This document shows positions 1-64,000 of a stretch of 64,000 bases of DNA, piece by piece (position 1 is the stretch's first letter; each line of letters begins with the position of its first letter). The notes under the pieces were generated by a model. It saw nothing but the letters and a program-made list of their open reading frames with translations. It ran no database searches and was not told the DNA's origin. The position numbers were made by a program, and so were the translations under genes. Source of the DNA: Nitrospirota bacterium (GTDB lineage Bacteria; Nitrospirota; UBA9217); assembly GCA_963749655.1 (NCBI GenBank), contig CAVVOB010000022.1:128001-192000 (forward strand). Reading direction: 5' to 3'.

Positions 1-3
1 TGG

Positions 4-492
4 ATGGCGAAGATGATCTTCGCCGGGGAAGACCCTCTGTTCATCGCGCGCAGGATCGTGATCGCGGCGAGCGAGGACGTGGGGAACGCCGACCCGAGGG
101 CGCTCATGATCGCAACGGCCGCCTATCAGGCCGTGGAGCGCATCGGCATGCCGGAAGGACAGATGCCGCTTGCGCAGGCAGCCGTGTATGTCGCCTCGGC
201 GCCCAAGAGCAATGCGGCCTATCTGGCAATCAACAAAGCAATGAAGGACATCGAGGAAGGAACGCCGCTTCCGGTGCCGGACCACCTCAAGGACGCCCAT
301 TATAAAGGGGCGGCCCGGCTCGGCAGGGGCAAGGGCTACAAATATCCGCACGATTACCCTGGGCACCATGTTGTCCAGGAATATCTTCCGCAGAAGCGGG
401 ACTACTACCGGCCTACGGAGCAAGGCGAGGAAAAAAGAATCAAAGAGCGCCTCGCGGGGCTGTGGGGGGAACATCAGGAGGGGAAAAAATGA
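4..492 (+). CDS. rarA: Replication-associated recombination protein A (MgsA/RarA), C-terminal part, truncated by window edge
   Basis: Motifs [30 protein letters not shown] typical of the MgsA C-terminal domain. Confidence 0.93.
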
Positions 493-2045
493 TTGAGTAT
501 ATAGCACTACTGGTCGCAGGACTTGCCGGAGGGTTCGGCATAGGCTTGCTGATCAAAGGAAGGGTTGCAGCCGGCAAGATAAGGGACGCCGAAGCCGAAG
601 CCGCGCGGATCATGTCCTCGGCAGAGCGGGAGGCCGAGACGAAGCGCAAGGAAGCCGTGCTCGAAGCCAAGGACAAGCTCTACCAGGCGCGGGCCGAGTT
701 CGAAAAGGAAAACCGCGATAAGCGCCAGGAACTCCAGAACCAGGAGCGCCGTCTGACGCAAAAGGAAGAGAACCTTGAAAAGAAGGTCGATCTCGTCGAG
801 AAGCGCGAGTCCGATGTCGTCCGCCGCGAGCGGGAGCTCACGGCCCGCGAAAAGATCGCCATCGAGAAAGAGGAGCGCTTCGAGAAGGGGCTCCGCGAGC
901 AGCGTCAAATGCTCGAAAAGATCGCCAACATGACGGCCGAGGAGGCCAAGCGCCAGCTCATGGTTTCCATGGAGGACGAAGCGAAGTTCGAGGCGGCAAA
1001 GACCATCAAGCGGATCGAAGACGAGGCAAAGGACGAGGCGGACAAGAAGGCCAAGAACATCATCAGCCTGGCCATTCAGCGCTACGCGAGCGACTACGTG
1101 GCCGAGGCCACGGTGTCGGTGGTGAACCTCCCGAACGACGAGATGAAGGGCAGGATCATCGGGCGGGAAGGAAGGAACATCCGGGCCATCGAAGCAGCCA
1201 CGGGCATCGATCTGATCATCGATGATACGCCGGAGGCGGTCATCCTGTCGTGCTATGATCCTCTCCGCCGGGAGATCGCGCGGTTGACCATCGAGCGGCT
1301 CATTCAGGACGGCAGGATCCATCCCGCGCGCATCGAAGAGATCGCGGAAAAAGTGAAAAAGGACCTCGATGTCTCCATGAAGGAAGAGGGCGAGAAGGCG
1401 GCCTTCGACCTCGGCATCCACAATCTGCATCCCGAGATCATCAAGCTCATCGGCAGGCTCAAGTATCGCACGAGCTACGGGCAGAACGTGCTCATGCACG
1501 CGCGCGAAGTGGCTTATTTCGCCGGGATCATGGCTGCGGAATGCGGCGTGGACCAGAAGCTTGCGCGCCGGGCCGGCCTGCTTCACGATCTGGGAAAGGC
1601 CATCGACCATGAAGTGGAGGGAACTCATCCCCAGATCGGCGGCGACCTCGCCAAGAAATTCGGGGAGTCCGCCAAGGTGATCAATGCCATCATGACGCAT
1701 CACGGGGACGGAGAGCCGAATTGCGTGGAGGCCGTTCTGGTTGCGGCCGCTGACGCGCTTTCGGCAGGCAGGCCCGGAGTGCGCCGCGAGACGCTCGAGA
1801 GCTACCTCAAACGGCTTGAGCAGCTCGAATCGGCGGCGAACTCCTTCAAAGGCGTCGAAAAATCCTATGCCATCCAGGCCGGTCGGGAGATCAGGATCAT
1901 CGTGAAGCCCGAGGACCTGTCGGATGCCCATTCAGCCCAGCTCTCCCGGGACATCGCCAAGAAGATAGAGCAGGAGCTTTCCTATCCAGGGCAGATCAAG
2001 GTTACCGTGGTCCGCGAGAGCAGGTACGTGGAGTATGCGAAATAA
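489..2045 (+). CDS. rny: Ribonuclease Y
   Basis: N-terminal TM helix, coiled coil, KH motif ([14 protein letters not shown]), HD motif (LLHDLGK); ATG 489 overlaps the rarA stop. Confidence 0.97.
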
Positions 2046-2049
2046 CTTC

Positions 2050-2146
2050 AATGCGGAATGCGGAGTTCGGAATGCGGAATTAAAAACTGATTTGTAGGGA
2101 TTTGCTGTTTTTCCCATTCCGCAATCCGCATTCGCCATTCCGCATT
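2050..2146. repeat. Palindromic intergenic element of heptamer repeats (AATGCGG... / ...TTCCGCA)
   Basis: Left arm aatgcggaatgcggagttcggaatgcggaatt; right arm attccgcaatccgcattcgccattccgcatt. Confidence 0.8.
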
Positions 2147-2216
2147 TGATCGGGCTGCAAGCAGTCTTCAGTAGCCGCATGAATGGGTTACGTTCCACAC
2201 GAGATTCGGAGGCGAG

Positions 2217-2993
2217 TTGAAGGTTCTTTTTATCGGCGACATCATCGGTGAGCCGGGCAGAAAAATGGTGAGGTCGTCCATGCGCAGTCTGGTGGATACG
2301 CATGGACCCGATCTGGTGATTGCTAATGGCGAAAACGCAGCAGGCGGATTCGGTATTACGTCCGAGATCGCCGAAGAGCTTTTCTCTATGGGGATTCACG
2401 TCCTGACCTCGGGCAACCACGTCTGGGATAAAAAAGAAATCGAAGGCTATCTTGCCAAGCAGGACCGTCTGATCAGGCCGGCGAACTATCCCGAGGGAAA
2501 CCCGGGGTACGGCAGCGTGGTCATTTCCACAGCGGCCGGAAAGGCCGCCGTGCTGAATCTCGAAGGCAGGGTCTTTATGAATAACCTGGAAGATCCCTTC
2601 CGCATGGCCGAGAGGGAGATCGCGAGGCTGAAAAAGGAAACGCCGGTTGTGATCATTGATTTTCACGCCGAGGCCACATCAGAGAAGATCGCCCTGGCCT
2701 GGCACGTTGACGGCAAGGCGAGCGCGGTGATAGGAACACACACCCACGTACAAACAGCCGACGAACGCGTGCTTACCAACGGCACAGCCTTCATGACCGA
2801 TGCGGGTATGACCGGCCCCACGGATTCAGTCATCGGCGTCAGGCGGGAACAGGCGATCGCCCGGTTCCTTTATCAGACACCTCACCGGTTCGAGATCCCC
2901 AAGGGGCCCGTTCATCTCGATGCCGCGGTTATCGACATCGATGAGAAGACGGGTAAATCGAGAAGTATCGAACGGATCAAAATGAAATCGTAG
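2217..2993 (+). CDS. ymdB: YmdB-like (TIGR00282) metallophosphoesterase
   Basis: GDIIG, NGEN, SGNH, DFHAEATSEK, GTHTHVQTAD motifs; follows rny; TTG start with GGAGG RBS. Confidence 0.93.
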   Translation: MKVLFIGDIIGEPGRKMVRSSMRSLVDTHGPDLVIANGENAAGGFGITSEIAEELFSMGIHVLTSGNHVWDKKEIEGYLAKQDRLIRPANYPEGNPGYGSVVISTAAGKAAVLNLEGRVFMNNLEDPFRMAEREIARLKKETPVVIIDFHAEATSEKIALAWHVDGKASAVIGTHTHVQTADERVLTNGTAFMTDAGMTGPTDSVIGVRREQAIARFLYQTPHRFEIPKGPVHLDAAVIDIDEKTGKSRSIERIKMKS

Positions 2994-3000
2994 CGGAACA

Positions 3001-3075
3001 ATTGCGGATTTCGGGATGGTCGTTTTTGACTTCATTCCGCATTCCGCAATCCGCAATCCGCAATCCGCATTCCGC
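3001..3075. repeat. Heptamer-repeat palindromic element (ATTCCGC/AATCCGC units)
   Basis: attccgc attccgc aatccgc aatccgc aatccgc attccgc directly before the xseA ATG. Confidence 0.75.
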
Positions 3076-3076
3076 C

Positions 3077-4303
3077 ATGACCCAGAGCCATATTCTCACC
3101 GTATCGCAGCTGACCGGCCGGATCAAGGATCTTCTGGAAGGATCGTTTCCCGAGGTCTGGGTCGAGGGAGAGATCTCCAACCTTACGATTCCCCAGTCGG
3201 GGCATGCCTATTTCACGCTCAAGGACGGGCAGGCACAGATCCGTGCCATCCTTTTCCGTTCTTCCCAGCGGTTCCTCAAATTCACGCTTCAGCACGGCAT
3301 CAAGGTCATCTGCCGGTGCCGGGTGAGCGTCTATGAGCCGCGCGGCGAGTACCAGCTCATCGTCGATTACCTGGAACCCGAGGGAGTCGGAGCGCTCCAA
3401 CTCGCCTTTGAGCAGCTCAAGGCGCGCCTCGAGAAGGAGGGGCTGTTCGACCTTGACCGGAAAAAGCCTCTGCCCGTTCTCCCCGCCCGCATCGGGCTGA
3501 TCACTTCACCCACCGGCGCCGCCATCCGCGACATCCTGCAGGTGATCAAGCGGCGTCATCCAAAGATCCACATCCTCCTGTATCCGGTGCCGGTGCAGGG
3601 TGCTGAAGCCGCTCCGGCGATCGTTGAAGCGCTGCGGCACTTCAATGCCGGGCAATCGGCCGATGTTCTGATCGTGGGCCGCGGCGGAGGGTCCCTGGAG
3701 GACCTCTGGGCTTTCAATGAAGAACAGGTTGCCCGGGCAATCTCCGCCTCGAAAATCCCGGTCATTTCCGCAGTCGGCCATGAAACGGACTATACGATTG
3801 CCGACTTTGTCGCCGATCTGCGCGCACCGACGCCCTCGGCGGCGGCCGAAATGGTCGTGCAGGGGGAGGAACACTTCCGGGACAGCATCAGGCTCCTGTC
3901 AAGCAACCTTGTCAGAAGCATGCATCAGCGGCTGGAGTCTGCGCGAGAGGCGCTTCGAGGGCACCTGATGCTCCTCGGCGACCCGCGCAGAAGGCTCGAA
4001 CACTACGTCCAGCGCCTCGACGATCTGACGCACCGGATGACGCTCGGCCTTCGTCATAACCTTCTGCGCGATCGCACGCGGCTCGGTGCGGCTGCTGCCG
4101 GGCTCGACCATCTGAATCCCCTCGGCATCCTGTCGCGCGGTTACAGCGTAACCCAGCTGCATCCCTCGGGGCGTATCGTGAAGGACTCGCGTGAGGTGCA
4201 ACCGGGGGGCCTTATCAGGACGAAACTTCACCGGGGAGATCTGTTGTCGCGGATCGAGAAAGTCGGTGCTGAAGGGACCGCTGATCGCGAGGAGAAGGGC
4301 TGA
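3077..4303 (+). CDS. xseA: Exodeoxyribonuclease VII large subunit
   Basis: VWVEGEISN, SGHAYFTLKD, GRGGGSLEDLWAFN, SAVGHETD, RAPTPSAAAE motifs. Confidence 0.96.
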   Translation: MTQSHILTVSQLTGRIKDLLEGSFPEVWVEGEISNLTIPQSGHAYFTLKDGQAQIRAILFRSSQRFLKFTLQHGIKVICRCRVSVYEPRGEYQLIVDYLEPEGVGALQLAFEQLKARLEKEGLFDLDRKKPLPVLPARIGLITSPTGAAIRDILQVIKRRHPKIHILLYPVPVQGAEAAPAIVEALRHFNAGQSADVLIVGRGGGSLEDLWAFNEEQVARAISASKIPVISAVGHETDYTIADFVADLRAPTPSAAAEMVVQGEEHFRDSIRLLSSNLVRSMHQRLESAREALRGHLMLLGDPRRRLEHYVQRLDDLTHRMTLGLRHNLLRDRTRLGAAAAGLDHLNPLGILSRGYSVTQLHPSGRIVKDSREVQPGGLIRTKLHRGDLLSRIEKVGAEGTADREEKG

Positions 4304-4402
4304 GGATGCCGGAACAGTTGCCAAGGTTCTTGACAAAATGATGCACCCGGAGCCGTCACATTGTTTTGACACCATTTTATTCTTGTGATACTCTACTAGC
4401 CT

Positions 4403-6489
4403 ATGCAGGAAGACGCCAGACCAACCGATGCGCTTTCCCCGGAAGTCCAGGAGATCATGCGCACTCTCGTTTCGGCGATCAGAGCGGTCAAGCTCTATCC
4501 GCCCAATAATCCCGTTTACTCGCAGTCCATCAAGAAATCCTATGAATTGCTGAATCATTTTCTCGCGAATGCTTCCGATTACGTGGTCGGCGTTCAAAAA
4601 ATGAATTTCACCTATCGTCGAACCTCCCTGGGAAAGGACGGCCAGATCAATAGAGCCATCGCGCAGGACCTCTTTGCCAAGGGGGTCCGGGAGATCATTT
4701 TCAGACCCGGTGTCACGGAGAAGGAACTGCTCGAATTGTTTCAGGCCCTTGCCCTGTCTTCGGAGGAACTGGCGATGAGGAGCGGCATTACGTCGATTCT
4801 CTGGGAAAAGGGAGCGGAGCACATCAAGGTGACGGAGTCGGGGCTGGATGAAGTCATCACGACGACGGAGCAGGGGTGGGAGGACAAAACGCCCGCCGAC
4901 AAATCCGCCGAGGCGGCCAACGCCTCCAGCGAGGCCCAGAAAACCGGCTTCCCCGGCCGCACGCTGGTACTCGGGGACCTCATGACCGATCCGGCAGCGT
5001 TCGGCGCCAGTATGATAGAACTTGCGAAGCAGACAAAATCGGCGCACGAAAGCGTCGAGGACCGGCTCTATGCCCTGTACCAGGAAGCCGGCCGGAAAAT
5101 TCAGAAGGAACAGCCGGGCCAGAGCGAAACGCTGTTCGAAGGCCTGGCCAAATCCGTGCTCGCCCTCGATTCCCGCTACCGGGAAGGCTTTATCGCCGGA
5201 AAGCTGTACGGCCAACTGGATGCCGACATCGCGGATGAAGAGGGGATCGAAGGGAGTCAGCACCTGCCCACGGCGATTCAGGAGATCCAGACGGCGCGGC
5301 TCGTCGATAAGTGCACAGTTCAGCAGGTCGCAACGCTGCTGAAAAAAGCAACGGAGAAAAAGACCGCGCCGGCGGCGGCCGCCGTCGCTCGACCGTCTGG
5401 AAACGACACCGATTTCCGCAGAACTCCCGGGAATCGCAAAAGAGCTTACGGAGTACAGCCCCGAGGAGATGGCTTCGCTTAAGTCGCTCGGCGAAGCGGG
5501 GATGGAGTCCGACATCATCGAAGCGGCCGTCCGGACGCTGGTTTGTCTGCTTACTCTCGTCAAGAATCCGCAGCGCCCCGGGGGGGCCGAGAAGGAAATT
5601 GCGCTTTTTTCGGGCGTCGTCCGTCAGCTCGAGGACATGCTGAACTATCTCATCAAGAAGAAGGACTATGCACGCCGCAAAAAATATCATCGATGCGCTG
5701 CACAAACCCGTGGACCCTCAGTTCAGGCCAAGAATGACGGAGGCGCTGAGAAAGTCCATATCCAAGACCGCGATCGTCTCGGCAATCGGAGAGATGCGAA
5801 AGCTTCACAAGGATTCTCCCGAATATCAGACGATTTATTCCTATCTGTCATGCATGGAGCGGGAAACCACCCAGGCGCTGCTGGAGCTCCTGGCCGAGGA
5901 AAACGACCGAACGGTGCGATTGACCCTTCTCGATCTGGTGAAGGAGTTCGGAAAGAACCAGATCGCCCTGCTCGGGGAATATCTGAGCGACGGCCGGTGG
6001 TACTTTGTGCGCAATATCGTCAACATCCTCGGCGAGACGGGGACCGACCAGGCCATCGCCTTTCTGCGCAAAGCGGCCGATCACGAGAACGTCCGCATCC
6101 GGCAGGAGGTCATCAAGGGGCTCCTCGCCATCGGCGGGAAAAAGGCGGCGGCTGTTCTGGCAAAATTCCTCCGGGACAAGGACGCCGATGTTCAAATAAC
6201 GGCCGTCCGGGCCTTCGCCGACTTTCCCGGCATCGGAGCAGAGGAGTCGATTCCGCTGGCGACCTTCCTCGAAGGAAGGGAGCTGAATAAAAAGGACCAG
6301 GAGCTGACGCTCGAAGCGATCAAGGCTCTCGGAAAGATCGGCGGCCGGAGCGCGTTGGACCCCCTGCAAGGCTTTACGCGCATCCGCTGGTGGCGGTCAC
6401 GGAAACTTCAGAAAGAGCTCAAGGACGCGGCCGTGCAGGCTATGGAAGAGATAAAAAGGAGAAAGGTCGATGGCGGAAGAACAGCATGA
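4403..6489 (+). CDS. HEAT-repeat protein, split by apparent frameshifts near 5395 and 5675
   Basis: Three overlapping ORFs join into one protein; C-terminal HEAT repeats (DGRWYFVRNIVNILG, NVRIRQEVIKGL). Confidence 0.75.
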
Positions 6490-7904
6490 CAGCCGCGGCG
6501 AGGCAAGGCAGTCGTTCTTTGCAAAGCAGCAGCTGATCGATGGCGCGCGCGCTGCGTTCCAGCAGCTGTCGGCCGTAATAAAGAACGCAACGCTCTATCC
6601 CGAAGCGCACCCCTTTCTGCTGACCTCTGCCGACAAGCTCAGGTCTACCATCGAGGGACTGATGCTGGGGCGGAAAGACGTTGCTTTTTACCTTGTGGGC
6701 GGGGAGCTTTTTTTCGAGAAGCTGTCGGTTCCGATCGACCAGAGCCTTTCGCTCCTGATGGAGGAGTTCACCCAGCGGGACATGGGCGGCATCGTTTTCA
6801 AGCCGGGATTGATCTCCCCGGAGCTCGTCCGGTTTGCCGCTCTTATGAACAAAGAGCCTGAATTTTTCGTCAAGCACGGCGGCGCCAACACGCGTGGTCC
6901 TGAAATCGGGGATCACCCATATGGAGCTCCACCGGGTGATCCTCGTCGACGAGAAGGCCGGCGAGACCATCAAGGCGGGGAAAAAGAAGGCCTCCGAGGT
7001 TTTCACCGATGCAATCGACGCGGTGAAAGAGATGGTCCAGGCGGTGAACCTGGACAAGGCGTCCAATCTGCGGAAGATGAACACGATCGTCCAGACCATG
7101 GTCGACAACATCCTGGACAACCGCGACGCCCTCATGGGACTCACGGCCATCAAGATGTACGACGATTACACCTTTGCCCACTCGGTGAACACCTCGATCC
7201 TCGCGGTGTCGCTCGGCACCTACCTGTCCCTGGAAAAGCCCCAGATCGCGGCGCTGGGCGTCGCGGGGCTCATGCACGATATGGGCAAGGTGAACGTCCC
7301 CAACGAGATCATCAACAAGCCGGGCAAGCTCTCTCCTGAAGAGTGGGAGCAGGTCAAGCGCCATCCCGTCGAAGGGGCGTTGATCCTCTCGGACGTTCCG
7401 GGAGTCACGAAACTGGCCATGGTGGCTGCGTTCGAACACCATCAGCACACCGGCGCCCAGGGCTATCCCCAGATCGAGGGCGGAGCGCACCAGCACCCCT
7501 TCTCGCAAATCGTATCCCTCGCCGACGCCTACGAGGCGCTCACGGCCGCGCGGGTCTACTACAGCGTCCAGATGCCGCCCGATAATGCCGTGCGCATCCT
7601 GCTTGCGAAGCGCGGGACAGTGTTCAATCCGATCCTTGTGAAGGCCTTCGTCAATATGATCGGGATCTACCCCATCGGCACGCTTCTCAAGCTGAATACG
7701 GGAGAGGTCGGGCTGGTCCTGCACCAGACACGGGATCTGATGCGTCCCCGCGTTCTGCTGCTCACCAAATTCGACGGCTCGGAGAAGGCGTCGGGTAAAG
7801 AGGTCAATTTGCTGGAAACGGCGGGGGGGAAGTACAAACGAACCGTCGTGGGCACGGTTGATCCCAATACTGCTCACATCGATGTGAAGAAATATCTCGA
7901 TTAG
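6470..7904 (+). CDS. HD-GYP domain phosphodiesterase (probable cyclic dinucleotide PDE), frameshift near 6890
   Basis: YTFAHSVN, LMHDMGK, KPGKLS, HHQH..GYP, ADAYEALT motifs. Confidence 0.87.
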
Positions 7905-8455
7905 TCTGCCCGGTATTTTCTCCCCGGAAGCGGCATCCGCTGCATCGAGCAAGAAGCGGCGAGCAGGGATGCAGCGGCAATTCCCGACAATCCCGACCAT
8001 CCCGCGTTATGGTTGAACAGGACCAGGACAGGGTTGTTTCAATGCCCCGCGATCCGTTCTTCAGGTTACTTTTTGTATCCACCCTTCTTCCATTACCATT
8101 ACCATATGTTACGATATAATCGCATCGACACTTTTGATTACGTTCCCTTGCACGAAGTTTCATAAAAAAAAATTCGACATGTCTATTCCGAGCTCGTCAA
8201 TCATCTAAAATTACAAGTTTTTCATGGTCTTCCAAAGTGCCGAGCCTCAGAGTTCGACGGCCCTGACAGAGAAAAAAATCGCTGATTTATTGATGATTTT
8301 CTATCTTCCCGCTGAATGATTTCAGACGATCTCTCCGAGTACAACCGCACTGCGCTTCTGTCTCGGTCCGTGGTAATGCTCTCTGAGGATCACCAAATTT
8401 TCTCTTCCCCTATTCCTGCCTTTAAATTGGTATCCATTTTGCTTAGTTATCCCCT

Positions 8456-10393
8456 ATGAAATCCGCCTTCAAATCGGGTACTGAAAATAATTATATCCTT
8501 GAGGACGTTGTTGCATTTCTGAAAAAGGTCCCTCCCTTCCAGTTCCTTCTTGAGAAGGAGCTGCAGCTGGTTGCCAGGAACCTGTCCATGGATTTTTACC
8601 CCCAGGGCACGGTGATTCTGAAGCAGGACGGCCCCCCGAGCGATGCGCTCAGGATCATCAAGAAGGGCGGCATCAAGGTTTCCATGGTTTCCGAGGACGG
8701 CGGCGAGGTCGTCATCGATTACCGCGGGGAAGGCGATACCTTCGGATTCCTGTCGCTGGTGGGCAAAGACCGGGTGCGCTCCAACATAACAGCCGTTGAG
8801 GACACGATCTGTTATCTCCTCGGCAAGGAGATGCTCCTGCAGCTGCTCGATTCACAGCGGTCCTTTACCGAGTATTTCCTCAAGTCGCACATCACGAAAT
8901 ACATCGACCGGACCTATCAGGAGATGCACGACAAGAGCATGTTCTACGGCGGCAGCGACCGGCTGCTGTTCACGACCCGCGTGGGCGACATGGCGGTCAA
9001 GGGGATCATCGACACGCGCGAGGAAACGCCGATCCGCGATGCGGCCAGGATCATGTCCGACAACCGCATCAGCTCCATCGTGATCGTCAATGAAAACAAG
9101 CTGCCGGTGGGGATCGTCACGGACCGGGACCTGCGGGAAAAAGTCGTGGCAAAGGGCCGCAGCGTGCAGGAGCCGGTAAAGAACATCATGAGCGCGACGC
9201 TCATCCGCGTGGACGCACGGGACTACTGCTTCGAAGCCGTGCTCAGGATGATCAAGTACAACATCCACCATATCCTCGTCATCAAGGACGGGAAGCTCCT
9301 GGGCGTCATCACGAACCACGACCTCATGATGCTGCAGGGCACGTCGCCGCTGTCGCTGACCAAGGACATCGAGAGCCAGCAGACCATCGAAGGCCTCATC
9401 CCGGTCTCGAAGAAGATAAACAGCATCGTCGGACTGCTGCTTAAAGAAGGCGCAAAGGCGAGCAACATCACCAAGATCATCACCGAGATCAACGACCGCC
9501 TCGTCCGCAAGGTACTCGAGTTCGCCGAACGAAAGCACGGGAAGCCGCCGGTACCCTACTGCTGGGTTTCCCTGGGGAGCGAGGGCCGGCGGGAGCAGAC
9601 TTTTAAAACCGACCAGGACAACGCCATCATTTACGGCGATCCCGCAACGGATGCCGAGGCGGAAGCAGCGAAGAAATATTTTACGGCCTTCACCGACTAC
9701 GTTCGCGACGGACTGGTTCAGTGCGGGTTCCCGGTCTGCCCCGCCAATTACATGGCAAGCAATCCGCAGTGGTGCCAGCCGCTGAAGGTCTGGAAGAAGT
9801 ATTTCTCGACGTGGGTTTCGACGCCCACGCCCGACGCCGTACTGAATTCGCTCATCCTGTTCGATTTCCGTCCGATGTACGGCGATGTCAAGCTTGCCGA
9901 GACGCTGCGGGATTACCTGAACTCCTTTGTGAAGGACGAGAAGGTCTTCCTGGGCTACCTTGCCAACATGGTGATCAAGAACACGCCGCCCATCGGCTTC
10001 TTCAAGTCCTTTGTCGTGGAGAAGGGCGGAGAGCACAAGGATGAGCTGAATCTCAAGATCAAGGGGCTGGCTCTTCTGGTGGACATCATGCGGCTCTTCG
10101 CGCTCGAGAAGGGGATCAGCGAAACCTCGACGCTGGAGCGCATTGATACGCTTCGGAGCATACACACCATTGTCGAGGAGTACGCCGACGATTTCGAGCA
10201 GGCCTTCGAGTTCATCATGCTGCTCCGAATCCACCACCAGTACCAGCAGATCGGTTCAGGCCAGGCGCCCGACAATTTCATCAATCCGAACCGGCTGAGC
10301 AACCTCGAAAAAAGGTCCATCAAGGAGGCCTTCCAGCTCGTTACGACCGTGCAGGACCTGATCATCGAGCGGTACAAGTCGCTGATCTGGTAA
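8456..10393 (+). CDS. cNMP-binding/CBS/DUF294 nucleotidyltransferase-like protein
   Basis: cNMP domain, CBS pair (GIVTDRDLR), GSEGRREQ..TDQDNA motif; typical neighbour of actP/acs. Confidence 0.92.
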   Translation: MKSAFKSGTENNYILEDVVAFLKKVPPFQFLLEKELQLVARNLSMDFYPQGTVILKQDGPPSDALRIIKKGGIKVSMVSEDGGEVVIDYRGEGDTFGFLSLVGKDRVRSNITAVEDTICYLLGKEMLLQLLDSQRSFTEYFLKSHITKYIDRTYQEMHDKSMFYGGSDRLLFTTRVGDMAVKGIIDTREETPIRDAARIMSDNRISSIVIVNENKLPVGIVTDRDLREKVVAKGRSVQEPVKNIMSATLIRVDARDYCFEAVLRMIKYNIHHILVIKDGKLLGVITNHDLMMLQGTSPLSLTKDIESQQTIEGLIPVSKKINSIVGLLLKEGAKASNITKIITEINDRLVRKVLEFAERKHGKPPVPYCWVSLGSEGRREQTFKTDQDNAIIYGDPATDAEAEAAKKYFTAFTDYVRDGLVQCGFPVCPANYMASNPQWCQPLKVWKKYFSTWVSTPTPDAVLNSLILFDFRPMYGDVKLAETLRDYLNSFVKDEKVFLGYLANMVIKNTPPIGFFKSFVVEKGGEHKDELNLKIKGLALLVDIMRLFALEKGISETSTLERIDTLRSIHTIVEEYADDFEQAFEFIMLLRIHHQYQQIGSGQAPDNFINPNRLSNLEKRSIKEAFQLVTTVQDLIIERYKSLIW

Positions 10394-10409
10394 GTCGGTA
10401 GGTAAGTCG

Positions 10410-10497
10410 GTAAGGAGTAAGGAGTAAGGAGTAAGGAGTAAGGAGTAAGGAGTAAGGAGTAAGGAGTAAGGAGTAAGGAGTAAGGAGTAAGGAGTAA
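10410..10497 (+). repeat. Perfect tandem repeat (GTAAGGA)x12 plus a partial unit
   Basis: Counted directly; followed by a short complementary arm cctcact-cctgact-ccttact at 10501-10521. Confidence 0.97.
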
Positions 10498-10537
10498 ACA
10501 CCTCACTCCTGACTCCTTACTTTTCACTGGTACTAAT

Positions 10538-11239
10538 ATGCTGGGACTCTTCGAAAGAAACGAGAAGAAACTGAAGGTTGACGGGAAGACGCCTGTCACG
10601 GAGGCGAGGTATGTTGTCTTCGATACGGAGCTTACCGGCCTGGACGACCACAAGGATTCCATCGTGTCCATCGGCGCGGTCCGCATGACGGGAGGCAGCA
10701 TCGATATCGGCAATACCTTCTACCGGCTCGTGAGCCCGCATTCGGAGCTGTCGGCGGCGAGCGTCGTGATCCACCAGATCACGCCCTCCGATGTGGCGTC
10801 CAAGCCTTCGATCGACGCGGTGCTCACGGAATTTCTCGATTTCTGCGGCGACGCCGTGCTCGTCGGGCACTTTGTCAGCATCGATCTGAGCTTTCTCAAC
10901 CGGGAGATGAAACGGGCCCGCCTGGCGAACATCGCGAATCCGGCCGTGGACACGTTCAGTGTTTACGAGTGGCTGCGGAAGCGAAACAAGTCCCGCGACT
11001 GCCCCTCGACGGCGCTCAAGGGGTACCGGCTGTATGATATCGCAAAATGCTTCGACATTGCGGTGAACGGCGCGCACAATGCGCTGGCGGATTCGTTCAT
11101 CACGGCACAACTGCTGCAGCGGTTCCTGCCTCAACTGGCCGAGGCGGGAGCGAAAGACATCGGGGATTTGATTGCACTGGGGATTCCGTTCAAAGGGGGT
11201 GATTGGATCGGATTATCAGGGGAGTTCAGCAATTTCTAG
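10538..11239 (+). CDS. DEDDh 3'-5' exonuclease (DnaQ-like)
   Basis: FDTELTG, VGHFVSID, HNALAD motifs; usual partner of DUF294 genes. Confidence 0.9.
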   Translation: MLGLFERNEKKLKVDGKTPVTEARYVVFDTELTGLDDHKDSIVSIGAVRMTGGSIDIGNTFYRLVSPHSELSAASVVIHQITPSDVASKPSIDAVLTEFLDFCGDAVLVGHFVSIDLSFLNREMKRARLANIANPAVDTFSVYEWLRKRNKSRDCPSTALKGYRLYDIAKCFDIAVNGAHNALADSFITAQLLQRFLPQLAEAGAKDIGDLIALGIPFKGGDWIGLSGEFSNF

Positions 11240-11270
11240 CAGCGAATTACAACATTAAGGAGGAGGGACT

Positions 11271-11582
11271 ATGAGTAAGTTGAGAAAAGAAGATATTTTG
11301 ACCGACCCGGATTTCGTAGAGCTGTCCAGGCAGAAAAACCTGATCTCTACGATCCTGACGGTCCTCGAGCTGGTGCTGTACTTCGGGTTCATTTACCTGA
11401 TTGCAGAGCACAAATCATTTCTCGCACAAAAGGTGAGCGAGGGCGGATCGACCACGATCGGGATACCGATCGCCGTGGGAACGATCGTGCTGTCATGGGT
11501 GTTTACCGGGATCTACATCTGGTGGGCAAACGTGAAATATGACGAACTCGTCAAAAAAGTCAAAGAAAAGGTAGGAGGATAA
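11271..11582 (+). CDS. DUF485 (YjcH-like) small membrane protein
   Basis: Two TM helices, YIWWAN..YD motif, directly upstream of actP; strong RBS. Confidence 0.9.
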
Positions 11583-11583
11583 C

Positions 11584-13368
11584 ATGCCGCATCAGACTAT
11601 TATCGGACAAACCAACCCTATTGCAGTTATGTTCTTTGTCGCGTTCGTTATCTCCACCCTCATGATAACCTGGTGGGCCGCAAAACGGACGAGGACCACG
11701 AAGGATTTCTATGCCGCAGGCAGGAGCATCACCGGTTTCCAGAACGGACTGGCGCTTGCGGGCGACTACATGAGCGCGGCGTCGTTTCTCGGCATCGCTG
11801 GCCTCGTGTCCACCAAGGGCTATGACGGTCTGATCTACTCCGTAGGCTGGCTCGTGGGATGGCCGATCATCATGTTCCTGATCTCGGAGCCCCTCCGGAA
11901 CCTCGGAAAGTACACCTTTGCCGACGTGGTCGCCTTCCGGCTGCGGCAGCGGCCGATCCGCGCAGCTGCGGCCGCCGGATCCATCGTCGTCGTTCTCACA
12001 TACCTCATCGCGCAGATGGTCGGCGCCGGCACCCTGATCAAGCTCATGTTCGGTTTGCCCTTCGAACTGGCGATCGTGGTGACCGGCATCCTCATGATCT
12101 CCTACGTGCTCTTCGGCGGCATGATCGCCACCACGTGGGTGCAGATCATCAAAGCGGGCCTGCTCCTGGGCGGCGCAACGCTCCTGGTGATCCTGACCCT
12201 CGCCAAGTTCGGCTTCAGCTACGCCTCGCTGTTCAGCCAGGCCGAGAAGCTGTATACCAACAAGTTCCTCGAACCGGGCGGTCTTGTAACGAGCCCCGTC
12301 GACGCGTTCTCACTCGGGCTCGCCCTCATGTTCGGCACGGCGGGTCTTCCTCACATCCTGATGCGGTTCTACACGGTGCCTGACGCGAAAGCAGCGCGCA
12401 AGTCCGTGTTCTACGCAACCGGGTTCATCGGCTATTTCTACATCCTGACCGTGACCATCGGGTTCGGCGCAGCAGTGCTCGTGGGCCAGAAGGTCATCAT
12501 GGGGATCGACAAGGGCGGCAACATGGCCGGTCCGCTGCTCGCCGAAGTGCTCGGCGGAAACGTCTTCCTCGGCTTCCTGTCCGCCGTCGCCTTTGCAACC
12601 ATCCTCGCGGTGGTTTCCGGTCTCACGCTGGCCGGCGCATCCGCCCTGTCCCATGACCTGTACGTGGGCGTGATCCGGCGCGGCGTTGCCAATGAGAAGG
12701 AAGAGGTGAAGGTGGCCAAAATCGCAACCGTCGCCCTCGGCGCCTGCGCGATCCTGCTGGGCATCCTGTTCAAGGGACAGAACGTGGCGTTTCTCGTCGG
12801 TCTGACCTTCGCGATCGCCGCGAGCGCAAACTTCCCGGCGCTGCTCATGTCCATCATGTGGAAGAAGTTCACGACCGCGGGCGCGGTCACGAGCATCTAC
12901 TCCGGTCTCCTGGTCGCGGTCGTGCTCCTCATCCTGAGCCCGACCGTCTGGGTGGACATCGTTCATAAGGCAGACGTTGCCAAGGTGCAGGCCCAGGTCA
13001 AGGACATCGACACTGCATCGGCTGCTATCGATACCCAGATCACGGACTTGCAGAAGCAGGTTGTGGCTGCCGACGCCGTAGCCAAGCTGAAGAAGAAGGA
13101 CAAGGCCGCGGTTGAGAAGAAGAACGCGACCGTCCTGGCCTCCGTAGCCGCGAAGACGTCGGAAAAAGATGCGCTGGTCGCGAAGAAGAAAGATGCAAAC
13201 TCCCAGATGCCGAAGGCTCCGTTCCCGCTCAAGAACCCCGGCATCTACTCCATGGCCGCGGCATTCCTGATCGGCATCCTCGTATCGCTCATGACGCCGG
13301 ACAAGGAATCGCAGGATAAGTTCGCAGACGAAAAGGTCCGCGAATATATCGGCATCGGCGCCGAATAG
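11584..13368 (+). CDS. actP: Cation/acetate symporter
   Basis: [39 protein letters not shown] motifs. Confidence 0.95.
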
Positions 13369-13402
13369 TTTTACCCGCAGCGAAGCACAGTGACGGAAAT
13401 AC

Positions 13403-13467
13403 CGTGAACCGGTGGCAGGCCGATCAGGGGATATTCCCCTGATCACCCCGCCGGTTCACGTCTTTTT
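13403..13467 (+). terminator. Long hairpin plus T-tract after actP
   Basis: cgtgaaccggtgg..gatcagggga / tcccctgatc..ccgccggttcacg followed by tcttttt. Confidence 0.7.
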
Positions 13468-13694
13468 ACCAAGGGGCAGGGCCGCCCCTGTTGCAGAAAA
13501 GAGCAACTGCCGCAGTGCAGGTTTTTTCCCTTCCGAGAACGCCGAATTTGGTCGGCACAAGGTGCTCACATCGGAGAACTTGTTTTCGGTCGGGGTTTAC
13601 AGGCGGGGTTTTTTGCGGTATGCTCTGCCTATGTCCGGACGGCTCGGGTCCCCGCACGACCGTTGCGGTTATTCAAAAAGGAGGGATACAAGGA

Positions 13695-15671
13695 ATGGCT
13701 AAAGAAAACATCGAAGTCCTTTCGACCGAGAAGCGCACGTTCCCGCCGTCGAAGGAGTTCAGCCAGAAAGCTCGCATCAAGAACATGAAGGAGTACGAGC
13801 AGCTCTATAAACAGTCCGTCGACGATCCGGAGAAGTTCTGGGCCGAGATGGCGGAGAAGAACCTGTCGTGGTACAAGAAGTGGGACAAGGTCCTCGAGTA
13901 CGATTTCATGAAACCGTCGATCAAATGGTTCAGCGGCGGAAAATTGAACGCCTCGGTGAACTGCCTCGACCGTTTTATCACCACGGCGACGCGGAACAAG
14001 GCGGCGTTGATCTGGGAAGCGGACAGCGGCGTGTACAAGACCTATACGTACCAGCAGCTGTACTGGGAAGTGAACCGCTTCGCCAACGTGCTCAGGAAGA
14101 AGGGCGTCAAGAAGGGCGACCGGATCACGATCTACCTTCCCATGATCCCGGAGCTGGCCATCTCCATGCTGGCCTGCGCCAGGATCGGCGCGATCCACTC
14201 CGTGGTGTTCGGCGGCTTCTCCGCGAAATCGCTGCGGGACCGCATCCAGGACTGCCAGTCGTCCATGGTGATCACGGCGGACGAAGGCCTCCGCGGCGGC
14301 CGTTTCGTTCCCTTGAAGGCCAACGCCGACGAAGCGCTCCTCGAATGCCCCACGGTGAAGGACATGATCGTGGTCCAGCGGGCAGGCACGGGCAAGGTCA
14401 ACATGGAGCCCGGCAGGGACTGCTGGTGGCACGAAGAGGTCGTCGCCAAGGACATCAAGAACTTCTGCGAACCCGAGAAGATGGACGCCGAGGACCCGCT
14501 CTTCATCCTCTACACCTCGGGATCGACGGGCAAGCCCAAGGGCGTGCTGCATACGACAGCCGGCTATCTCCTGTACACGAACATCAGCTTCAAGCTGATC
14601 TTCGACTATCATGAAGAAGACATCCATTTCTGCACGGCCGACATCGGCTGGGTCACGGGCCACAGCTACATCCTCTACGGTCCGCTTTCGGCAGGCGCGA
14701 CCTCGCTCATGTTCGAAGGCATCCCCACCTATCCCGATCCGGGCAGGTTCTGGGACATTGTCGACAAGCACCAGGTGAACATCTTCTACACCGCGCCCAC
14801 GGCCATCCGCGCGCTCATGAAGGAAGGCGAGACCTGGGTCGCGAAGCACGATCTGTCGTCGCTTAAGGTCCTGGGAACGGTCGGCGAGCCGATCAACCCC
14901 GAGGCCTGGATGTGGTATCACAAGAACGTGGGCAAGGAAAAACTCCCGATCGTGGACACGTGGTGGCAGACCGAGACCGGCGGCATCCTGATCACGCCGC
15001 TGCCGGGCGCAATGACGACGAAGCCCGGCTCCGCGACACGCCCGTTCCTGGGCGTCGTGCCCCAGGTCGTGAAGGAAGACGGCTCGCCTGCAGGCGCGAA
15101 CGAGGGCGGCTACCTCGTGATCAACAAGCCCTGGCCGGGCATGCTGCGCGGCACCTACGGTGACCCCGAGAACAAGCGCATCAAGGAAGTATATTTCAGC
15201 CGGTTCCCGGGCAAGTATTTCACCGGCGACGGCGCGCGCGTCGACGAAGACGGCGACTACTGGCTCATGGGCCGTGTGGACGACGTCATCAACGTGTCCG
15301 GCCATCGGCTCGGCACGGCGGAAGTCGAGTCCGCGCTGGTCAGCCACGAGGCAGTCGCGGAAGCTGCGGTGGTGGGGTATCCGCACGACATCAAGGGCGA
15401 AGGCATCTATGTCTACGTCACGCTCAAAGAAGGCAAGAAGCCTTCCGATGAGCTCAAGAAGATCCTGACCGGACATGTGCGGTCGGTCATCGGCCCCATC
15501 GCCACGCCGGACAAGCTGCAGTTCGCGCCCGGCCTTCCGAAGACGAGAAGCGGTAAGATCATGCGCCGCATCCTCCGCAAGATCGCCCACAACCAGGTGG
15601 AAGATCTCGGAGACACGTCGACGCTCGCCGATCCTACGGTGGTCGACAACCTCGTAAAGGGAAGAGTGTAG
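13695..15671 (+). CDS. acs: Acetyl-CoA synthetase (AMP-forming)
   Basis: [31 protein letters not shown] motifs; ATG 13695 with RBS. Confidence 0.97.
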
Positions 15672-15702
15672 CAGGAAGTCTGAACGCATCAGAACAACTC
15701 AC

Positions 15703-15737
15703 GCCCGTCTGCGGTCAAACTGCAGGCGGGCTTTTTT
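15703..15737 (+). terminator. Rho-independent terminator after acs
   Basis: gcccgtctgcgg / ctgcaggcgggc stem followed by T6. Confidence 0.85.
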
Positions 15738-15745
15738 ATTGCCGA

Positions 15746-15967
15746 TGCGCTTTTGATTCTTCAACTCAAAACTAAAAGTTCGCAACTCGTAACTGCTTGT
15801 CGTATTTCCGCATTTTTTTAACCTTTTGCATTGGGAAACCATATACCCTAAAAATACCCCATCGAAGTCCTTGCGTAATTCATCCAGGTATAGTACTGTT
15901 TTCCCCGGGAGGCCCATCCCGGCGCGGTTAGATGTTTTTCAACTCCTCCCACGCGAGACCGCTTGAC
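15746..15967 (+). repeat. Repeated promoter/leader module, copy 1
   Basis: cttcaactcaaaactaaaa..ctcgtaactg..gtatttccgcatt arm, TTGCGT-17-TACTGT promoter, gggagg..gcggttag..cctcccacgc..gaccgcttgac leader; homologous to blocks at 16831, 17438, 18121 and 23451. Confidence 0.85.
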
Positions 15968-16173
15968 CTGATTTCTTCATCAAGATGCTTAGCCTCTGGC
16001 TTTTATTTCTCCCAGCGGGGAGAGGAAGACGTCATACGCTTTCCTGTCGACCAATGCGCAGATTTGACGGGAAGGAGGTGAGTATCGCAAAATCGCAATT
16101 TAATTGGGACTGCTTGAGGGCCATAATGGCGCACGTTTTCAAATAAACTTGACCGTTAAAAGGAGAACTGAAG

Positions 16174-16686
16174 ATGAAAAAAGTGTTTATGATTTCTTGC
16201 ATGCTTTTATTTGCTTCCTTTACGCAGTTTGCAAATGCCGGGACAGCATTTATTCCTGCTTATAACGTATCTGCGGATTTGATACGGACTGATATATGGG
16301 TAAGCAACATTTCTAATAGCGTTCAGACCGTTACCATTACTTTGTACAACCAAAATGGAAGTCCTTTGGTAAGCCAGCCTTATTGCTACAGAATTAGCGG
16401 CAGCGATTTCGTGACATCGGCCACGGATTCAAATGGTCAAATGGTTTTCAGTTTACCCGCTTCGAATTCAGTCGGGATATCACTTTTACCGTCAAGTGAC
16501 GGGGCGGTGCATGACGGATATGGAAAGATTACCGGGACAAGTGACGGAACAGTGCATGACGGATTTCGGAAGATGCCGGCAAAACCCAACTTTGGTCTCG
16601 TAGCCCATGCATTTATGACGAATACACCTGCGTATAATACTCTTGTCCAGAACTCTATCAGCATAAATGGCGGTAACCCATTTTAA
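16174..16686 (+). CDS. Hypothetical secreted protein (AT-rich, beta-rich)
   Basis: AAGGAG RBS, signal peptide MKKVFMISCMLLFASFTQFANA; ends INGGNPF. Confidence 0.8.
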   Translation: MKKVFMISCMLLFASFTQFANAGTAFIPAYNVSADLIRTDIWVSNISNSVQTVTITLYNQNGSPLVSQPYCYRISGSDFVTSATDSNGQMVFSLPASNSVGISLLPSSDGAVHDGYGKITGTSDGTVHDGFRKMPAKPNFGLVAHAFMTNTPAYNTLVQNSISINGGNPF

Positions 16687-16830
16687 ATAGAGAAAAGCAG
16701 AGTGTACAAAAATTAAACTCCTGCAAAAAAGATAACGTTGTTATCGGCTGCGATTGTGTCGCGTTATCACAAATTTTTTTTCTCAGCTGTCTGCGCGCCC
16801 ATGACAACGTTATCTTCTCTCTTTGTTTCC

Positions 16831-16954
16831 CATTCCGCACTTTGAAAATCCGTTCTTGCCTAATTCGTCCAAGTATAGTAATGTTTTTCCCGGGAGGCCC
16901 TTCCCAGCGCGGTTAGTCCCTATCCCAATTTCCTCCCACGCATGACCGCTTGAC
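16831..16954 (+). repeat. Repeated promoter/leader module, copy 2
   Basis: TTGCCT(16856)-17-TAATGT(16879), then a leader closely similar to copy 1. Confidence 0.85.
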
Positions 16955-16978
16955 ACACCTTGTTGGCAAGGAGTCTAA

Positions 16979-17336
16979 ATGAAATATTTCAAAATGTATT
17001 TGATGGCCTCATCCATTGTGCTGCATGCAGCATTATAGGACTCCTGCTATGGGCAGCGCCATTTATTTCGAACGCGTCAAAAGTTGGTAAGCAATGGGCG
17101 CAAAGTAGCCAGAGCCCGCGTGAAAAAGGCATCGTTGCTGATGTTAGTGAAATTATTCGAGGCGAATATCGGTACAAAGGCTACCTGATAAAATATAATG
17201 ACCAGGACCTGTACGTTATGGTACAAGCAAAGATAATATTGAAAAAGGTGACCACGTGAATGTGATGATTCAAGAGCACCCTTATGCTTCAACAAAGTCG
17301 CTTATGGTTGTTGTTACGAAGTCAGAAATGAGATAA
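16979..17336 (+). CDS. Hypothetical membrane-anchored protein with two apparent frameshifts
   Basis: AGGAG RBS then ATG 16979; hydrophobic N-terminus; continues via ORF 16960-17259 and then SKDNIEKGDHVNVMIQEHPY...EMR-stop in another frame. Confidence 0.55.
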
Positions 17337-17348
17337 ACCTGCAGTTCC

Positions 17349-17433
17349 GCAGGTTGGGCTGAACGTTCTTCGTAAAGCCCAACGTTTTGACCGAGAATCT
17401 GTTGGGCAAGGTGAGCCTTTTTGCCCAACCTAC
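17349..17433. repeat. GTAG-type REP doublet (REPIN)
   Basis: Reverse complement of the right unit, gtaggttgggcaaaaaggctcaccttgcccaacag, is nearly identical to 28229-28263. Confidence 0.82.
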
Positions 17434-17437
17434 GCGA

Positions 17438-17568
17438 CTTCAACTCAAAACTAAAAACTCGCAACTCGTAACTGTTCTTAGTATTTCCGCATTTGGAAAG
17501 TTTCGCATTTAGAAAATGCGTCCTTGCCTAATTTGTCCAGGTATTGTAATGTTTTTCCCTAGATGTTA
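17438..17568 (+). repeat. Repeated promoter/leader module, copy 3 (leader mostly deleted)
   Basis: Same upstream arm plus TTGCCT(17524)-17-TAATGT(17547), then tttttccc|tagatgtt. Confidence 0.85.
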
Positions 17569-17680
17569 TGGTGCTCAAAAATGTTATATATATGTGATGG
17601 TTTCGTAAAAAGTCGGAAATCGGAAACGAAGAACCAGCTTAAAAATCAATTTTTTTACAGATTCGTTAGAATAAAAAAGT

Positions 17681-18076
17681 ATGAAATCATTAATATTGTT
17701 AATAATGGTTTTGAATTTATTTGCTTGTAATGCAATTGTGGAGGATAAAATGAGTGAAAAGCCATCCATTCAAGATGAGGATATTCAATTTGAAGGAAAT
17801 CAAAAGTCAAAAAATGGTGCAATAAAATTACTTAGTAAAGTTTTAAAGGAGCAAGGGGATTTGGGAGTGTATGGAAACTTAAGTAACGGAATGGAAGGTA
17901 TAAAGAAAGATATGAATATTAAAATAAAAGAAGAAGAAAATTATTATTCAATTGACATATATCCAAAGTCAACTTCAGGCGGGCATGATTTCGGATTTAC
18001 TATAGACAAAAAAACAGGAAAAAGATCCGATGTCGTGGTCGGGGAAATTTTACCTCCCCCGAAATTTGATAAATAA
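17681..18076 (+). CDS. Hypothetical lipoprotein, very AT-rich, gene-cassette-like
   Basis: Lipobox LFAC after a hydrophobic stretch; followed within 5 bp by an attC-like arm. Confidence 0.8.
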   Translation: MKSLILLIMVLNLFACNAIVEDKMSEKPSIQDEDIQFEGNQKSKNGAIKLLSKVLKEQGDLGVYGNLSNGMEGIKKDMNIKIKEEENYYSIDIYPKSTSGGHDFGFTIDKKTGKRSDVVVGEILPPPKFDK

Positions 18077-18080
18077 AAGC

Positions 18081-18112
18081 ATCTAACAACTCAATCCACC
18101 GGACGTAAGCGG
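18081..18112 (+). other. Putative truncated attC left arm
   Basis: ATCTAAC (RYYYAAC)-AACTCA-ATCCAC-CGGACG right after the stop codon; no matching right arm visible. Confidence 0.45.
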
Positions 18113-18120
18113 TCCCCTCG

Positions 18121-18187
18121 TGCGCTTTGATTCTTCAACTCAAAACTAAAAACTCACACTCGTAACTGTTCTTAGTATTTCCGCATT
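18121..18187 (+). repeat. Upstream arm of the repeated module, copy 4 (no promoter part)
   Basis: tgcgctttgattcttcaactcaaaactaaaaactcacactcgtaactgttcttagtatttccgcatt. Confidence 0.85.
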
Positions 18188-18236
18188 CCTCGTTTGAAAT
18201 TTTTTTTTCACTTATTGTCCGGAATTGTTCACGTCC

Positions 18237-20605
18237 TCATAGAGCAGATAGCGCGACCGCAGCGCGAGGAATCGTTCGAGAGACGCCTCCCAGAGGGACG
18301 ATACGGACTGCAGGTCCTTTGCCGCTCTTGAGTGCATCAATTACCTCCCGCGACCCTACAAGGTCAAGCGTTTTATCGATTTTGAAGGACCGGGGGTAGA
18401 GCCGGTAGAGCGCCTCCACAAGACCGAGGCCCAGGGATGCCGTGTCCAGGGACTGACGGTCTATAAGCGTGATCCGTACGCCGCGGCATACTTTGCTCTT
18501 GTATCTGTCGGCTCCGGGTGTGAACGTTATCGGCGCGAACGTTACTCCGGCAATTCCGCGGCTGTTCAGATAGCCCGCGAGTTTCCCGGCATTCACCCAG
18601 GGCGCACCGACGATCTCGAAAGGCGTGTCGGTCCCCCGGCCCACGCTTATATTCGCGCCCTCGATGAGGGCCACACCGGGATAGAGCGTCTCTTCGACAA
18701 GCGTGCGAAGGTTCGGCGACGGCGGCGTCCACTGCAGGCCTGTCTCGTCGTACCATGAAGAGCGGCGGTATCCCTGCATCGGGATGACATGAAGCTTCGC
18801 GCCTACTCCTCCCTCGACATTGAACATCCCGGCAAGCTCACCCACCGTCATCCCGTGCCGCACCGGCAGGGGGAAGTACCCGGTAAAGCTTTTCAGCTCT
18901 TCGTCCAGGAGCGGGCCCTGCACAACCGAGGCGTTGATGGGGTTGGGCCGGTCGAGGACGTAGAAATCCACTCCCTTTTTCGCGGCAGCCTCAATGGCGT
19001 ACCCCATGGTAGTGATGTAGGTGTAAAAGCGCGTTCCCGCGTCCTGCATGTCGAAAACCAGGGCGTCCAATCCTTCGAGCATCCGGTCCGTCGGTCGCAG
19101 TGTATCTCCATATAAACTGTACACAGGCAGACCAGTAACCGGTTCGGTAATGGATGCGACTTTGTCGTCTTCTCTTCCAGACAATCCGTGCTCGGGACTG
19201 AAAACGGCCAGGAGTTTCACTCCTGGCGCGGTATAGAGCAGGTCTATCGTACTTCGTCCCTGGGAATCAAGTCCCGTATGATTCGTGATGAGGCCGATCC
19301 TCTTGCCGGCAAGTTCCGAGAAAGCCTGCCCTTCAAGCACATCGATGCCGGTCCTTACCCCAGGGGGCGACTCCGCAGACACTGCGAGGGCGCCTGCAGC
19401 CACGTTTTCCGTTGACAGAGGATTAAGTGCATTCGACACGGCCTCTCTAATGCCGCGCGAAGTGTTTTCACGTCACCTTTGTCGTTCGGGTAGACCCTGT
19501 TGGTCAGAACAATGACATAGGTTTTCGTGAACGGGTCTATCCAGAGCGCTGTGCCGGTGTATCCGACATGGCCGTAAGCAGCTGTCCGCGATGTCTCGTT
19601 GTTGTCTGACAGGAAGGAAGGAACAAGGTCCCATCCCAGGCCGCGCGGAGTCTTGCGCAGAGGCGACTGGGGAGAGGTCATTTGCAGAACGGTTTCCGGC
19701 TTCAGGATCGATGCGTTGTTCAGCGTTCCCTGGTTCAGGAACGCCTGGGCAAAACGAGCAAGATCGTCTGCAGTGGAGAAAAGCCCGGCATGTCCCGAGA
19801 CTCCTCCCATGCGATAACAGGTGGGATCGTGGGGTTCGCCGCAGAACACCTTGTTGTACGCGAATCTGGTCGGGGCGGTGCGGTCCTTAAGACCGGGCAG
19901 GGGATGAAACCCCGTGTCCTTCATGCCCAGGGGCTTGAAGATGTTGGTCTCGCAATATTCATCCAGCGGCAGGCAGGAAACGCGGCGCACCAGTTCCCCC
20001 AGCGCTTCGAAATTGATGTCGCTGTACACATACGCCCTGCCCGGGGGAAAAACAGGCCGCTCGGAGAGTATCTTGTCCATCGCCGTTGTGTAGCCAGTCC
20101 AGGCGGGCCGCATCGACAGGTCGGGCTTGAGGCCTGAGTAGTGTGTCAGGAGCTGGCGGACGGTGATGGCATTTTTGCCGTTTGCTGCGAATGCCGGCCA
20201 GTAGCGGGAGACAGGGTCGTCTATGTTCACCTTCCCCTGTTCCGCAAGCTGCATCACGGCAACGGCTGTTGCAATCGGTTTGGTCAGAGACGCAAGATCG
20301 AAGACCGTGTCCTCGGTCATCGGCGCCTTTGTTGGAAGGAGGGAGCGAAACCCGAAGGCGCGCCGGTATACGATTGTTCCGCCCTGCCCGATCAGAACGA
20401 CGGCGCCGGGGGTCTTGCCGTCGCGTATCGCTTTGGCAACGATATTTGCAACGGGGGCCAGTCGTTGTTCCAGGGAAGGCACATCGGAGACAGCAGGTGA
20501 TGGAGAAGGGGAAGCTGGGGCTGAGACGAGGAGAACAAGCAGGAAAGCGGCGAACATCGGGGTCCGCGCGAGCAGCATATATGTCCGTGGCCGTTTCTTC
20601 AACAT
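18237..20605 (-). CDS. Serine hydrolase (beta-lactamase family) fused to a DUF1343/NamZ-like exo-beta-N-acetylmuramidase; frameshift near 19440
   Basis: FDLASLTK, YSDIN, GHVGYTG motifs in 19355-20605; ITNHTG, FSPEHG, DRPNP, PPSPN, SVGRGT motifs in 18237-19439. Confidence 0.85.
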
Positions 20606-20647
20606 TGGCTCAGCATGATTTCATAATAATCTGTACGCCGCCCTGTT

Positions 20648-20761
20648 CGTCATTCCTGCGAAGGCAGGAACCCAGGGGCTTATTTGTCATTCCGGCTTGT
20701 CCGGAATCCTTCTTTTTCAGTGATGTGCAGCGAGACGATTCCCGACGTAGCGGGAATGACG
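20648..20761. repeat. CGTC/GTCATTCC-type REP cluster
   Basis: cgtcattcctgcgaaggcaggaaccca, gtcattccggcttgtccggaatcc and inverted gattcccgacgtagcgggaatgacg. Confidence 0.8.
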
Positions 20762-20798
20762 ATTTATTACGAAACCATAAACAGTAGACGCCTTTGTG

Positions 20799-22358
20799 TC
20801 AGTTCAACCCCTGCGAGAGATATACGTCACTCGGCTTCCCGGGCAACAGGACTGTAGCTACTGAGTCCTTCGAGAAAGAGACCCGTGCCCGTTTCTCCGG
20901 AGTGGGGAATTCTTTTCTGCCGAAGGCATAGTCGCTGAATCCCTCCACCGGAGGCTCGAAGCGGACCGCGGCTGAGCCGGAGCGCTGCGTCTTCGCGGCC
21001 GCAGGGGGAACGATTTCGACGGGGTGCTCGACAGCGCTGGTATTTTCCCCTATCCCTGCTTTGCTCATGATAATCTCTCCGGGCGCACTTTTCAACCCCT
21101 CTGCCATATAGACATTCCTCGGGTTCCAGAGCATCCAGCCTCCGGCCCCGAAGGACTCTGCGGCATCGATCTGGGTCCTTATTTCCGGACCGAGGAAATA
21201 TCTTTTGTCGAAAGCATAGTCTTTGAATCCCTGCAGCCAGGGCCTGAACCGGACGGCTGGGATGCCGGTGCGCTGCCGCGCCCGCTCAAGCGAGCGGGCA
21301 ACGATTTCGTGGGAGTGCTCGACCGGGTTCGTGCATCCCGGTATCCCGAACTGGAAGCCCGAGGGATAGAGCATCAGGGCAAGATAGTCGACCGTGGCTG
21401 CCATGCTGTCAAGCCGCTGGCCGATCGCCGTATCATTGAGGTTCCAGGCGACATACCCGAAGACGTCGGCGGACAGAAATACATTGTAAGGGACCAGCCT
21501 TCTGTGTGCCTCGTCAAGGAAGCCGGAGATGGCGGCAACCCGATTCGGTTCCGTGTTCGCTACGCTGAAGGTCGGGCCTTTCTGGTCGGGAAAGCGCACA
21601 TAATCGAACTGGATCTCGTCAAAGCCGTTCCGTGCGGCCTCCTCGGCAATGGCGATGTTGTATTCCCAGACTTCCTGCTTCGACGGGTCCACCCAGATGA
21701 GGCCCTCGCGGTCGCGCCAGAGCTCCCCGCTCCTCGTCTTTATTGCCAGATCGGGGCGCGCCGCGCCGAGCACCGTGTCCTTGAACACCACGATCCGGGC
21801 AATGGTATAGATGCCCCGTTCCTTCAGCGATGCGAGCAGTCCCTTTATGTCCTTTACGATGACGAGCTTTTGCGCGCCGATCTCCGTTGCAAGAGGGATG
21901 TCGCTCTTGTACGTTATCACCCCGCGGTCTCCCTTCACATCGATCACCAGGGCGTTGAGCTCCGTCTCGGTGATCAGCCTGAGCGCGTTCCCCCGCAGGG
22001 ACCTGTCCGCTATGCCGTAGTTCGTGAGATAGAGCGCTTTTGGCAGGAAGGGTTTCAGCCGCACTTCGAGCGGCGTACGGGAAGATTCCGGGACAGGCAT
22101 CGTGGTTCTCCCGTACCCGTGGGCACGGAAACCTATCGAGTCCGCCTCTCCCTCGATTGCGAACATGCCGTTCTCATCGGTAAGGGTGATTTTGTTCCCC
22201 ACCGTTACCATCGCGGCCTTGATCGGTTTTCCTGTGTCGGCGTCCAGGACCGTGCCCCCGGCCTCTCCGTTCGCGGTCCTTCCCTTGGTTGCGTTGGCCA
22301 AGGAGAAAATGAACAGCACACAACAGGTCATCACCAATCTCGCTCTTTTTGTATTCAT
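20799..22358 (-). CDS. Putative glycoside hydrolase (DUF4015-like) with N-terminal carboxypeptidase-regulatory-like domain
   Basis: NALVIDVK, ARIVVFKD, GFDEIQFDYVRFP, MLYPS, RPWLQ motifs; own RBS and signal-like N-terminus at 22358, although in frame with the upstream gene. Confidence 0.78.
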   Translation of the reverse strand: MNTKRARLVMTCCVLFIFSLANATKGRTANGEAGGTVLDADTGKPIKAAMVTVGNKITLTDENGMFAIEGEADSIGFRAHGYGRTTMPVPESSRTPLEVRLKPFLPKALYLTNYGIADRSLRGNALRLITETELNALVIDVKGDRGVITYKSDIPLATEIGAQKLVIVKDIKGLLASLKERGIYTIARIVVFKDTVLGAARPDLAIKTRSGELWRDREGLIWVDPSKQEVWEYNIAIAEEAARNGFDEIQFDYVRFPDQKGPTFSVANTEPNRVAAISGFLDEAHRRLVPYNVFLSADVFGYVAWNLNDTAIGQRLDSMAATVDYLALMLYPSGFQFGIPGCTNPVEHSHEIVARSLERARQRTGIPAVRFRPWLQGFKDYAFDKRYFLGPEIRTQIDAAESFGAGGWMLWNPRNVYMAEGLKSAPGEIIMSKAGIGENTSAVEHPVEIVPPAAAKTQRSGSAAVRFEPPVEGFSDYAFGRKEFPTPEKRARVSFSKDSVATVLLPGKPSDVYLSQGLN

Positions 22359-23219
22359 CTTTCCCTCTCCTACCGTACACTGCCTGCAGAACTGCTTTAA
22401 CAAGCCCACGTGAACCTTTCCTGCATTTCCTTCGACGATCCTCTCGAAAGCCTTGCCGCTGACCGCGTTCGTGAGCAGATACCGCGGCAATTTCATGACC
22501 GAGTCGCCATCAGTTGTAGGGCGCGCCTCGATCGAGAACGTGGCGATGTAGCCTGCTTCCTTTGCTTTTTCCAGAAGCCTGTCGTTGTAGATGCCGAAGG
22601 GCCATGCAAGCATATCTACGCGCACGCCCAGTTCTTTCTCGAGTTTTGCTTTTGATTTTGTGAGCTGCAGGTCCACAGACTTTTCGTATTCCGATGGGGA
22701 CATCCGCTTTTCATCGTGCTTGAAATTGGGATGCCAGTAGGTGTGCCCCTGAAAATCGAACAACCCGGTCTTCTTCAGGTCCCTCAGCTGGTCCCAGGTC
22801 ATTGCATAGGAAGCGTTCGATATGGCCGAGGGATAGAGGAAAAGCGTCACCGGCACGTGGAATTCTTTGACGAGGGGAAGCATGTGCTGGTAGACCGATT
22901 CATGTCCGTCATCAACGACGATCACGACTGATTTGGGCAGGGGTTTGGGGCTCTTATTGAGATAATAATCGACGAGCTGTTTTAAGGGGATCACCTGATA
23001 GCCGTTCTCTTTGAGGTATTTGAGGTGAGATTCGAAAACAGCGGTCGTTACGGTCATACCATCGGCAACCACGGGGCCGAAACGATGATACAGAAGGATG
23101 GGGACGCTAAATGGGACGGGGTTTCCTGCAGTGTCAGCGCTTGCTATGCCTGAAAACGGAGAGAGGAGAAGAAAGAAGATAGCGGCCCGGAGGAGCAGCC
23201 GGTCAAAAAGTTTATTCAT
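22359..23219 (-). CDS. Polysaccharide deacetylase (CE4), exported; reads through into the next gene
   Basis: Signal peptide; PILLYH, VDDG, GHTYWH, AWPFG motifs. Confidence 0.82.
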
Positions 23220-23272
23220 ACCACTTCACCTAACCATGCTACATCAGTGGTGCCGTTATTCCCAGTGATTTT

Positions 23273-23315
23273 ATAGTACGTTTTCGCTGAGATAGGGGCT
23301 GTGAGCGGGGTCACA
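23273..23315 (-). promoter_or_regulatory. CRP/Fnr-family box with class II promoter geometry
   Basis: TGTGA-gcgggg-TCACA at 23300-23315; minus-strand -10 TACTAT at 23278-23273. Confidence 0.6.
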
Positions 23316-23450
23316 ATACAGTGTTAATATATAAGGAAGGAAACAACGGCAGATTTGCGACAGTTATGCTTTGGTTCAATCTGCAAGATTGAACCAGCGT
23401 GAGAAACAACGATAGCGGAACGACATAAACAAGGATGCACTCGCAGGACC

Positions 23451-23569
23451 CAACTCATAACTCATAACTAAAAACTCAAAACGTAGCTACGGCCTTTTCC
23501 GCATTTGGGGTATACCCCAAAAAACCCCATCAACCCTCTTGACACCGGGGGTAAGATACTATATATAAT
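23451..23569 (+). repeat. Diverged copy of the repeated module, with TTGACA promoter
   Basis: aactcataactcataactaaaaactcaaaac..ttttccgcatt..tataccccaaaaaaccccatc..cttgaca matches segments of 15762-15875. Confidence 0.65.
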
Positions 23570-23695
23570 TATACGAAAATGCGTAAATGAGTTGACGCTC
23601 CTGTCTTGCCCTGGGAGTAGCGCGCGATTGGCCGGGTGTGGTTGGATGGCAGGCGAATGACTGGGGAGGGATCACGTGCAAAGAGGTCTTGTACT

Positions 23696-24685
23696 ATGAC
23701 GGACAGTCTCTTCCTGGCTATGTGGAACGTTGAGAATCTGTTTGATGTCGAAGGTGCGAAACGGCCCAAGAAGATCAGGCGGATCATAGCCAAAGACATC
23801 GCAGGCTGGAATGAGCAGCTTTTGGACGCCAAACTTCGTCAGCTCTCGATAGTCATCCGCTCGATGAACTCCGGAGCCGGCCCGGATGTGCTGGGGGTGT
23901 GTGAAGTAGAGAACAGGAATGTTCTCAAAAAGCTGGCTGACAGAATTTCCCTGGACGGCGGCCGGACTTACAGCATCGCCCATGCCGATACAAGCGACAA
24001 CAGAGGTATTGACGTCGCGTTCCTTTATGATTCGGGAATCATGAAAACGTCCCACGACAAGATGTTCCAGCACTGGGTGGTCAAGCGATATGCGACGCGT
24101 GAGCTCTTTCAGGTGAATTTTACGATCGATGGCGGGACCCTCGTCCTGATTGGAAACCATTGGCCTTCGCGATCGGGAGGCCAGTACGAGTCTGAACCCT
24201 ACCGCATGACCGCTGGCGAGACGCTTTCGTACTGGATCGAGCGAATTCACGAGGAACTGGGGGAAGACGCGGCGATCGTCGTCCTGGGAGACTTCAACGA
24301 TGAGCCGTTCAACCGCGCCCTAACGGAATATGCCCTTTCAATAAACGACAGCCGCGTTGTGTTGAGCGGAACAAGCCACTATCTGCTGAACCTCATGTGG
24401 CCTCTTCTTGCGCAGGGGAAGGGCTCGCATCTTTTCGAAGGACGCTGGAACATGCTCGATCAGATCATGGTGAGCAGGGCCGTGGTCAACGGCAAGTGCG
24501 GTTGGACCGCACAAGACAGTCCGCGCATCGTGGGTGCAGAGCTCATGACGCATCCGACTTCACGGGGGCCCCATCGGTTTGGGATCAAGCCGATGGAGCG
24601 CGATATCTCGGGATTCAGTGACCACTATCCTGTCAGCATCACTTTGAAAAAAGAAAACAGGATCTTCAGGCTTTCCTATGGGTAG
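23696..24685 (+). CDS. Endonuclease/exonuclease/phosphatase family protein; C-terminus altered by IS insertion
   Basis: WNVENLFD, CEVEN, NHWPSR, LGDFND, SDHYPV motifs. Confidence 0.9.
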   Translation: MTDSLFLAMWNVENLFDVEGAKRPKKIRRIIAKDIAGWNEQLLDAKLRQLSIVIRSMNSGAGPDVLGVCEVENRNVLKKLADRISLDGGRTYSIAHADTSDNRGIDVAFLYDSGIMKTSHDKMFQHWVVKRYATRELFQVNFTIDGGTLVLIGNHWPSRSGGQYESEPYRMTAGETLSYWIERIHEELGEDAAIVVLGDFNDEPFNRALTEYALSINDSRVVLSGTSHYLLNLMWPLLAQGKGSHLFEGRWNMLDQIMVSRAVVNGKCGWTAQDSPRIVGAELMTHPTSRGPHRFGIKPMERDISGFSDHYPVSITLKKENRIFRLSYG

Positions 24686-26037
24686 CTAAGAAGATTAAAT
24701 ATGCATCGTAGGCCCATTTGAAGCTGCTTTTATAGCTTTAACGTTCTTTGATAACTTGACACGTTTAGATGCAAAGGGTATCGTCTTGCCTTATGAAGAA
24801 GACTACCCTTAGCACGCTTTATAGTTTTCCTGGTTTTCGCGCCCAGTCTCGGTTAAAGGATGATCCGGACGATCCCGGTGGCCGCATTATTGTCCTTCGA
24901 CGACGGCAAAAAAAACTACCTGTTCATGTGGCCGTAGTCAGCGAGGCTTCTACGATCGCATCATGCATCGGGTCAGGGACCTTGACTCCGGCGGCATTCG
25001 CATCCATCTCGAGTTTGAATATCGGCGCATGTTCTGCCGGAGGTGTCAAACTGTGAAGCGCGAGACCCTTGCCTGGCTGGCATCATCCAAGAGATTTACC
25101 GGACGATTCGAACAGGCCATCGGGCGTCAGTGTCGTGAGATGTCTATATCCCGAGTGGCTGAAATGAACCGTTTGAGCTGGGACCAGGTCCAACGCATCG
25201 AGAAAAACTACATGCGCGATCTGCTGGCGAAGCACCCGCCGTCCAAGGACCTTCGCGTGATCGGCATCGACGAAGTCTCGATTCGGAAGGGCCATACCTA
25301 TGCGATCGTTGTAGCTGATCTGGATCAGCATCGCCCTATCTGGATTGGCGGCAACGGCCGCAAGGAAGAAGACTTGGACCTCTTCTTCAATGAAATCGGG
25401 CCGAATACGGCCAAGGGCATCAAACTGGCAGTCATGGATATGTGGAAGCCTTTCAGAAACGCTACCAAACACCACGCGCCGGACGCTCAACTCGTCTTCG
25501 ATAAGTTTCACGTACTCCAGCACCTGTCGTTTGCCTTGGATGAGGTCAGACGGAGCGAATATAAACGTGTCAATGACAAAGAACGACGGTTCATCAAGGG
25601 CCAGCGCTATACGCTGCTTTCAAACCGGGACAACCTGGATATGGATGGCAGACGGGCCTTGCAACTCTTACTCAAGGCCAATAGCCGCCTTCACAAGGCC
25701 TATCTACTCAAGGAATCCTTCGGGCAGCTGTGGTCATACAACAATCCAGCCTGGGCGCGAAAGTTCTTTGAGAACTGGAAAGCGCAGCTCCGATGGAGCC
25801 GCTTGGAACCGTTTCAAAAGTTTGCTGCAATGATCGAACGTCACTGGGATGGCATCGTCAGTTACTGTCATCCCGACAATAAGGTGTCCCTCGGATTCAT
25901 GGAGGGACTAAACAACAAGATCCGGGTGATTCAGCGTCGGGCTTATGGCATTAAAGATAAAGAGTATCTTCGATTGAAGGTACTGACTTCCTTTCTCCCA
26001 GATGCCAAAAGTGACCCACACTAAACCCGGAAGACCC
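24660..26037 (+). mobile_element. ISL3-family insertion sequence, 1378 bp, complete
   Basis: 23-bp imperfect TIRs (ggatcttcaggctttcctatggg / cccacactaaacccggaagaccc) and 8-bp target duplication agaaaaca at 24652-24659 and 26038-26045. Confidence 0.93.
24793..26024 (+). CDS. ISL3 transposase in two frames joined by a -1 shift at an A8 run (24908-24915)
   Basis: IGIDE, MDMW, FDKFH, EGLNNKIRVIQRRAYG motifs; the -1 frame supplies CSCG of the zinc finger. Confidence 0.9.
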
Positions 26038-26230
26038 AGAAAACATATCCTGAACGGAAGAACCCGAAAAGAAACGGGGTTCTTCCAAATTCATCCGTTA
26101 AACCGGCCCGCACAGCGGGTGTCGACATATTCGCTTCGCACAACCCGTGCGTCATACAGCAAGCCACATACGGCAGTAAGGCCGTCTCCAAATAACATAT
26201 CCAAATAACATACAGGAAGGAGATCATCAC

Positions 26231-27262
26231 ATGGGAACAAAGTCAAGTGTTCTCTTGGACTCGCCCGAAATCATGGAGGGGATAGGCCCTTTACGCTCTG
26301 CTGCATTGACGCAGGCAGGAATTACGACGATTGCAGCCATGATCGGAGCGGGCGTCGGTAAGGTCCGCAGCATCTGCCCTGACGCCGGCGAGAGTGAAGT
26401 CCGGCGCTGGTTGTGTGCAGCCGCGCTTCTGCGGATAAAAGGCATGACGCCCGCCCTGGCCGACGCGCTTGCACGGGCTCAGGTATGCTCGTCAGCGAGT
26501 GTTGCGGATGCAAAGCTCAAGGATCTGGAGGACGCGGTTAAGGCCGCCTATGCGGGAAGCCGTGCGGTGAAAATCCCGAGCATCTATGATCTGGCTGCTG
26601 TGCAGCAGGCAGCATGGAAGGTGTGCGAAAAGGGAATGATGGCGGGGAGGATACTGACCTCGACCGGCGCCCCCCTCGCGCAGGTTCGGGTGGACATCGG
26701 CAGTCAGGAGGCGCTTACGAATGACGCCGGATGGGTCGCCTTTGACGCGGTACCCGTCGGAAAGGTGAAATTGCAGATCTACCCGCAGGGCCGAAGCGTT
26801 GCCATGCAGCCGCCGCCCCTGGACGTCAGTCCGGACGGACTAGCGGGGCCCGTGGTCGTGCGGATCGCTTCGCTTGGCAAGCCCGAACAGTTCGCGAGGC
26901 GGGAGATTGACGGATACCCCGTCTTCATCACGAAGGCGTCGATCCTGCGAGCGGCATGGCGGGAAATCGGCGACCTGCCGGAGGGCGATCTTCTGCAGGT
27001 GCGCGACCTCGACAAGAACGGCGTGTTCCGGCTGCTTAGCCTCTACAAGGAACGGCAGGGCACGGTGATCACCGTGTTCCGGACAAAGGCGGGGGCCGCC
27101 GATCTTCCGGCCGGGACGAAGCCGGGCGACATTGTGACGGTTGCCGGGGGCCGTCTGCAGTCTACCAAACTGACGGTAGAAGGGGTGTCGGCAGTCAAGC
27201 GGGAGAAAACCGAGGCCTTAGGCCGGCGGACGAGCCGCCGGGTAGTGCGGTTAGCACTGTAA
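26231..27262 (+). CDS. DUF4332-like (tandem HhH) protein with a carboxypeptidase-regulatory-like domain
   Basis: EGIGP..L..AGI.T and W...A.LLRIKGM repeats; GRILTSTGAPLAQVRV..TNDAG beta-sandwich; RBS present. Confidence 0.65.
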   Translation: MGTKSSVLLDSPEIMEGIGPLRSAALTQAGITTIAAMIGAGVGKVRSICPDAGESEVRRWLCAAALLRIKGMTPALADALARAQVCSSASVADAKLKDLEDAVKAAYAGSRAVKIPSIYDLAAVQQAAWKVCEKGMMAGRILTSTGAPLAQVRVDIGSQEALTNDAGWVAFDAVPVGKVKLQIYPQGRSVAMQPPPLDVSPDGLAGPVVVRIASLGKPEQFARREIDGYPVFITKASILRAAWREIGDLPEGDLLQVRDLDKNGVFRLLSLYKERQGTVITVFRTKAGAADLPAGTKPGDIVTVAGGRLQSTKLTVEGVSAVKREKTEALGRRTSRRVVRLAL

Positions 27263-27282
27263 AACACAAGGAGGGATGACCT

Positions 27283-27867
27283 ATGCCGGACGATGGGGGA
27301 GCTACTTATCAATTTATACCAAGCGCTGATGCCTGCGATACTTGCGCAGGGCAGGCAGGAGAATATGATTTTCCTCCCGCGGTACCTGTTCACGATAACT
27401 GCAGGTGTCAGGTCGTGCAGAAAGGATTGGATTGCAAGGACGGAAGCGTTCGTTATGAAGTCCGAAATCTCGAAGTCTCGGAAGATTCATACACCATAGA
27501 AGATGTTTTTATAGGGGACTACACCAACCGAGGCGAAGAATCCCTCGCGGCGACCGTAGCGATAAAGTGCGAAATCGAACAAGAGTCGTTCGACGAGGGA
27601 GTTGAGGCGGAACTGAACTGGTCCCCCATGTGCGGTTCTGTTTCCGAATCGGTTGTGTTTCCGGCGAGATCCACAGGGGAAATCAGAGGAGAGATCGAAT
27701 ATCAACAGATCATGTGTATCGGCGAACTATGGAAAATCTGCGAAACACCTGATCCGGTCGCGGGCTTCAACTCCGAGGAGTGTTATGTAGGAGAGGTCGG
27801 CGGTATCGCAGTAGCGCGTACCGGTTTGAACGGCGCTTACGTGGTGGCGGAACCGCTGGGGGAATAA
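27283..27867 (+). CDS. Hypothetical acidic Cys-rich protein with MuF-like CxxC...PxHxNCRC motif
   Basis: GGAGG RBS; ACDTCAGQAGEYDFPPAVPVHDNCRC at the N-terminus. Confidence 0.7.
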   Translation: MPDDGGATYQFIPSADACDTCAGQAGEYDFPPAVPVHDNCRCQVVQKGLDCKDGSVRYEVRNLEVSEDSYTIEDVFIGDYTNRGEESLAATVAIKCEIEQESFDEGVEAELNWSPMCGSVSESVVFPARSTGEIRGEIEYQQIMCIGELWKICETPDPVAGFNSEECYVGEVGGIAVARTGLNGAYVVAEPLGE

Positions 27868-27972
27868 GATCAGGCACATGCCGGAGATTTCCGGAATACA
27901 CAGAGAAATCCACAACTGCGTTTTGTGAGCTGATGGATCGGAATCGAAAATCGTATCGGCATGGGAGACCAG

Positions 27973-28087
27973 GGGGATGTAGTGACCGAAGTGGAGCAAT
28001 GCGTGGGAGGAATTAATCAAGAATGCAATAGACTTAACTTAGTATCAGTATCCGAAGAAGTTAGTCCATTTAGGTCACTACGTCCCC
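27973..28087. repeat. GGGGAC-terminated palindromic element (MITE/REPIN-like), copy 1
   Basis: Imperfect TIR ggggatgtagtgaccgaagtgga / tccatttaggtcactacgtcccc; 34 bp identical to 29961-29994. Confidence 0.8.
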
Positions 28088-28228
28088 TGTGGCGCCCAGA
28101 ATCTTCGCAATTTTCAGGCGATTAACGATCCGAAGGAGGCTCTTATCCTTCTTGCCGAGGGCGACCAAGAGAAACACTATGACGCACTGACGGCGGAAGT
28201 TGAGAAGACATTACAGAGGGGCTAGCCG

Positions 28229-28304
28229 GTAGGTTGGGCAAAAGGCTTCACCTTGCCCAACAGAATTCAAAAGATGTTGGGCTGTGATGCGTAGGCCAAC
28301 CTAC
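28229..28304. repeat. GTAG-type REP doublet (REPIN)
   Basis: gtaggttgggc..gcccaac followed by inverted gttgggc..ccaacctac. Confidence 0.82.
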
Positions 28305-28319
28305 AGACTGGTTGTACAA

Positions 28320-28766
28320 ATGAAAATATACGTCGTTGACACTTGCTTGATTAATAAACTCGTCGATGGCTCTGTAGGCTCTGATGAATTGCCGAAGGAT
28401 GGACAGTTTGTCGCGTCACATATTCAACTTGACGAATTGAGCAAGACAAGAAACACGGAACGAAGGGAAAAACTCCTGAATAAGTTTAGCGAGCTTATTA
28501 GTGAAGTATTGCCGACGGAGTCATTTGTATTAGACATTTCGAGATTGGACGAAGCTCGTCTTGGCGATGGTGTCAGATATCATGCGATAAAAGAAGACCT
28601 TGATGCACGAAATAAGTCAAAGCCAAACAATACACATGATGCACTTATCGCTGAAGTTGCAATGAAAAATGGCTACACTCTGCTTACAACGGATTTTGAT
28701 CTTTACCAAACTGCATATAAGCAGGGTATCGGGGTAATGTACTGGACAACAACATCTCGCAAGTAA
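28320..28766 (+). CDS. PIN-domain protein (VapC-like fold), AT-rich
   Basis: YVVDTC, QLDEL, HDALIAE, LLTTD acidic motifs. Confidence 0.78.
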   Translation: MKIYVVDTCLINKLVDGSVGSDELPKDGQFVASHIQLDELSKTRNTERREKLLNKFSELISEVLPTESFVLDISRLDEARLGDGVRYHAIKEDLDARNKSKPNNTHDALIAEVAMKNGYTLLTTDFDLYQTAYKQGIGVMYWTTTSRK

Positions 28767-28786
28767 ACTACCATCAAAACAGCCGG

Positions 28787-28817
28787 GTAGGTCGGGTAGA
28801 GCGCAGCGAAACCCGAC
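28787..28817 (+). repeat. GTAG-type REP
   Basis: gtaggtcgggtagagcgcagcgaaacccgac. Confidence 0.85.
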
Positions 28818-28830
28818 GGAATCGCAATGA

Positions 28831-29236
28831 TTGACCAAGCCTTCGAGATATCATGCGATACAAACGATCAATTGCAAAAGGGCTTCATTCTTTCTCATCG
28901 TTGTAACGGATAAGCGAAGAAAATTTCTGTGTCATGATGCTAATGTCCGTCTTCTTCGCGAAGCTTTCCGGACGGTCAGGTCCCGTCACCCGTTTACCAT
29001 AGACGCTTTCGTGTTGTTGCCGGATCATCTGCACTGCATTTGGACTTTACCGGAGCAGGATAGTGATTTTCCCATGCGCTGGGTCAGATCAAGAGTCATC
29101 TCAGCAGATATTGCAGTGATGAGTTCAAGGGACAACGAACGGCAGTGTATCTCGCCAAGTCATTTGGCAGAAAAGATATTGGGAGCATCATATCTGGGAT
29201 GAGGCCGATTTGATCCATCATGTAGAGTACATTCAC
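28831..29236 (+). pseudogene. REP-associated tyrosine transposase (RAYT), degraded and truncated
   Basis: HPFTIDAFVLLPDHLHCIWTLP (HUH motif); shifted frame WQKRYWEHHI.DE.D..HHVEYIH stops before the usual NPVK. Confidence 0.85.
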
Positions 29237-29894
29237 ACCCGCATCACGAATACGATCGGAACACCGCGCTCAAGTTAAAATTTTACGTTGCACTGTGGAA
29301 TAATAATATGATACGGTAGCTGCCGGGAGTGGAGATATCCTCCCAGTCAAATTGTTCCTTTTTTCAGGGGATATGTTGTGATTACGGCCAGGGTTGCTCT
29401 ACAGATATCGGTTGATCCGCCTTTGATACGCATACCGGAGAATGTCATAGACCTGGTGCCGGACCGCGAGGCAAACACCTATGCTATGGCGGATAACGGG
29501 TTGCGGCAGGAAAAGCCTGAACACTATCGGATAAGCCTGATGAGAAGAGCTGATGCTGTCGTCGATAGAGTTACCATCAGCGGAACGTCTACGCCCGCAG
29601 GGGTTGCCCTGTTGCAGCCCGGTTATTTACCCCTCCTGCCGCTACCTTAAGGAAACGCTGTCGAACGTTATATGGCTATTCCAAACCAGCAGGGTTTTTG
29701 CGAATGAAAATCCGTGAGATTTGGACTGCACATGGTCCATTTGAGTTTAAAGAAGCCCGTAAAGAAATTGAGGACAGAAAAGATGAAGATCGTGACGGGG
29801 ATTTAAGCATTTTCGATGATACGATCCGTGTCATTCGGCAAGTTGCATCGGGTAATATTGAGAAACGCGACTTTGAATTTAACGGATAAATTTT

Positions 29895-29994
29895 GAGGAC
29901 GAAGTGACCGAAATGGAGAAATGGGCTGGAAGTAATGGGATAGGCTTGGAATCAGTATTTGAAGAAGTTAGTCCATTTAGGTCACTACGTCCCC
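29895..29994. repeat. GGGGAC-terminated palindromic element, copy 2
   Basis: gaggacgaagtgaccgaaatgga / tccatttaggtcactacgtcccc. Confidence 0.8.
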
Positions 29995-30043
29995 GTCCCC
30001 TGTTGTGCCCCAAATTTGTCACCGTGCTGAGAATAGTTATCTC

Positions 30044-31494
30044 TCAACGAAGAACTTCCACGTAGACTGGGTTTGTGTTGAGCGTGATCGTTGCGCTGTT
30101 GTTCTTTACCGGCAGCAACGTGACCGTGAAGGCCGTTGAATAGCTTTCGACGTTTGCCCCCGAGGATTGAAAAGGCACTGCCTCGGTTATCCTGAAACTT
30201 GTCCCTTGCAGGTCGGCAAGGATGGTCTGCTTCGTCATACCCGGCGTATAGCCGGGATCGCGCAGATAGTCCCACCATGCAGTGTACACGCTCCCTCCAT
30301 TCTTGGTAAACCGGTAGACGCGGACGTTGTCTGAATCCTGCTCGGCCCGGATGGTTTTCCAGTCGCAGTCTTTCAGCATCTCGGCCATCTTTTTGTAGGA
30401 ATAGTACGCAAGTTTCCTGTGAGAGTACCCATCGGCGTTTTCAGGATTGTTGACCAACCCGACATTATCGAAGTAGCCGTTCACAATGCCGCCTGCATCA
30501 TGCGACTCGTAGGCCTGCGCCCAGAAGATCTTCTCGACGCCCGCGGCCAGGGCATAGACATATCGTTTGATCACGGCAGCAGCGTGATAGGCCTCGGTAT
30601 GGGCCGTGTATCCTTCGGGGCTGTCGCTGTAATCGGACATTTCGGTGATGTAAAGGGGGACGGTTCCGTAGCCGATATTGTCGAGCCCGGTCCTGATGTC
30701 CGCAAGGAACGGCAGAAGGCCGTAGGTCCCGGACGGAAGGTTTATCACATCGTAATCGTCGTCTCCGGCGAACTGCCCTGACCAGTGCAGGTCGAAGACA
30801 TCGAAATACCGGTCTTCTGCACTGTCCCTGATTCTGTCCAGTTCGGCCAGCATCGGCTATGTAGAAACCGGCGAGTCCCGCAGGGGTAGCAACGCCTGCC
30901 ATGGCGACCTTCATGCCCGGAGCAGTCTGTTTAATGGCCTGATAGGAAAGCTTGAGCAGGAGGGCGTAATTCTCCGGTGTGTCCTGCCAGAACGCGGCGT
31001 TGTCTGCCTCGTTTTCGATCTGCACGACGTCTATCATTGGAGAACCGGGAGCATCTTCAGCGCCGTCGCCGTCATAGCGCTCGACCGCTCTCCTGAGGAA
31101 CTCGAGGTATCGGCCCATATCTTTCGGCAGGCCTCCGGAGCCCGGCTGTGTGCCTTCCAGCCTGTTTTGCGCTTTCACTCCGACGAACAGCTTGATCCCG
31201 GCGGCTGCTCCGGCGCCGATGACTTCGTCCGAAGCGGTCCAGTCATAGACGCCTCCTTGCTGTTTCGATTTGGTCCCAGATGAGGCTGCCGTAGGACGAT
31301 ATCCGAGCAGTTGTCGCGCCGGTCTCATGCATGATCCCGGCCTCGTCAACGACTTGATTCTCGAATCTCACCTCGTGTATGCCGAAGGGAGTGCTTGACG
31401 GAGAGGAGCTCGGTCCTGATACGACGTCGCAGGCTGCAAGAAACGATGCGCTCAGGACAGATACGGCAAAGAGGAACCATATTCCTTTTGACAT
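30044..31494 (-). CDS. Lipoprotein glycoside hydrolase (clan GH-A-like), split by frameshifts near 31265 and 30858
   Basis: Lipobox LAAC; WD.IE..G.YDW, VERYDGDG, QIENE, FDLH, YITE motifs across three ORFs. Confidence 0.72.
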
Positions 31495-31777
31495 TTGCTG
31501 AACCCCCGTTTGAGGAATTTCACCATCGGTGAGGCCGGAATAGTATACTACATCTGTCGTTGAGACACGACTTGTTGAACAAAGTTGAATAAGCGGGTGG
31601 AGGTAGCTTTACTGGTCCTCGTCTGCAGCCTGAACCGCCCGTTAAGCAATCTGCAAGATTGAACCAGCACAATATAACCGGCCGCACTCGTGAATTTACA
31701 GAACGGTATGTTCTCCTGTCCCTGAAGGAATCGCCCCATCCGCTTCTGCTATAATAATTACACAAAGGGGGTGCCCA

Positions 31778-32362
31778 GTGAAAAAGACCGCGTTCGTGCT
31801 GCTCCTCATGCTTCTTGCCGCTCCCGGCATTGCCGATGAAAAGCGCCACTCCGTTCCTCTCGACGACTCACCGTCCATCGGCCCAGCAACCGCTCCTGTC
31901 ACCATCATCGAATTCCTCGACTTCCAATGACCGCACTGCGTGGCGGCCGGTCCGACCGTCAGGAAGATCATGGACGTCTATAAAGGAAAAGTACGGCTCG
32001 TTATCAAGAACTATCCCTACATCTATCGCGATTACTCCCATGTCGCTGCAGAAGCGTCGCTCGATGCGCGCGACCAGGGCAAATACTGGGAAATGCACGA
32101 CCTCCTGCTGAAGCGGTCTCCCAAGCTCGACCGGACGAGCCTCATTGCCTACGCGAAGGAATTGGGCCTTGACGTAAAAAAATTCACCGAGTCTCTGGAC
32201 GGGAAAAAACACGCGTCAGAGATCGAGCGGGACAAGAAGCTGGCAACGGATATGGACCTTTACAACACGCCGACGTTCTTCATCAACGGAAGAAAGGTCG
32301 TCGGCGAGCGGCCCTTTTCGTATTTCAAGAAGATCCTTGATGAAGAGCTGATGAAAAAATAA
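31778..32362 (+). CDS. DsbA-like thioredoxin-fold selenoprotein (UxxC; UGA at 31928-31930), 194 aa
   Basis: GTG 31778, signal peptide, PSIGPATAPVTIIEFLDFQ-TGA-PHC in frame with ORF 31940-32362 (QGKYWEMHDLL, TPTFFING). Confidence 0.88.
31941..31961 (+). promoter_or_regulatory. Putative bacterial SECIS element
   Basis: Hairpin tggcggc-cggtccg-accgtca starting 10 nt after the UGA, with apical GGUC as in the E. coli fdhF-type SECIS. Confidence 0.7.
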
Positions 32363-32540
32363 TGCGGAACATTGAATGAGAATTCGGAATGCGGAATTAA
32401 CGTAAGCTGCAATGCGTAATTCACGATTTAAAGTGGATCGCCTACTACGTACTTTGCATTTCACAATCGAAATAATACATCTCCATAAATCTGTTGGCAG
32501 TAGTGCCTTTATTCCGCATTCTGAATCCATTCCGCATTTT
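32361..32540. repeat. AATGCGG/TTCCGCA heptamer palindromic element
   Basis: aatgcggaa..ttcggaatgcggaatt / attccgcattctgaa..ttccgcattt. Confidence 0.75.
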
Positions 32541-32554
32541 GAAAAGGAGGCATC

Positions 32555-33614
32555 ATGATCAGGTCCTATTTGCTCGCATCGGCTGCGTTCATTGTCATGG
32601 TAACGTCGACAGTTTTGGTCGGCCAGCTACAGCCCTTCACCTCGGTTCCCGTTCCGGCGCAGAACCCTCAGACCGCTGAAAAGATCGAGCTCGGCAAGCA
32701 GCTGTTCTTCGACCGCAGGCTTTCAGGTGACGGGACCATGAGCTGCGCCACGTGCCATGACCCGGAAAAGGCCTTTACCGACGGACAGGACATCTCGCTC
32801 AGTTATCCCACGACGAAGAACTGGCGCAACTCTCCGACGCTCATCAACGTTGCGTTCCAGAAATACCTGTTCCACGACGGCCGCGCCGCGAGCCTGGAAG
32901 AGCAGGCGCTCTTTCCCATGATGTCGGCCTTTGAGATGAACCGGAACCTCGATTTCATGGAGGAAGTGATCCGGTCGGTGCCGGAGTACGTATCTTCCTT
33001 TCAGAAGATTTTCGGCGGAGAGCCGACGCGCGAGCGCATTGCCATGGCCATCTGCCAGCTTCGAACGGACGATTACCTCTCGGGAACACGCCGCTTGACC
33101 GGTACCTGAAGGGGATCGAGACGGCGCTGTCCGACGATGCAGAAGGAGGGCTCGCAGTCTTCAAGGGAAAAGGCAGGTGCACGGAGTGCCACTTCGGCGT
33201 GAACCTGTCCGATGATGCTTTTTACGCCCTGAACGTGCCCGAGAATCCCGAGCACTTGTCCGATCCGCGCATCGCTGCAACGAGGCGGTTCGTGGCAAAG
33301 GTGTATCATTACGAGGATTACCGGAACCTTGCCGAGGACCCGGGCCGGTATCTGATCACGAAAGAAAAGAAGGACTGGAAGGCTTTCAGGACCCCGACCC
33401 TGCGGGAGATCGCGAAGACAGGCCCCTACATGCACAACGGGATCTTTGCGACCCTTGATGAAGTGATCGAATTTTTCGACAAGGGCGGGGGCAGGGGAAT
33501 ACGGCGCTCAAACCACTCGGCCTCACACCCCGGGAAAAGAAGCAGCTCAAGAAGTTCCTGATCGAGGCTCTGTCCGGACCGGAGGCAGAATTCAAATATC
33601 CGAAGGTGCCATAG
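32555..33614 (+). CDS. Di-heme cytochrome c peroxidase/MauG family protein, several frameshifts
   Basis: LGKQLFFD.RLS, CATCH, RNSPT, second heme motif CTECH, FRTPTLRE..TGPYMHNG. Confidence 0.87.
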
Positions 33615-33810
33615 GAAAGGCGGAAGGTCAGGAGTGAGGAGGAGGAGTGAGGAGTCAGAAGGCAGCTGACAGCCTTGCACGACAGGGTATATATAATAGT
33701 GTAAGATGTTCACTTAAAAGCAAAGGCTGTCTAACCGCAGAGGTCGCAGAAAAAAGCAGAAAAAAAGAACGGCAGCAGATTTGAATAAGAGGGCTGGGTC
33801 CCAGGGGGGG

Positions 33811-34575
33811 ATGACCATGAACGCACTGATCGAAGATATCGTTGCCAGGAAGCCCCATCTCGCTGATCCTTTCCGGTTCTACGGGAAAGCCCTCCGTTTC
33901 AACAGCGACATCCAGGACCTCAAGCTCCCGTATCGTCCTGATCTGCATGCCTATCCTTCCGAGTACGCTGCCCGGATCATGGAGCGCTTCGCTGCAGCGC
34001 TCGAACTTCCCGCGGGGAACCTGTCCCCTCTGCAGCAGGCGCTTGAAGTGGGCGATCTGGACTTTACCAGGCTTCCCCTGCGCGAGGTGCCGTCATTTTC
34101 ACTTCCCTATGCCGAGGATGACCTGACGATCCTGCTCTTCCTCATGAGCAGGCCTTATTTTCTCGGGCTGCGGGAAAAGGGCCGGATCGACAACCTGACA
34201 TGGGACGACGGAAAATGTCCCCTCTGCAGCGGCCAGCCGTCGCTTTCGTCCCGTGATGGAGAAAGGCTTCGTCTGCACTGCTCGTTCTGCGGCAGCACGG
34301 GGCGCTTCCCTGCGGGGCACTGTCCTCTTTGTCTTACGACCGAACCGAAGAACCTGCAGTCTCTCACGTTTGCAGGAGAAGAAGATTATTCCATCCAGAC
34401 CTGTGATGCCTGCCGGACCTACTTGAAAATCACCGCTTCCTCCCGTGCCGCATCCCTGCCTCCGGACCTTGCGGACCTCGAAAGTCTGCCCCTCGATATC
34501 GTGCTGCAGCAGAAAGGGTACAGCCGTCGTTCTCCCAACCCCATCGGCATGCTCCGGATGGCGGTGAGCGGCTGA
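33811..34575 (+). CDS. fdhE: FdhE-like formate dehydrogenase accessory protein
   Basis: W..GKCPLCS, RLHCSFC, CPLC, CDACRTYLK, DLESLPLD..QQKGY pattern. Confidence 0.8.
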   Translation: MTMNALIEDIVARKPHLADPFRFYGKALRFNSDIQDLKLPYRPDLHAYPSEYAARIMERFAAALELPAGNLSPLQQALEVGDLDFTRLPLREVPSFSLPYAEDDLTILLFLMSRPYFLGLREKGRIDNLTWDDGKCPLCSGQPSLSSRDGERLRLHCSFCGSTGRFPAGHCPLCLTTEPKNLQSLTFAGEEDYSIQTCDACRTYLKITASSRAASLPPDLADLESLPLDIVLQQKGYSRRSPNPIGMLRMAVSG

Positions 34576-34619
34576 AGCACGCTCACTCCCCGGACAGCCA
34601 CAGGTAAATTATCGTAGTC

Positions 34620-34651
34620 CGTCATCCCCGAAGGATTGTGTCGGGGATCCA
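34620..34651 (+). repeat. CGTC-type REP-like hairpin
   Basis: cgtcatccccgaaggattgtgtcggggatcca. Confidence 0.6.
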
Positions 34652-34760
34652 GAGGTTTTTCTTGTACTCTCTAACGAATTTCAAATTATGTCTGGAATAA
34701 GAGAAATGCGCGTGCTCGGTGTTCTGCTGTGGGAGGAAAGGGAGGGAAACACTCCACCGG

Positions 34761-36206
34761 TCATCCGCCGGCTTTCTTGATCGCTTCCTTGATCTTGTCC
34801 GAATCGGGCTTGAGCTGCAGGGCTTTGCGGAGCGCCGCGAGCGCCTTGGCCTTGAGACCGGTCCGGGAGTAGAAATTCCCGAGCTCCAGGTGATAATCGA
34901 TCTTGGACGGCGCCATTTCAATTGACTTCAGATAGTATTCCTCGGCCTCGTGGCCCCTCCGCGGAATGCGGGAGAGGTTCAGTCCGCGGCGAAAGACATA
35001 CTCGGCATTTCCCGGGTCGAGACGCATTGCCCACTGGAAAGCCTCGTCAGCGCCCCAGAAGTTGTTCTGGTTGAACCGTTTTATCCCCTCGTTGAACTGT
35101 ACGATCGCCGCGTCCTTGTTGTCCGTCTTTTTGGCCTGCTGCCGGTCCTGCGCCGGCCGGTGCTTTATCTTGCCCTGTACGAGGTCGGTCGTGTACTTGG
35201 TCCGCTTTTCCGGCGAGCTGAGCGTTTCGTAGGCCTCGTGGATCCGGTTGAACAGGGTCTCGAGCACTTCCTTCATATCGCTCATCTCGGGGTCGAAGTG
35301 GCGGTCGGGATGGTACATCTTGGCAACTTTGAAGTACGCTTTCTTGATCTCCTGCGGGGTTGCCCCGCGGCCGATATCGAGCACCTCGTAGTAGTCCTGG
35401 CTGTCGACCTGCTCGAAGGCGCGCTGGATCATCTCCTTGGTGACTACCACCGGCGCGGCTTCGGCCTCTGCTTTTACCGTCGGGGCTTCTTCGGCCTTGA
35501 TCTGCCCCTGCTCCACCATGCGGAGCGCGATCAGCACGTAGAGGGCCTTGAGGGTGTTGAAGTCGCCGATGCCGGACTGGAGGCAGATGTCCTGGATGGT
35601 CTTGCGTCCGTCGATCAGGTCAAGGACCGTCCGCTGATCCGCATCGAGATGGGCGCTCTGGAACAGGAGCTTGGGGTCCGTCGTCGGCCGGAGCACGGCG
35701 CTGAGCGGAGGAAGCGACTTGCGCACGCCCTTCCAGTCCAGCTCCCGCACGCCGCTGATGATGATGTCTCCGGTGCTCATCTGGAGGGGGATGATGTCGG
35801 AGACCGGAAGATTGCCTTTGTCGACAGCGTACTTCCCGTCGCGCCAGGTGAACAGGTGGAGCAGGATTTCCCTGACCTGCAGCTTGACCTCGGCGACCAG
35901 GTCGTGCGCGGAGATTACTTTCAGTTCAAACAGGACCGCTCCCAGTTTTTTACCCGTCTTCACGACAATTTCCGAGCATTTGTCGAACTGCTCCCGGGAG
36001 ATCTTCCCCTTTTTGAGCAGATACTCTCCCAGCCGGTCTTCATCCCTGTTCGATGAAGCGAAAATGATGTCGCCGTCCTTCAGGTATGCCTTCTTGACAT
36101 CCTTGTCGAGGCTGAACGTCACCGTGCCTGTCAGTTTGTTGATCCGAAGGTCCTGGAACAGCCAGGGAATGGTCAGATCCTTGATGTCACCGGTCGGCGT
36201 GATCAA
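34761..36206 (-). CDS. DUF4388 + DnaJ J-domain + TPR protein
   Basis: N-terminal DUF4388-like region (DRLGEYL, LFTW.DG), DYYEVL..YHPD J-domain, C-terminal TPRs. Confidence 0.87.
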   Translation of the reverse strand: MITPTGDIKDLTIPWLFQDLRINKLTGTVTFSLDKDVKKAYLKDGDIIFASSNRDEDRLGEYLLKKGKISREQFDKCSEIVVKTGKKLGAVLFELKVISAHDLVAEVKLQVREILLHLFTWRDGKYAVDKGNLPVSDIIPLQMSTGDIIISGVRELDWKGVRKSLPPLSAVLRPTTDPKLLFQSAHLDADQRTVLDLIDGRKTIQDICLQSGIGDFNTLKALYVLIALRMVEQGQIKAEEAPTVKAEAEAAPVVVTKEMIQRAFEQVDSQDYYEVLDIGRGATPQEIKKAYFKVAKMYHPDRHFDPEMSDMKEVLETLFNRIHEAYETLSSPEKRTKYTTDLVQGKIKHRPAQDRQQAKKTDNKDAAIVQFNEGIKRFNQNNFWGADEAFQWAMRLDPGNAEYVFRRGLNLSRIPRRGHEAEEYYLKSIEMAPSKIDYHLELGNFYSRTGLKAKALAALRKALQLKPDSDKIKEAIKKAGG

Positions 36207-36334
36207 TCTTTATCCTCGGGGGAGCGTAGCAGTCTGTTGCGGAATTATTATAGCGTTTTTTACCCCTCTCTGCACCTGTTTTCGAAAAAAATTCCCGCCC
36301 CGGCCCGGCGAGGACAGGGGCCAGCGCAAGAGGG

Positions 36335-36363
36335 TTGACTATCAATGCCGATGTTACTATAAT
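36335..36363 (+). promoter_or_regulatory. Sigma70-type promoter
   Basis: TTGACT-17 bp-TATAAT about 80 bp upstream of ATG 36444. Confidence 0.7.
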
Positions 36364-36443
36364 GAATTTCATCTCACCCTCTCCACCTATCGTCCCTTAC
36401 AGCTGAATGGAGGACCGTACCTGCGCTGTCTCAGGTAAGCATT

Positions 36444-39400
36444 ATGCATAAAGAACTCTTCCTCGGCATCGATGTCGGATCTGTAACCATCAAGACGGCC
36501 GTTCTCGATGGAGAAAAAAAACTGTTGGCCGATTCCTACGTCAGGATCAAGGGCGACCCGATCGATACCCTCCATACGTCTGCTCGAGCAGCTCTCACGG
36601 CAGTTTCCCGAACAGGCCGTCAAGGCCGCCTGCATCACCGGCAGCGGCGCCAAACAGGCGGCCGAACCTCTCGGCGCTCTGTTCGTCAACGAGATCCTCG
36701 CCCAGTCCGCCTTCGCCGGCCGCTACCATCCCGGCGCGCGGACCGTCATCGAGATGGGCGGCGAGGACGCCAAGCTGATCACCCTTGCGCGCGATGAAGC
36801 TTCCGGCGGCGTCAAGATCGAGGACTTTTCCATGAACGCGGCCTGCGCCGCGGGCACGGGGTCCTTCCTGGACCAGCAGGCCAGCCGGCTGCACCTGACG
36901 ATCGAGGAGTTCAGCGACATCGCCCTCAAGTCCAAAACGCCTCCGCGCGTGGCGGGCAGGTGCAGCGTCTTCGCCAAGAGCGACATGATCCATCTGCAGC
37001 AGATCGCGACGCCGGATTTCGACATCGTGGCAGGTTTGTGCTATGCCATGGCGAGAAATTTCAAGGCCACGGTAGGCAAGGGGAAGAAGTTCCCCACGCC
37101 GCTCCTGTTCCTCGGCGGCGTCGCGGCGAACCTCGGCATGCGCCGGGCGTTCCGCGATGTGCTGAAGCTGCAGGAGCACGAGATGGCCGTGCCGGACCAC
37201 TTCAACACCTCCGGCGCCGTCGGTTCGGCGCTCCTTGCCGTTGAGAACAGAACGACTGCTCCCGCGTTCCGGGGTCATGCCGCGCTGGCGGCCGCAGCAT
37301 CGGCAATGAAGCAGGCCCCGAGCGGTATGAACCCGCTCTCCCTGCCGCGAGGGATCATGCCGAACCCGGACCAGGATGCATCAACGGGCACGGGCAGCCT
37401 CATCGAGGCCTATCTCGGCGTGGACGTCGGCTCGGTGTCCACCAACGTCGTCGTTCTCGACAAGAGCGGCCGCGTCCTGTCCAAGCGCTACCTTCCCACG
37501 GCAGGCAGGCCGATCGAAGCGGTGAAGCAGGGCCTCGCCGAGGTGGGCGAGGAAGTCGGCTCCCGGGTCACGATCCTCGGCGCGGGCACCACGGGCTCCG
37601 GCCGGTACCTGACCGGCGATATGATCGGCGCGGACGTGGTCAGGAACGAGATCACGGCGCAGGCCACGGCCGCAGCCGCCATCGATCCGTTGGTGGACAC
37701 GATCTTCGAGATCGGCGGACAGGACTCGAAGTTCATCAGCCTGAGCGACGGCGCGGTGGTGGACTTCGAGATGAACAAGGCCTGCGCCGCCGGCACGGGC
37801 TCGTTCCTCGAGGAGCAGGCCGAACGGCTCGGCATCCGGATCAAGCAGGAGTTCGAGAGCAAGGCGCTCTGCGCCTCGTCGCCCTGCAGGTTCGGCGAGC
37901 GCTGCACGGTCTTCATGGAGTCCGATCTTGTCCATTCGATGAACACGGGCTCCGGCGTCGAGGAACTCACCGCCGGACTCGCCTACTCCATCGCTTACAA
38001 TTACCTGAACAAGGTGGTGGCGGGCAAGAAGGTCGGCGAGCCGCATATTTTTCCAGGGCGGCGTGGCCGCGAACAAGGCCGTCGTGTCCGCCTTCGAGCA
38101 GATCACGGGCAAGCCCATCACGGTGCCGCCGCACCACGAGGTGACCGGCGCGATCGGCGCCGCCCTTCTCGCCATGCGCGGAACCGCGGGCGCCAGCTCG
38201 TTCAAGGGCTTCGACCTGAGCAAACGCGCCTACGCCGTCACGACCTTCGAATGCGCGGAATGCGCGAACCGCTGCGACATCCGGCGGGTGAGCTTCGACG
38301 GCGAGAAGCCGCTCTTCTACGGAAGCCGCTGCGAAAAATACGACGTCAAGAAAAAGACGCGGACGGACGCGCTTCCCGACCTGTTCGCGGAGCGGGAACA
38401 GCTGCTCCTTTCCGCCGCGCCCCTGCGGGAGCCGGAAAAGGGGGCGAAGACGATCGGCATCCCCCGCGTGCTCTATGTGAACGATTTTCTGCCCTTCTGG
38501 CAGACCTTTTTCAGCGAACTGGGGTACCGCGTCGTGCTGTCGGAGCGCACCAATCGTCCGCTGATCAATCGTTCGCTCGAAGCAACCGTTGCCGAGACCT
38601 GCTTCCCGGCAAAAGTGGGGCTGGGGCATGTGCTCGACCTCGTGGACAAGAAAGTCGATGTCCTTTTCCTCCCGAGCTTCATCCGGTTCCCCGTGGCGCA
38701 CGAACAGGCAAAGAACGCACAGGCCTGCCCCTATGCCCAGGCGTTTCCCTACATCGCGAAGGCGGCCCTCAAGTTCGGCGACGTGAAAACCCTGGAACCC
38801 GTTCTGTTCCTGCACGACGACCGTCAGTTCAGCAAGAGCATGATGGGCATCGGAACGGCGCTCGGCAAAGGCAGGACTGCGGTGTCGCGGGCCCAGCGGA
38901 TGGCATCGCAGGCGCAGCAGAACTTCCAGCATGCCGTGGACAAGCGCGGCAGGGAGGTACTGTCGGCGGTGACGGCAAAAGAGCAGGCGATCGTGCTCGT
39001 CGGCAGGAGCTATAATACCTGCGATACCGGCGTGAACATGAACCTTCCCGCGAAGATCCGCGACCTCGGCGTGCAGGCAATTCCCATGGATTTTCTGCCC
39101 CTTCATGACGTCGATCTTTCGGACCAGGAGCATATGTACTGGCGATCGGGCCAGAAGATCATCGCCGCCGCCCGCGTAGCCAGGGACCATCCCGGGCTGT
39201 CTCCGGTGTACATCACCAACTTCGGGTGCGGCCCCGACTCCTTCATCACCCACTTCTTCCGCCAGGAGATGGGCGCGCGGCCGTTCCTACAGCTCGAGAT
39301 CGACGAGCACAGCGCCGATGCGGGCGCCATCACGCGGATCGAGGCGTTCCTGGACAGCCTCAGGAACGTGAAGGACGACGGCCCGGTCCGCTCCGCCCCC

Positions 39401-40621
39401 GCCCGCGCACGCCGGGACAAGGGTTCCCTCCATGAGAAGACCGTCTATCTGCCGCCCATGACGGACCATGCCCACGCCCTGGCAGCCGCGTTCCGCGCCT
39501 GCGGCGTCGAGGCCGAAGTTCTGCCTGAATCGGACGACGAGACCATGCGCCTCGGCCGGGAGCACAGCTCGGGCCGCGAGTGCTACCCCCTCGCGCTCAC
39601 CACCGGAGACATGATAAAGGTCCTACGGCGGCCCGGGTTCGATCCGGCAAAGAGCGCGTTTTTCATGCCTACGGGCAAGGGCCCCTGCAGGTTCGGCCAG
39701 TACAATCGCTACCACCGGCAGGTGCTCGACAAGCTGGGCTTCGAGGACGTCGAGATCATGGCGCCCATGCAGGATGAATCGCTCCATGACGACGTGCGGG
39801 CGCTGGACAAGAACTTCGTCCTCATGAGCTGGCGGGGAGTGTTCGCCGTGGACATGCTCCAGAAGGCGCTCTGGGAGACCCGGCCCTACGAAAAGCACAA
39901 GGGCCAGGCGGACCGCGTGTACCAGAAGTCGCTCGATGCCGTCGTCTCGGCCATTGAAAAAAGGAAGGACCTCCTGCCCGTGCTGCGGGACGTGTACGAT
40001 GATTTCATGGCCGTCGAGACAGGCGAGCGCACCAAACCCGTCGTCGGCGTGGTGGGAGAGATCTACATCCGCTCCAACCGTTTCAGCAATGAGGATGTCG
40101 TGCGCCGCATCGAGGAACTGGGCGGCGAAGCCTGGGTCGCTCCCATCTCCGAATGGCTGCTCTACGTCAACACAACGGCCAAGATGTCGGCCCTCATGAA
40201 CCGTTCCTGGAAAGACCTGTTCAAGGCCTACCTGACCGCCCATGTCCAGCACAAGGACGAGCAGCGGTTCCTCTCGAGCTTCAACGGCACGCTCCGGAGC
40301 CTTCACGAGCCGAGCATCGACAAGACCCTGAAAACGGCCCGGCCCTACATCCATCATTCCTTCGAAGGGGAGGCCGTTTTGTCCGTAGGAAAGGCCATCG
40401 ACTACATCAACCGGGGCGCGTCCGGCATCGTGAACGTCATGCCCTTCACCTGCATGCCCGGCACGATCGCGACGGCGGTGCTCAAGCGCGTGCGCGAAGA
40501 CCACCACAACATTCCCATCCTGAACCTCGCTTATGAAGGCCAGGGCGACTCCCAGACACTGACCAGGCTCGAAGCGTTCATGCACCAGGCAAAGACGTTC
40601 AAACGGCCGAAGAAGGCGTGA
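36444..40621 (+). CDS. Multidomain acyl-CoA dehydratase activase (two BadF/HgdC-type ATPase domains + DUF2229); frameshifts near 36575 and 38040
   Basis: GIDVGS, EMGGEDAK, MNAACAAGTGSFL (twice), CGPDSF, MPFTCMPG, TRLEAF motifs. Confidence 0.9.
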
Positions 40622-40819
40622 GGCTGCCGTAAAGCGAAAACCTTTTTTTACCGCAGAGAACGCAGAGAAAGTCAAAGACACCATTAGTCCCGCAGGCGCT
40701 GCGGAGATCACCGGGGTGGACGAATTCATGGTATTCTGCATGAGCTCTGTACGGCCGGTGAGACGGATTTCGTTCAGTATTTCTAGACACAACCCGTGTA
40801 CCGTGAACCATGAGGAGCC

Positions 40820-41338
40820 ATGAGCGTACTGATCGGCAGGGAAATCGAGAAAGCATTACAGAAGAAGCTGATCGTCATCGAGCCGCTCGACAAGTCGCAG
40901 ATCGGACCCGGCTCGATCGACCTTACGCTGGGGAACGATTTCAGGATCTTTAAAAAGCGGTCGAAGATCTATCACGTAAAGAATGATTCCCTGTTCCAGG
41001 ACATAACCCGGGACATCCACGTCAAGGACGGCGATTATGTGACGATCAAGCCGGGCGAAATGATCCTGGGGATCACGAAGGAAAAGATCACGCTTGCCGA
41101 CAACATCTCCGGCCGGCTGGAGGGCAGAAGCCGGTTTGCGAGGTTCGGGCTGGCCGTTCACGTCACCGCCGGCTTCATGCATCCCGGCATTGCCAACCAC
41201 CAGGTCCTGGAGATCGTGAATCTGGGGCACGCGCCGCTGGCCTTGTATCCCGGCACCAGGATCTGCCAGTTCATTTTTGAAAAGTGCGACGGCCACGCCA
41301 GATATCAGGGGAGATTCGTCAAGCAGGTGAAGCCGTAA
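40820..41338 (+). CDS. dcd: dCTP deaminase
   Basis: SIDLTLG, LEGRSRFARFGL.VH.TAG, LEIVN, ICQF motifs. Confidence 0.9.
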   Translation: MSVLIGREIEKALQKKLIVIEPLDKSQIGPGSIDLTLGNDFRIFKKRSKIYHVKNDSLFQDITRDIHVKDGDYVTIKPGEMILGITKEKITLADNISGRLEGRSRFARFGLAVHVTAGFMHPGIANHQVLEIVNLGHAPLALYPGTRICQFIFEKCDGHARYQGRFVKQVKP

Positions 41339-41394
41339 GCGGGCGCGGACCGCGTCCTGATGAAATGCCCGGTCCTTCGTCACAGCCGTAATCC

Positions 41395-42360
41395 ATGCCG
41401 ATCATCTTTGCCGCAGACATCGGAGGCACCAACAGCCGCTTCGGCCGTTTCGAGGCAGGGCCCCAGGGCTCCCTTTCCCTGATCGAAACGAAGTGGGTCT
41501 CCACGAAAAACGCCCGGTCGTTTGCGGACCTTATCGGCCCGGTCAGGGGGGGCCTCCGTCCGGAGCAGGCCGACTGCGCGGTCATCGCGATCGCCGGACC
41601 GGTCGAGCGCGGCGTATTCTCGAGGCCGCCGTTCATATCGTGGAGCATCGATATCCACCGCGCGCAGCAGTCGCTCGGGTCGCGGCGAGTTCTGCTCATC
41701 AATGATTTTGTTGCCCAGGCCTTTGCCTGCCGTACGCGGCCGGGAGAGGCCGCCGAACCGGTCCTTCCGGGGACCGCGTATCCCGAGGCCCCGATCGCGG
41801 TCATCGGCGCAGGGACGTCGCTCGGCATGGCGGCGCTCATACCCGACGGGTCCGGAGGCGGCGTTGCCGTACCGTCCGAGGGAGGGCACGCGGAGTTCCC
41901 GTTCCAGGGCGCGGACGAGCAGCGGCTCCGGGAGTTTCTGCTCGAAAAGCGGGGTGGAGCGTTCGTTCCAGCCCTTGCAGCGGTGTCCGGCCCGGCGCTT
42001 TCTTCTCTTCATCAGTTCCTGACAGGCAACGTCCTGGACCCGGCGGAGGTCCTGGCCGGGCTGACATCGTTCCCGGAGACCCTCGAATGGGCGTCCCGTT
42101 TCTACGGAAGGGCCTGCAGGGACTACGCCCTTGCCGTCGCTGCGCAGGGCGGCGTGTACATTGCCGGCGGCGTGGCTGCGCGCGCCCCGTCGCTGGTTTC
42201 GCATGCTTCCTTTGCGCGGGAGTTCAGAAGTTCGCCGACCATGTCCGGCCTGCTCTCGGGTATTCCGGTTTTTCTCATGACCGATCAGGAAAGCGGTTTG
42301 TGGGGCGCCGCGTCGTATGCCCTGCAGGTCCTCAGCCGGGAACCGGCGCATCGGGCATGA
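41395..42360 (+). CDS. glk: Glucokinase
   Basis: ADIGGTN, AIAGPV, LINDF, GAGT.LG, SEGGH, YIAGG motifs. Confidence 0.88.
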   Translation: MPIIFAADIGGTNSRFGRFEAGPQGSLSLIETKWVSTKNARSFADLIGPVRGGLRPEQADCAVIAIAGPVERGVFSRPPFISWSIDIHRAQQSLGSRRVLLINDFVAQAFACRTRPGEAAEPVLPGTAYPEAPIAVIGAGTSLGMAALIPDGSGGGVAVPSEGGHAEFPFQGADEQRLREFLLEKRGGAFVPALAAVSGPALSSLHQFLTGNVLDPAEVLAGLTSFPETLEWASRFYGRACRDYALAVAAQGGVYIAGGVAARAPSLVSHASFAREFRSSPTMSGLLSGIPVFLMTDQESGLWGAASYALQVLSREPAHRA

Positions 42361-42536
42361 AGATCACCGGGAGAGGCCCGGGACTTATCTGAAACATTCA
42401 GCACACCTGCCGGAGCACGATCGCCGGAGAAGGTTGATTGAGTCCGACAGCAGGAATCCCCGGGGCGGTTGACAGGAAGCGTCTCCGAATTTGCCACCGC
42501 CGATGCAGTGCATGGAAGTGTAGCAAAGGAGGCCCT

Positions 42537-43253
42537 ATGAACAGGAGCAGAGCGGCAGGGATATCATGTCTGGCAATTGTTTGCATGCTGGCATTCAGTG
42601 GTACGGCATTTTCCCAAGTGGGCGAAAAGCAGGGCGGGGCCGGGCAGAGCCCGATGGTGATGGGAGAGGTTACGGGCATTGATGCAACCTCCCTCACCGT
42701 AAAAACCGGGAACGGCGCAACGGAGCGAATGACGATTACGACCTCCACTGTGTTCGTGCAGGAGACCGCGGCCGACAGCAGCGCGCTGGTTGTCGGCGAA
42801 ACCGTTGTGGTGATCGGCCAGCCGGAAGGCCAGGGCGCGATCGTGCCGAGGATGGTCAGGATTGTCGACAAGATCGATGATATGTCCAGGCCGCGCGGTC
42901 AGGGAGGACAGGCGATGCAGGGCGGCCAGCCAAGGGGCGGGCAGACGGCGCAGGGCGGACAGGCGGAAGGGGGGGCGACCCCGAGCCAGCCGGGAGGCCA
43001 GATGATGGGCGGCCTTGTAGTCGGAGCGGTCGTCGGGCTTAACCCGTTGAAGATCGGGCAGCCGTCAGGAATCACGACAATCGCAAAACTGACGGACACC
43101 ACGAGGATAACGGTCGAGAAGTCGGTTGATTCGTCAAAGGTGTCGAAGGGCTCACGGGTGCGGGTGCTGGCCCCGTCGTCGCGGGCGTCCGCGTCGCGGC
43201 AGGCACGCAAGGTGATCATCCTGTCGGATTCGATGCCTGCCCCCCTGCAGTGA
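42537..43253 (+). CDS. Exported protein with two OB-like (DUF5666-like) repeats and a Gly/Gln linker
   Basis: AAGGAGG RBS, signal peptide, repeated G.V..I....L....T pattern. Confidence 0.65.
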   Translation: MNRSRAAGISCLAIVCMLAFSGTAFSQVGEKQGGAGQSPMVMGEVTGIDATSLTVKTGNGATERMTITTSTVFVQETAADSSALVVGETVVVIGQPEGQGAIVPRMVRIVDKIDDMSRPRGQGGQAMQGGQPRGGQTAQGGQAEGGATPSQPGGQMMGGLVVGAVVGLNPLKIGQPSGITTIAKLTDTTRITVEKSVDSSKVSKGSRVRVLAPSSRASASRQARKVIILSDSMPAPLQ

Positions 43254-43441
43254 CGACTGTGGGATCCGGGCGGGATCGGAAGCGTAGAACCCGCCCGTCC
43301 CTCAGGTCGGCAGGCATGACCGGGAGACGCGGCTGATCGAGCTGGGGCGTCAACGGGCATGCATACGCGGTTTCATACTTCGGAGGAAACATGGATGAGC
43401 TGAGAAAGACGTACCGTACTGCGGCGATCATTGGCCTCGCG

Positions 43442-43651
43442 ATGAAACACATCGTGTTCGCATCGGCCGTCCTGTTTATCCTTGTCTGTTCCGGCTGCGG
43501 CCCCCGGAACGTGTACGAAGGGTTGCGCATGCACCAGGGCATGGACTGCCAGAAACTCCACGGAGCTGACCAGGACGAATGCAACAGAAGGTCCGGGATG
43601 AGCTATGACGAGTATGAGCGGCAGCGGAACCAGGAAAAGCAAAGCCCCTGA
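43442..43651 (+). CDS. Small lipoprotein (alternative start at 43391)
   Basis: Lipobox-like CSGC, two further Cys, SYDEYERQR tail. Confidence 0.65.
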   Translation: MKHIVFASAVLFILVCSGCGPRNVYEGLRMHQGMDCQKLHGADQDECNRRSGMSYDEYERQRNQEKQSP

Positions 43652-43809
43652 AGGAGGCGTTCAGTAGGGGCGTCGTTTTTGCGGGAAGTCCGGTCTCCCC
43701 GCCAGCGCGGGTATCCAGTATCTGCTTCACGGCAGGTGCATTTCCAGGTATCTGCTAATGCCCTCGTTTACGTCATCCCTGTCTGGTTTTTTCGTCTCGA
43801 TACACCGAA

Positions 43810-44778
43810 TCATTTCATTCGTCTTCCGGTCACCACGACCGTATCCCCGAGGACCTTCTTCCTGATGCCGCTGAATCCCGCCTGCACGAGCCATGCCTTC
43901 AGCTCCAGCGGAGTGTAGGACCTTCCTGCAGCGGTATTAACGAGCATATTGACGGAAAAAAGAGCGCCCGGAACAGGCGCGGCCCTGTTCTCTTCCAGGA
44001 GGAATTCGTGGATCGCGATCCTGCCGCCGGGGTTCAATGCCTGTCGTACCTTTTTCAGCAGCGCCACACTTTCCCGTGACGACAGGGAATGCAGGACCTG
44101 GCTGATGAACACGAGATCGTATCCCGCCCCGATGTCGTCGGCATGAAAGTCTCCTCCGAGAAAATCGATGTTCCTGATCCCCGCCTCCTTGATGATCGTG
44201 CGGGACACGGACAGCGTGTTCGGCACGTCGAAGAGCGTCACCCGCGCGACCGTACGGGCCATTTCCATGCTGTACGTACCGGGACCGCCGCCAAGGTCGA
44301 GCGCCTTTTGCACTCCGCGGATATCTACGGCCGCGATGACATCTTTCGCTCTGAAGACGGCATTGTTGTGCATCGCCCTGATGAAGGACTCGTGGTCGCG
44401 TCCGGCTGCCCTGTTCGGAAAGCCCGTTTTTACGACCCCGTCGAGACCGGACCAGTTTTTCCAAAGGGAGTCGGCATGACGAAGCATATCGCCCTGGTAC
44501 CAGCGGCTGGCCTTAACGAGGAGCTTCGCGGCCGTCGCCGTATTCCGGTACCGGTTGCCCGTTTTCCTGAGAAGACCGAGGGCCGTGACCGCATCGAGCA
44601 GGATCTCCGTGGCGCGCGCGTCGGTCCTGAGCTTCCGGGCAAGTTCCCGGGCCGTTTTCGGCGTTTTCAGGTGCTCGAAGACCGCGTAGTTGTTCGCGGT
44701 CAGCACGACCCGCGAGGCGCGAAAACCGCTCCAGATCCTTGCGACGTCCTTGAGTTGTTCTGCACTGTCCTTTCCCAT
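43810..44778 (-). CDS. SAM-dependent O-methyltransferase with dimerisation domain
   Basis: LDLGGGPG, GDF, SQVLH, LNPGG motifs. Confidence 0.9.
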   Translation of the reverse strand: MGKDSAEQLKDVARIWSGFRASRVVLTANNYAVFEHLKTPKTARELARKLRTDARATEILLDAVTALGLLRKTGNRYRNTATAAKLLVKASRWYQGDMLRHADSLWKNWSGLDGVVKTGFPNRAAGRDHESFIRAMHNNAVFRAKDVIAAVDIRGVQKALDLGGGPGTYSMEMARTVARVTLFDVPNTLSVSRTIIKEAGIRNIDFLGGDFHADDIGAGYDLVFISQVLHSLSSRESVALLKKVRQALNPGGRIAIHEFLLEENRAAPVPGALFSVNMLVNTAAGRSYTPLELKAWLVQAGFSGIRKKVLGDTVVVTGRRMK

Positions 44779-44842
44779 GGTGCTCCGATCCTTCCTGTCC
44801 GGTCCGTATTCGGACGGGGACTGTTAAAATGCGCGGGACTGA

Positions 44843-45334
44843 TCAGTCCGAGGTTTTTACGGGATTAGCTATTGCCGGACCGAAGTGTTCCACGATCTCC
44901 AGCCGCTCAAGCCCGTGTTCGTCGAATTCCTTCGAGTACCGGTCCATCAAGGGTGTTTCCAGGGAAAGCCGGTCTTCCGACTTCAGGCTGTCGAGCTGCT
45001 CGAAGCTGCCCACAATGCGGCTCGCGTCGCGCTCCGCGAGCCGGTGGACCAGCTCGTCCCAGAACGTGTCGTCCGTGAACTCGTCGATGAATTCCCAGGC
45101 CCGGGTCGAGTCCTCGAAGGCGGCCGAAGGCTGATAGGATCCGGTTTCGGGATTGAACTCAACGAGACCGGCGTGGCCCATGACTTTTGCAAGGCCGTGG
45201 AATTTCTGGATGAGTTTTTCGTAAGGGGCGGTGCGCTGGTCTGCCTCCGAGGCATGGGAGTGAAGGACCCAATGGGAAATGTACAGGAGGTCGAGGAGGT
45301 CGCGGTACTCTTCTTTTGAGATGTCGACGTTCAT
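44843..45334 (-). CDS. Conserved hypothetical acidic protein
   Basis: RBS, plausible codon usage, FWDELVHRLAERD and EFDEHGLERL segments. Confidence 0.7.
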   Translation of the reverse strand: MNVDISKEEYRDLLDLLYISHWVLHSHASEADQRTAPYEKLIQKFHGLAKVMGHAGLVEFNPETGSYQPSAAFEDSTRAWEFIDEFTDDTFWDELVHRLAERDASRIVGSFEQLDSLKSEDRLSLETPLMDRYSKEFDEHGLERLEIVEHFGPAIANPVKTSD

Positions 45335-45495
45335 GGTTCCCTTCCGGTGCTTGAGAAATAAATAGTAAAATAGTGTACCCGCACCGGGTCAAGGAATCAA
45401 CAAGATTCAGCTGTTGACCGCGCATTCAGAGGCGGTTGCTTCGGAGGTTGCCCGTGTGGGAATCCGCCGCAAAGCTCTTTCGTTCTTCTCTCCGA

Positions 45496-48400
45496 TCATA
45501 CCATCAGGGTCGTCAGAACGGCCTGAAGCTCGTGTATATCGTAGGGCTTCTTGAGACCTGCCTTGAACCCGTGGTCAAGGAAGCCCGAAAGAACCGCATT
45601 GTCGGCATAGCCGCTTGACACAACGGCCTTCACCGATGCATCCATTTCCCTGAGCTTCTGCAGCGTTTCCGTGCCTCCCATTCCGCCCCGGATCGTCAGG
45701 TCCAGAATGACGACATCGAACGGACGTCCGGTGGTCATGGCTGCCCGGTATTTTTCAACGGCTTCGTTGCCGTGCCGTGCAACCTCCACTTCATGGCCGA
45801 GCGCACGCAAAAGCTCTGTGACGAGCTTCCTGATCAGCTCTTCATCATCCATGACGAGGACCCGCAGCGCTTTCGTCATGGAAGGCAGCATCTTTTCCAC
45901 GCTGTGTAATGACTCAGGGGCCTCTTCCAGGGCGGGCAGGTAAATGGTGATCGTGGTCCCTTTTCCCACCTCGGATTGCACCAGGATCTGGCCGTCGTGG
46001 TTCCTGACGATCGAGTAGGAGGTGGCCAGGCCGAGCCCGCTGCCTTTTTCCTTTGTCGTGAAATAGGGGTCGAAGATTTTGTCGAGATACTGTTCCGGGA
46101 TGCCGACGCCGCTGTCCCGGATCTCGATCTCCACGTGGTCCTGTTTTTTCAGCCCATGGGGCAGCCGCGCGTCGGAGGGGGCGATATTTCGCGCCGTGAT
46201 TTGCACGCATCCGCCGAGCGGCATGGACTGGTCCGCGTTCAGTACGATGTTCTGGATGACCTGGGCAAGCTGGCCTGCGTCGCCGTCAACAGGCCACAGG
46301 TCCGGATCGACGTTCAGCCGGTGGCTGCTGCGAGAGCCGCTCAGTCCGAATTCCACGGAGCTCGTGATCACCGGAGCAAGGAGGATGGGCTTTCTGACCG
46401 GCTTGCCGCCCTTGGAAAAGGTAAGGAGCTGGGTCGTCAGATTGACTGACTGATGGAGCGCCTTTTCCGCCTGTTCCAGCATGGCCAGCGATTTTTCACG
46501 CTGGTCGATCGTCAATTTTGCCATGGAAATGAAGCCGAAGATGCCCTGCAGGAGGTTGTTGAAGTCGTGGGCAATGCCGCCTGCCAGGGTCCCGATGGAC
46601 TCGAGCTTCTGAGTTTTGAGCCGCTCTTCTTCGAGGAGGTGCTTTTCCGTGATGTTGTTGATCGTCTCGATCGCCGACGTAACGCGGCCCGTGTTGTCCC
46701 TGATGGGAAAGGCCCTGGTCTCGACATAGAGTACCTGCCCGTCCCTGTCTCTATGCTTGTGCAGGGCCGCGTGGGGTTCGCCGGTCGCAAAGACGCGTCG
46801 GACCGCGCAGTCCTCACCCTCGTCGAAGCACGGCCGGCTCGTCTTGTGCGATACCTCGAAGCAATGTCTGCCGATCACTTCGTCGCCGGACCGTCCGGCC
46901 TGGGCGCAGTAGGCCCTGTTGGCCGTCATGATCAGATAGTCCCGGTCGATGACGATGATGCCTTCGTCCACCGTGTCGTGGATGTTCCGGATGAACTGCT
47001 CGCTCTGCCGGATTTTTTCTTCGGCCAGCTTGCGTTCCGTGACATCACGGATTATTCCCACGAGGCCGATGGCGCTGCCGTTGTCGTCATAGAGCGGGAC
47101 TTTGATGGTGTCGTGGATTTTTTTATTGCCGGCCTTATCGGTCGCGATTTCCTCGCAGCGGACCGTTCGCTGATTTTTCATCACTTCCTCGTCGTTTTTT
47201 CGGCAGACAGCCGCAAACTCGGGGGGTAAAAGGTCTTCGGCGGTTTTGCCGATCAACATCTCCGGGGAAAGACCAAGCACTTCTTCATTGGCCCTGTTGG
47301 CGATTATGTGACGGCCCTCCGTGTCCTTGAACAGCACCGCGTCGGGAATTGCGTCGATCAGCGTCCTCAGTCGCTTCTCGCTCTCCCTCAGTTCCGCTTC
47401 CGCTTTTTTCCGCTCCGTAATATCCTGTGCTGTTCCGCTCAGGATAGCCTGATCGCCGGCGGCATTCCGAATGAGCTCTGCCTGGGCATGAATGATCCTG
47501 GTCGTGCCGTCCCTGAAGACGAACCGGTATTCGATGCTGAAATGTTTCCCGCTCTTGACCGTCTCGTCAACGGCATTCTTCAGGGCCGGACGGTCGTCGG
47601 GATGGATCATTTCGAAGAACATCTTGAAGTCAGCGGGATCTTTCTTCAAGTCGAGCCCGAGCAGGCGGAACAGCTCGTCTGACCAGAAGACCTCCCCCGT
47701 CGTCACGTTGTGCTCCCAGCTTCCTATATGGGCGATGCGCTGGGATTCCGCAAGCTGTTTTTCACGCGCCCGCAGGGCATCCTCTGCCAGTTTTTGTTCC
47801 GTAATGTCCTGCGCAGTGCCCGTAATGCTTACCGCGTTCCCCTTTTCGTCGCATTGGAGCTCCACCTCTTCATGGATGTACAGGAGTTTTCCATCGGGCA
47901 GCAGGGCGCGATAATCGGAACGGTGGGGCAGGTTCGATGCAATCTGGGCTTCCAGCGTCGGCCGGTCATCGGGATGGACGCAGGTGAAAAAACGCTCCCG
48001 CGTGATCGGGCCGTCTTCGGGGCGAATACCGAACATGGCGAGCAGCTCGTCCGACCACCAGAGCTCTCCGCTCTTCACATCATAGGTCCAGTTGCCGATG
48101 CGGGCAAGACGCTGCGCATGGCGCAGCCGCGCTTCACTCTGCTTGAGCGCCGTGTCCGCCTGCCTGCGGTCGGAGATGTCGCGGTAGATCCAGTAGGTGC
48201 CCGCCTGTTCCCGGCCGATCAGGACCGGGATGTAATCCCGCTCCATGATGCGCCCGTCAGCGAGCAGGAGTTCCTCGGAAAGAACAGGTTTGCGCTCCGC
48301 CAACCGGTGCTCGATCGTCAGGATAAATCCCTCGGGGTCCGCGAACGCATGTTTTGCCTGTTCAGCCATGCGTCCGCAGTCGACACCGAGGAGCAGGTCA

Positions 48401-48999
48401 GGCGAGGGCATGCCGAAGAACTCGCAGAAGGTCCTGTTGGCGTACTGAATGCTCCGTGATGCATTTTCGAACAGCACGCCCTGCCGGATGTTTTCCATCA
48501 GTGCTTTCAGTGTGGCAACGGTCTCGCGCCGGGCGTCTTCAGCTTTTTTCCGGTCAGTGAGGTCAATGTCGATGCAGAACAGCTCGGGGGGCGCGCCCGG
48601 CCTCTTGACGATCGCATGGCTCGAAAAAACAGGCGCGCGGGTGCCGTCCTTGCGCATGAGCGAGAGCTCTGCCGCGGGGATCGGCTGCCCGGTCTCCACC
48701 ATAGAGGCTATGGCCTTTTGTACGTCCTCCCGCATTTCCGGCGGGATGATGAGGTCCAGCAGATTTCTCCCGATTGCCTCCTGAGCCGTATATCCATAGA
48801 TGCGTTCCGAGGCCTCATTCCAGTAATGGGTTGTCCCGTCCATGGAGTAGCCCTGGACCGCGACCGAAGGCACATGCTGGAGAAGCAGGTGAAACCGGTC
48901 CTCGCTCTCTCGCAGCTCATTCTCTGCAGGCTGGGATTTTTCAGGGGATTTTTGGGTTTTTCGCAAGGCCTTTTTCGGATTCGGCGTTTTCTTCTGCAT
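45496..48999 (-). CDS. Multi-PAS hybrid sensor histidine kinase/receiver
   Basis: Several PAS/PAC domains, AGGIAHDFNNLL H-box, FTTK..GSGLGL, receiver ILDLT. Confidence 0.95.
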   Translation of the reverse strand: MQKKTPNPKKALRKTQKSPEKSQPAENELRESEDRFHLLLQHVPSVAVQGYSMDGTTHYWNEASERIYGYTAQEAIGRNLLDLIIPPEMREDVQKAIASMVETGQPIPAAELSLMRKDGTRAPVFSSHAIVKRPGAPPELFCIDIDLTDRKKAEDARRETVATLKALMENIRQGVLFENASRSIQYANRTFCEFFGMPSPDLLLGVDCGRMAEQAKHAFADPEGFILTIEHRLAERKPVLSEELLLADGRIMERDYIPVLIGREQAGTYWIYRDISDRRQADTALKQSEARLRHAQRLARIGNWTYDVKSGELWWSDELLAMFGIRPEDGPITRERFFTCVHPDDRPTLEAQIASNLPHRSDYRALLPDGKLLYIHEEVELQCDEKGNAVSITGTAQDITEQKLAEDALRAREKQLAESQRIAHIGSWEHNVTTGEVFWSDELFRLLGLDLKKDPADFKMFFEMIHPDDRPALKNAVDETVKSGKHFSIEYRFVFRDGTTRIIHAQAELIRNAAGDQAILSGTAQDITERKKAEAELRESEKRLRTLIDAIPDAVLFKDTEGRHIIANRANEEVLGLSPEMLIGKTAEDLLPPEFAAVCRKNDEEVMKNQRTVRCEEIATDKAGNKKIHDTIKVPLYDDNGSAIGLVGIIRDVTERKLAEEKIRQSEQFIRNIHDTVDEGIIVIDRDYLIMTANRAYCAQAGRSGDEVIGRHCFEVSHKTSRPCFDEGEDCAVRRVFATGEPHAALHKHRDRDGQVLYVETRAFPIRDNTGRVTSAIETINNITEKHLLEEERLKTQKLESIGTLAGGIAHDFNNLLQGIFGFISMAKLTIDQREKSLAMLEQAEKALHQSVNLTTQLLTFSKGGKPVRKPILLAPVITSSVEFGLSGSRSSHRLNVDPDLWPVDGDAGQLAQVIQNIVLNADQSMPLGGCVQITARNIAPSDARLPHGLKKQDHVEIEIRDSGVGIPEQYLDKIFDPYFTTKEKGSGLGLATSYSIVRNHDGQILVQSEVGKGTTITIYLPALEEAPESLHSVEKMLPSMTKALRVLVMDDEELIRKLVTELLRALGHEVEVARHGNEAVEKYRAAMTTGRPFDVVILDLTIRGGMGGTETLQKLREMDASVKAVVSSGYADNAVLSGFLDHGFKAGLKKPYDIHELQAVLTTLMV

Positions 49000-49241
49000 A
49001 AACTCGTGCCCCCTCGTGTGCCTGCAATAAGACCGGCAGTGCTGAGAGTAAAGTATATCAAAAAAATGCATTTTTCGACATATTTCTCAAGAAGGGCGAA
49101 AGGCATCGGCTTGATTGCTGCGATTTTTATGAGCGACGGGCGAGAACGGCTTTGGAGAAACGATCACTCTTTTGCATGTATACGCGGGGGGGTATCAAGC
49201 TCCCGCCGAGAGGAGCACGAGTAAGACCGAACGAGAACGTT

Positions 49242-49913
49242 TCAAAGGCACTGCAATCCGGTGAGATACTGGCCCGCGTCGAGCCTCGTCACCCAACGGA
49301 CGGATGCCGAGCTGCACGGGAGGGGGAGCGCGGTGTTGAAATGGACCTGATCGTGCTCCGACAGGGGGACGGGCAGCCTGAGGCAAACCCCTGAAGCGCT
49401 GATGTTGACAGTGGAGCCGTTTATCAGCCGGGTCTGGCGGGGCACCCTGCAGGCGACTTCCTGAGAAAAGGGGCGCCGCTCCTCCCTTCGCTGCACGGCC
49501 AGCGGCTGCGCCAGGTCGATCCTGTGTTCGCAGGACGCGACCCAGTCCGCCAGTTCGCTGAAGGGGAAGGGCTTCTGAAAATATTCGCAGCCGAGCTCAA
49601 CAACGCGGCTGATCTTCGCCGGATCGATATCTCCGGAGATGATCGCCTTGTTCCGGGGAGACAGTTTGCAGCCTTGCTTGGTCTGGGCCAGAATAAGGTC
49701 CGCGCCGTTCATGCGGGGCATGAAGTAGTCGGTGATCATCACATCGGAACAGGGACGGGTGTGAACGCAATTGTTATTATTGCCGGCGTAGACGGGGCAG
49801 ATGACCGGTTCGGACAGCGTGAGCACGTCATAGTCCAGGGACGTGAAAAAAACCTGGAAGAGGTCCCGAAGGACCCGCTCGTCTTCATAGATGATGACTC
49901 GTTTCTTTCGCAC
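49242..49913 (-). CDS. Receiver + PilZ domain protein with a Cys-rich insert
   Basis: ITDYFMP..G and FQKPF receiver motifs; QRREERR and NISASG PilZ motifs; GGAG RBS, GTG start. Confidence 0.85.
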   Translation of the reverse strand: MRKKRVIIYEDERVLRDLFQVFFTSLDYDVLTLSEPVICPVYAGNNNNCVHTRPCSDVMITDYFMPRMNGADLILAQTKQGCKLSPRNKAIISGDIDPAKISRVVELGCEYFQKPFPFSELADWVASCEHRIDLAQPLAVQRREERRPFSQEVACRVPRQTRLINGSTVNISASGVCLRLPVPLSEHDQVHFNTALPLPCSSASVRWVTRLDAGQYLTGLQCL

Positions 49914-50562
49914 GTCCTACTCCCTGGAGGCTACCCTTGTATCGCAGCACGTTTGTCCCTGTTTTGATCCGAAATCCGCAATTCGCAATCCCGCGACTTG
50001 GCATCCCCCGGCTCCTGCCGGGGGTGGAAAGCGCTCACTCGCGCGTGGCTCAAAGCCACGCAGCGCGAGTTCGCAGTCCCGGGAGGTCGCGTCAATTTAG
50101 TCCCGACAAGTCGGGATGCCGGAGGGGGCTCCACTGGATCTATGGACGATCGAATCGAACGCGGCTTCGCATAGGTTGAAAATAATGGTCCCTTTCATTC
50201 GTATAATATTTATACCACAGCTGTATGATTGTTTCATCGCCCGGGCAGGGGTATTTTTCGGGTATGAGCAGAATAGCGCATGCCGTAGGACAGAAAGTTG
50301 AGGAAAGTGTGCAGAATAATTTTCAGCGTCTGTTCTTTTTGAAGAAGAGAAAGAGGATACAAAAAAATAGCGACGCTGTAAATTCCAACACGCACGTTTG
50401 ATTCACTTCTCAGCCGCAAACCTCTTAAGGTAATTTCCCCTCCCCGGAGCTTATTTGAGCAGACAGTTCCGCCTCGTGAAAATATTCTTCATGTATACTT
50501 TATAATAGAAAGTGATGCGCAGTGACCCTGTAATGCCTGCATTTGCCGAAAGGTGGAAAGCC

Positions 50563-51314
50563 ATGACACACGGGACAACGGAGGCGGAAACCGCCGGCGA
50601 TTCAGCCCAAGCCGACATCGTCTTCCTTGTTCGCGGCCTGACGAAAGTGTATGAAATGGGTGAGGTGAGGGTCGAGGCGCTGCGCGGCGTCGACTTCGAT
50701 CTTATGCCCGGTGAACTCGTCGTTTTGCTGGGCCCGTCAGGAAGCGGGAAGTCCACACTCTTGAATATTCTGGGCGGACTCGATACGGCGAGCGGGGGCC
50801 GGGTGGCTTACTGCGGCAAGGATCTGACGGTGCCACGGAGCAGGACCTCACCGAATACCGCCGCTTTCACGTCGGGTTCGTGTTCCAGTTCTATAACCTG
50901 ATCCCGAGTCTTACAGCGCGGGAGAACGTCGCAGTTGTGACCGAGATCGCACGGAACCCCATGAAACCCGAGGACGCCCTTGCCGTCGTAGGTCTTGCAG
51001 AACGGCTCGATCATTTCCCTGCGCAGCTTTCGGGAGGGGAACAGCAGCGGATCGCCATTGCCCGCGCCATCTCGAAGAACCCCGCGGTCCTGCTCTGCGA
51101 CGAGCCGACCGGCGCCCTCGATTCCCGGACCGGCGTGGTGGTGCTCGAAGCCCTGGAGCGGGTGAACCGCGAGCTCGGCACGGCCACGGTGATCATCACT
51201 CACAACGTTGACATCGCCGGCATGGCGGACCGTGTGGTGCACCTCTCAAACGGCTTGATCGCCGAAGAAACGAGAAACGTGAGTCGGAAGCCGCCGCGGG
51301 AGTTGAAATGGTGA
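50563..51314 (+). CDS. ABC transporter ATP-binding protein (LolD/MacB type), frameshift near 50835
   Basis: [26 protein letters not shown] motifs. Confidence 0.92.
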
Positions 51315-51325
51315 AGCATTTGTCA

Positions 51326-51481
51326 GCCACGAATTTACGGAATTTTCACGGATTATGATGAAGTCGTAAGAAGTCAAAATTTGTCACAAAGGCGCAAAAT
51401 GCACAAAGGGAGTCGTTGAAAAATTAATGATATTTGTTGATTTTTCTTTTTAATTCGTGTCCATTCGTGATAATTCGTGGC
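51326..51481. repeat. CACGAA/TTCGTG periodic palindromic element, copy 1
   Basis: gccacgaatttacggaattttcacgga / ttcgtgtccattcgtgataattcgtggc. Confidence 0.78.
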
Positions 51482-51506
51482 AAAAACTTCCGCGGTTGAG
51501 ATTCTT

Positions 51507-53869
51507 GTGAGGGCTTTGGACAAAAAACTCTGGCGCGACCTGTGGCTGATGAAGGGTCAGGCTTTGGCCATCGTGCTTGTGATCGTAAGCGGGGTGGCCA
51601 CCTTCGTTATGTTCATCAGCACCATGCACTCGCTCAACAAGACGCGAGACGCCTTCTATCGTGATTTTGCCTTTGCCGAAGTCTTCGGCACGCTCAAGCG
51701 GGCGCCGGAAAGTCTCAGGGAGCGAATCGCGGAGATTCCGGGTGTGAACCTCGTCGAGACGCGCGTGGCAGCGGACGTGAAACTCGATATCAAGGGATTC
51801 AACGAACCGGTCTCGGCACGCCTCATGTCCGTTCCCGATAACGGGCGCCCGCTCTTGAACAGGCTCTACCTCCGGACCGGCAGGATGGTGGACCCCACGA
51901 AGGACAATGAGGTGATCGTGAGCGAGGCCTTTGCCGAGGCCCAGGGATTCAAGCCCGGCGATTCCCTCGGCGCGGTTATCAACGGACGGTGGAAGACGCT
52001 CGTCATCACCGGCATCGCGCTCTCCCCGGAGTTCGTGCTGCAGGTGAAGCCCGGGGGCATCAGCCCGGACTTCAAGCGCTACGGCATCCTCTGGATGAGC
52101 CGCGAGGCCGTGGGCAAGGCCTACGACATGGACGGGGCCTTTAATGATGTGGCGCTCACGCTGACGCCGGGAGCGAAGATCGATGACGTGATCACACGGC
52201 TCGATGCCGTCCTCGACCGCTACGGCGGGATCGGCACCGTGGGCCGGAAGGACCAGATGTCGAACCGTTTCCTGAACGAGGAGTTTCGGCAGCTCGATCG
52301 TTTCGCCGAGGTCTTTCCCGCGATCTTCATCGGCGTGGCGGCCTTTCTCCTGAACGTGGTCATCAGCCGCATCGTGAGCACCCAGCGGGAGCAGATCGCC
52401 GCGCTCAAGGCAATCGGTTACAGCAATCTCGACGTAGGCATTCACTTCACGAAACTCGTGCTTTTCATCGTCGCCATCGGCGTCGCGGCCGGCACCGGCG
52501 CAGGCGTGTGGCTCGCCAGGGGATTGGGAAGGATATACATGGAGTTCTACCGCTTCCCCTATCTCGACATCGAGCTCAGGCCCTCGGTGATTTTCGCCGC
52601 GGCCGCGATCACTGCGGGCTCCGCCCTTCTGGGAACGCTTCGGGCCGTGCGCCAGGCCGCAATGCTTCCGCCTGCCCAGGCCATGCGGCCCGAGCCGCCG
52701 ATGAGCTACCGGAAGACCACGCTCGAAAAGATGGGCCTGCGAGCCGATCCTTTCGCAGCCCACGCGCATCATTCTCCGCAATATCGAGCGGAAGCCGGTA
52801 AAGGCGCTTTTGACGGTTGTCGGTATCTCCTTCGGGTGCGCAGTCATGATCGCGGCCAGGTTCTTCAACGATTCCGTGGATTTCATGGTCGATGTGCAGT
52901 TTCGGCAGTCACAGCGCGAGGATATGACGATCACCTATCTCGAGCCCGCGGCGCGCAGGACGATCTACGAGCTCAAGGGCATCAACGGTGTGGAGCGCGT
53001 TGAGCCCTTCCGCACGGTCCCGGCGCGGTTCCGTTTCGGGCACCGCACCTATCGGACTGTGGTCCAGAGCTTCGAGCCCGGAACCAGGCTTCACTCTCTT
53101 CTCGACACAAGGCTCAAGCCCATCGAGCTCCCGCCCACGGGGATCGTGCTGACTGATTATCTGGCTGATATGCTCGGCATCAAGATAGGAGACCTGCTTA
53201 CCGTGGAAGTGCTTGAGGGGAACCGTCCCGAGCGGCAGGTCCCGGTCGTCAGCCTTGTGCAGCAGTATATCGGCGTCATGGGCTACATGGACCGGAGCGC
53301 GCTCAACCGCCTGATGCGCGAGGGAGACCTCGTGTCCGGCGCGTACCTGACCGTGGACAGTGCCGAGCAGTCGAAGGTCTACCGGAAGCTGGTCGAGATG
53401 CCCCGCGTGGCCGGGACCGCGGTCCGCATGGACGAGATCAGGAATTTTTACGAGACCCAGGCCGAGTCCATGCTCTTTTTTACTTTCATAGCCACGGTCC
53501 TTCGGGCACCATCGCGTTCGGCGTTGTTTACAACAGCGCCCGGATCTCGCTCTCCGAGCGGAGCCGTGAGCTTGCGAGCCTCAGCGTGCTCGGCTATACT
53601 CGGGTGAGATCTCTTTCATCTTCCTCGGCGAGCTGGCGGTCCTGACCCTGGCGGCGCTGCCCCTGGGATTTTTCTTCGGCCGCGGGCTCTGCGCGTATAT
53701 CGTGACCGCAGTGCAGTCGGACCTCTTCCGGGTGCCGGTGGTGCTCGAAAACGAGACCTATGCCCTGGGCGCTGTCGTGGTCCTTCTGTCTGCGTCGCTG
53801 TCCGGTCTGATCGTGCGTCATCGGTTGGACCATCTTGATCTGGTTGCGGTGCTGAAGACGAGGGAGTGA
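51507..53869 (+). CDS. FtsX-like ABC transporter permease, several frameshifts
   Basis: [32 protein letters not shown], ends [13 protein letters not shown]. Confidence 0.88.
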
Positions 53870-53944
53870 TGCAAGTGTGGAACTGTGGCAAATTCGGAAT
53901 TCGGAATGTGAAGTGCGGAATGGGAAAGATCCAAGACGAGTTTA

Positions 53945-54036
53945 GCCACGAATTTGACACGAATGGGCACGAATTAAAACAAAAATAAGAATGCGCCTTG
54001 CTCTTTAATTCGTGAAAATTCGTGTCAATTCGTGGC
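53945..54036. repeat. CACGAA/TTCGTG periodic palindromic element, copy 2
   Basis: gccacgaatttgacacgaatgggcacgaattaa / ttaattcgtgaaaattcgtgtcaattcgtggc. Confidence 0.82.
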
Positions 54037-54074
54037 AAATGACTGCGTTTGCACGTCGTGAATCAGGGGTGATC

Positions 54075-55268
54075 ATGAAAGCAGAGGTGCGGAAGAAGGA
54101 TTCATCATCACGGTCGCGGCAATCGTCGCGCTCGGTCTTGTTTACGGGTTTCTGCCCAAGCCGGTTGCTGTCGACGTCACGGCGGCAAAGCGTGGACCAA
54201 TGCGGGTCACCGTGGAGGAGGAGGGAAGGACGCGCGTGAAGGACCGCTTCGTGGTCGCGCCGGTCCCCGGATATCTCCGGCGCATTGGTCTCGAGGTGGG
54301 TGACGCGGTCAATGAGGGACGGAGATCGGCCACGCTGGAGCCGCTCCGTTCGACGGTCCTCGATCCCCGGAGCCGCGCCGAAGCCGAGGCTGCTGTTGCG
54401 TCGGCAAAGGCGGCGCTCGCTGCGGCGAAAGAGAAGACGCGAGCGGCGGCAGCGGATGTGGAGTACGTCCGGGAACGGAGATGTCAGGGTCAAGAAGCTC
54501 GCCGAGGGCGGTTTCATCTCTAAGGACGATCTCGAACAGTCGGATTAGGCCAAGAAGGCCGAAGCCACGCGGCTCTCGGCGGAAGCGGCGGTCGACGCCG
54601 CCGCTGCAGACGTGGAGCGGGCAGAGAGCACGCTCCGCTATTCCGCTGCCGAACATTCCCCGGGCAATGAAAAGGCCGTGATCGTACGTGCGCCGGTCAG
54701 CGGCAGCGTGCTCAAGCTCCATCATGAGAGCGAAGGAGTGGTGAGCGCCGGCGAGCCCCTCCTCGATATCGGCAATCCCCGCAGTCTGGAGGTCAAGGCC
54801 GAAGTGCTCTCAACGGACACGGTCAAGATCAAGAAGGGAACATCCGTCGTCTTCGAGCGCTGGGGCGGCGATAAGCCGCTCTCAGGCGTTGTGCGCGTCG
54901 TGGAGCCCGCGGGGTTCACGAAGGTCTCGAGCCTTGGTGTGGAGGAACAGCGTGTGCTCGTGATCGTCGACATAACGTCTCCGCGGGAAGCCTGGCAGCG
55001 GCTCGGCGACGGTTACCGGCTCGACGCGAGTTTCATCATCTGGGAGGGGGACAACGTGCTCCAGGTCCCGGCCAGCGCGCTCTTCCGCAAGGGAGACGGC
55101 TGGGCGCTCTTTGTCGTGGAGCACAAGAGGGCGCGGATGAAAGCAGTCGAGATCGGGCAGCGAAACGGCCTGGCCGCGGAGATCGTCAAAGGCCTTGCAG
55201 AGGGCGAGCACGTCATTGTCCATCCCGGCGACACAGTGCGGGACGGGGTGCGGGTGCGGGCGCGATAG
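54075..55268 (+). CDS. HlyD/RND-family periplasmic adaptor subunit, frameshifted
   Basis: VTVEEEGRTRV, RAPVSG.VL, EPAGFTKVSSLGVEEQRV motifs. Confidence 0.87.
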
Positions 55269-55347
55269 CGCCGGTCATGTGCGGTCCTTCGCTTCTCCTG
55301 CAGGGTTCCCAGTTGACACGACCGTTTATTAACGTTAATGTCCTTTC

Positions 55348-56094
55348 ATGTTCGATATCCAACTTGTGGACGTGACCTATGATTCTCCTGAATTCGATGC
55401 AGCCTACGACGTTATCGGTCTCGATATCCCTCCTGAATATCTCGAGACGCATGACTTTCTGAGAAACAGGCTGCGCGTACGGGACGCGGGGCCGGCATCG
55501 GAAGGAAAAGATCCTGCAGCAAGAGGGGTATACGCTTCATTTGATCGTAGCCAGGAGCAACGGCCAGGTCGTCGGTGCCATATACGGGCATCTGATATCG
55601 CAAATCGGGGCCGGGAATCACGGCATTGCTTTTGTCACCTACCTCTCCGTTCTGCGGGAGTATCGAAGAAGAGGGATCGGAACAGCGCTGATCGAAGAGC
55701 TCCTGGAAAGAGCGAATGAAGATTCGCTGCGCAGAACCGGACAGCCCGTCTTCGGCATGGTTTACGAGATCGAGGAAGAAGGCAAGAGGAAATCAAGGCA
55801 GCAGTGGGCAGGCTCGGCGCAAAGCCGCTGGATATTGTTTACCATCAGCCGGCCCTGCGAAAAGGGTATGGACCGGAGCGCATGAACCTCTGGTTCCAGC
55901 CTATTCCCGCCCTCGCACCGGATGAATCAGCTCATTTCGCTCTGTCCGTTTCCGTTGTTCGGGATATTGTGCGGAATATGTTGACGATGGAATATGTCGG
56001 GCCTGATATGAGCGGATTCGATCTGCTGAGCAAACCCTATACGGATTTTCAGGATTCCATCAAAGGCAGACGGTCGATCGGCTTTCAGATGTGA
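55348..56094 (+). CDS. GNAT-family acetyltransferase-like protein, frameshifted
   Basis: YLSV..EYRRRGIGTAL acetyl-CoA binding motif; three overlapping ORFs. Confidence 0.7.
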
Positions 56095-56113
56095 TGGCGT
56101 GATGGCGGAATCT

Positions 56114-56984
56114 CTAGCTGCGGCAGGCCATGGCGCCGAGGATGTCCTCCATCCGGTTGATCGGCACTGAAACATGCCCTTCGTCAGAATAGAACCGCGC
56201 TTCGCAGTCAGGGAGTCGTCCCGCAATGTGCCTTCCGATGGCAGGAGGAATCACGCGGTCAAGACCTCCGTGCCAGAGGTGGACCTTCATCGGGATATCC
56301 TGGAGCCTGAAACCCCAGGGGCTGGTGAATATACGCAGGTCCTGTTCAACGCCGCTATGGCCGTACCGGACCGATTCGCAATGAGAGTCCCAGATGCCTT
56401 TGAGCTCCGTTTGTGCCAGGAGGAGCCGGTCCGGCAGGGGTGCGGTCCGGTCGAGGAGCGAAAGGACTCGCCGGGGGTGGCGGCTGATGCAGCGCGCAGT
56501 GAGTTCATAAGGCCGATCAAGCAGGCGGGGCGTACGTTTGTGCAACAAAAAAGCGGTTCGTGCAGCGCGGAGGATTCCCCTGGCCGTTTCCGGCGTATCG
56601 ACCGGCCCCACGCTGCTGACTAATCCGACGGCGGACAGACGCTGCGGGATCAAGAACGCGCAAGCGGCTGCATAGGGTCCTCCGCCGGAGTGACCCATCA
56701 GGGAAAAACGGTCCAGCCCCAGACCGTCTGCAAGCTCCGCGACGTCCGAAGGCCAGTCGAGCAGCGTTCGCCCGGGTTTTGGAGTAGATATCGACGCCGG
56801 GCCGGTCCACGGCGATGATCCTGACCCCGAGCCGTTGTGCCACCGCATCCATGACGCGGCCTTCCAGACGCGATCCGGGAAAGCCCGGAAAGTAGAACTC
56901 CGGCCAGCCCGAAAGATCGCCGTACTCGGCATACCCGAGGGCCCGGCCATCCGAAAGTCTGTATTGTTTGCCCTTGAGGATCAT
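56114..56984 (-). CDS. Alpha/beta hydrolase, frameshifted
   Basis: DGRALGYAEYGD, PGSRLE, GHSGGGP nucleophile elbow, WHGGLD, EGH motifs. Confidence 0.85.
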
Positions 56985-56999
56985 GTGTTTGAGGGACAG

Positions 57000-57171
57000 G
57001 GGCTGCTGAACGCACGCAAGCGCGTCGACAGAGTGCGGTGGAAGGCTCGCAGCGTGCGGTTCATATGGAGACGAAAGAGGTAGCAGCCGGCGCGAACGTG
57101 TCCAAGCGCCTGGCACTGGTGGGCTGCTGAGCCGTCCACCGCACTCTGTCGACGCGCTTGCGTGCGTTCAG
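57000..57171. repeat. Inverted pair of ~52-bp elements with a 37-bp perfect core
   Basis: 57006-57042 is the exact reverse complement of 57135-57171. Confidence 0.9.
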
Positions 57172-57506
57172 GGCTTGCCGGCCGCGGCTGTGAGGAACGT
57201 GGCGCCGCTCCTCAGCCCCTCGCTTGAGGCTGTGAGCTGGATCTTTCCGGCCTGCCCCGCCTCTGCGCGAACGATCACGAGGCACAGCCCATTGAAGGCC
57301 TTGCGCTCGGGCGCTTGGAACGGCTCGAAGCTCGTGGGATCGCCATTGTTCGTGGCCACGATCTCGCCCGGGCCGTCGACCTTGAACTGGATCCGGTTGT
57401 CCGCTCGCGGCGCGACGAGTCCGTTCTCGTCGACGATGCGCAGCGTGACGAAGGACAGGTCGCGGCCATCGGCCCGAATCTCGGCGCGATCAGGCAGCGC
57501 CTCCAG
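57168..57506 (-). pseudogene. C-terminal Ig-like fragment of a GH2 beta-galactosidase
   Basis: ADGRDLSFVT..VD..G....A.N...F...GPG......NGD......RKAFNG.CLVIVR; no catalytic part upstream. Confidence 0.8.
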
Positions 57507-57563
57507 ACAGCGGTTAGGTGACACCCCTCCCGGCCCTTAACCTGTAGAAAGGCGTTGAGCCGG

Positions 57564-58028
57564 CTACTCCGTCCAGTCCAGAGGTAAAGGGCCGGTCGAC
57601 ACCGGGATCACGCCCTTCTTCAGGATGATGTTCGCGTACTTGACGGTTTCACCGGTCATGACGACCGCGAATGCCTTGGCGGCGCGCTCGTAGAAGGCGA
57701 AGCGCTCGATCTTCTCTATCTGGGGCGTCTTGGGCCAGCGCTTGTCGATCTCGGCCCGATACGCCGCCTCTACGGCCGGATCGGGCGAGTCGCCGGGAAC
57801 GGGGGCCATCATGGCGACCGGGGCCTGGACGTAGGTGTCCAGGCTGATGAGGGAGAGGATGCCGCCTAAGAGCCTGGGTATGCGGATGCCGTCCGCGCGG
57901 ATGACGCGAGGATTGACGCTGTTTCCGGGGAAGAAGGCGTCGGCCAGGACGATCTCGTCGCCATGGCCCATCTTGTAGAGGGCGGAGAGGAGGTCGGGCG
58001 AGATGCAGGGCTCGATTCCGATCAGCAT
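57564..58028 (-). CDS. fucU: L-fucose mutarotase (RbsD/FucU family)
   Basis: MGHGDEIVLADA.FP, RFAFYERA, TGE..YANIILKKGV motifs. Confidence 0.9.
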   Translation of the reverse strand: MLIGIEPCISPDLLSALYKMGHGDEIVLADAFFPGNSVNPRVIRADGIRIPRLLGGILSLISLDTYVQAPVAMMAPVPGDSPDPAVEAAYRAEIDKRWPKTPQIEKIERFAFYERAAKAFAVVMTGETVKYANIILKKGVIPVSTGPLPLDWTE

Positions 58029-58059
58029 GCGATCCTCCGTCGTTTCGGTGAGTGACGGC

Positions 58060-60476
58060 TCACTCGTCCGTCGCTTCGAAGACCATCTTGTCCAGATTGA
58101 CGTAGTCGCCGTCGATGTGGACCTTCAGCACGTGCTCGCCGGCGGACAGCTTCACGATCCGCTCCACCACGACCCAGTCCTGGAATCCCTTGGTGTTGGG
58201 GACGTCGATGCGGCCGGTGAGATCGGCGCCGTCGCCCTCGAGGTGCATCGCGGCTCCGTCCGATGCCCGAGGCGACGTGGAATGCGACCCGGTACTTGCC
58301 GGGTTTCGCGACCGTCACCGTGTAGGCTGTCCATTCACCGGCGTGAGTCCAGCCGAGCGTGTAGCCGCCGGCGCTGCAGTCGCCGATATCGACCCCCTGA
58401 CCGGGGCGATAGAGCCCGCCTTCGTTGACGTCGTCCCGATCGTGGTAGGCATCGCCGGGGCATCCCACGTCGATAGTCCTCCGCCTCGACCGTTCCCGGA
58501 AGGACGTGCGCCTTGAAGCGGCACCTGCTTCTGCTCACAGACGGCGACCAAGCTCCATCGGGACGCGGATGAGGGCGTGCCCGATCTGTGCGAGGCCCAC
58601 GCGAGCGCCGGCCGTGGCGCCGGCGGCCAGCGACAATGCGACGCTCCGGTCTGCGGCTGTCGGAGATCGTGACTGCGCCTGCGCGGGCGTTGGCGATCCG
58701 CCAGTGCTGGCCGTCGTCGCCGGTGAACGCCGACAGGGTGACGCTGCCGGCTGTCGGTGCTGCTGGTCAGTGCCACGTGTGGAGTCGGCCCGGTTCAGGA
58801 GTCTGTAGACGCCGCGGCCGACCGGCTCCAGGCTCCACTGATTCGCGGTCGTCCTTGCGCTGGCGGGTCAGCGACAACTCCGATCCCACGACGAGATCGC
58901 CAGACCGTCGCCGGGCACGAGATGGTAGTGCGCGGCCCCGTCGAGCACGGCGAAGTTGTCGTAGCGGCGGGATCCCGCCGTCGAAGCGGAGTCGGATGAC
59001 GTAAGCCAGCTCGTCCAAGGTGCGTTCCGGCAGATGGACGTGGAGACCCTTCGGTGCTCTGCTCGAACGCCAGCGGCAGATAGGCGCCGGCCCGCCCGTT
59101 GATCAACTCGACGGACCGCAATCTCCTGCCGTCGATCCGGTCGGACGACAGCGATTCGAGGGTGATTCCCTGCTGACCGCTCTCCCACCCGAGCAGGATG
59201 GCATAGAGGGTGGAGTTGTCCTTGGAGCGGGTATAGCGCACGTCACGGGCGGTGCCTTCGCTCGGAGGCCCCATCACACCGTGGGCGGCGCCCATCCGGG
59301 TCGGACCCTCGCCGTAGCGTTCCCATGCACGGGTGGCATAGACAGCCTCGCCGTACTTGCGCAGCCAGGCGCCCATGGCGAGCAGGAGGTCCTTCTGTTC
59401 CCGAGGAATGGTGCCGTCAGCCTGGGGGGAGATGTTCAGCAGCAGGTTGCCGTTCTTGCTGATCCGATCGAGGAAGCCGTGGAGGACCTGCTTCTGGGAG
59501 TAGTACCGGATCCCTTCGGTGTAGGACCAGCTCGTGGAGCTGATGGCGTCGTCGGTCAGCCAGTAGTCCTCCATGATGTCGGGTGGGCCGCCGCGCTCGT
59601 AGTCGAGGACCGCGCACCGTGGGTTGAGCCCGTCCTTGTAGGTGGCGACGACCTCCTTGCCCCACTCGGCGGCCCGGTTGTAGTAGTAGGCGAGGAACTC
59701 CAGCAGGACGGGCTTGGAGATCCGGTGCAGGTTGAAGTCCTGCCAGATGATGTCGGGCCGATACCCGTCGATGATCTCCTTGTGCTTGCCGAGCCACAGG
59801 GCCTCGTTCGCCTCCTTGGACTGCTGCCCGTAGAGGATCTTCAGCTTGGGATCGTCTGTCTTGGGCGCCGCCTCGTAGAACCCGGTGATGTTGTAGGCGT
59901 GGTGCATCGAGACGAGGGTCTTCAGGCCGTGCCGGCGGATGGCGTCAGTGAGGAGTCCGACGAGATCCAGCCTGGGGCCCATGTCCTTGGCGTTCCAGGG
60001 ATTCACCTTGCTGGCCCACATCGAGAAGCCGTCGTGGTGCTCCGCGACCGGGCCGGCGAATCGGGCGCCCGCGTCGGCGAACAACTGGGCCCACTCCTCG
60101 GGGTCGAAGTTGCCGCCAGCTGACTTGAGCTTGGGGGCGAACTGCACGAAGCGTCCCTGCCTGTCTGTCGGCCCCGGTGGCAAACGCGGCGTAGGGCCAG
60201 GCCGACAGCGTCGCCGTAGGTCGCCAGGTGGTGCCGGTTCTCGGGCGAGCCCTCGAAGTACATGGTTCGGGGATACCACTCGTTGGCGAAGGCCGGAACC
60301 GAGTAGACGCCCCAATGGAAGTAGATGCCGAACTTCGCATCCTTGAACCACTCGGGGGCGGGTTCCGCCTGTTCCAGCGACGCCAGATCCGGCCGATAGA
60401 CACGAGGTTCGTCCCGAGCCATGACACTGCTCGGAAGCAACAGTACGGCGACCAACGCTGACGCTGCCTTCGTCAT
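58060..60476 (-). CDS. Alpha-L-fucosidase (GH29) with C-terminal CBM6-like module, multiple frameshifts
   Basis: WFKDAKFGIYFHWG, EHHDGF, IIWQD, NGNLLLN motifs; PGTVEAEDY..GEW..YTV carbohydrate-binding module. Confidence 0.85.
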
Positions 60477-60482
60477 GGCTCG

Positions 60483-61283
60483 CTACTGGCCGACGGCGCC
60501 GACGGGGTGGTTCACGTCGCCGACGGCCTCCTCCATGAGTGTCGCAACCCCGCGCGGATCCTCCTGCTGCGCGACGTGGCCGCCCGGGAAGGTCCGGATG
60601 GTCCAGCCGCGCGCCACGGCGCGCTGCCAGCTCTTGTCCGTCCGGGCACGCTCCGCGGCTGACTTGTCCTTCGGCACGAACGCGACGTAGGTCACCGGCA
60701 GCTTCAGCGCGGCTGGATTCTTGTACGACACCGGCTGATTGAAGCACTTGATCGACTGCTTCACGTTGTGGGGCGGCGGAGTGCCTGCCTTGACCCAGGG
60801 CACCTGCATGAAGCCGTCGGCGAAGCGTGAAGGATCCGGCGGCCCGCTTCCGCCAAAGAGGTCCCAGAGCGACATGCCGTCGTCCGGCACAGCCGCGTCG
60901 AGAAACACGACATGACGGATGCGCTCGGGCACGCGGTCCATGACACCGGTGACGACCATGCCGCCGTAGCTGTGGCCGGTGAGGACGACGTCGTGGAGAT
61001 CCTCGAACAGGATGAGGTTGACCACGTCTTCGATGTGGGTCTTGAGGTCGATGTCGGGGCTGTTGAGGTGCATTCGCTCGCCGAGTCCGGTGAGCGTGGC
61101 GCGGTAGACCGTGTGGCCGTCGTCGGACAGGAACTTGCCCGTGCGTTTCCACTCCCACCCGCCAGCGGTGGCGCCATGGACGATCACAAAGGTGCACTTT
61201 TGCGCAGGGTCGGCGGCACGGGCGCTCATGGAGCTCGACAGGATGACGGCGGCACTCAGGACGAGACGCTCGATGTATTTCAT
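60483..61283 (-). CDS. Secreted alpha/beta hydrolase (esterase-like)
   Basis: Signal peptide; VHGA..GGW, GHSYGG, FLDA motifs. Confidence 0.88.
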   Translation of the reverse strand: MKYIERLVLSAAVILSSSMSARAADPAQKCTFVIVHGATAGGWEWKRTGKFLSDDGHTVYRATLTGLGERMHLNSPDIDLKTHIEDVVNLILFEDLHDVVLTGHSYGGMVVTGVMDRVPERIRHVVFLDAAVPDDGMSLWDLFGGSGPPDPSRFADGFMQVPWVKAGTPPPHNVKQSIKCFNQPVSYKNPAALKLPVTYVAFVPKDKSAAERARTDKSWQRAVARGWTIRTFPGGHVAQQEDPRGVATLMEEAVGDVNHPVGAVGQ

Positions 61284-61530
61284 ATCAGCGTTGTCGGAGG
61301 GTGGCGGACGCGGGAGCGTAGGGCAACGACAAGATCACAGCGGCCGGCAGTATAGCACCCACCTTCGGCAGGCCGGCCTGCCGAATCGCTTCGAGGACGA
61401 TAGAAATTCCGTCCGTGGCGCCCCGTGAGGTCGACTACACCGGCAGCACGATAACCGTTCCTCTCCCGGGGTGCCGCTGATCACCCTCTACGTTTGGCGT
61501 TAGAATGCGCGCGAACGCTCGAGGTGCGCC

Positions 61531-61917
61531 ATGCCGGGAAGAATCGACTTCACGTACGACACGGCAAGCGACATCGTCGTTGCCGTCCCCAAGTGGACGA
61601 TCGCCTCTCAACAGGACTGCGAGGCCTGGTTCGACGAATGGGAGGCTTACCTCTCGAAGTACGGCCGCAAGGTCGACTGCGTCGTCGTCTTGGATGATTT
61701 TCACGTCGATACGCAGATCGCAGCCCGCTGGGGCGAGTATCGAGCCAAGCTCAACAACACCTACTTCCGGCACTCCTATCGTGTCCATGCCGACCAGACA
61801 GTGAAGCTCTTCATCCAGACGAGCGGCGTGCGCTTCAACGCGGCCAGCGGCGAAGCTGCGACCGTCGAAGATGCGGTCGCGGGTATTCTCGACGCCCGCA
61901 AGAAGGCCGGACGCTGA
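61531..61917 (+). CDS. Hypothetical protein
   Basis: GAGG RBS, GC3-rich codon usage, protein-like composition. Confidence 0.7.
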   Translation: MPGRIDFTYDTASDIVVAVPKWTIASQQDCEAWFDEWEAYLSKYGRKVDCVVVLDDFHVDTQIAARWGEYRAKLNNTYFRHSYRVHADQTVKLFIQTSGVRFNAASGEAATVEDAVAGILDARKKAGR

Positions 61918-61951
61918 GGATCCCGGCTTTCACGCCGACAAAAGGGGAACC

Positions 61952-63367
61952 GTGACATTACGCAGACTGCTCCGTCTCGCGTGTCTCATAGGCGTGCCGT
62001 TGGCGGCCAGTGGCCTATTGGGCGTACCGGCTGCGATCGGAGGCGGACAGACACGCTCCGGCAACGACACAGTGCTCGCGCCGACACCGCCGCTCGGATG
62101 GAACAGCTGGGACTCTTACGGCCTGCGCATCAACGAGCAGCAGTTCCGCGACAACCTGGAGGCGTTCGCCGCGAAGCTCAAGCCCTTCGGCTACTCCTAC
62201 GCTGTCATCGACGAGGGCTGGTACATGGTCAATCCCGAGGATCGGCCCAAGCCCGACCTGCTGAAGTACGCGCTGGACGAGAACGGCCGGTTCATCCCCG
62301 TGCCGGTGCGCTTTCCGTCGGCTCTCCAGGGCAACAAGAACGTGGGTTTCGAGGCGCTCGGCCAGTGGGTGCATTCGAAGGGGCTGAAGTTCGGCGTTCA
62401 CGTGATCCGCGGCATCCCTCGTGAGAGCGTGACGCGCAACCTCCCCATCGAGCGCTCGAGTTTCATGGCGCAGGACGCGGCTGATCAGAACGATCCTTGT
62501 CCCTGGGACCCGACGAGCTGGGGAATCAAGGACAACGAAGCCGGCCAGGCCTGGTACGACTCTCTGCTGCGGCAGTTCGCCGGATGGGGAGTCGATTTCC
62601 TCAAGGTGGACTGCATTGCCGACCACCCCTACAAGCCCGCCGAGATCCGCCAGATCACACGGGCGATCCAGCGCAGCGGCCGCGAGATCGTCCTGAGCCT
62701 CTCGCCGGGGCCGACCGCGGTCGAGCGTCACGCAGAGGTCGCCGAGCTCGCCCAGATGTGGCGCATCTCGGACGATGTCTGGGACCTGTGGGAGACGGGC
62801 CAGCAGAAGTGGCCCATCGGCGTCAAGAACCAGTTCGACAACACGGCACGTTGGGCACAGTACACGCGGCCCGGCGCCTGGCCGGATGCCGACATGTTGC
62901 CGGTCGGGGAGCTCCGGCCGTTCCCCGACGTAGGCCCGGGTGCGCGGCATACGAGGCTGACTCCTACCGAACAGCAGACGCTGCTGAGCCTCTGGGCGAT
63001 GGCGCGAAGCCCGCTGATCGTTGGCGCCAACCTCACCCTGCTCGACGAGCCGACCGTGCGCCTCTTGACCAATCCCGACATCCTGAGGATCGACCAGGCC
63101 GCCACGGCCTCGCGGCAGGTGCTGCGCGACGGCGATCTCGTGGTGTGGACTGCGGACCTGCCCGCAGGCCAGCACGCCTTGGCGGCATTCAACCTGGGTG
63201 AGAGACCGATTCCTCTCGACCGTTCCTACGATAGCTTCGGCCTGCGGAGGGGACCACACAAGGCGAAGAATGCGTGGACCGGAGAGCGCCTGCAGCCGAG
63301 CGAGCGTCTCGGCACGACACTCGAGCCACATGCCAGCCTCGTTCTGATGCTCGACACTGAAGAATAG
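61952..63367 (+). CDS. Alpha-galactosidase-like glycoside hydrolase (GH27)
   Basis: PPLGWNSW, IDEGW, FLKVD, WRISDD, WPDADML motifs. Confidence 0.92.
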   Translation: MTLRRLLRLACLIGVPLAASGLLGVPAAIGGGQTRSGNDTVLAPTPPLGWNSWDSYGLRINEQQFRDNLEAFAAKLKPFGYSYAVIDEGWYMVNPEDRPKPDLLKYALDENGRFIPVPVRFPSALQGNKNVGFEALGQWVHSKGLKFGVHVIRGIPRESVTRNLPIERSSFMAQDAADQNDPCPWDPTSWGIKDNEAGQAWYDSLLRQFAGWGVDFLKVDCIADHPYKPAEIRQITRAIQRSGREIVLSLSPGPTAVERHAEVAELAQMWRISDDVWDLWETGQQKWPIGVKNQFDNTARWAQYTRPGAWPDADMLPVGELRPFPDVGPGARHTRLTPTEQQTLLSLWAMARSPLIVGANLTLLDEPTVRLLTNPDILRIDQAATASRQVLRDGDLVVWTADLPAGQHALAAFNLGERPIPLDRSYDSFGLRRGPHKAKNAWTGERLQPSERLGTTLEPHASLVLMLDTEE

Positions 63368-63435
63368 GGGTTCTCCAGGCCGGGCCGCTCCAGGCTAGAA
63401 TCCGGCCGCCGCCGAGCACTCAAAGGAGCGACAAC

Positions 63436-63829
63436 ATGCGATTGGTCAGGGGAATCCTCGTGGGCGTCGTGGTCGTCCTCAGCCTCTCTCTCGCTTTGCC
63501 GGCACTGGCCGCCGACGTCACCGGCCAGTGGAAGGCGGAGTTCGACACGCCGGTCGGCGTCCAGAAGTACACGTTCGATCTGAAGGTCGACGGCGAGAAG
63601 CTCACCGGCAAGGCTGCCTTCGAGCGGATGGGGCAGACAGGCGAGGCCGAGCTGAAGGAGGGCAAGGTCAGCGGCGACACGGTCTCGTTCGTCGAGACGT
63701 TCGACGCACAGGGAATGCGAGGTCCGCGTCGAGTACACCGGCAAGCTGCAGGGGGACGAGATCCGCTTCACGCGCAAGGTGGGGGAGTTCGGTACCGAGG
63801 AGTTCGTCGCGACCCGCGTCAAGAAGTGA
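63436..63829 (+). CDS. Small secreted beta-barrel-like hypothetical protein, frameshift near 63718
   Basis: AAGGAG RBS, signal peptide, ADVTGQW..YTFDLKVDGEKLTG; missed by the ORF track. Confidence 0.65.
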
Positions 63830-64000
63830 CGCGGTACGCTCCGGGAAGGGTCTCGTCAGCAGTCGCGAGACGAGATCTCACGCTCCCCGAAATGCCGCTT
63901 CTCCCATCGCCCCCTGCGCGCGGCCATGCCTCGCGCGTCCGTCACGTCTTCGTTTCCGAACTGGATCGACAGTCTCGGCCGCTCCCAACAGTGGGAAGCA

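Follow-up and report, generated by a model that had tools for sequence, protein, structure and literature searches.

Copies of a mosaic non-coding unit lie ahead of unrelated accessory genes in a Nitrospirota draft genome

It is understood only in part how bacteria activate foreign genes that come without a usable promoter. In integrons, each gene has a recombination hairpin on its 3′ side, and the mostly promoterless cassettes of an array are all served by a single promoter, Pc; an array of integron cassettes without intI is termed a CALIN. The JUMPStart/ops leaders represent another arrangement, in which a conserved element is common to unrelated horizontally acquired operons and is read by RfaH-type paralogues of NusG. 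Among short repeats, the STRR heptamers of cyanobacteria are a case related to the one described here. TAACTGA heptamer direct repeats, abundant and intergenic, have been reported from Beggiatoaceae, Cyanobacteria and Bacteroidetes (MacGregor 2015, PMC4679880), and the Correia repeat-enclosed elements of Neisseria are described as short dispersed repeats that bear promoters (PMC2649163).

We analyzed a 64-kb stretch (the window) of one contig, C22, of a draft genome (G000; 39 contigs, 86.6% completeness, 5.8% contamination; other contigs are labeled C12, C13, C14, C15, C28, C29, C35 and C38) alongside 14 genomes of the same genus and 49 other genomes of the family. Since the evidence is sequence only and comes from a single draft genome, we give the finding moderate weight. 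The window repeats are true copies, beyond chance, of a non-coding unit of ∼185 nt that comprises, from 5′ to 3′, a heptamer array ((AACTNNN)n, with 4 to 5 repeats in the unit), an ATACCC-N5-ATACCCC box, a sigma-70-like promoter with the consensus TTGCCT-17-TAATGT, and a leader of ∼75 nt with the skeleton GGGAGGCCCTTC…CCTCCC…GCATGACCGCTTGA, in which the invariant or nearly invariant blocks are GGGAGGCC, CCTCCC and ATGACCGCTTGA. Like Correia elements as described in PMC2649163, the unit may supply the promoter of an adjacent gene and varies in position between related genomes. Correia elements are, according to the same source, bounded by inverted repeats, MITE-like and present in ∼100 or more copies, whereas the unit is without terminal inverted repeats, numbers only 8 copies, all of them directed at a gene, and includes both an operator-like box and a leader that is conserved. 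The heptamer arrays resemble the TAACTGA repeats, as reported in PMC4679880, in being tandem heptamers with an AACT core, 2 to 6 units per set and ∼100 to 170 sets per genome, and in being intergenic, often just 5′ of start codons, and patchy among relatives. Their units read AACT[C/A]A[A/G] and not TAACTGA, outward-facing inverted pairs are frequent here, and the arrays within the module sit upstream of the promoter, unlike the start-codon-adjacent TAACTGA sets of that report (PMC4679880). The host also differs in phylum, its neighbors in the protein atlas pointing to probable membership of Thermodesulfobacteriota.

Five non-coding blocks had been located in the window by a preliminary description, and repeat families and whole-genome blastn agree in placing them where it did. 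The repeat search found family D1 at 15867-15931, 16852-16916 and 17520-17584, while families D3, D4, D6 and D7 span 15752-15815, 17431-17494, 18126-18187 and 23459-23482; when each block was searched against the whole genome (blastn), the window copies matched each other with E-values of 1e-8 to 1e-19. The promoter pattern proposed there, TTGCST-N17-TAMTGT, has exactly three matches in the 64 kb (15871, 16856 and 17524) and none in 100 shuffles. These promoter-like sites are missed by a generic scan for sigma-70 promoters because TAATGT fits only three of the six positions of the -10 consensus. The low GC content was likewise borne out, at 28-48% over 15.7-18.1 kb versus 58-66% in the flanks.

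Only the first window copy is complete (this and the following repeat, cargo and hairpin features lie on the forward strand). Its array, block A1 (15746..15815; repeat search and blastn), reads AACTCAA AACTAAA AGTTCGC AACTCGT AACTG, with local flanks GCGCTTTTGATTCTTC and GTATTTCCGCATTT around a core that belongs to a genome-wide family. The box ATACCCTAAAAATACCCCATCGAAG (15843..15867), two direct half-sites 11 bp apart, stops 3 nt ahead of the -35 hexamer of a putative promoter core (TTGCGT-17-TACTGT, 15871..15899) that aligns with those of the other copies, and the conserved leader follows (GGGAGGCCCATCC…GCGCGGTTAG…CTCCTCCC…GAGACCGCTTGACCTGAT, 15900..15972), scoring 108.7 bits with R2, our covariance model of promoter plus leader. 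Cargo gene 1 (16174..16686; 170 aa) has low GC and a signal-peptide-like N-terminus; it has no Pfam family and one homologue at 36% identity, and all its protein-atlas clusters are unnamed. An 88-nt imperfect palindrome (I6, 16729..16816; -31.7 kcal/mol, z -5.2) separates it from unit 2 (16831..16959), which has a degenerate upstream part without heptamer array or box, a promoter core at 16856-16884 and a leader at 16885-16959 (R2, 112.5 bits). The sequence behind unit 2 (16979..17336) reads through only by joining three frames, which implies two frameshifts. Next come a double hairpin (I7, GTTGGGC…GCCCAAC twice, 17340..17442; fold z -3.5) and unit 3 (17438..17568), which consists of a heptamer array with flank (17438-17494) and a promoter core (17524-17552) and lacks box and leader; upstream of promoters 2 and 3 the sequence is of one variant, without a box and 89.6% identical over 48 nt. 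Cargo gene 3 (17681..18076; 131 aa, ∼30% GC) has a lipoprotein-like N-terminus and no Pfam family, and its 25 homologous clusters, at 45-72% identity (52-72% for 23 of the clusters), are mostly unnamed and metagenome-derived. The earlier statement that the block holds distinct low-GC genes with signal, lipoprotein or TM N-termini fits genes 1 and 3, whose N-termini were judged by eye, and does not hold for 16979, where the frame is broken.

The block ends with an array alone, A4 (18121..18187), whose left flank is A1-like and whose right part is identical to block A3; over 56 nt, A4 and A3 are 96% identical (blastn). A1 and A4 form direct repeats that bracket the 2.4-kb cassette block, and the A4/A3 identity together with the A1-like flank and the upstream variant common to promoters 2 and 3 suggests that the window copies owe their origin at least partly to local duplication. 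A fifth module at 23451..23568, previously taken for a diverged copy, does have an array, TTCCGCATTTGG, a box (23511-23531) and a promoter, but the latter is of the canonical form TTGACA(23539)-17-TATATA and the leader is absent; it precedes a gene for an EEP-family nuclease/phosphatase.

A genome-specific island of ∼16 kb (15740..31780, from acs to a dsbA-like gene), delimited by comparison with relatives, has the three window copies at its left edge. Homology with one genus relative, L034, extends to 15737, and the last shared stretch is an intrinsic terminator-like hairpin of acs (15703..15731, forward strand), with a stem of 13 bp ahead of a T run. In most of 10 genus relatives examined, dsbA-like and cytochrome c peroxidase-like genes follow acs; in G000 they lie 16 kb farther along, and its DNA downstream of acs is missing at that position in the 10 relatives. 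Besides the cassette block, the island contains NamZ, beta-lactamase-fold and DUF4015-deacetylase genes, the EEP gene, a PIN gene, an ISL3 element (24650-26042; DDE transposase gene 24963-26024) and a Y1-transposase-like fragment (28831-29202) that falls short of the 23-bit cut-off with a score of 20.7 bits. The claim that the window has no integrase holds for tyrosine recombinases (G000 has 15 PF00589 matches, none on C22), while the island does hold a transposase and a weak transposase-like fragment.

Model R2 identified 8 copies in G000 (75-118 bits), none in the 14 genus genomes and three in the 49 other family genomes (39-52 bits). In line with the preliminary description, blastn of the module against the whole genome showed it recurring ahead of unrelated accessory genes at five other loci, and all 8 copies are directed into a downstream gene on the same strand. 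The copies are spread over six large contigs (94-341 kb). Three are within 3 kb of contig ends, and the copy at C35:93.9 kb, where a contig ends in a quasi-palindrome of 2.3 kb, may be an artifact of assembly. Pairwise blastn of seven loci with 3 to 5 kb on either side aligned almost all pairs, at 74-88% identity, over a segment from about -97 to +88 relative to a TATAGT anchor; the flanks are unrelated except at C12 and C14, which are alike from -184 to +88. The genes behind the units encode a STAND-like ATPase, a DUF4386 protein, an alpha/beta-hydrolase, a Big_2 lipoprotein, orphan lipoproteins and small orphans, and GC downstream of the unit is clearly low at C14, C22 and C28_338k and partly so at C12 and C28_300k. 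PADLOC assigned none of 11 cargo proteins to a family and so gave no sign of a role in anti-phage defense.

This cargo is not invariant among the genus relatives compared, which lack the DNA behind acs at this position. At the C28 locus, four contiguously syntenic relatives join both flanks without the 2.5 kb that starts at the unit, and the C14 cargo has no match among the 14 genus genomes. A route to orthologous empty sites through the alpha/beta-hydrolase cargo was dropped, since its best genus matches, at 51-52%, are not orthologues. The promoter and leader core appears to be old, judging from single diverged copies before unrelated genes in three other genera: these three distant copies retain TTGC…TATAGTA…GGGAGGCCCUUC…CCUCCC…GCAUGACCGC, and the genes behind them differ. 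On a metagenome contig, L049, the unit lies behind the same upstream gene as in the C28 copy, where the unit is 80% identical and the flanking gene 69%; other G000 copies match the L049 copy at 82%, no worse than does this positional counterpart at 80%, so that orthology, gene conversion and constraint are inseparable in this comparison. The G000 locus corresponding to L046 was considered and rejected, having other genes and no unit. A strict leader pattern run over 185,579 species representatives, which may omit records of G000's own genome, gave two matches in coding-looking DNA without promoter context that we judged to be chance.

The unit is, on this evidence, a mosaic and not one element, each part having its own range. 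Array and box are mostly found without promoter and leader. We counted 103 heptamer arrays with 3 or more units in G000, 97 of them outside crude gene calls, and a four-unit array pattern has 121 matches versus 3 for a reversed control. The units (AACTCAA, AACTAAA, AACTCGN and others) take the form AACT[C/A]A[A/G] with a closing AACTG, and arrays often occur as outward-facing inverted pairs (21 in the order '-+' versus 1 in the order '+-'). An enrichment of ORF starts directly behind arrays was uninformative, with 1,673 of 5,000 random positions also scoring. To our knowledge, which draws on a limited literature search, arrays of AACT-core heptamers have not been described in the host's phylum. 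A search of the genome for the box 10-mer AAAATACCCC gave 43 sites, and the reversed control gave one; 31 of the 43 sites have an upstream TACCC half-site, and TTGNNN-16/18-TANNNT follows 19. TTGACA-type promoters preceded by the box are present in 9 of the 14 genus relatives as well as in genomes from 5 further genera of the family, and the box most likely represents a promoter-proximal transcription-factor site. A first candidate for its binding protein is an OmpR-type response regulator encoded divergently from the C35 copy (C35:91800-92495). We rejected it as a mark of tRNA or stable-RNA promoters, as none of the 43 sites has a tRNA or tmRNA as its nearest downstream same-strand feature.

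The leader carries an SD-like GGGAGG and an anti-SD-like CCUCCC, and in the alignment its motif blocks are invariant and its spacers variable. We detected no pair changed on both sides in the GGGAGG/CCTCCC and GCGGTT/GACCGC helices, where deviations break pairs, and one in an alternative 5′ hairpin, no better than shuffles, in a test whose power is low given only 8 sequences with mostly invariant pairs. Its fold shows no excess stability over shuffled sequence (z about +0.1 to +0.2). Rfam 15 returned three sub-threshold chance matches only for window positions 13-26 kb at E ≤ 1, and no matches for nine other loci at the gathering threshold. The leader sequence GCGGTTAG seems to resemble GGCGGTAG, which we take to be the ops core. 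We set aside an RfaH-like reader because the one NusG paralogue found (C15:39610-39897) lies within a polysaccharide-export (EPS) locus; nothing ties this protein to the leaders.

We lean, by a little more than an even chance, toward reading the blocks as paralogous copies of a lineage-amplified mosaic unit that would provide accessory genes with a ready-made expression front end. The promoter and leader core would have been amplified to at least 8 copies in G000, each pointing into unrelated, mostly orphan, often low-GC genes missing in relatives. The unit is predicted to fire transcription, the box would confer common regulation and the leader would act on the mRNA, and copies may have spread by homologous or illegitimate recombination, perhaps assisted by the arrays, without a dedicated recombinase. 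A more specific reading, which we regard as unlikely, is a recombinase-independent 'expression adaptor', a copy-and-paste operator box, promoter and leader (with SD-like GGGAGG and anti-SD-like CCUCCC) placed before acquired promoterless genes and linking them to one host regulon, with the heptamer arrays acting as homology patches for exchange of unit and cargo. If true, this would be integron logic with one promoter per cassette, built on general recombination. If the amplified unit is active at all, a single promoter, operator and leader would have been re-used by a lineage ahead of many unrelated acquisitions, and because the same host keeps a classical integron, both solutions are open to direct comparison in one organism. 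The system offers several testable objects, namely the 25-nt direct-repeat box, kept in several genera of the family as the presumed target of a regulator, the conserved leader that pairs SD-like with anti-SD-like motifs, and the family of ∼100 AACT-core heptamer arrays.

The window array is not an integron. It resembles integrons and CALINs in its tandem of small, unrelated, atypical genes with repeated non-coding DNA between them, and the host is integron-proficient: a genuine integron, with an intI above the TIGR02249 cut-off and at least 10 canonical attC sites, lies on C29, and the only other TIGR02249 matches, on C38, are intI pieces. In the window, however, the repeat lies 5′ of each gene instead of 3′, is promoter-like, and gives each gene a promoter-like core of its own. 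We built a covariance model (R1) from 16 attC sites of G000, which covers the host's attC type only; run over the 64-kb window with filters off it gave no site (best E = 3.3, a flank match only), nhmmer found no attC on C22, and neither intI nor attI was found beside the array, nor any tyrosine recombinase on the contig. The preliminary description had envisaged a portable promoter and landing pad, and the part of it that survives is the common module before differing atypical genes; integron-like capture, with neither attC nor recombinase nearby, is not supported. We consider it very unlikely that the module is a recombination landing pad that takes in foreign cassettes, each with its own promoter, even though three different atypical genes stand in tandem with one module ahead of each, A1 and A4 bracket the block, relatives lack the cargo, the genome has intI on C29 and C38, and a bona fide attC lies directly after the second gene of C28_300k (C28:298660-298725; nhmmer E = 4e-15). 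This is the only one of 8 module loci with an attC. The hairpins between the cassettes lack attC bulge architecture (fold judged by eye) and are unmatched by the attC model; the first is unique in the genome, whereas the 3′ half of the double hairpin is one of a few dispersed palindromic repeats, with copies on C12 and at window positions 28229-28264. Copies that are mosaics with different parts missing also fit a fixed recombination site poorly.

That copies lack different modules also speaks against a MITE-like non-autonomous element with an outward-facing promoter, moved by a transposase acting in trans, which we regard as improbable. The sharp boundaries at about -97 and +88, reproducible in nearly all pairs, the lineage-specific amplification (8 copies versus 0 to 1 elsewhere) and the position of copies near contig ends, typical of repeats, would suit such an element, as would the genome's transposases, including 6 copies of ISL3, of which one follows the C13 copy at 160 nt, and the similar short motifs (GATT(T)CTTC) that flank window copy 1 on either side. 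Neither the repeat search nor inspection of the unit ends revealed terminal inverted repeats or clear target duplications, and at the other copies the GATT(T)CTTC motif forms no consistent duplication. Random insertion would not be expected to leave 8 of 8 copies facing a same-strand gene, and the core is kept across genera at single copy. We hold it to be rather unlikely, too, that promoter and 'leader' form a multi-copy small-RNA gene which foreign DNA adjoins as an insertion hot spot or island border. The shortness of the conserved block (∼75-85 nt), which has a promoter to itself and a conservation that stops sharply on the 3′ side, the invariant C-rich CCUCCC of anti-Shine-Dalgarno type and the 100-420 nt that at most loci separate the block from the following start codon speak for it, but the conserved end is not followed by a terminator, at window copy 2 a start codon with AAGGAG lies only 25 nt past the block, and the copies have no structural support, no Rfam family and no integrase nearby. 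Functionless debris, left by segmental duplication or by artifacts of a metagenome draft, has in our judgment a very small probability. Cargo 2 is decayed, the genome is a draft with 5.8% contamination, and one copy sits in the suspicious quasi-palindrome, but the copies occupy six large contigs, the motif blocks stay invariant while the spacers vary, the core is conserved across four genera, and in L049 the unit has kept 80% identity but the coding gene beside it 69%. In an independent public DNA run, where the rest of the stretch was uncovered and the cover of acs came from other organisms, one contig of 151 nt matches 16873-17023 exactly.

A repeat search of the window recovered all five homologous non-coding blocks reported in the preliminary description, with a promoter/leader repeat family at 15867-15931, 16852-16916 and 17520-17584 and an upstream repeat family at 15752-15815, 17431-17494, 18126-18187 and 23459-23482. 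The window copies match each other with blastn E-values of 1e-8 to 1e-19. The promoter motif described for three copies, TTGCST-N17-TAMTGT, indeed occurs exactly three times in the 64 kb (15871, 16856 and 17524) and in none of 100 shuffles, and the low GC content was borne out as well (28-48% at 15.7-18.1 kb, versus ~60% in the flanks and 56.4% in the whole genome). Two of the three exported-protein genes said to follow these promoters are intact, one with a signal-peptide-like N-terminus (16174-16686) and one with a lipoprotein-like N-terminus (17681-18076), but the "gene" starting at 16979 is decayed and continuous only across three frames.

Alignment of all genomic copies showed that the unit is a mosaic, with borders at about -97 and +88 relative to a TATAGT anchor; pairwise blastn of the loci gave 74-88% identity inside these borders and unrelated flanks. 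From 5' to 3' it comprises a heptamer array, (AACTNNN)4-5; a box, (CCTCCCCC or ATACCCT)AAAAATACCCCATCGAAG; a core, TTGCCTAATT-N8-TATAGTAATGT, which we read as TTGCCT-17-TAATGT; and a leader, GGGAGGCCCTTCC…GCGCGGTTAGAC…ACTCCTCCC…GCATGACCGCTTGACCTGAT. We found no terminal inverted repeats for the unit and no consistent target duplications. Only copy 1 in the window, ahead of the gene at 16174, has all four parts, and the others are each incomplete in a different way: copy 2 (ahead of 16979) lacks array and box, copy 3 (ahead of 17681) lacks box and leader, the block at 18121-18187 is array only, and the block at 23451-23568 joins array and box to a canonical TTGACA-17-TATATA promoter without a leader. 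Promoters 2 and 3 have a private upstream variant in common, and the array block at 18121 equals that at 17438 on its right side and that at 15746 on its left, so part of the window array is explained by local duplication.

A covariance model of promoter and leader found eight copies in the window's own draft genome (G000), two of them in the window and the others at C12:1148, C13:171713, C14:148508, C28:300177, C28:338167 and C35:91529. The same model found none in 14 genomes of the genus and three, at 39-52 bits, in 49 other genomes of the family; these distant copies retain the invariant blocks and precede unrelated genes. Two matches of a strict leader pattern among 185,579 species representatives were judged to be chance. 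A promoter-core scan of metagenomes yielded four contigs, of which one (L049) carries a complete unit, another (L046) has box and promoter without the leader, and the remaining two are unrelated. The L049 contig and the G000 locus C28_300k are syntenic, and the unit is 80% identical between them versus 69% for a flanking gene, which speaks for constraint on the unit. From this conservation and the distribution of copies, the promoter and leader core is old, looks functional and underwent amplification in the G000 lineage. At a contig end, the 2.3 kb separating two divergent unit copies (C35:91600-93931) match their own reverse complement at 82% identity, which points either to an inverted duplication of a response-regulator/kinase pair that has since diverged or to a chimeric assembly at the contig end.

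The box extends well beyond these copies. AAAATACCCC occurs 43 times in G000, versus once for a control, with a second TACCC half-site 11 bp upstream in 31 of the 43 and a TTGNNN-16/18-TANNNT pattern behind 19. A 136-nt module query matched 14 of 40 genomes of relatives, every match lying at the box end and none past query position 64; in most of the box loci fetched from relatives, the box is followed by a -35 hexamer of TTGAC or TTGC type. Genes behind the box are protein-coding, not tRNAs. This promoter-proximal element is common to genomes of several genera. Two direct repeats 11 bp apart and adjoining the -35 are a layout that would suit a winged-helix response regulator or class I activator. 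Two more promoter/leader families, with array and CCTCCCCCAAAAATACCCCATCGA box but differing -10 regions and leaders, lie at C28:134763, C33:63207, C16:138974 and C23:140175 (loci L057-L060), the last preceding a putative N-terminus of a type I restriction R subunit, recognised by eye.

The box, -35 and -10 of the unit keep the register seen in canonical TTGACA promoters of G000, on which basis we read the unit as a putative regulated sigma-70 promoter whose transcripts would start a few bases ahead of GGGAGG. A generic promoter scan did not list the unit promoters, because TAATGT is a weak -10. In a structure derived from the consensus, the invariant leader motifs GGGAGG and CCUCCC could form pairs, in 94.8% of cells versus 52-65% when slid; no pair shows covariation, and the leader's folding energy equals that of shuffles, with no excess stability. 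Candidate roles for the leader are an mRNA element, a small RNA and a DNA site bound by protein.

Arrays of at least three heptamer units number 103 in G000, 97 of them outside gene calls, which were crude. A four-unit pattern matched 121 times, versus 3 for its reversed control and 0-24 in 14 genus relatives. Adjacent arrays are mostly outward-facing inverted pairs (21 "-+" versus 1 "+-") that sit right behind a stop codon and ahead of the next start codon, also inside operons; examples are 23452-23482 in the window and C13:312315-312581. The nearest published description (PMC4679880) is of TAACTGA repeats in Beggiatoaceae, Cyanobacteria and Bacteroidetes, which like the AACTNNN arrays are intergenic heptamer repeats.

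The idea of a portable promoter module before foreign genes finds partial support in the repeated promoter-type unit, but integron-like capture is unsupported, as host-type attC sites and tyrosine recombinases are absent from the window. The reported lack of an integrase holds for tyrosine recombinases on the whole window contig (C22), and an attC covariance model built from 16 G000 sites and run with filters off found no site in the 64 kb. Two stable inter-cassette palindromes (16729-16816, z -5.2; 17340-17442, z -3.5) were rejected as attC for want of its architecture, the latter belonging partly to another small dispersed repeat. A true, chromosomal integron does lie at C29:9153-31011 (loci L050 and L052), with an intI scoring 318 bits against a TIGR02249 cut-off of 265 (one in-frame TAA) and an array, with a GC content of 40-45%, of no fewer than 10 canonical attC sites at 13.6-31 kb. 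An ISL3 copy is inserted in that array (29458-30835), and a second intI-like gene, split in two pieces, is at C38:149610-150547. Solo attC sites occur at C28:298660, C38:144324, C30:82152, C20:139914, C19:99218 and C13:139886; one lies directly behind the second gene of C28_300k, and therefore integron cassettes can land in module-headed loci (one of eight). Judged on sequence, the unit is best seen as a variant, in one draft genome, of the known kinds it resembles: dispersed promoter-bearing repeats, intergenic heptamer arrays and regulon promoters.

Behind the copies lie a STAND-like ATPase with DUF4386 plus a dehydrogenase, three orphans, an alpha/beta-hydrolase plus an orphan, a 687-aa Big_2 lipoprotein, two orphan lipoproteins and an ISL3 insertion; PADLOC gave no match for 11 cargo proteins. 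The DNA behind the copies at C14, C22 and C28_338k is clearly poor in GC, and that at C12 and C28_300k is so in part. No match to the C14 cargo was found in the genus, and four relatives have the C28 flanks joined without the 2.5 kb beginning 215 nt ahead of the unit. Among 10 genus relatives whose DNA behind acs, the gene left of the cassette block, was fetched, most carry selenocysteine-type dsbA-like and cytochrome c peroxidase-like genes ~0.5-1 kb behind it; in G000 these lie at 31785-33611, so 15.74-31.78 kb is a genome-specific island with the cassette block as its left edge. Its cell-wall gene block (18237-23219) looks acquired as well, since its NamZ-like gene is ~40% identical to genus copies, not their orthologue, and 63% identical to a gene from another family of the phylum, and G000's own orthologue is at C30:307313.

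In the dsbA-like thioredoxin-fold gene (31785-32362), the first position of a …FQ-TGA-PHC… motif is an in-frame TGA, as it is in genus relatives (L029-L038), suggesting that the product is a selenocysteine (U-x-x-C) redox protein. The cytochrome c peroxidase-like gene (32555-33611), intact in relatives (~354 aa), is in three pieces in differing frames and is either broken or mis-assembled. A perfect REP-like palindrome, GGTTCAATCTGCAAGATTGAACC, occurs at no fewer than eight loci, among them 23373-23400, 31647-31668 (near the island's right border), C20:83186, C14:169427, C13:154439 and C23:73349/73468, and a weak Y1-transposase (IS200-like) fragment lies at 28831-29202.
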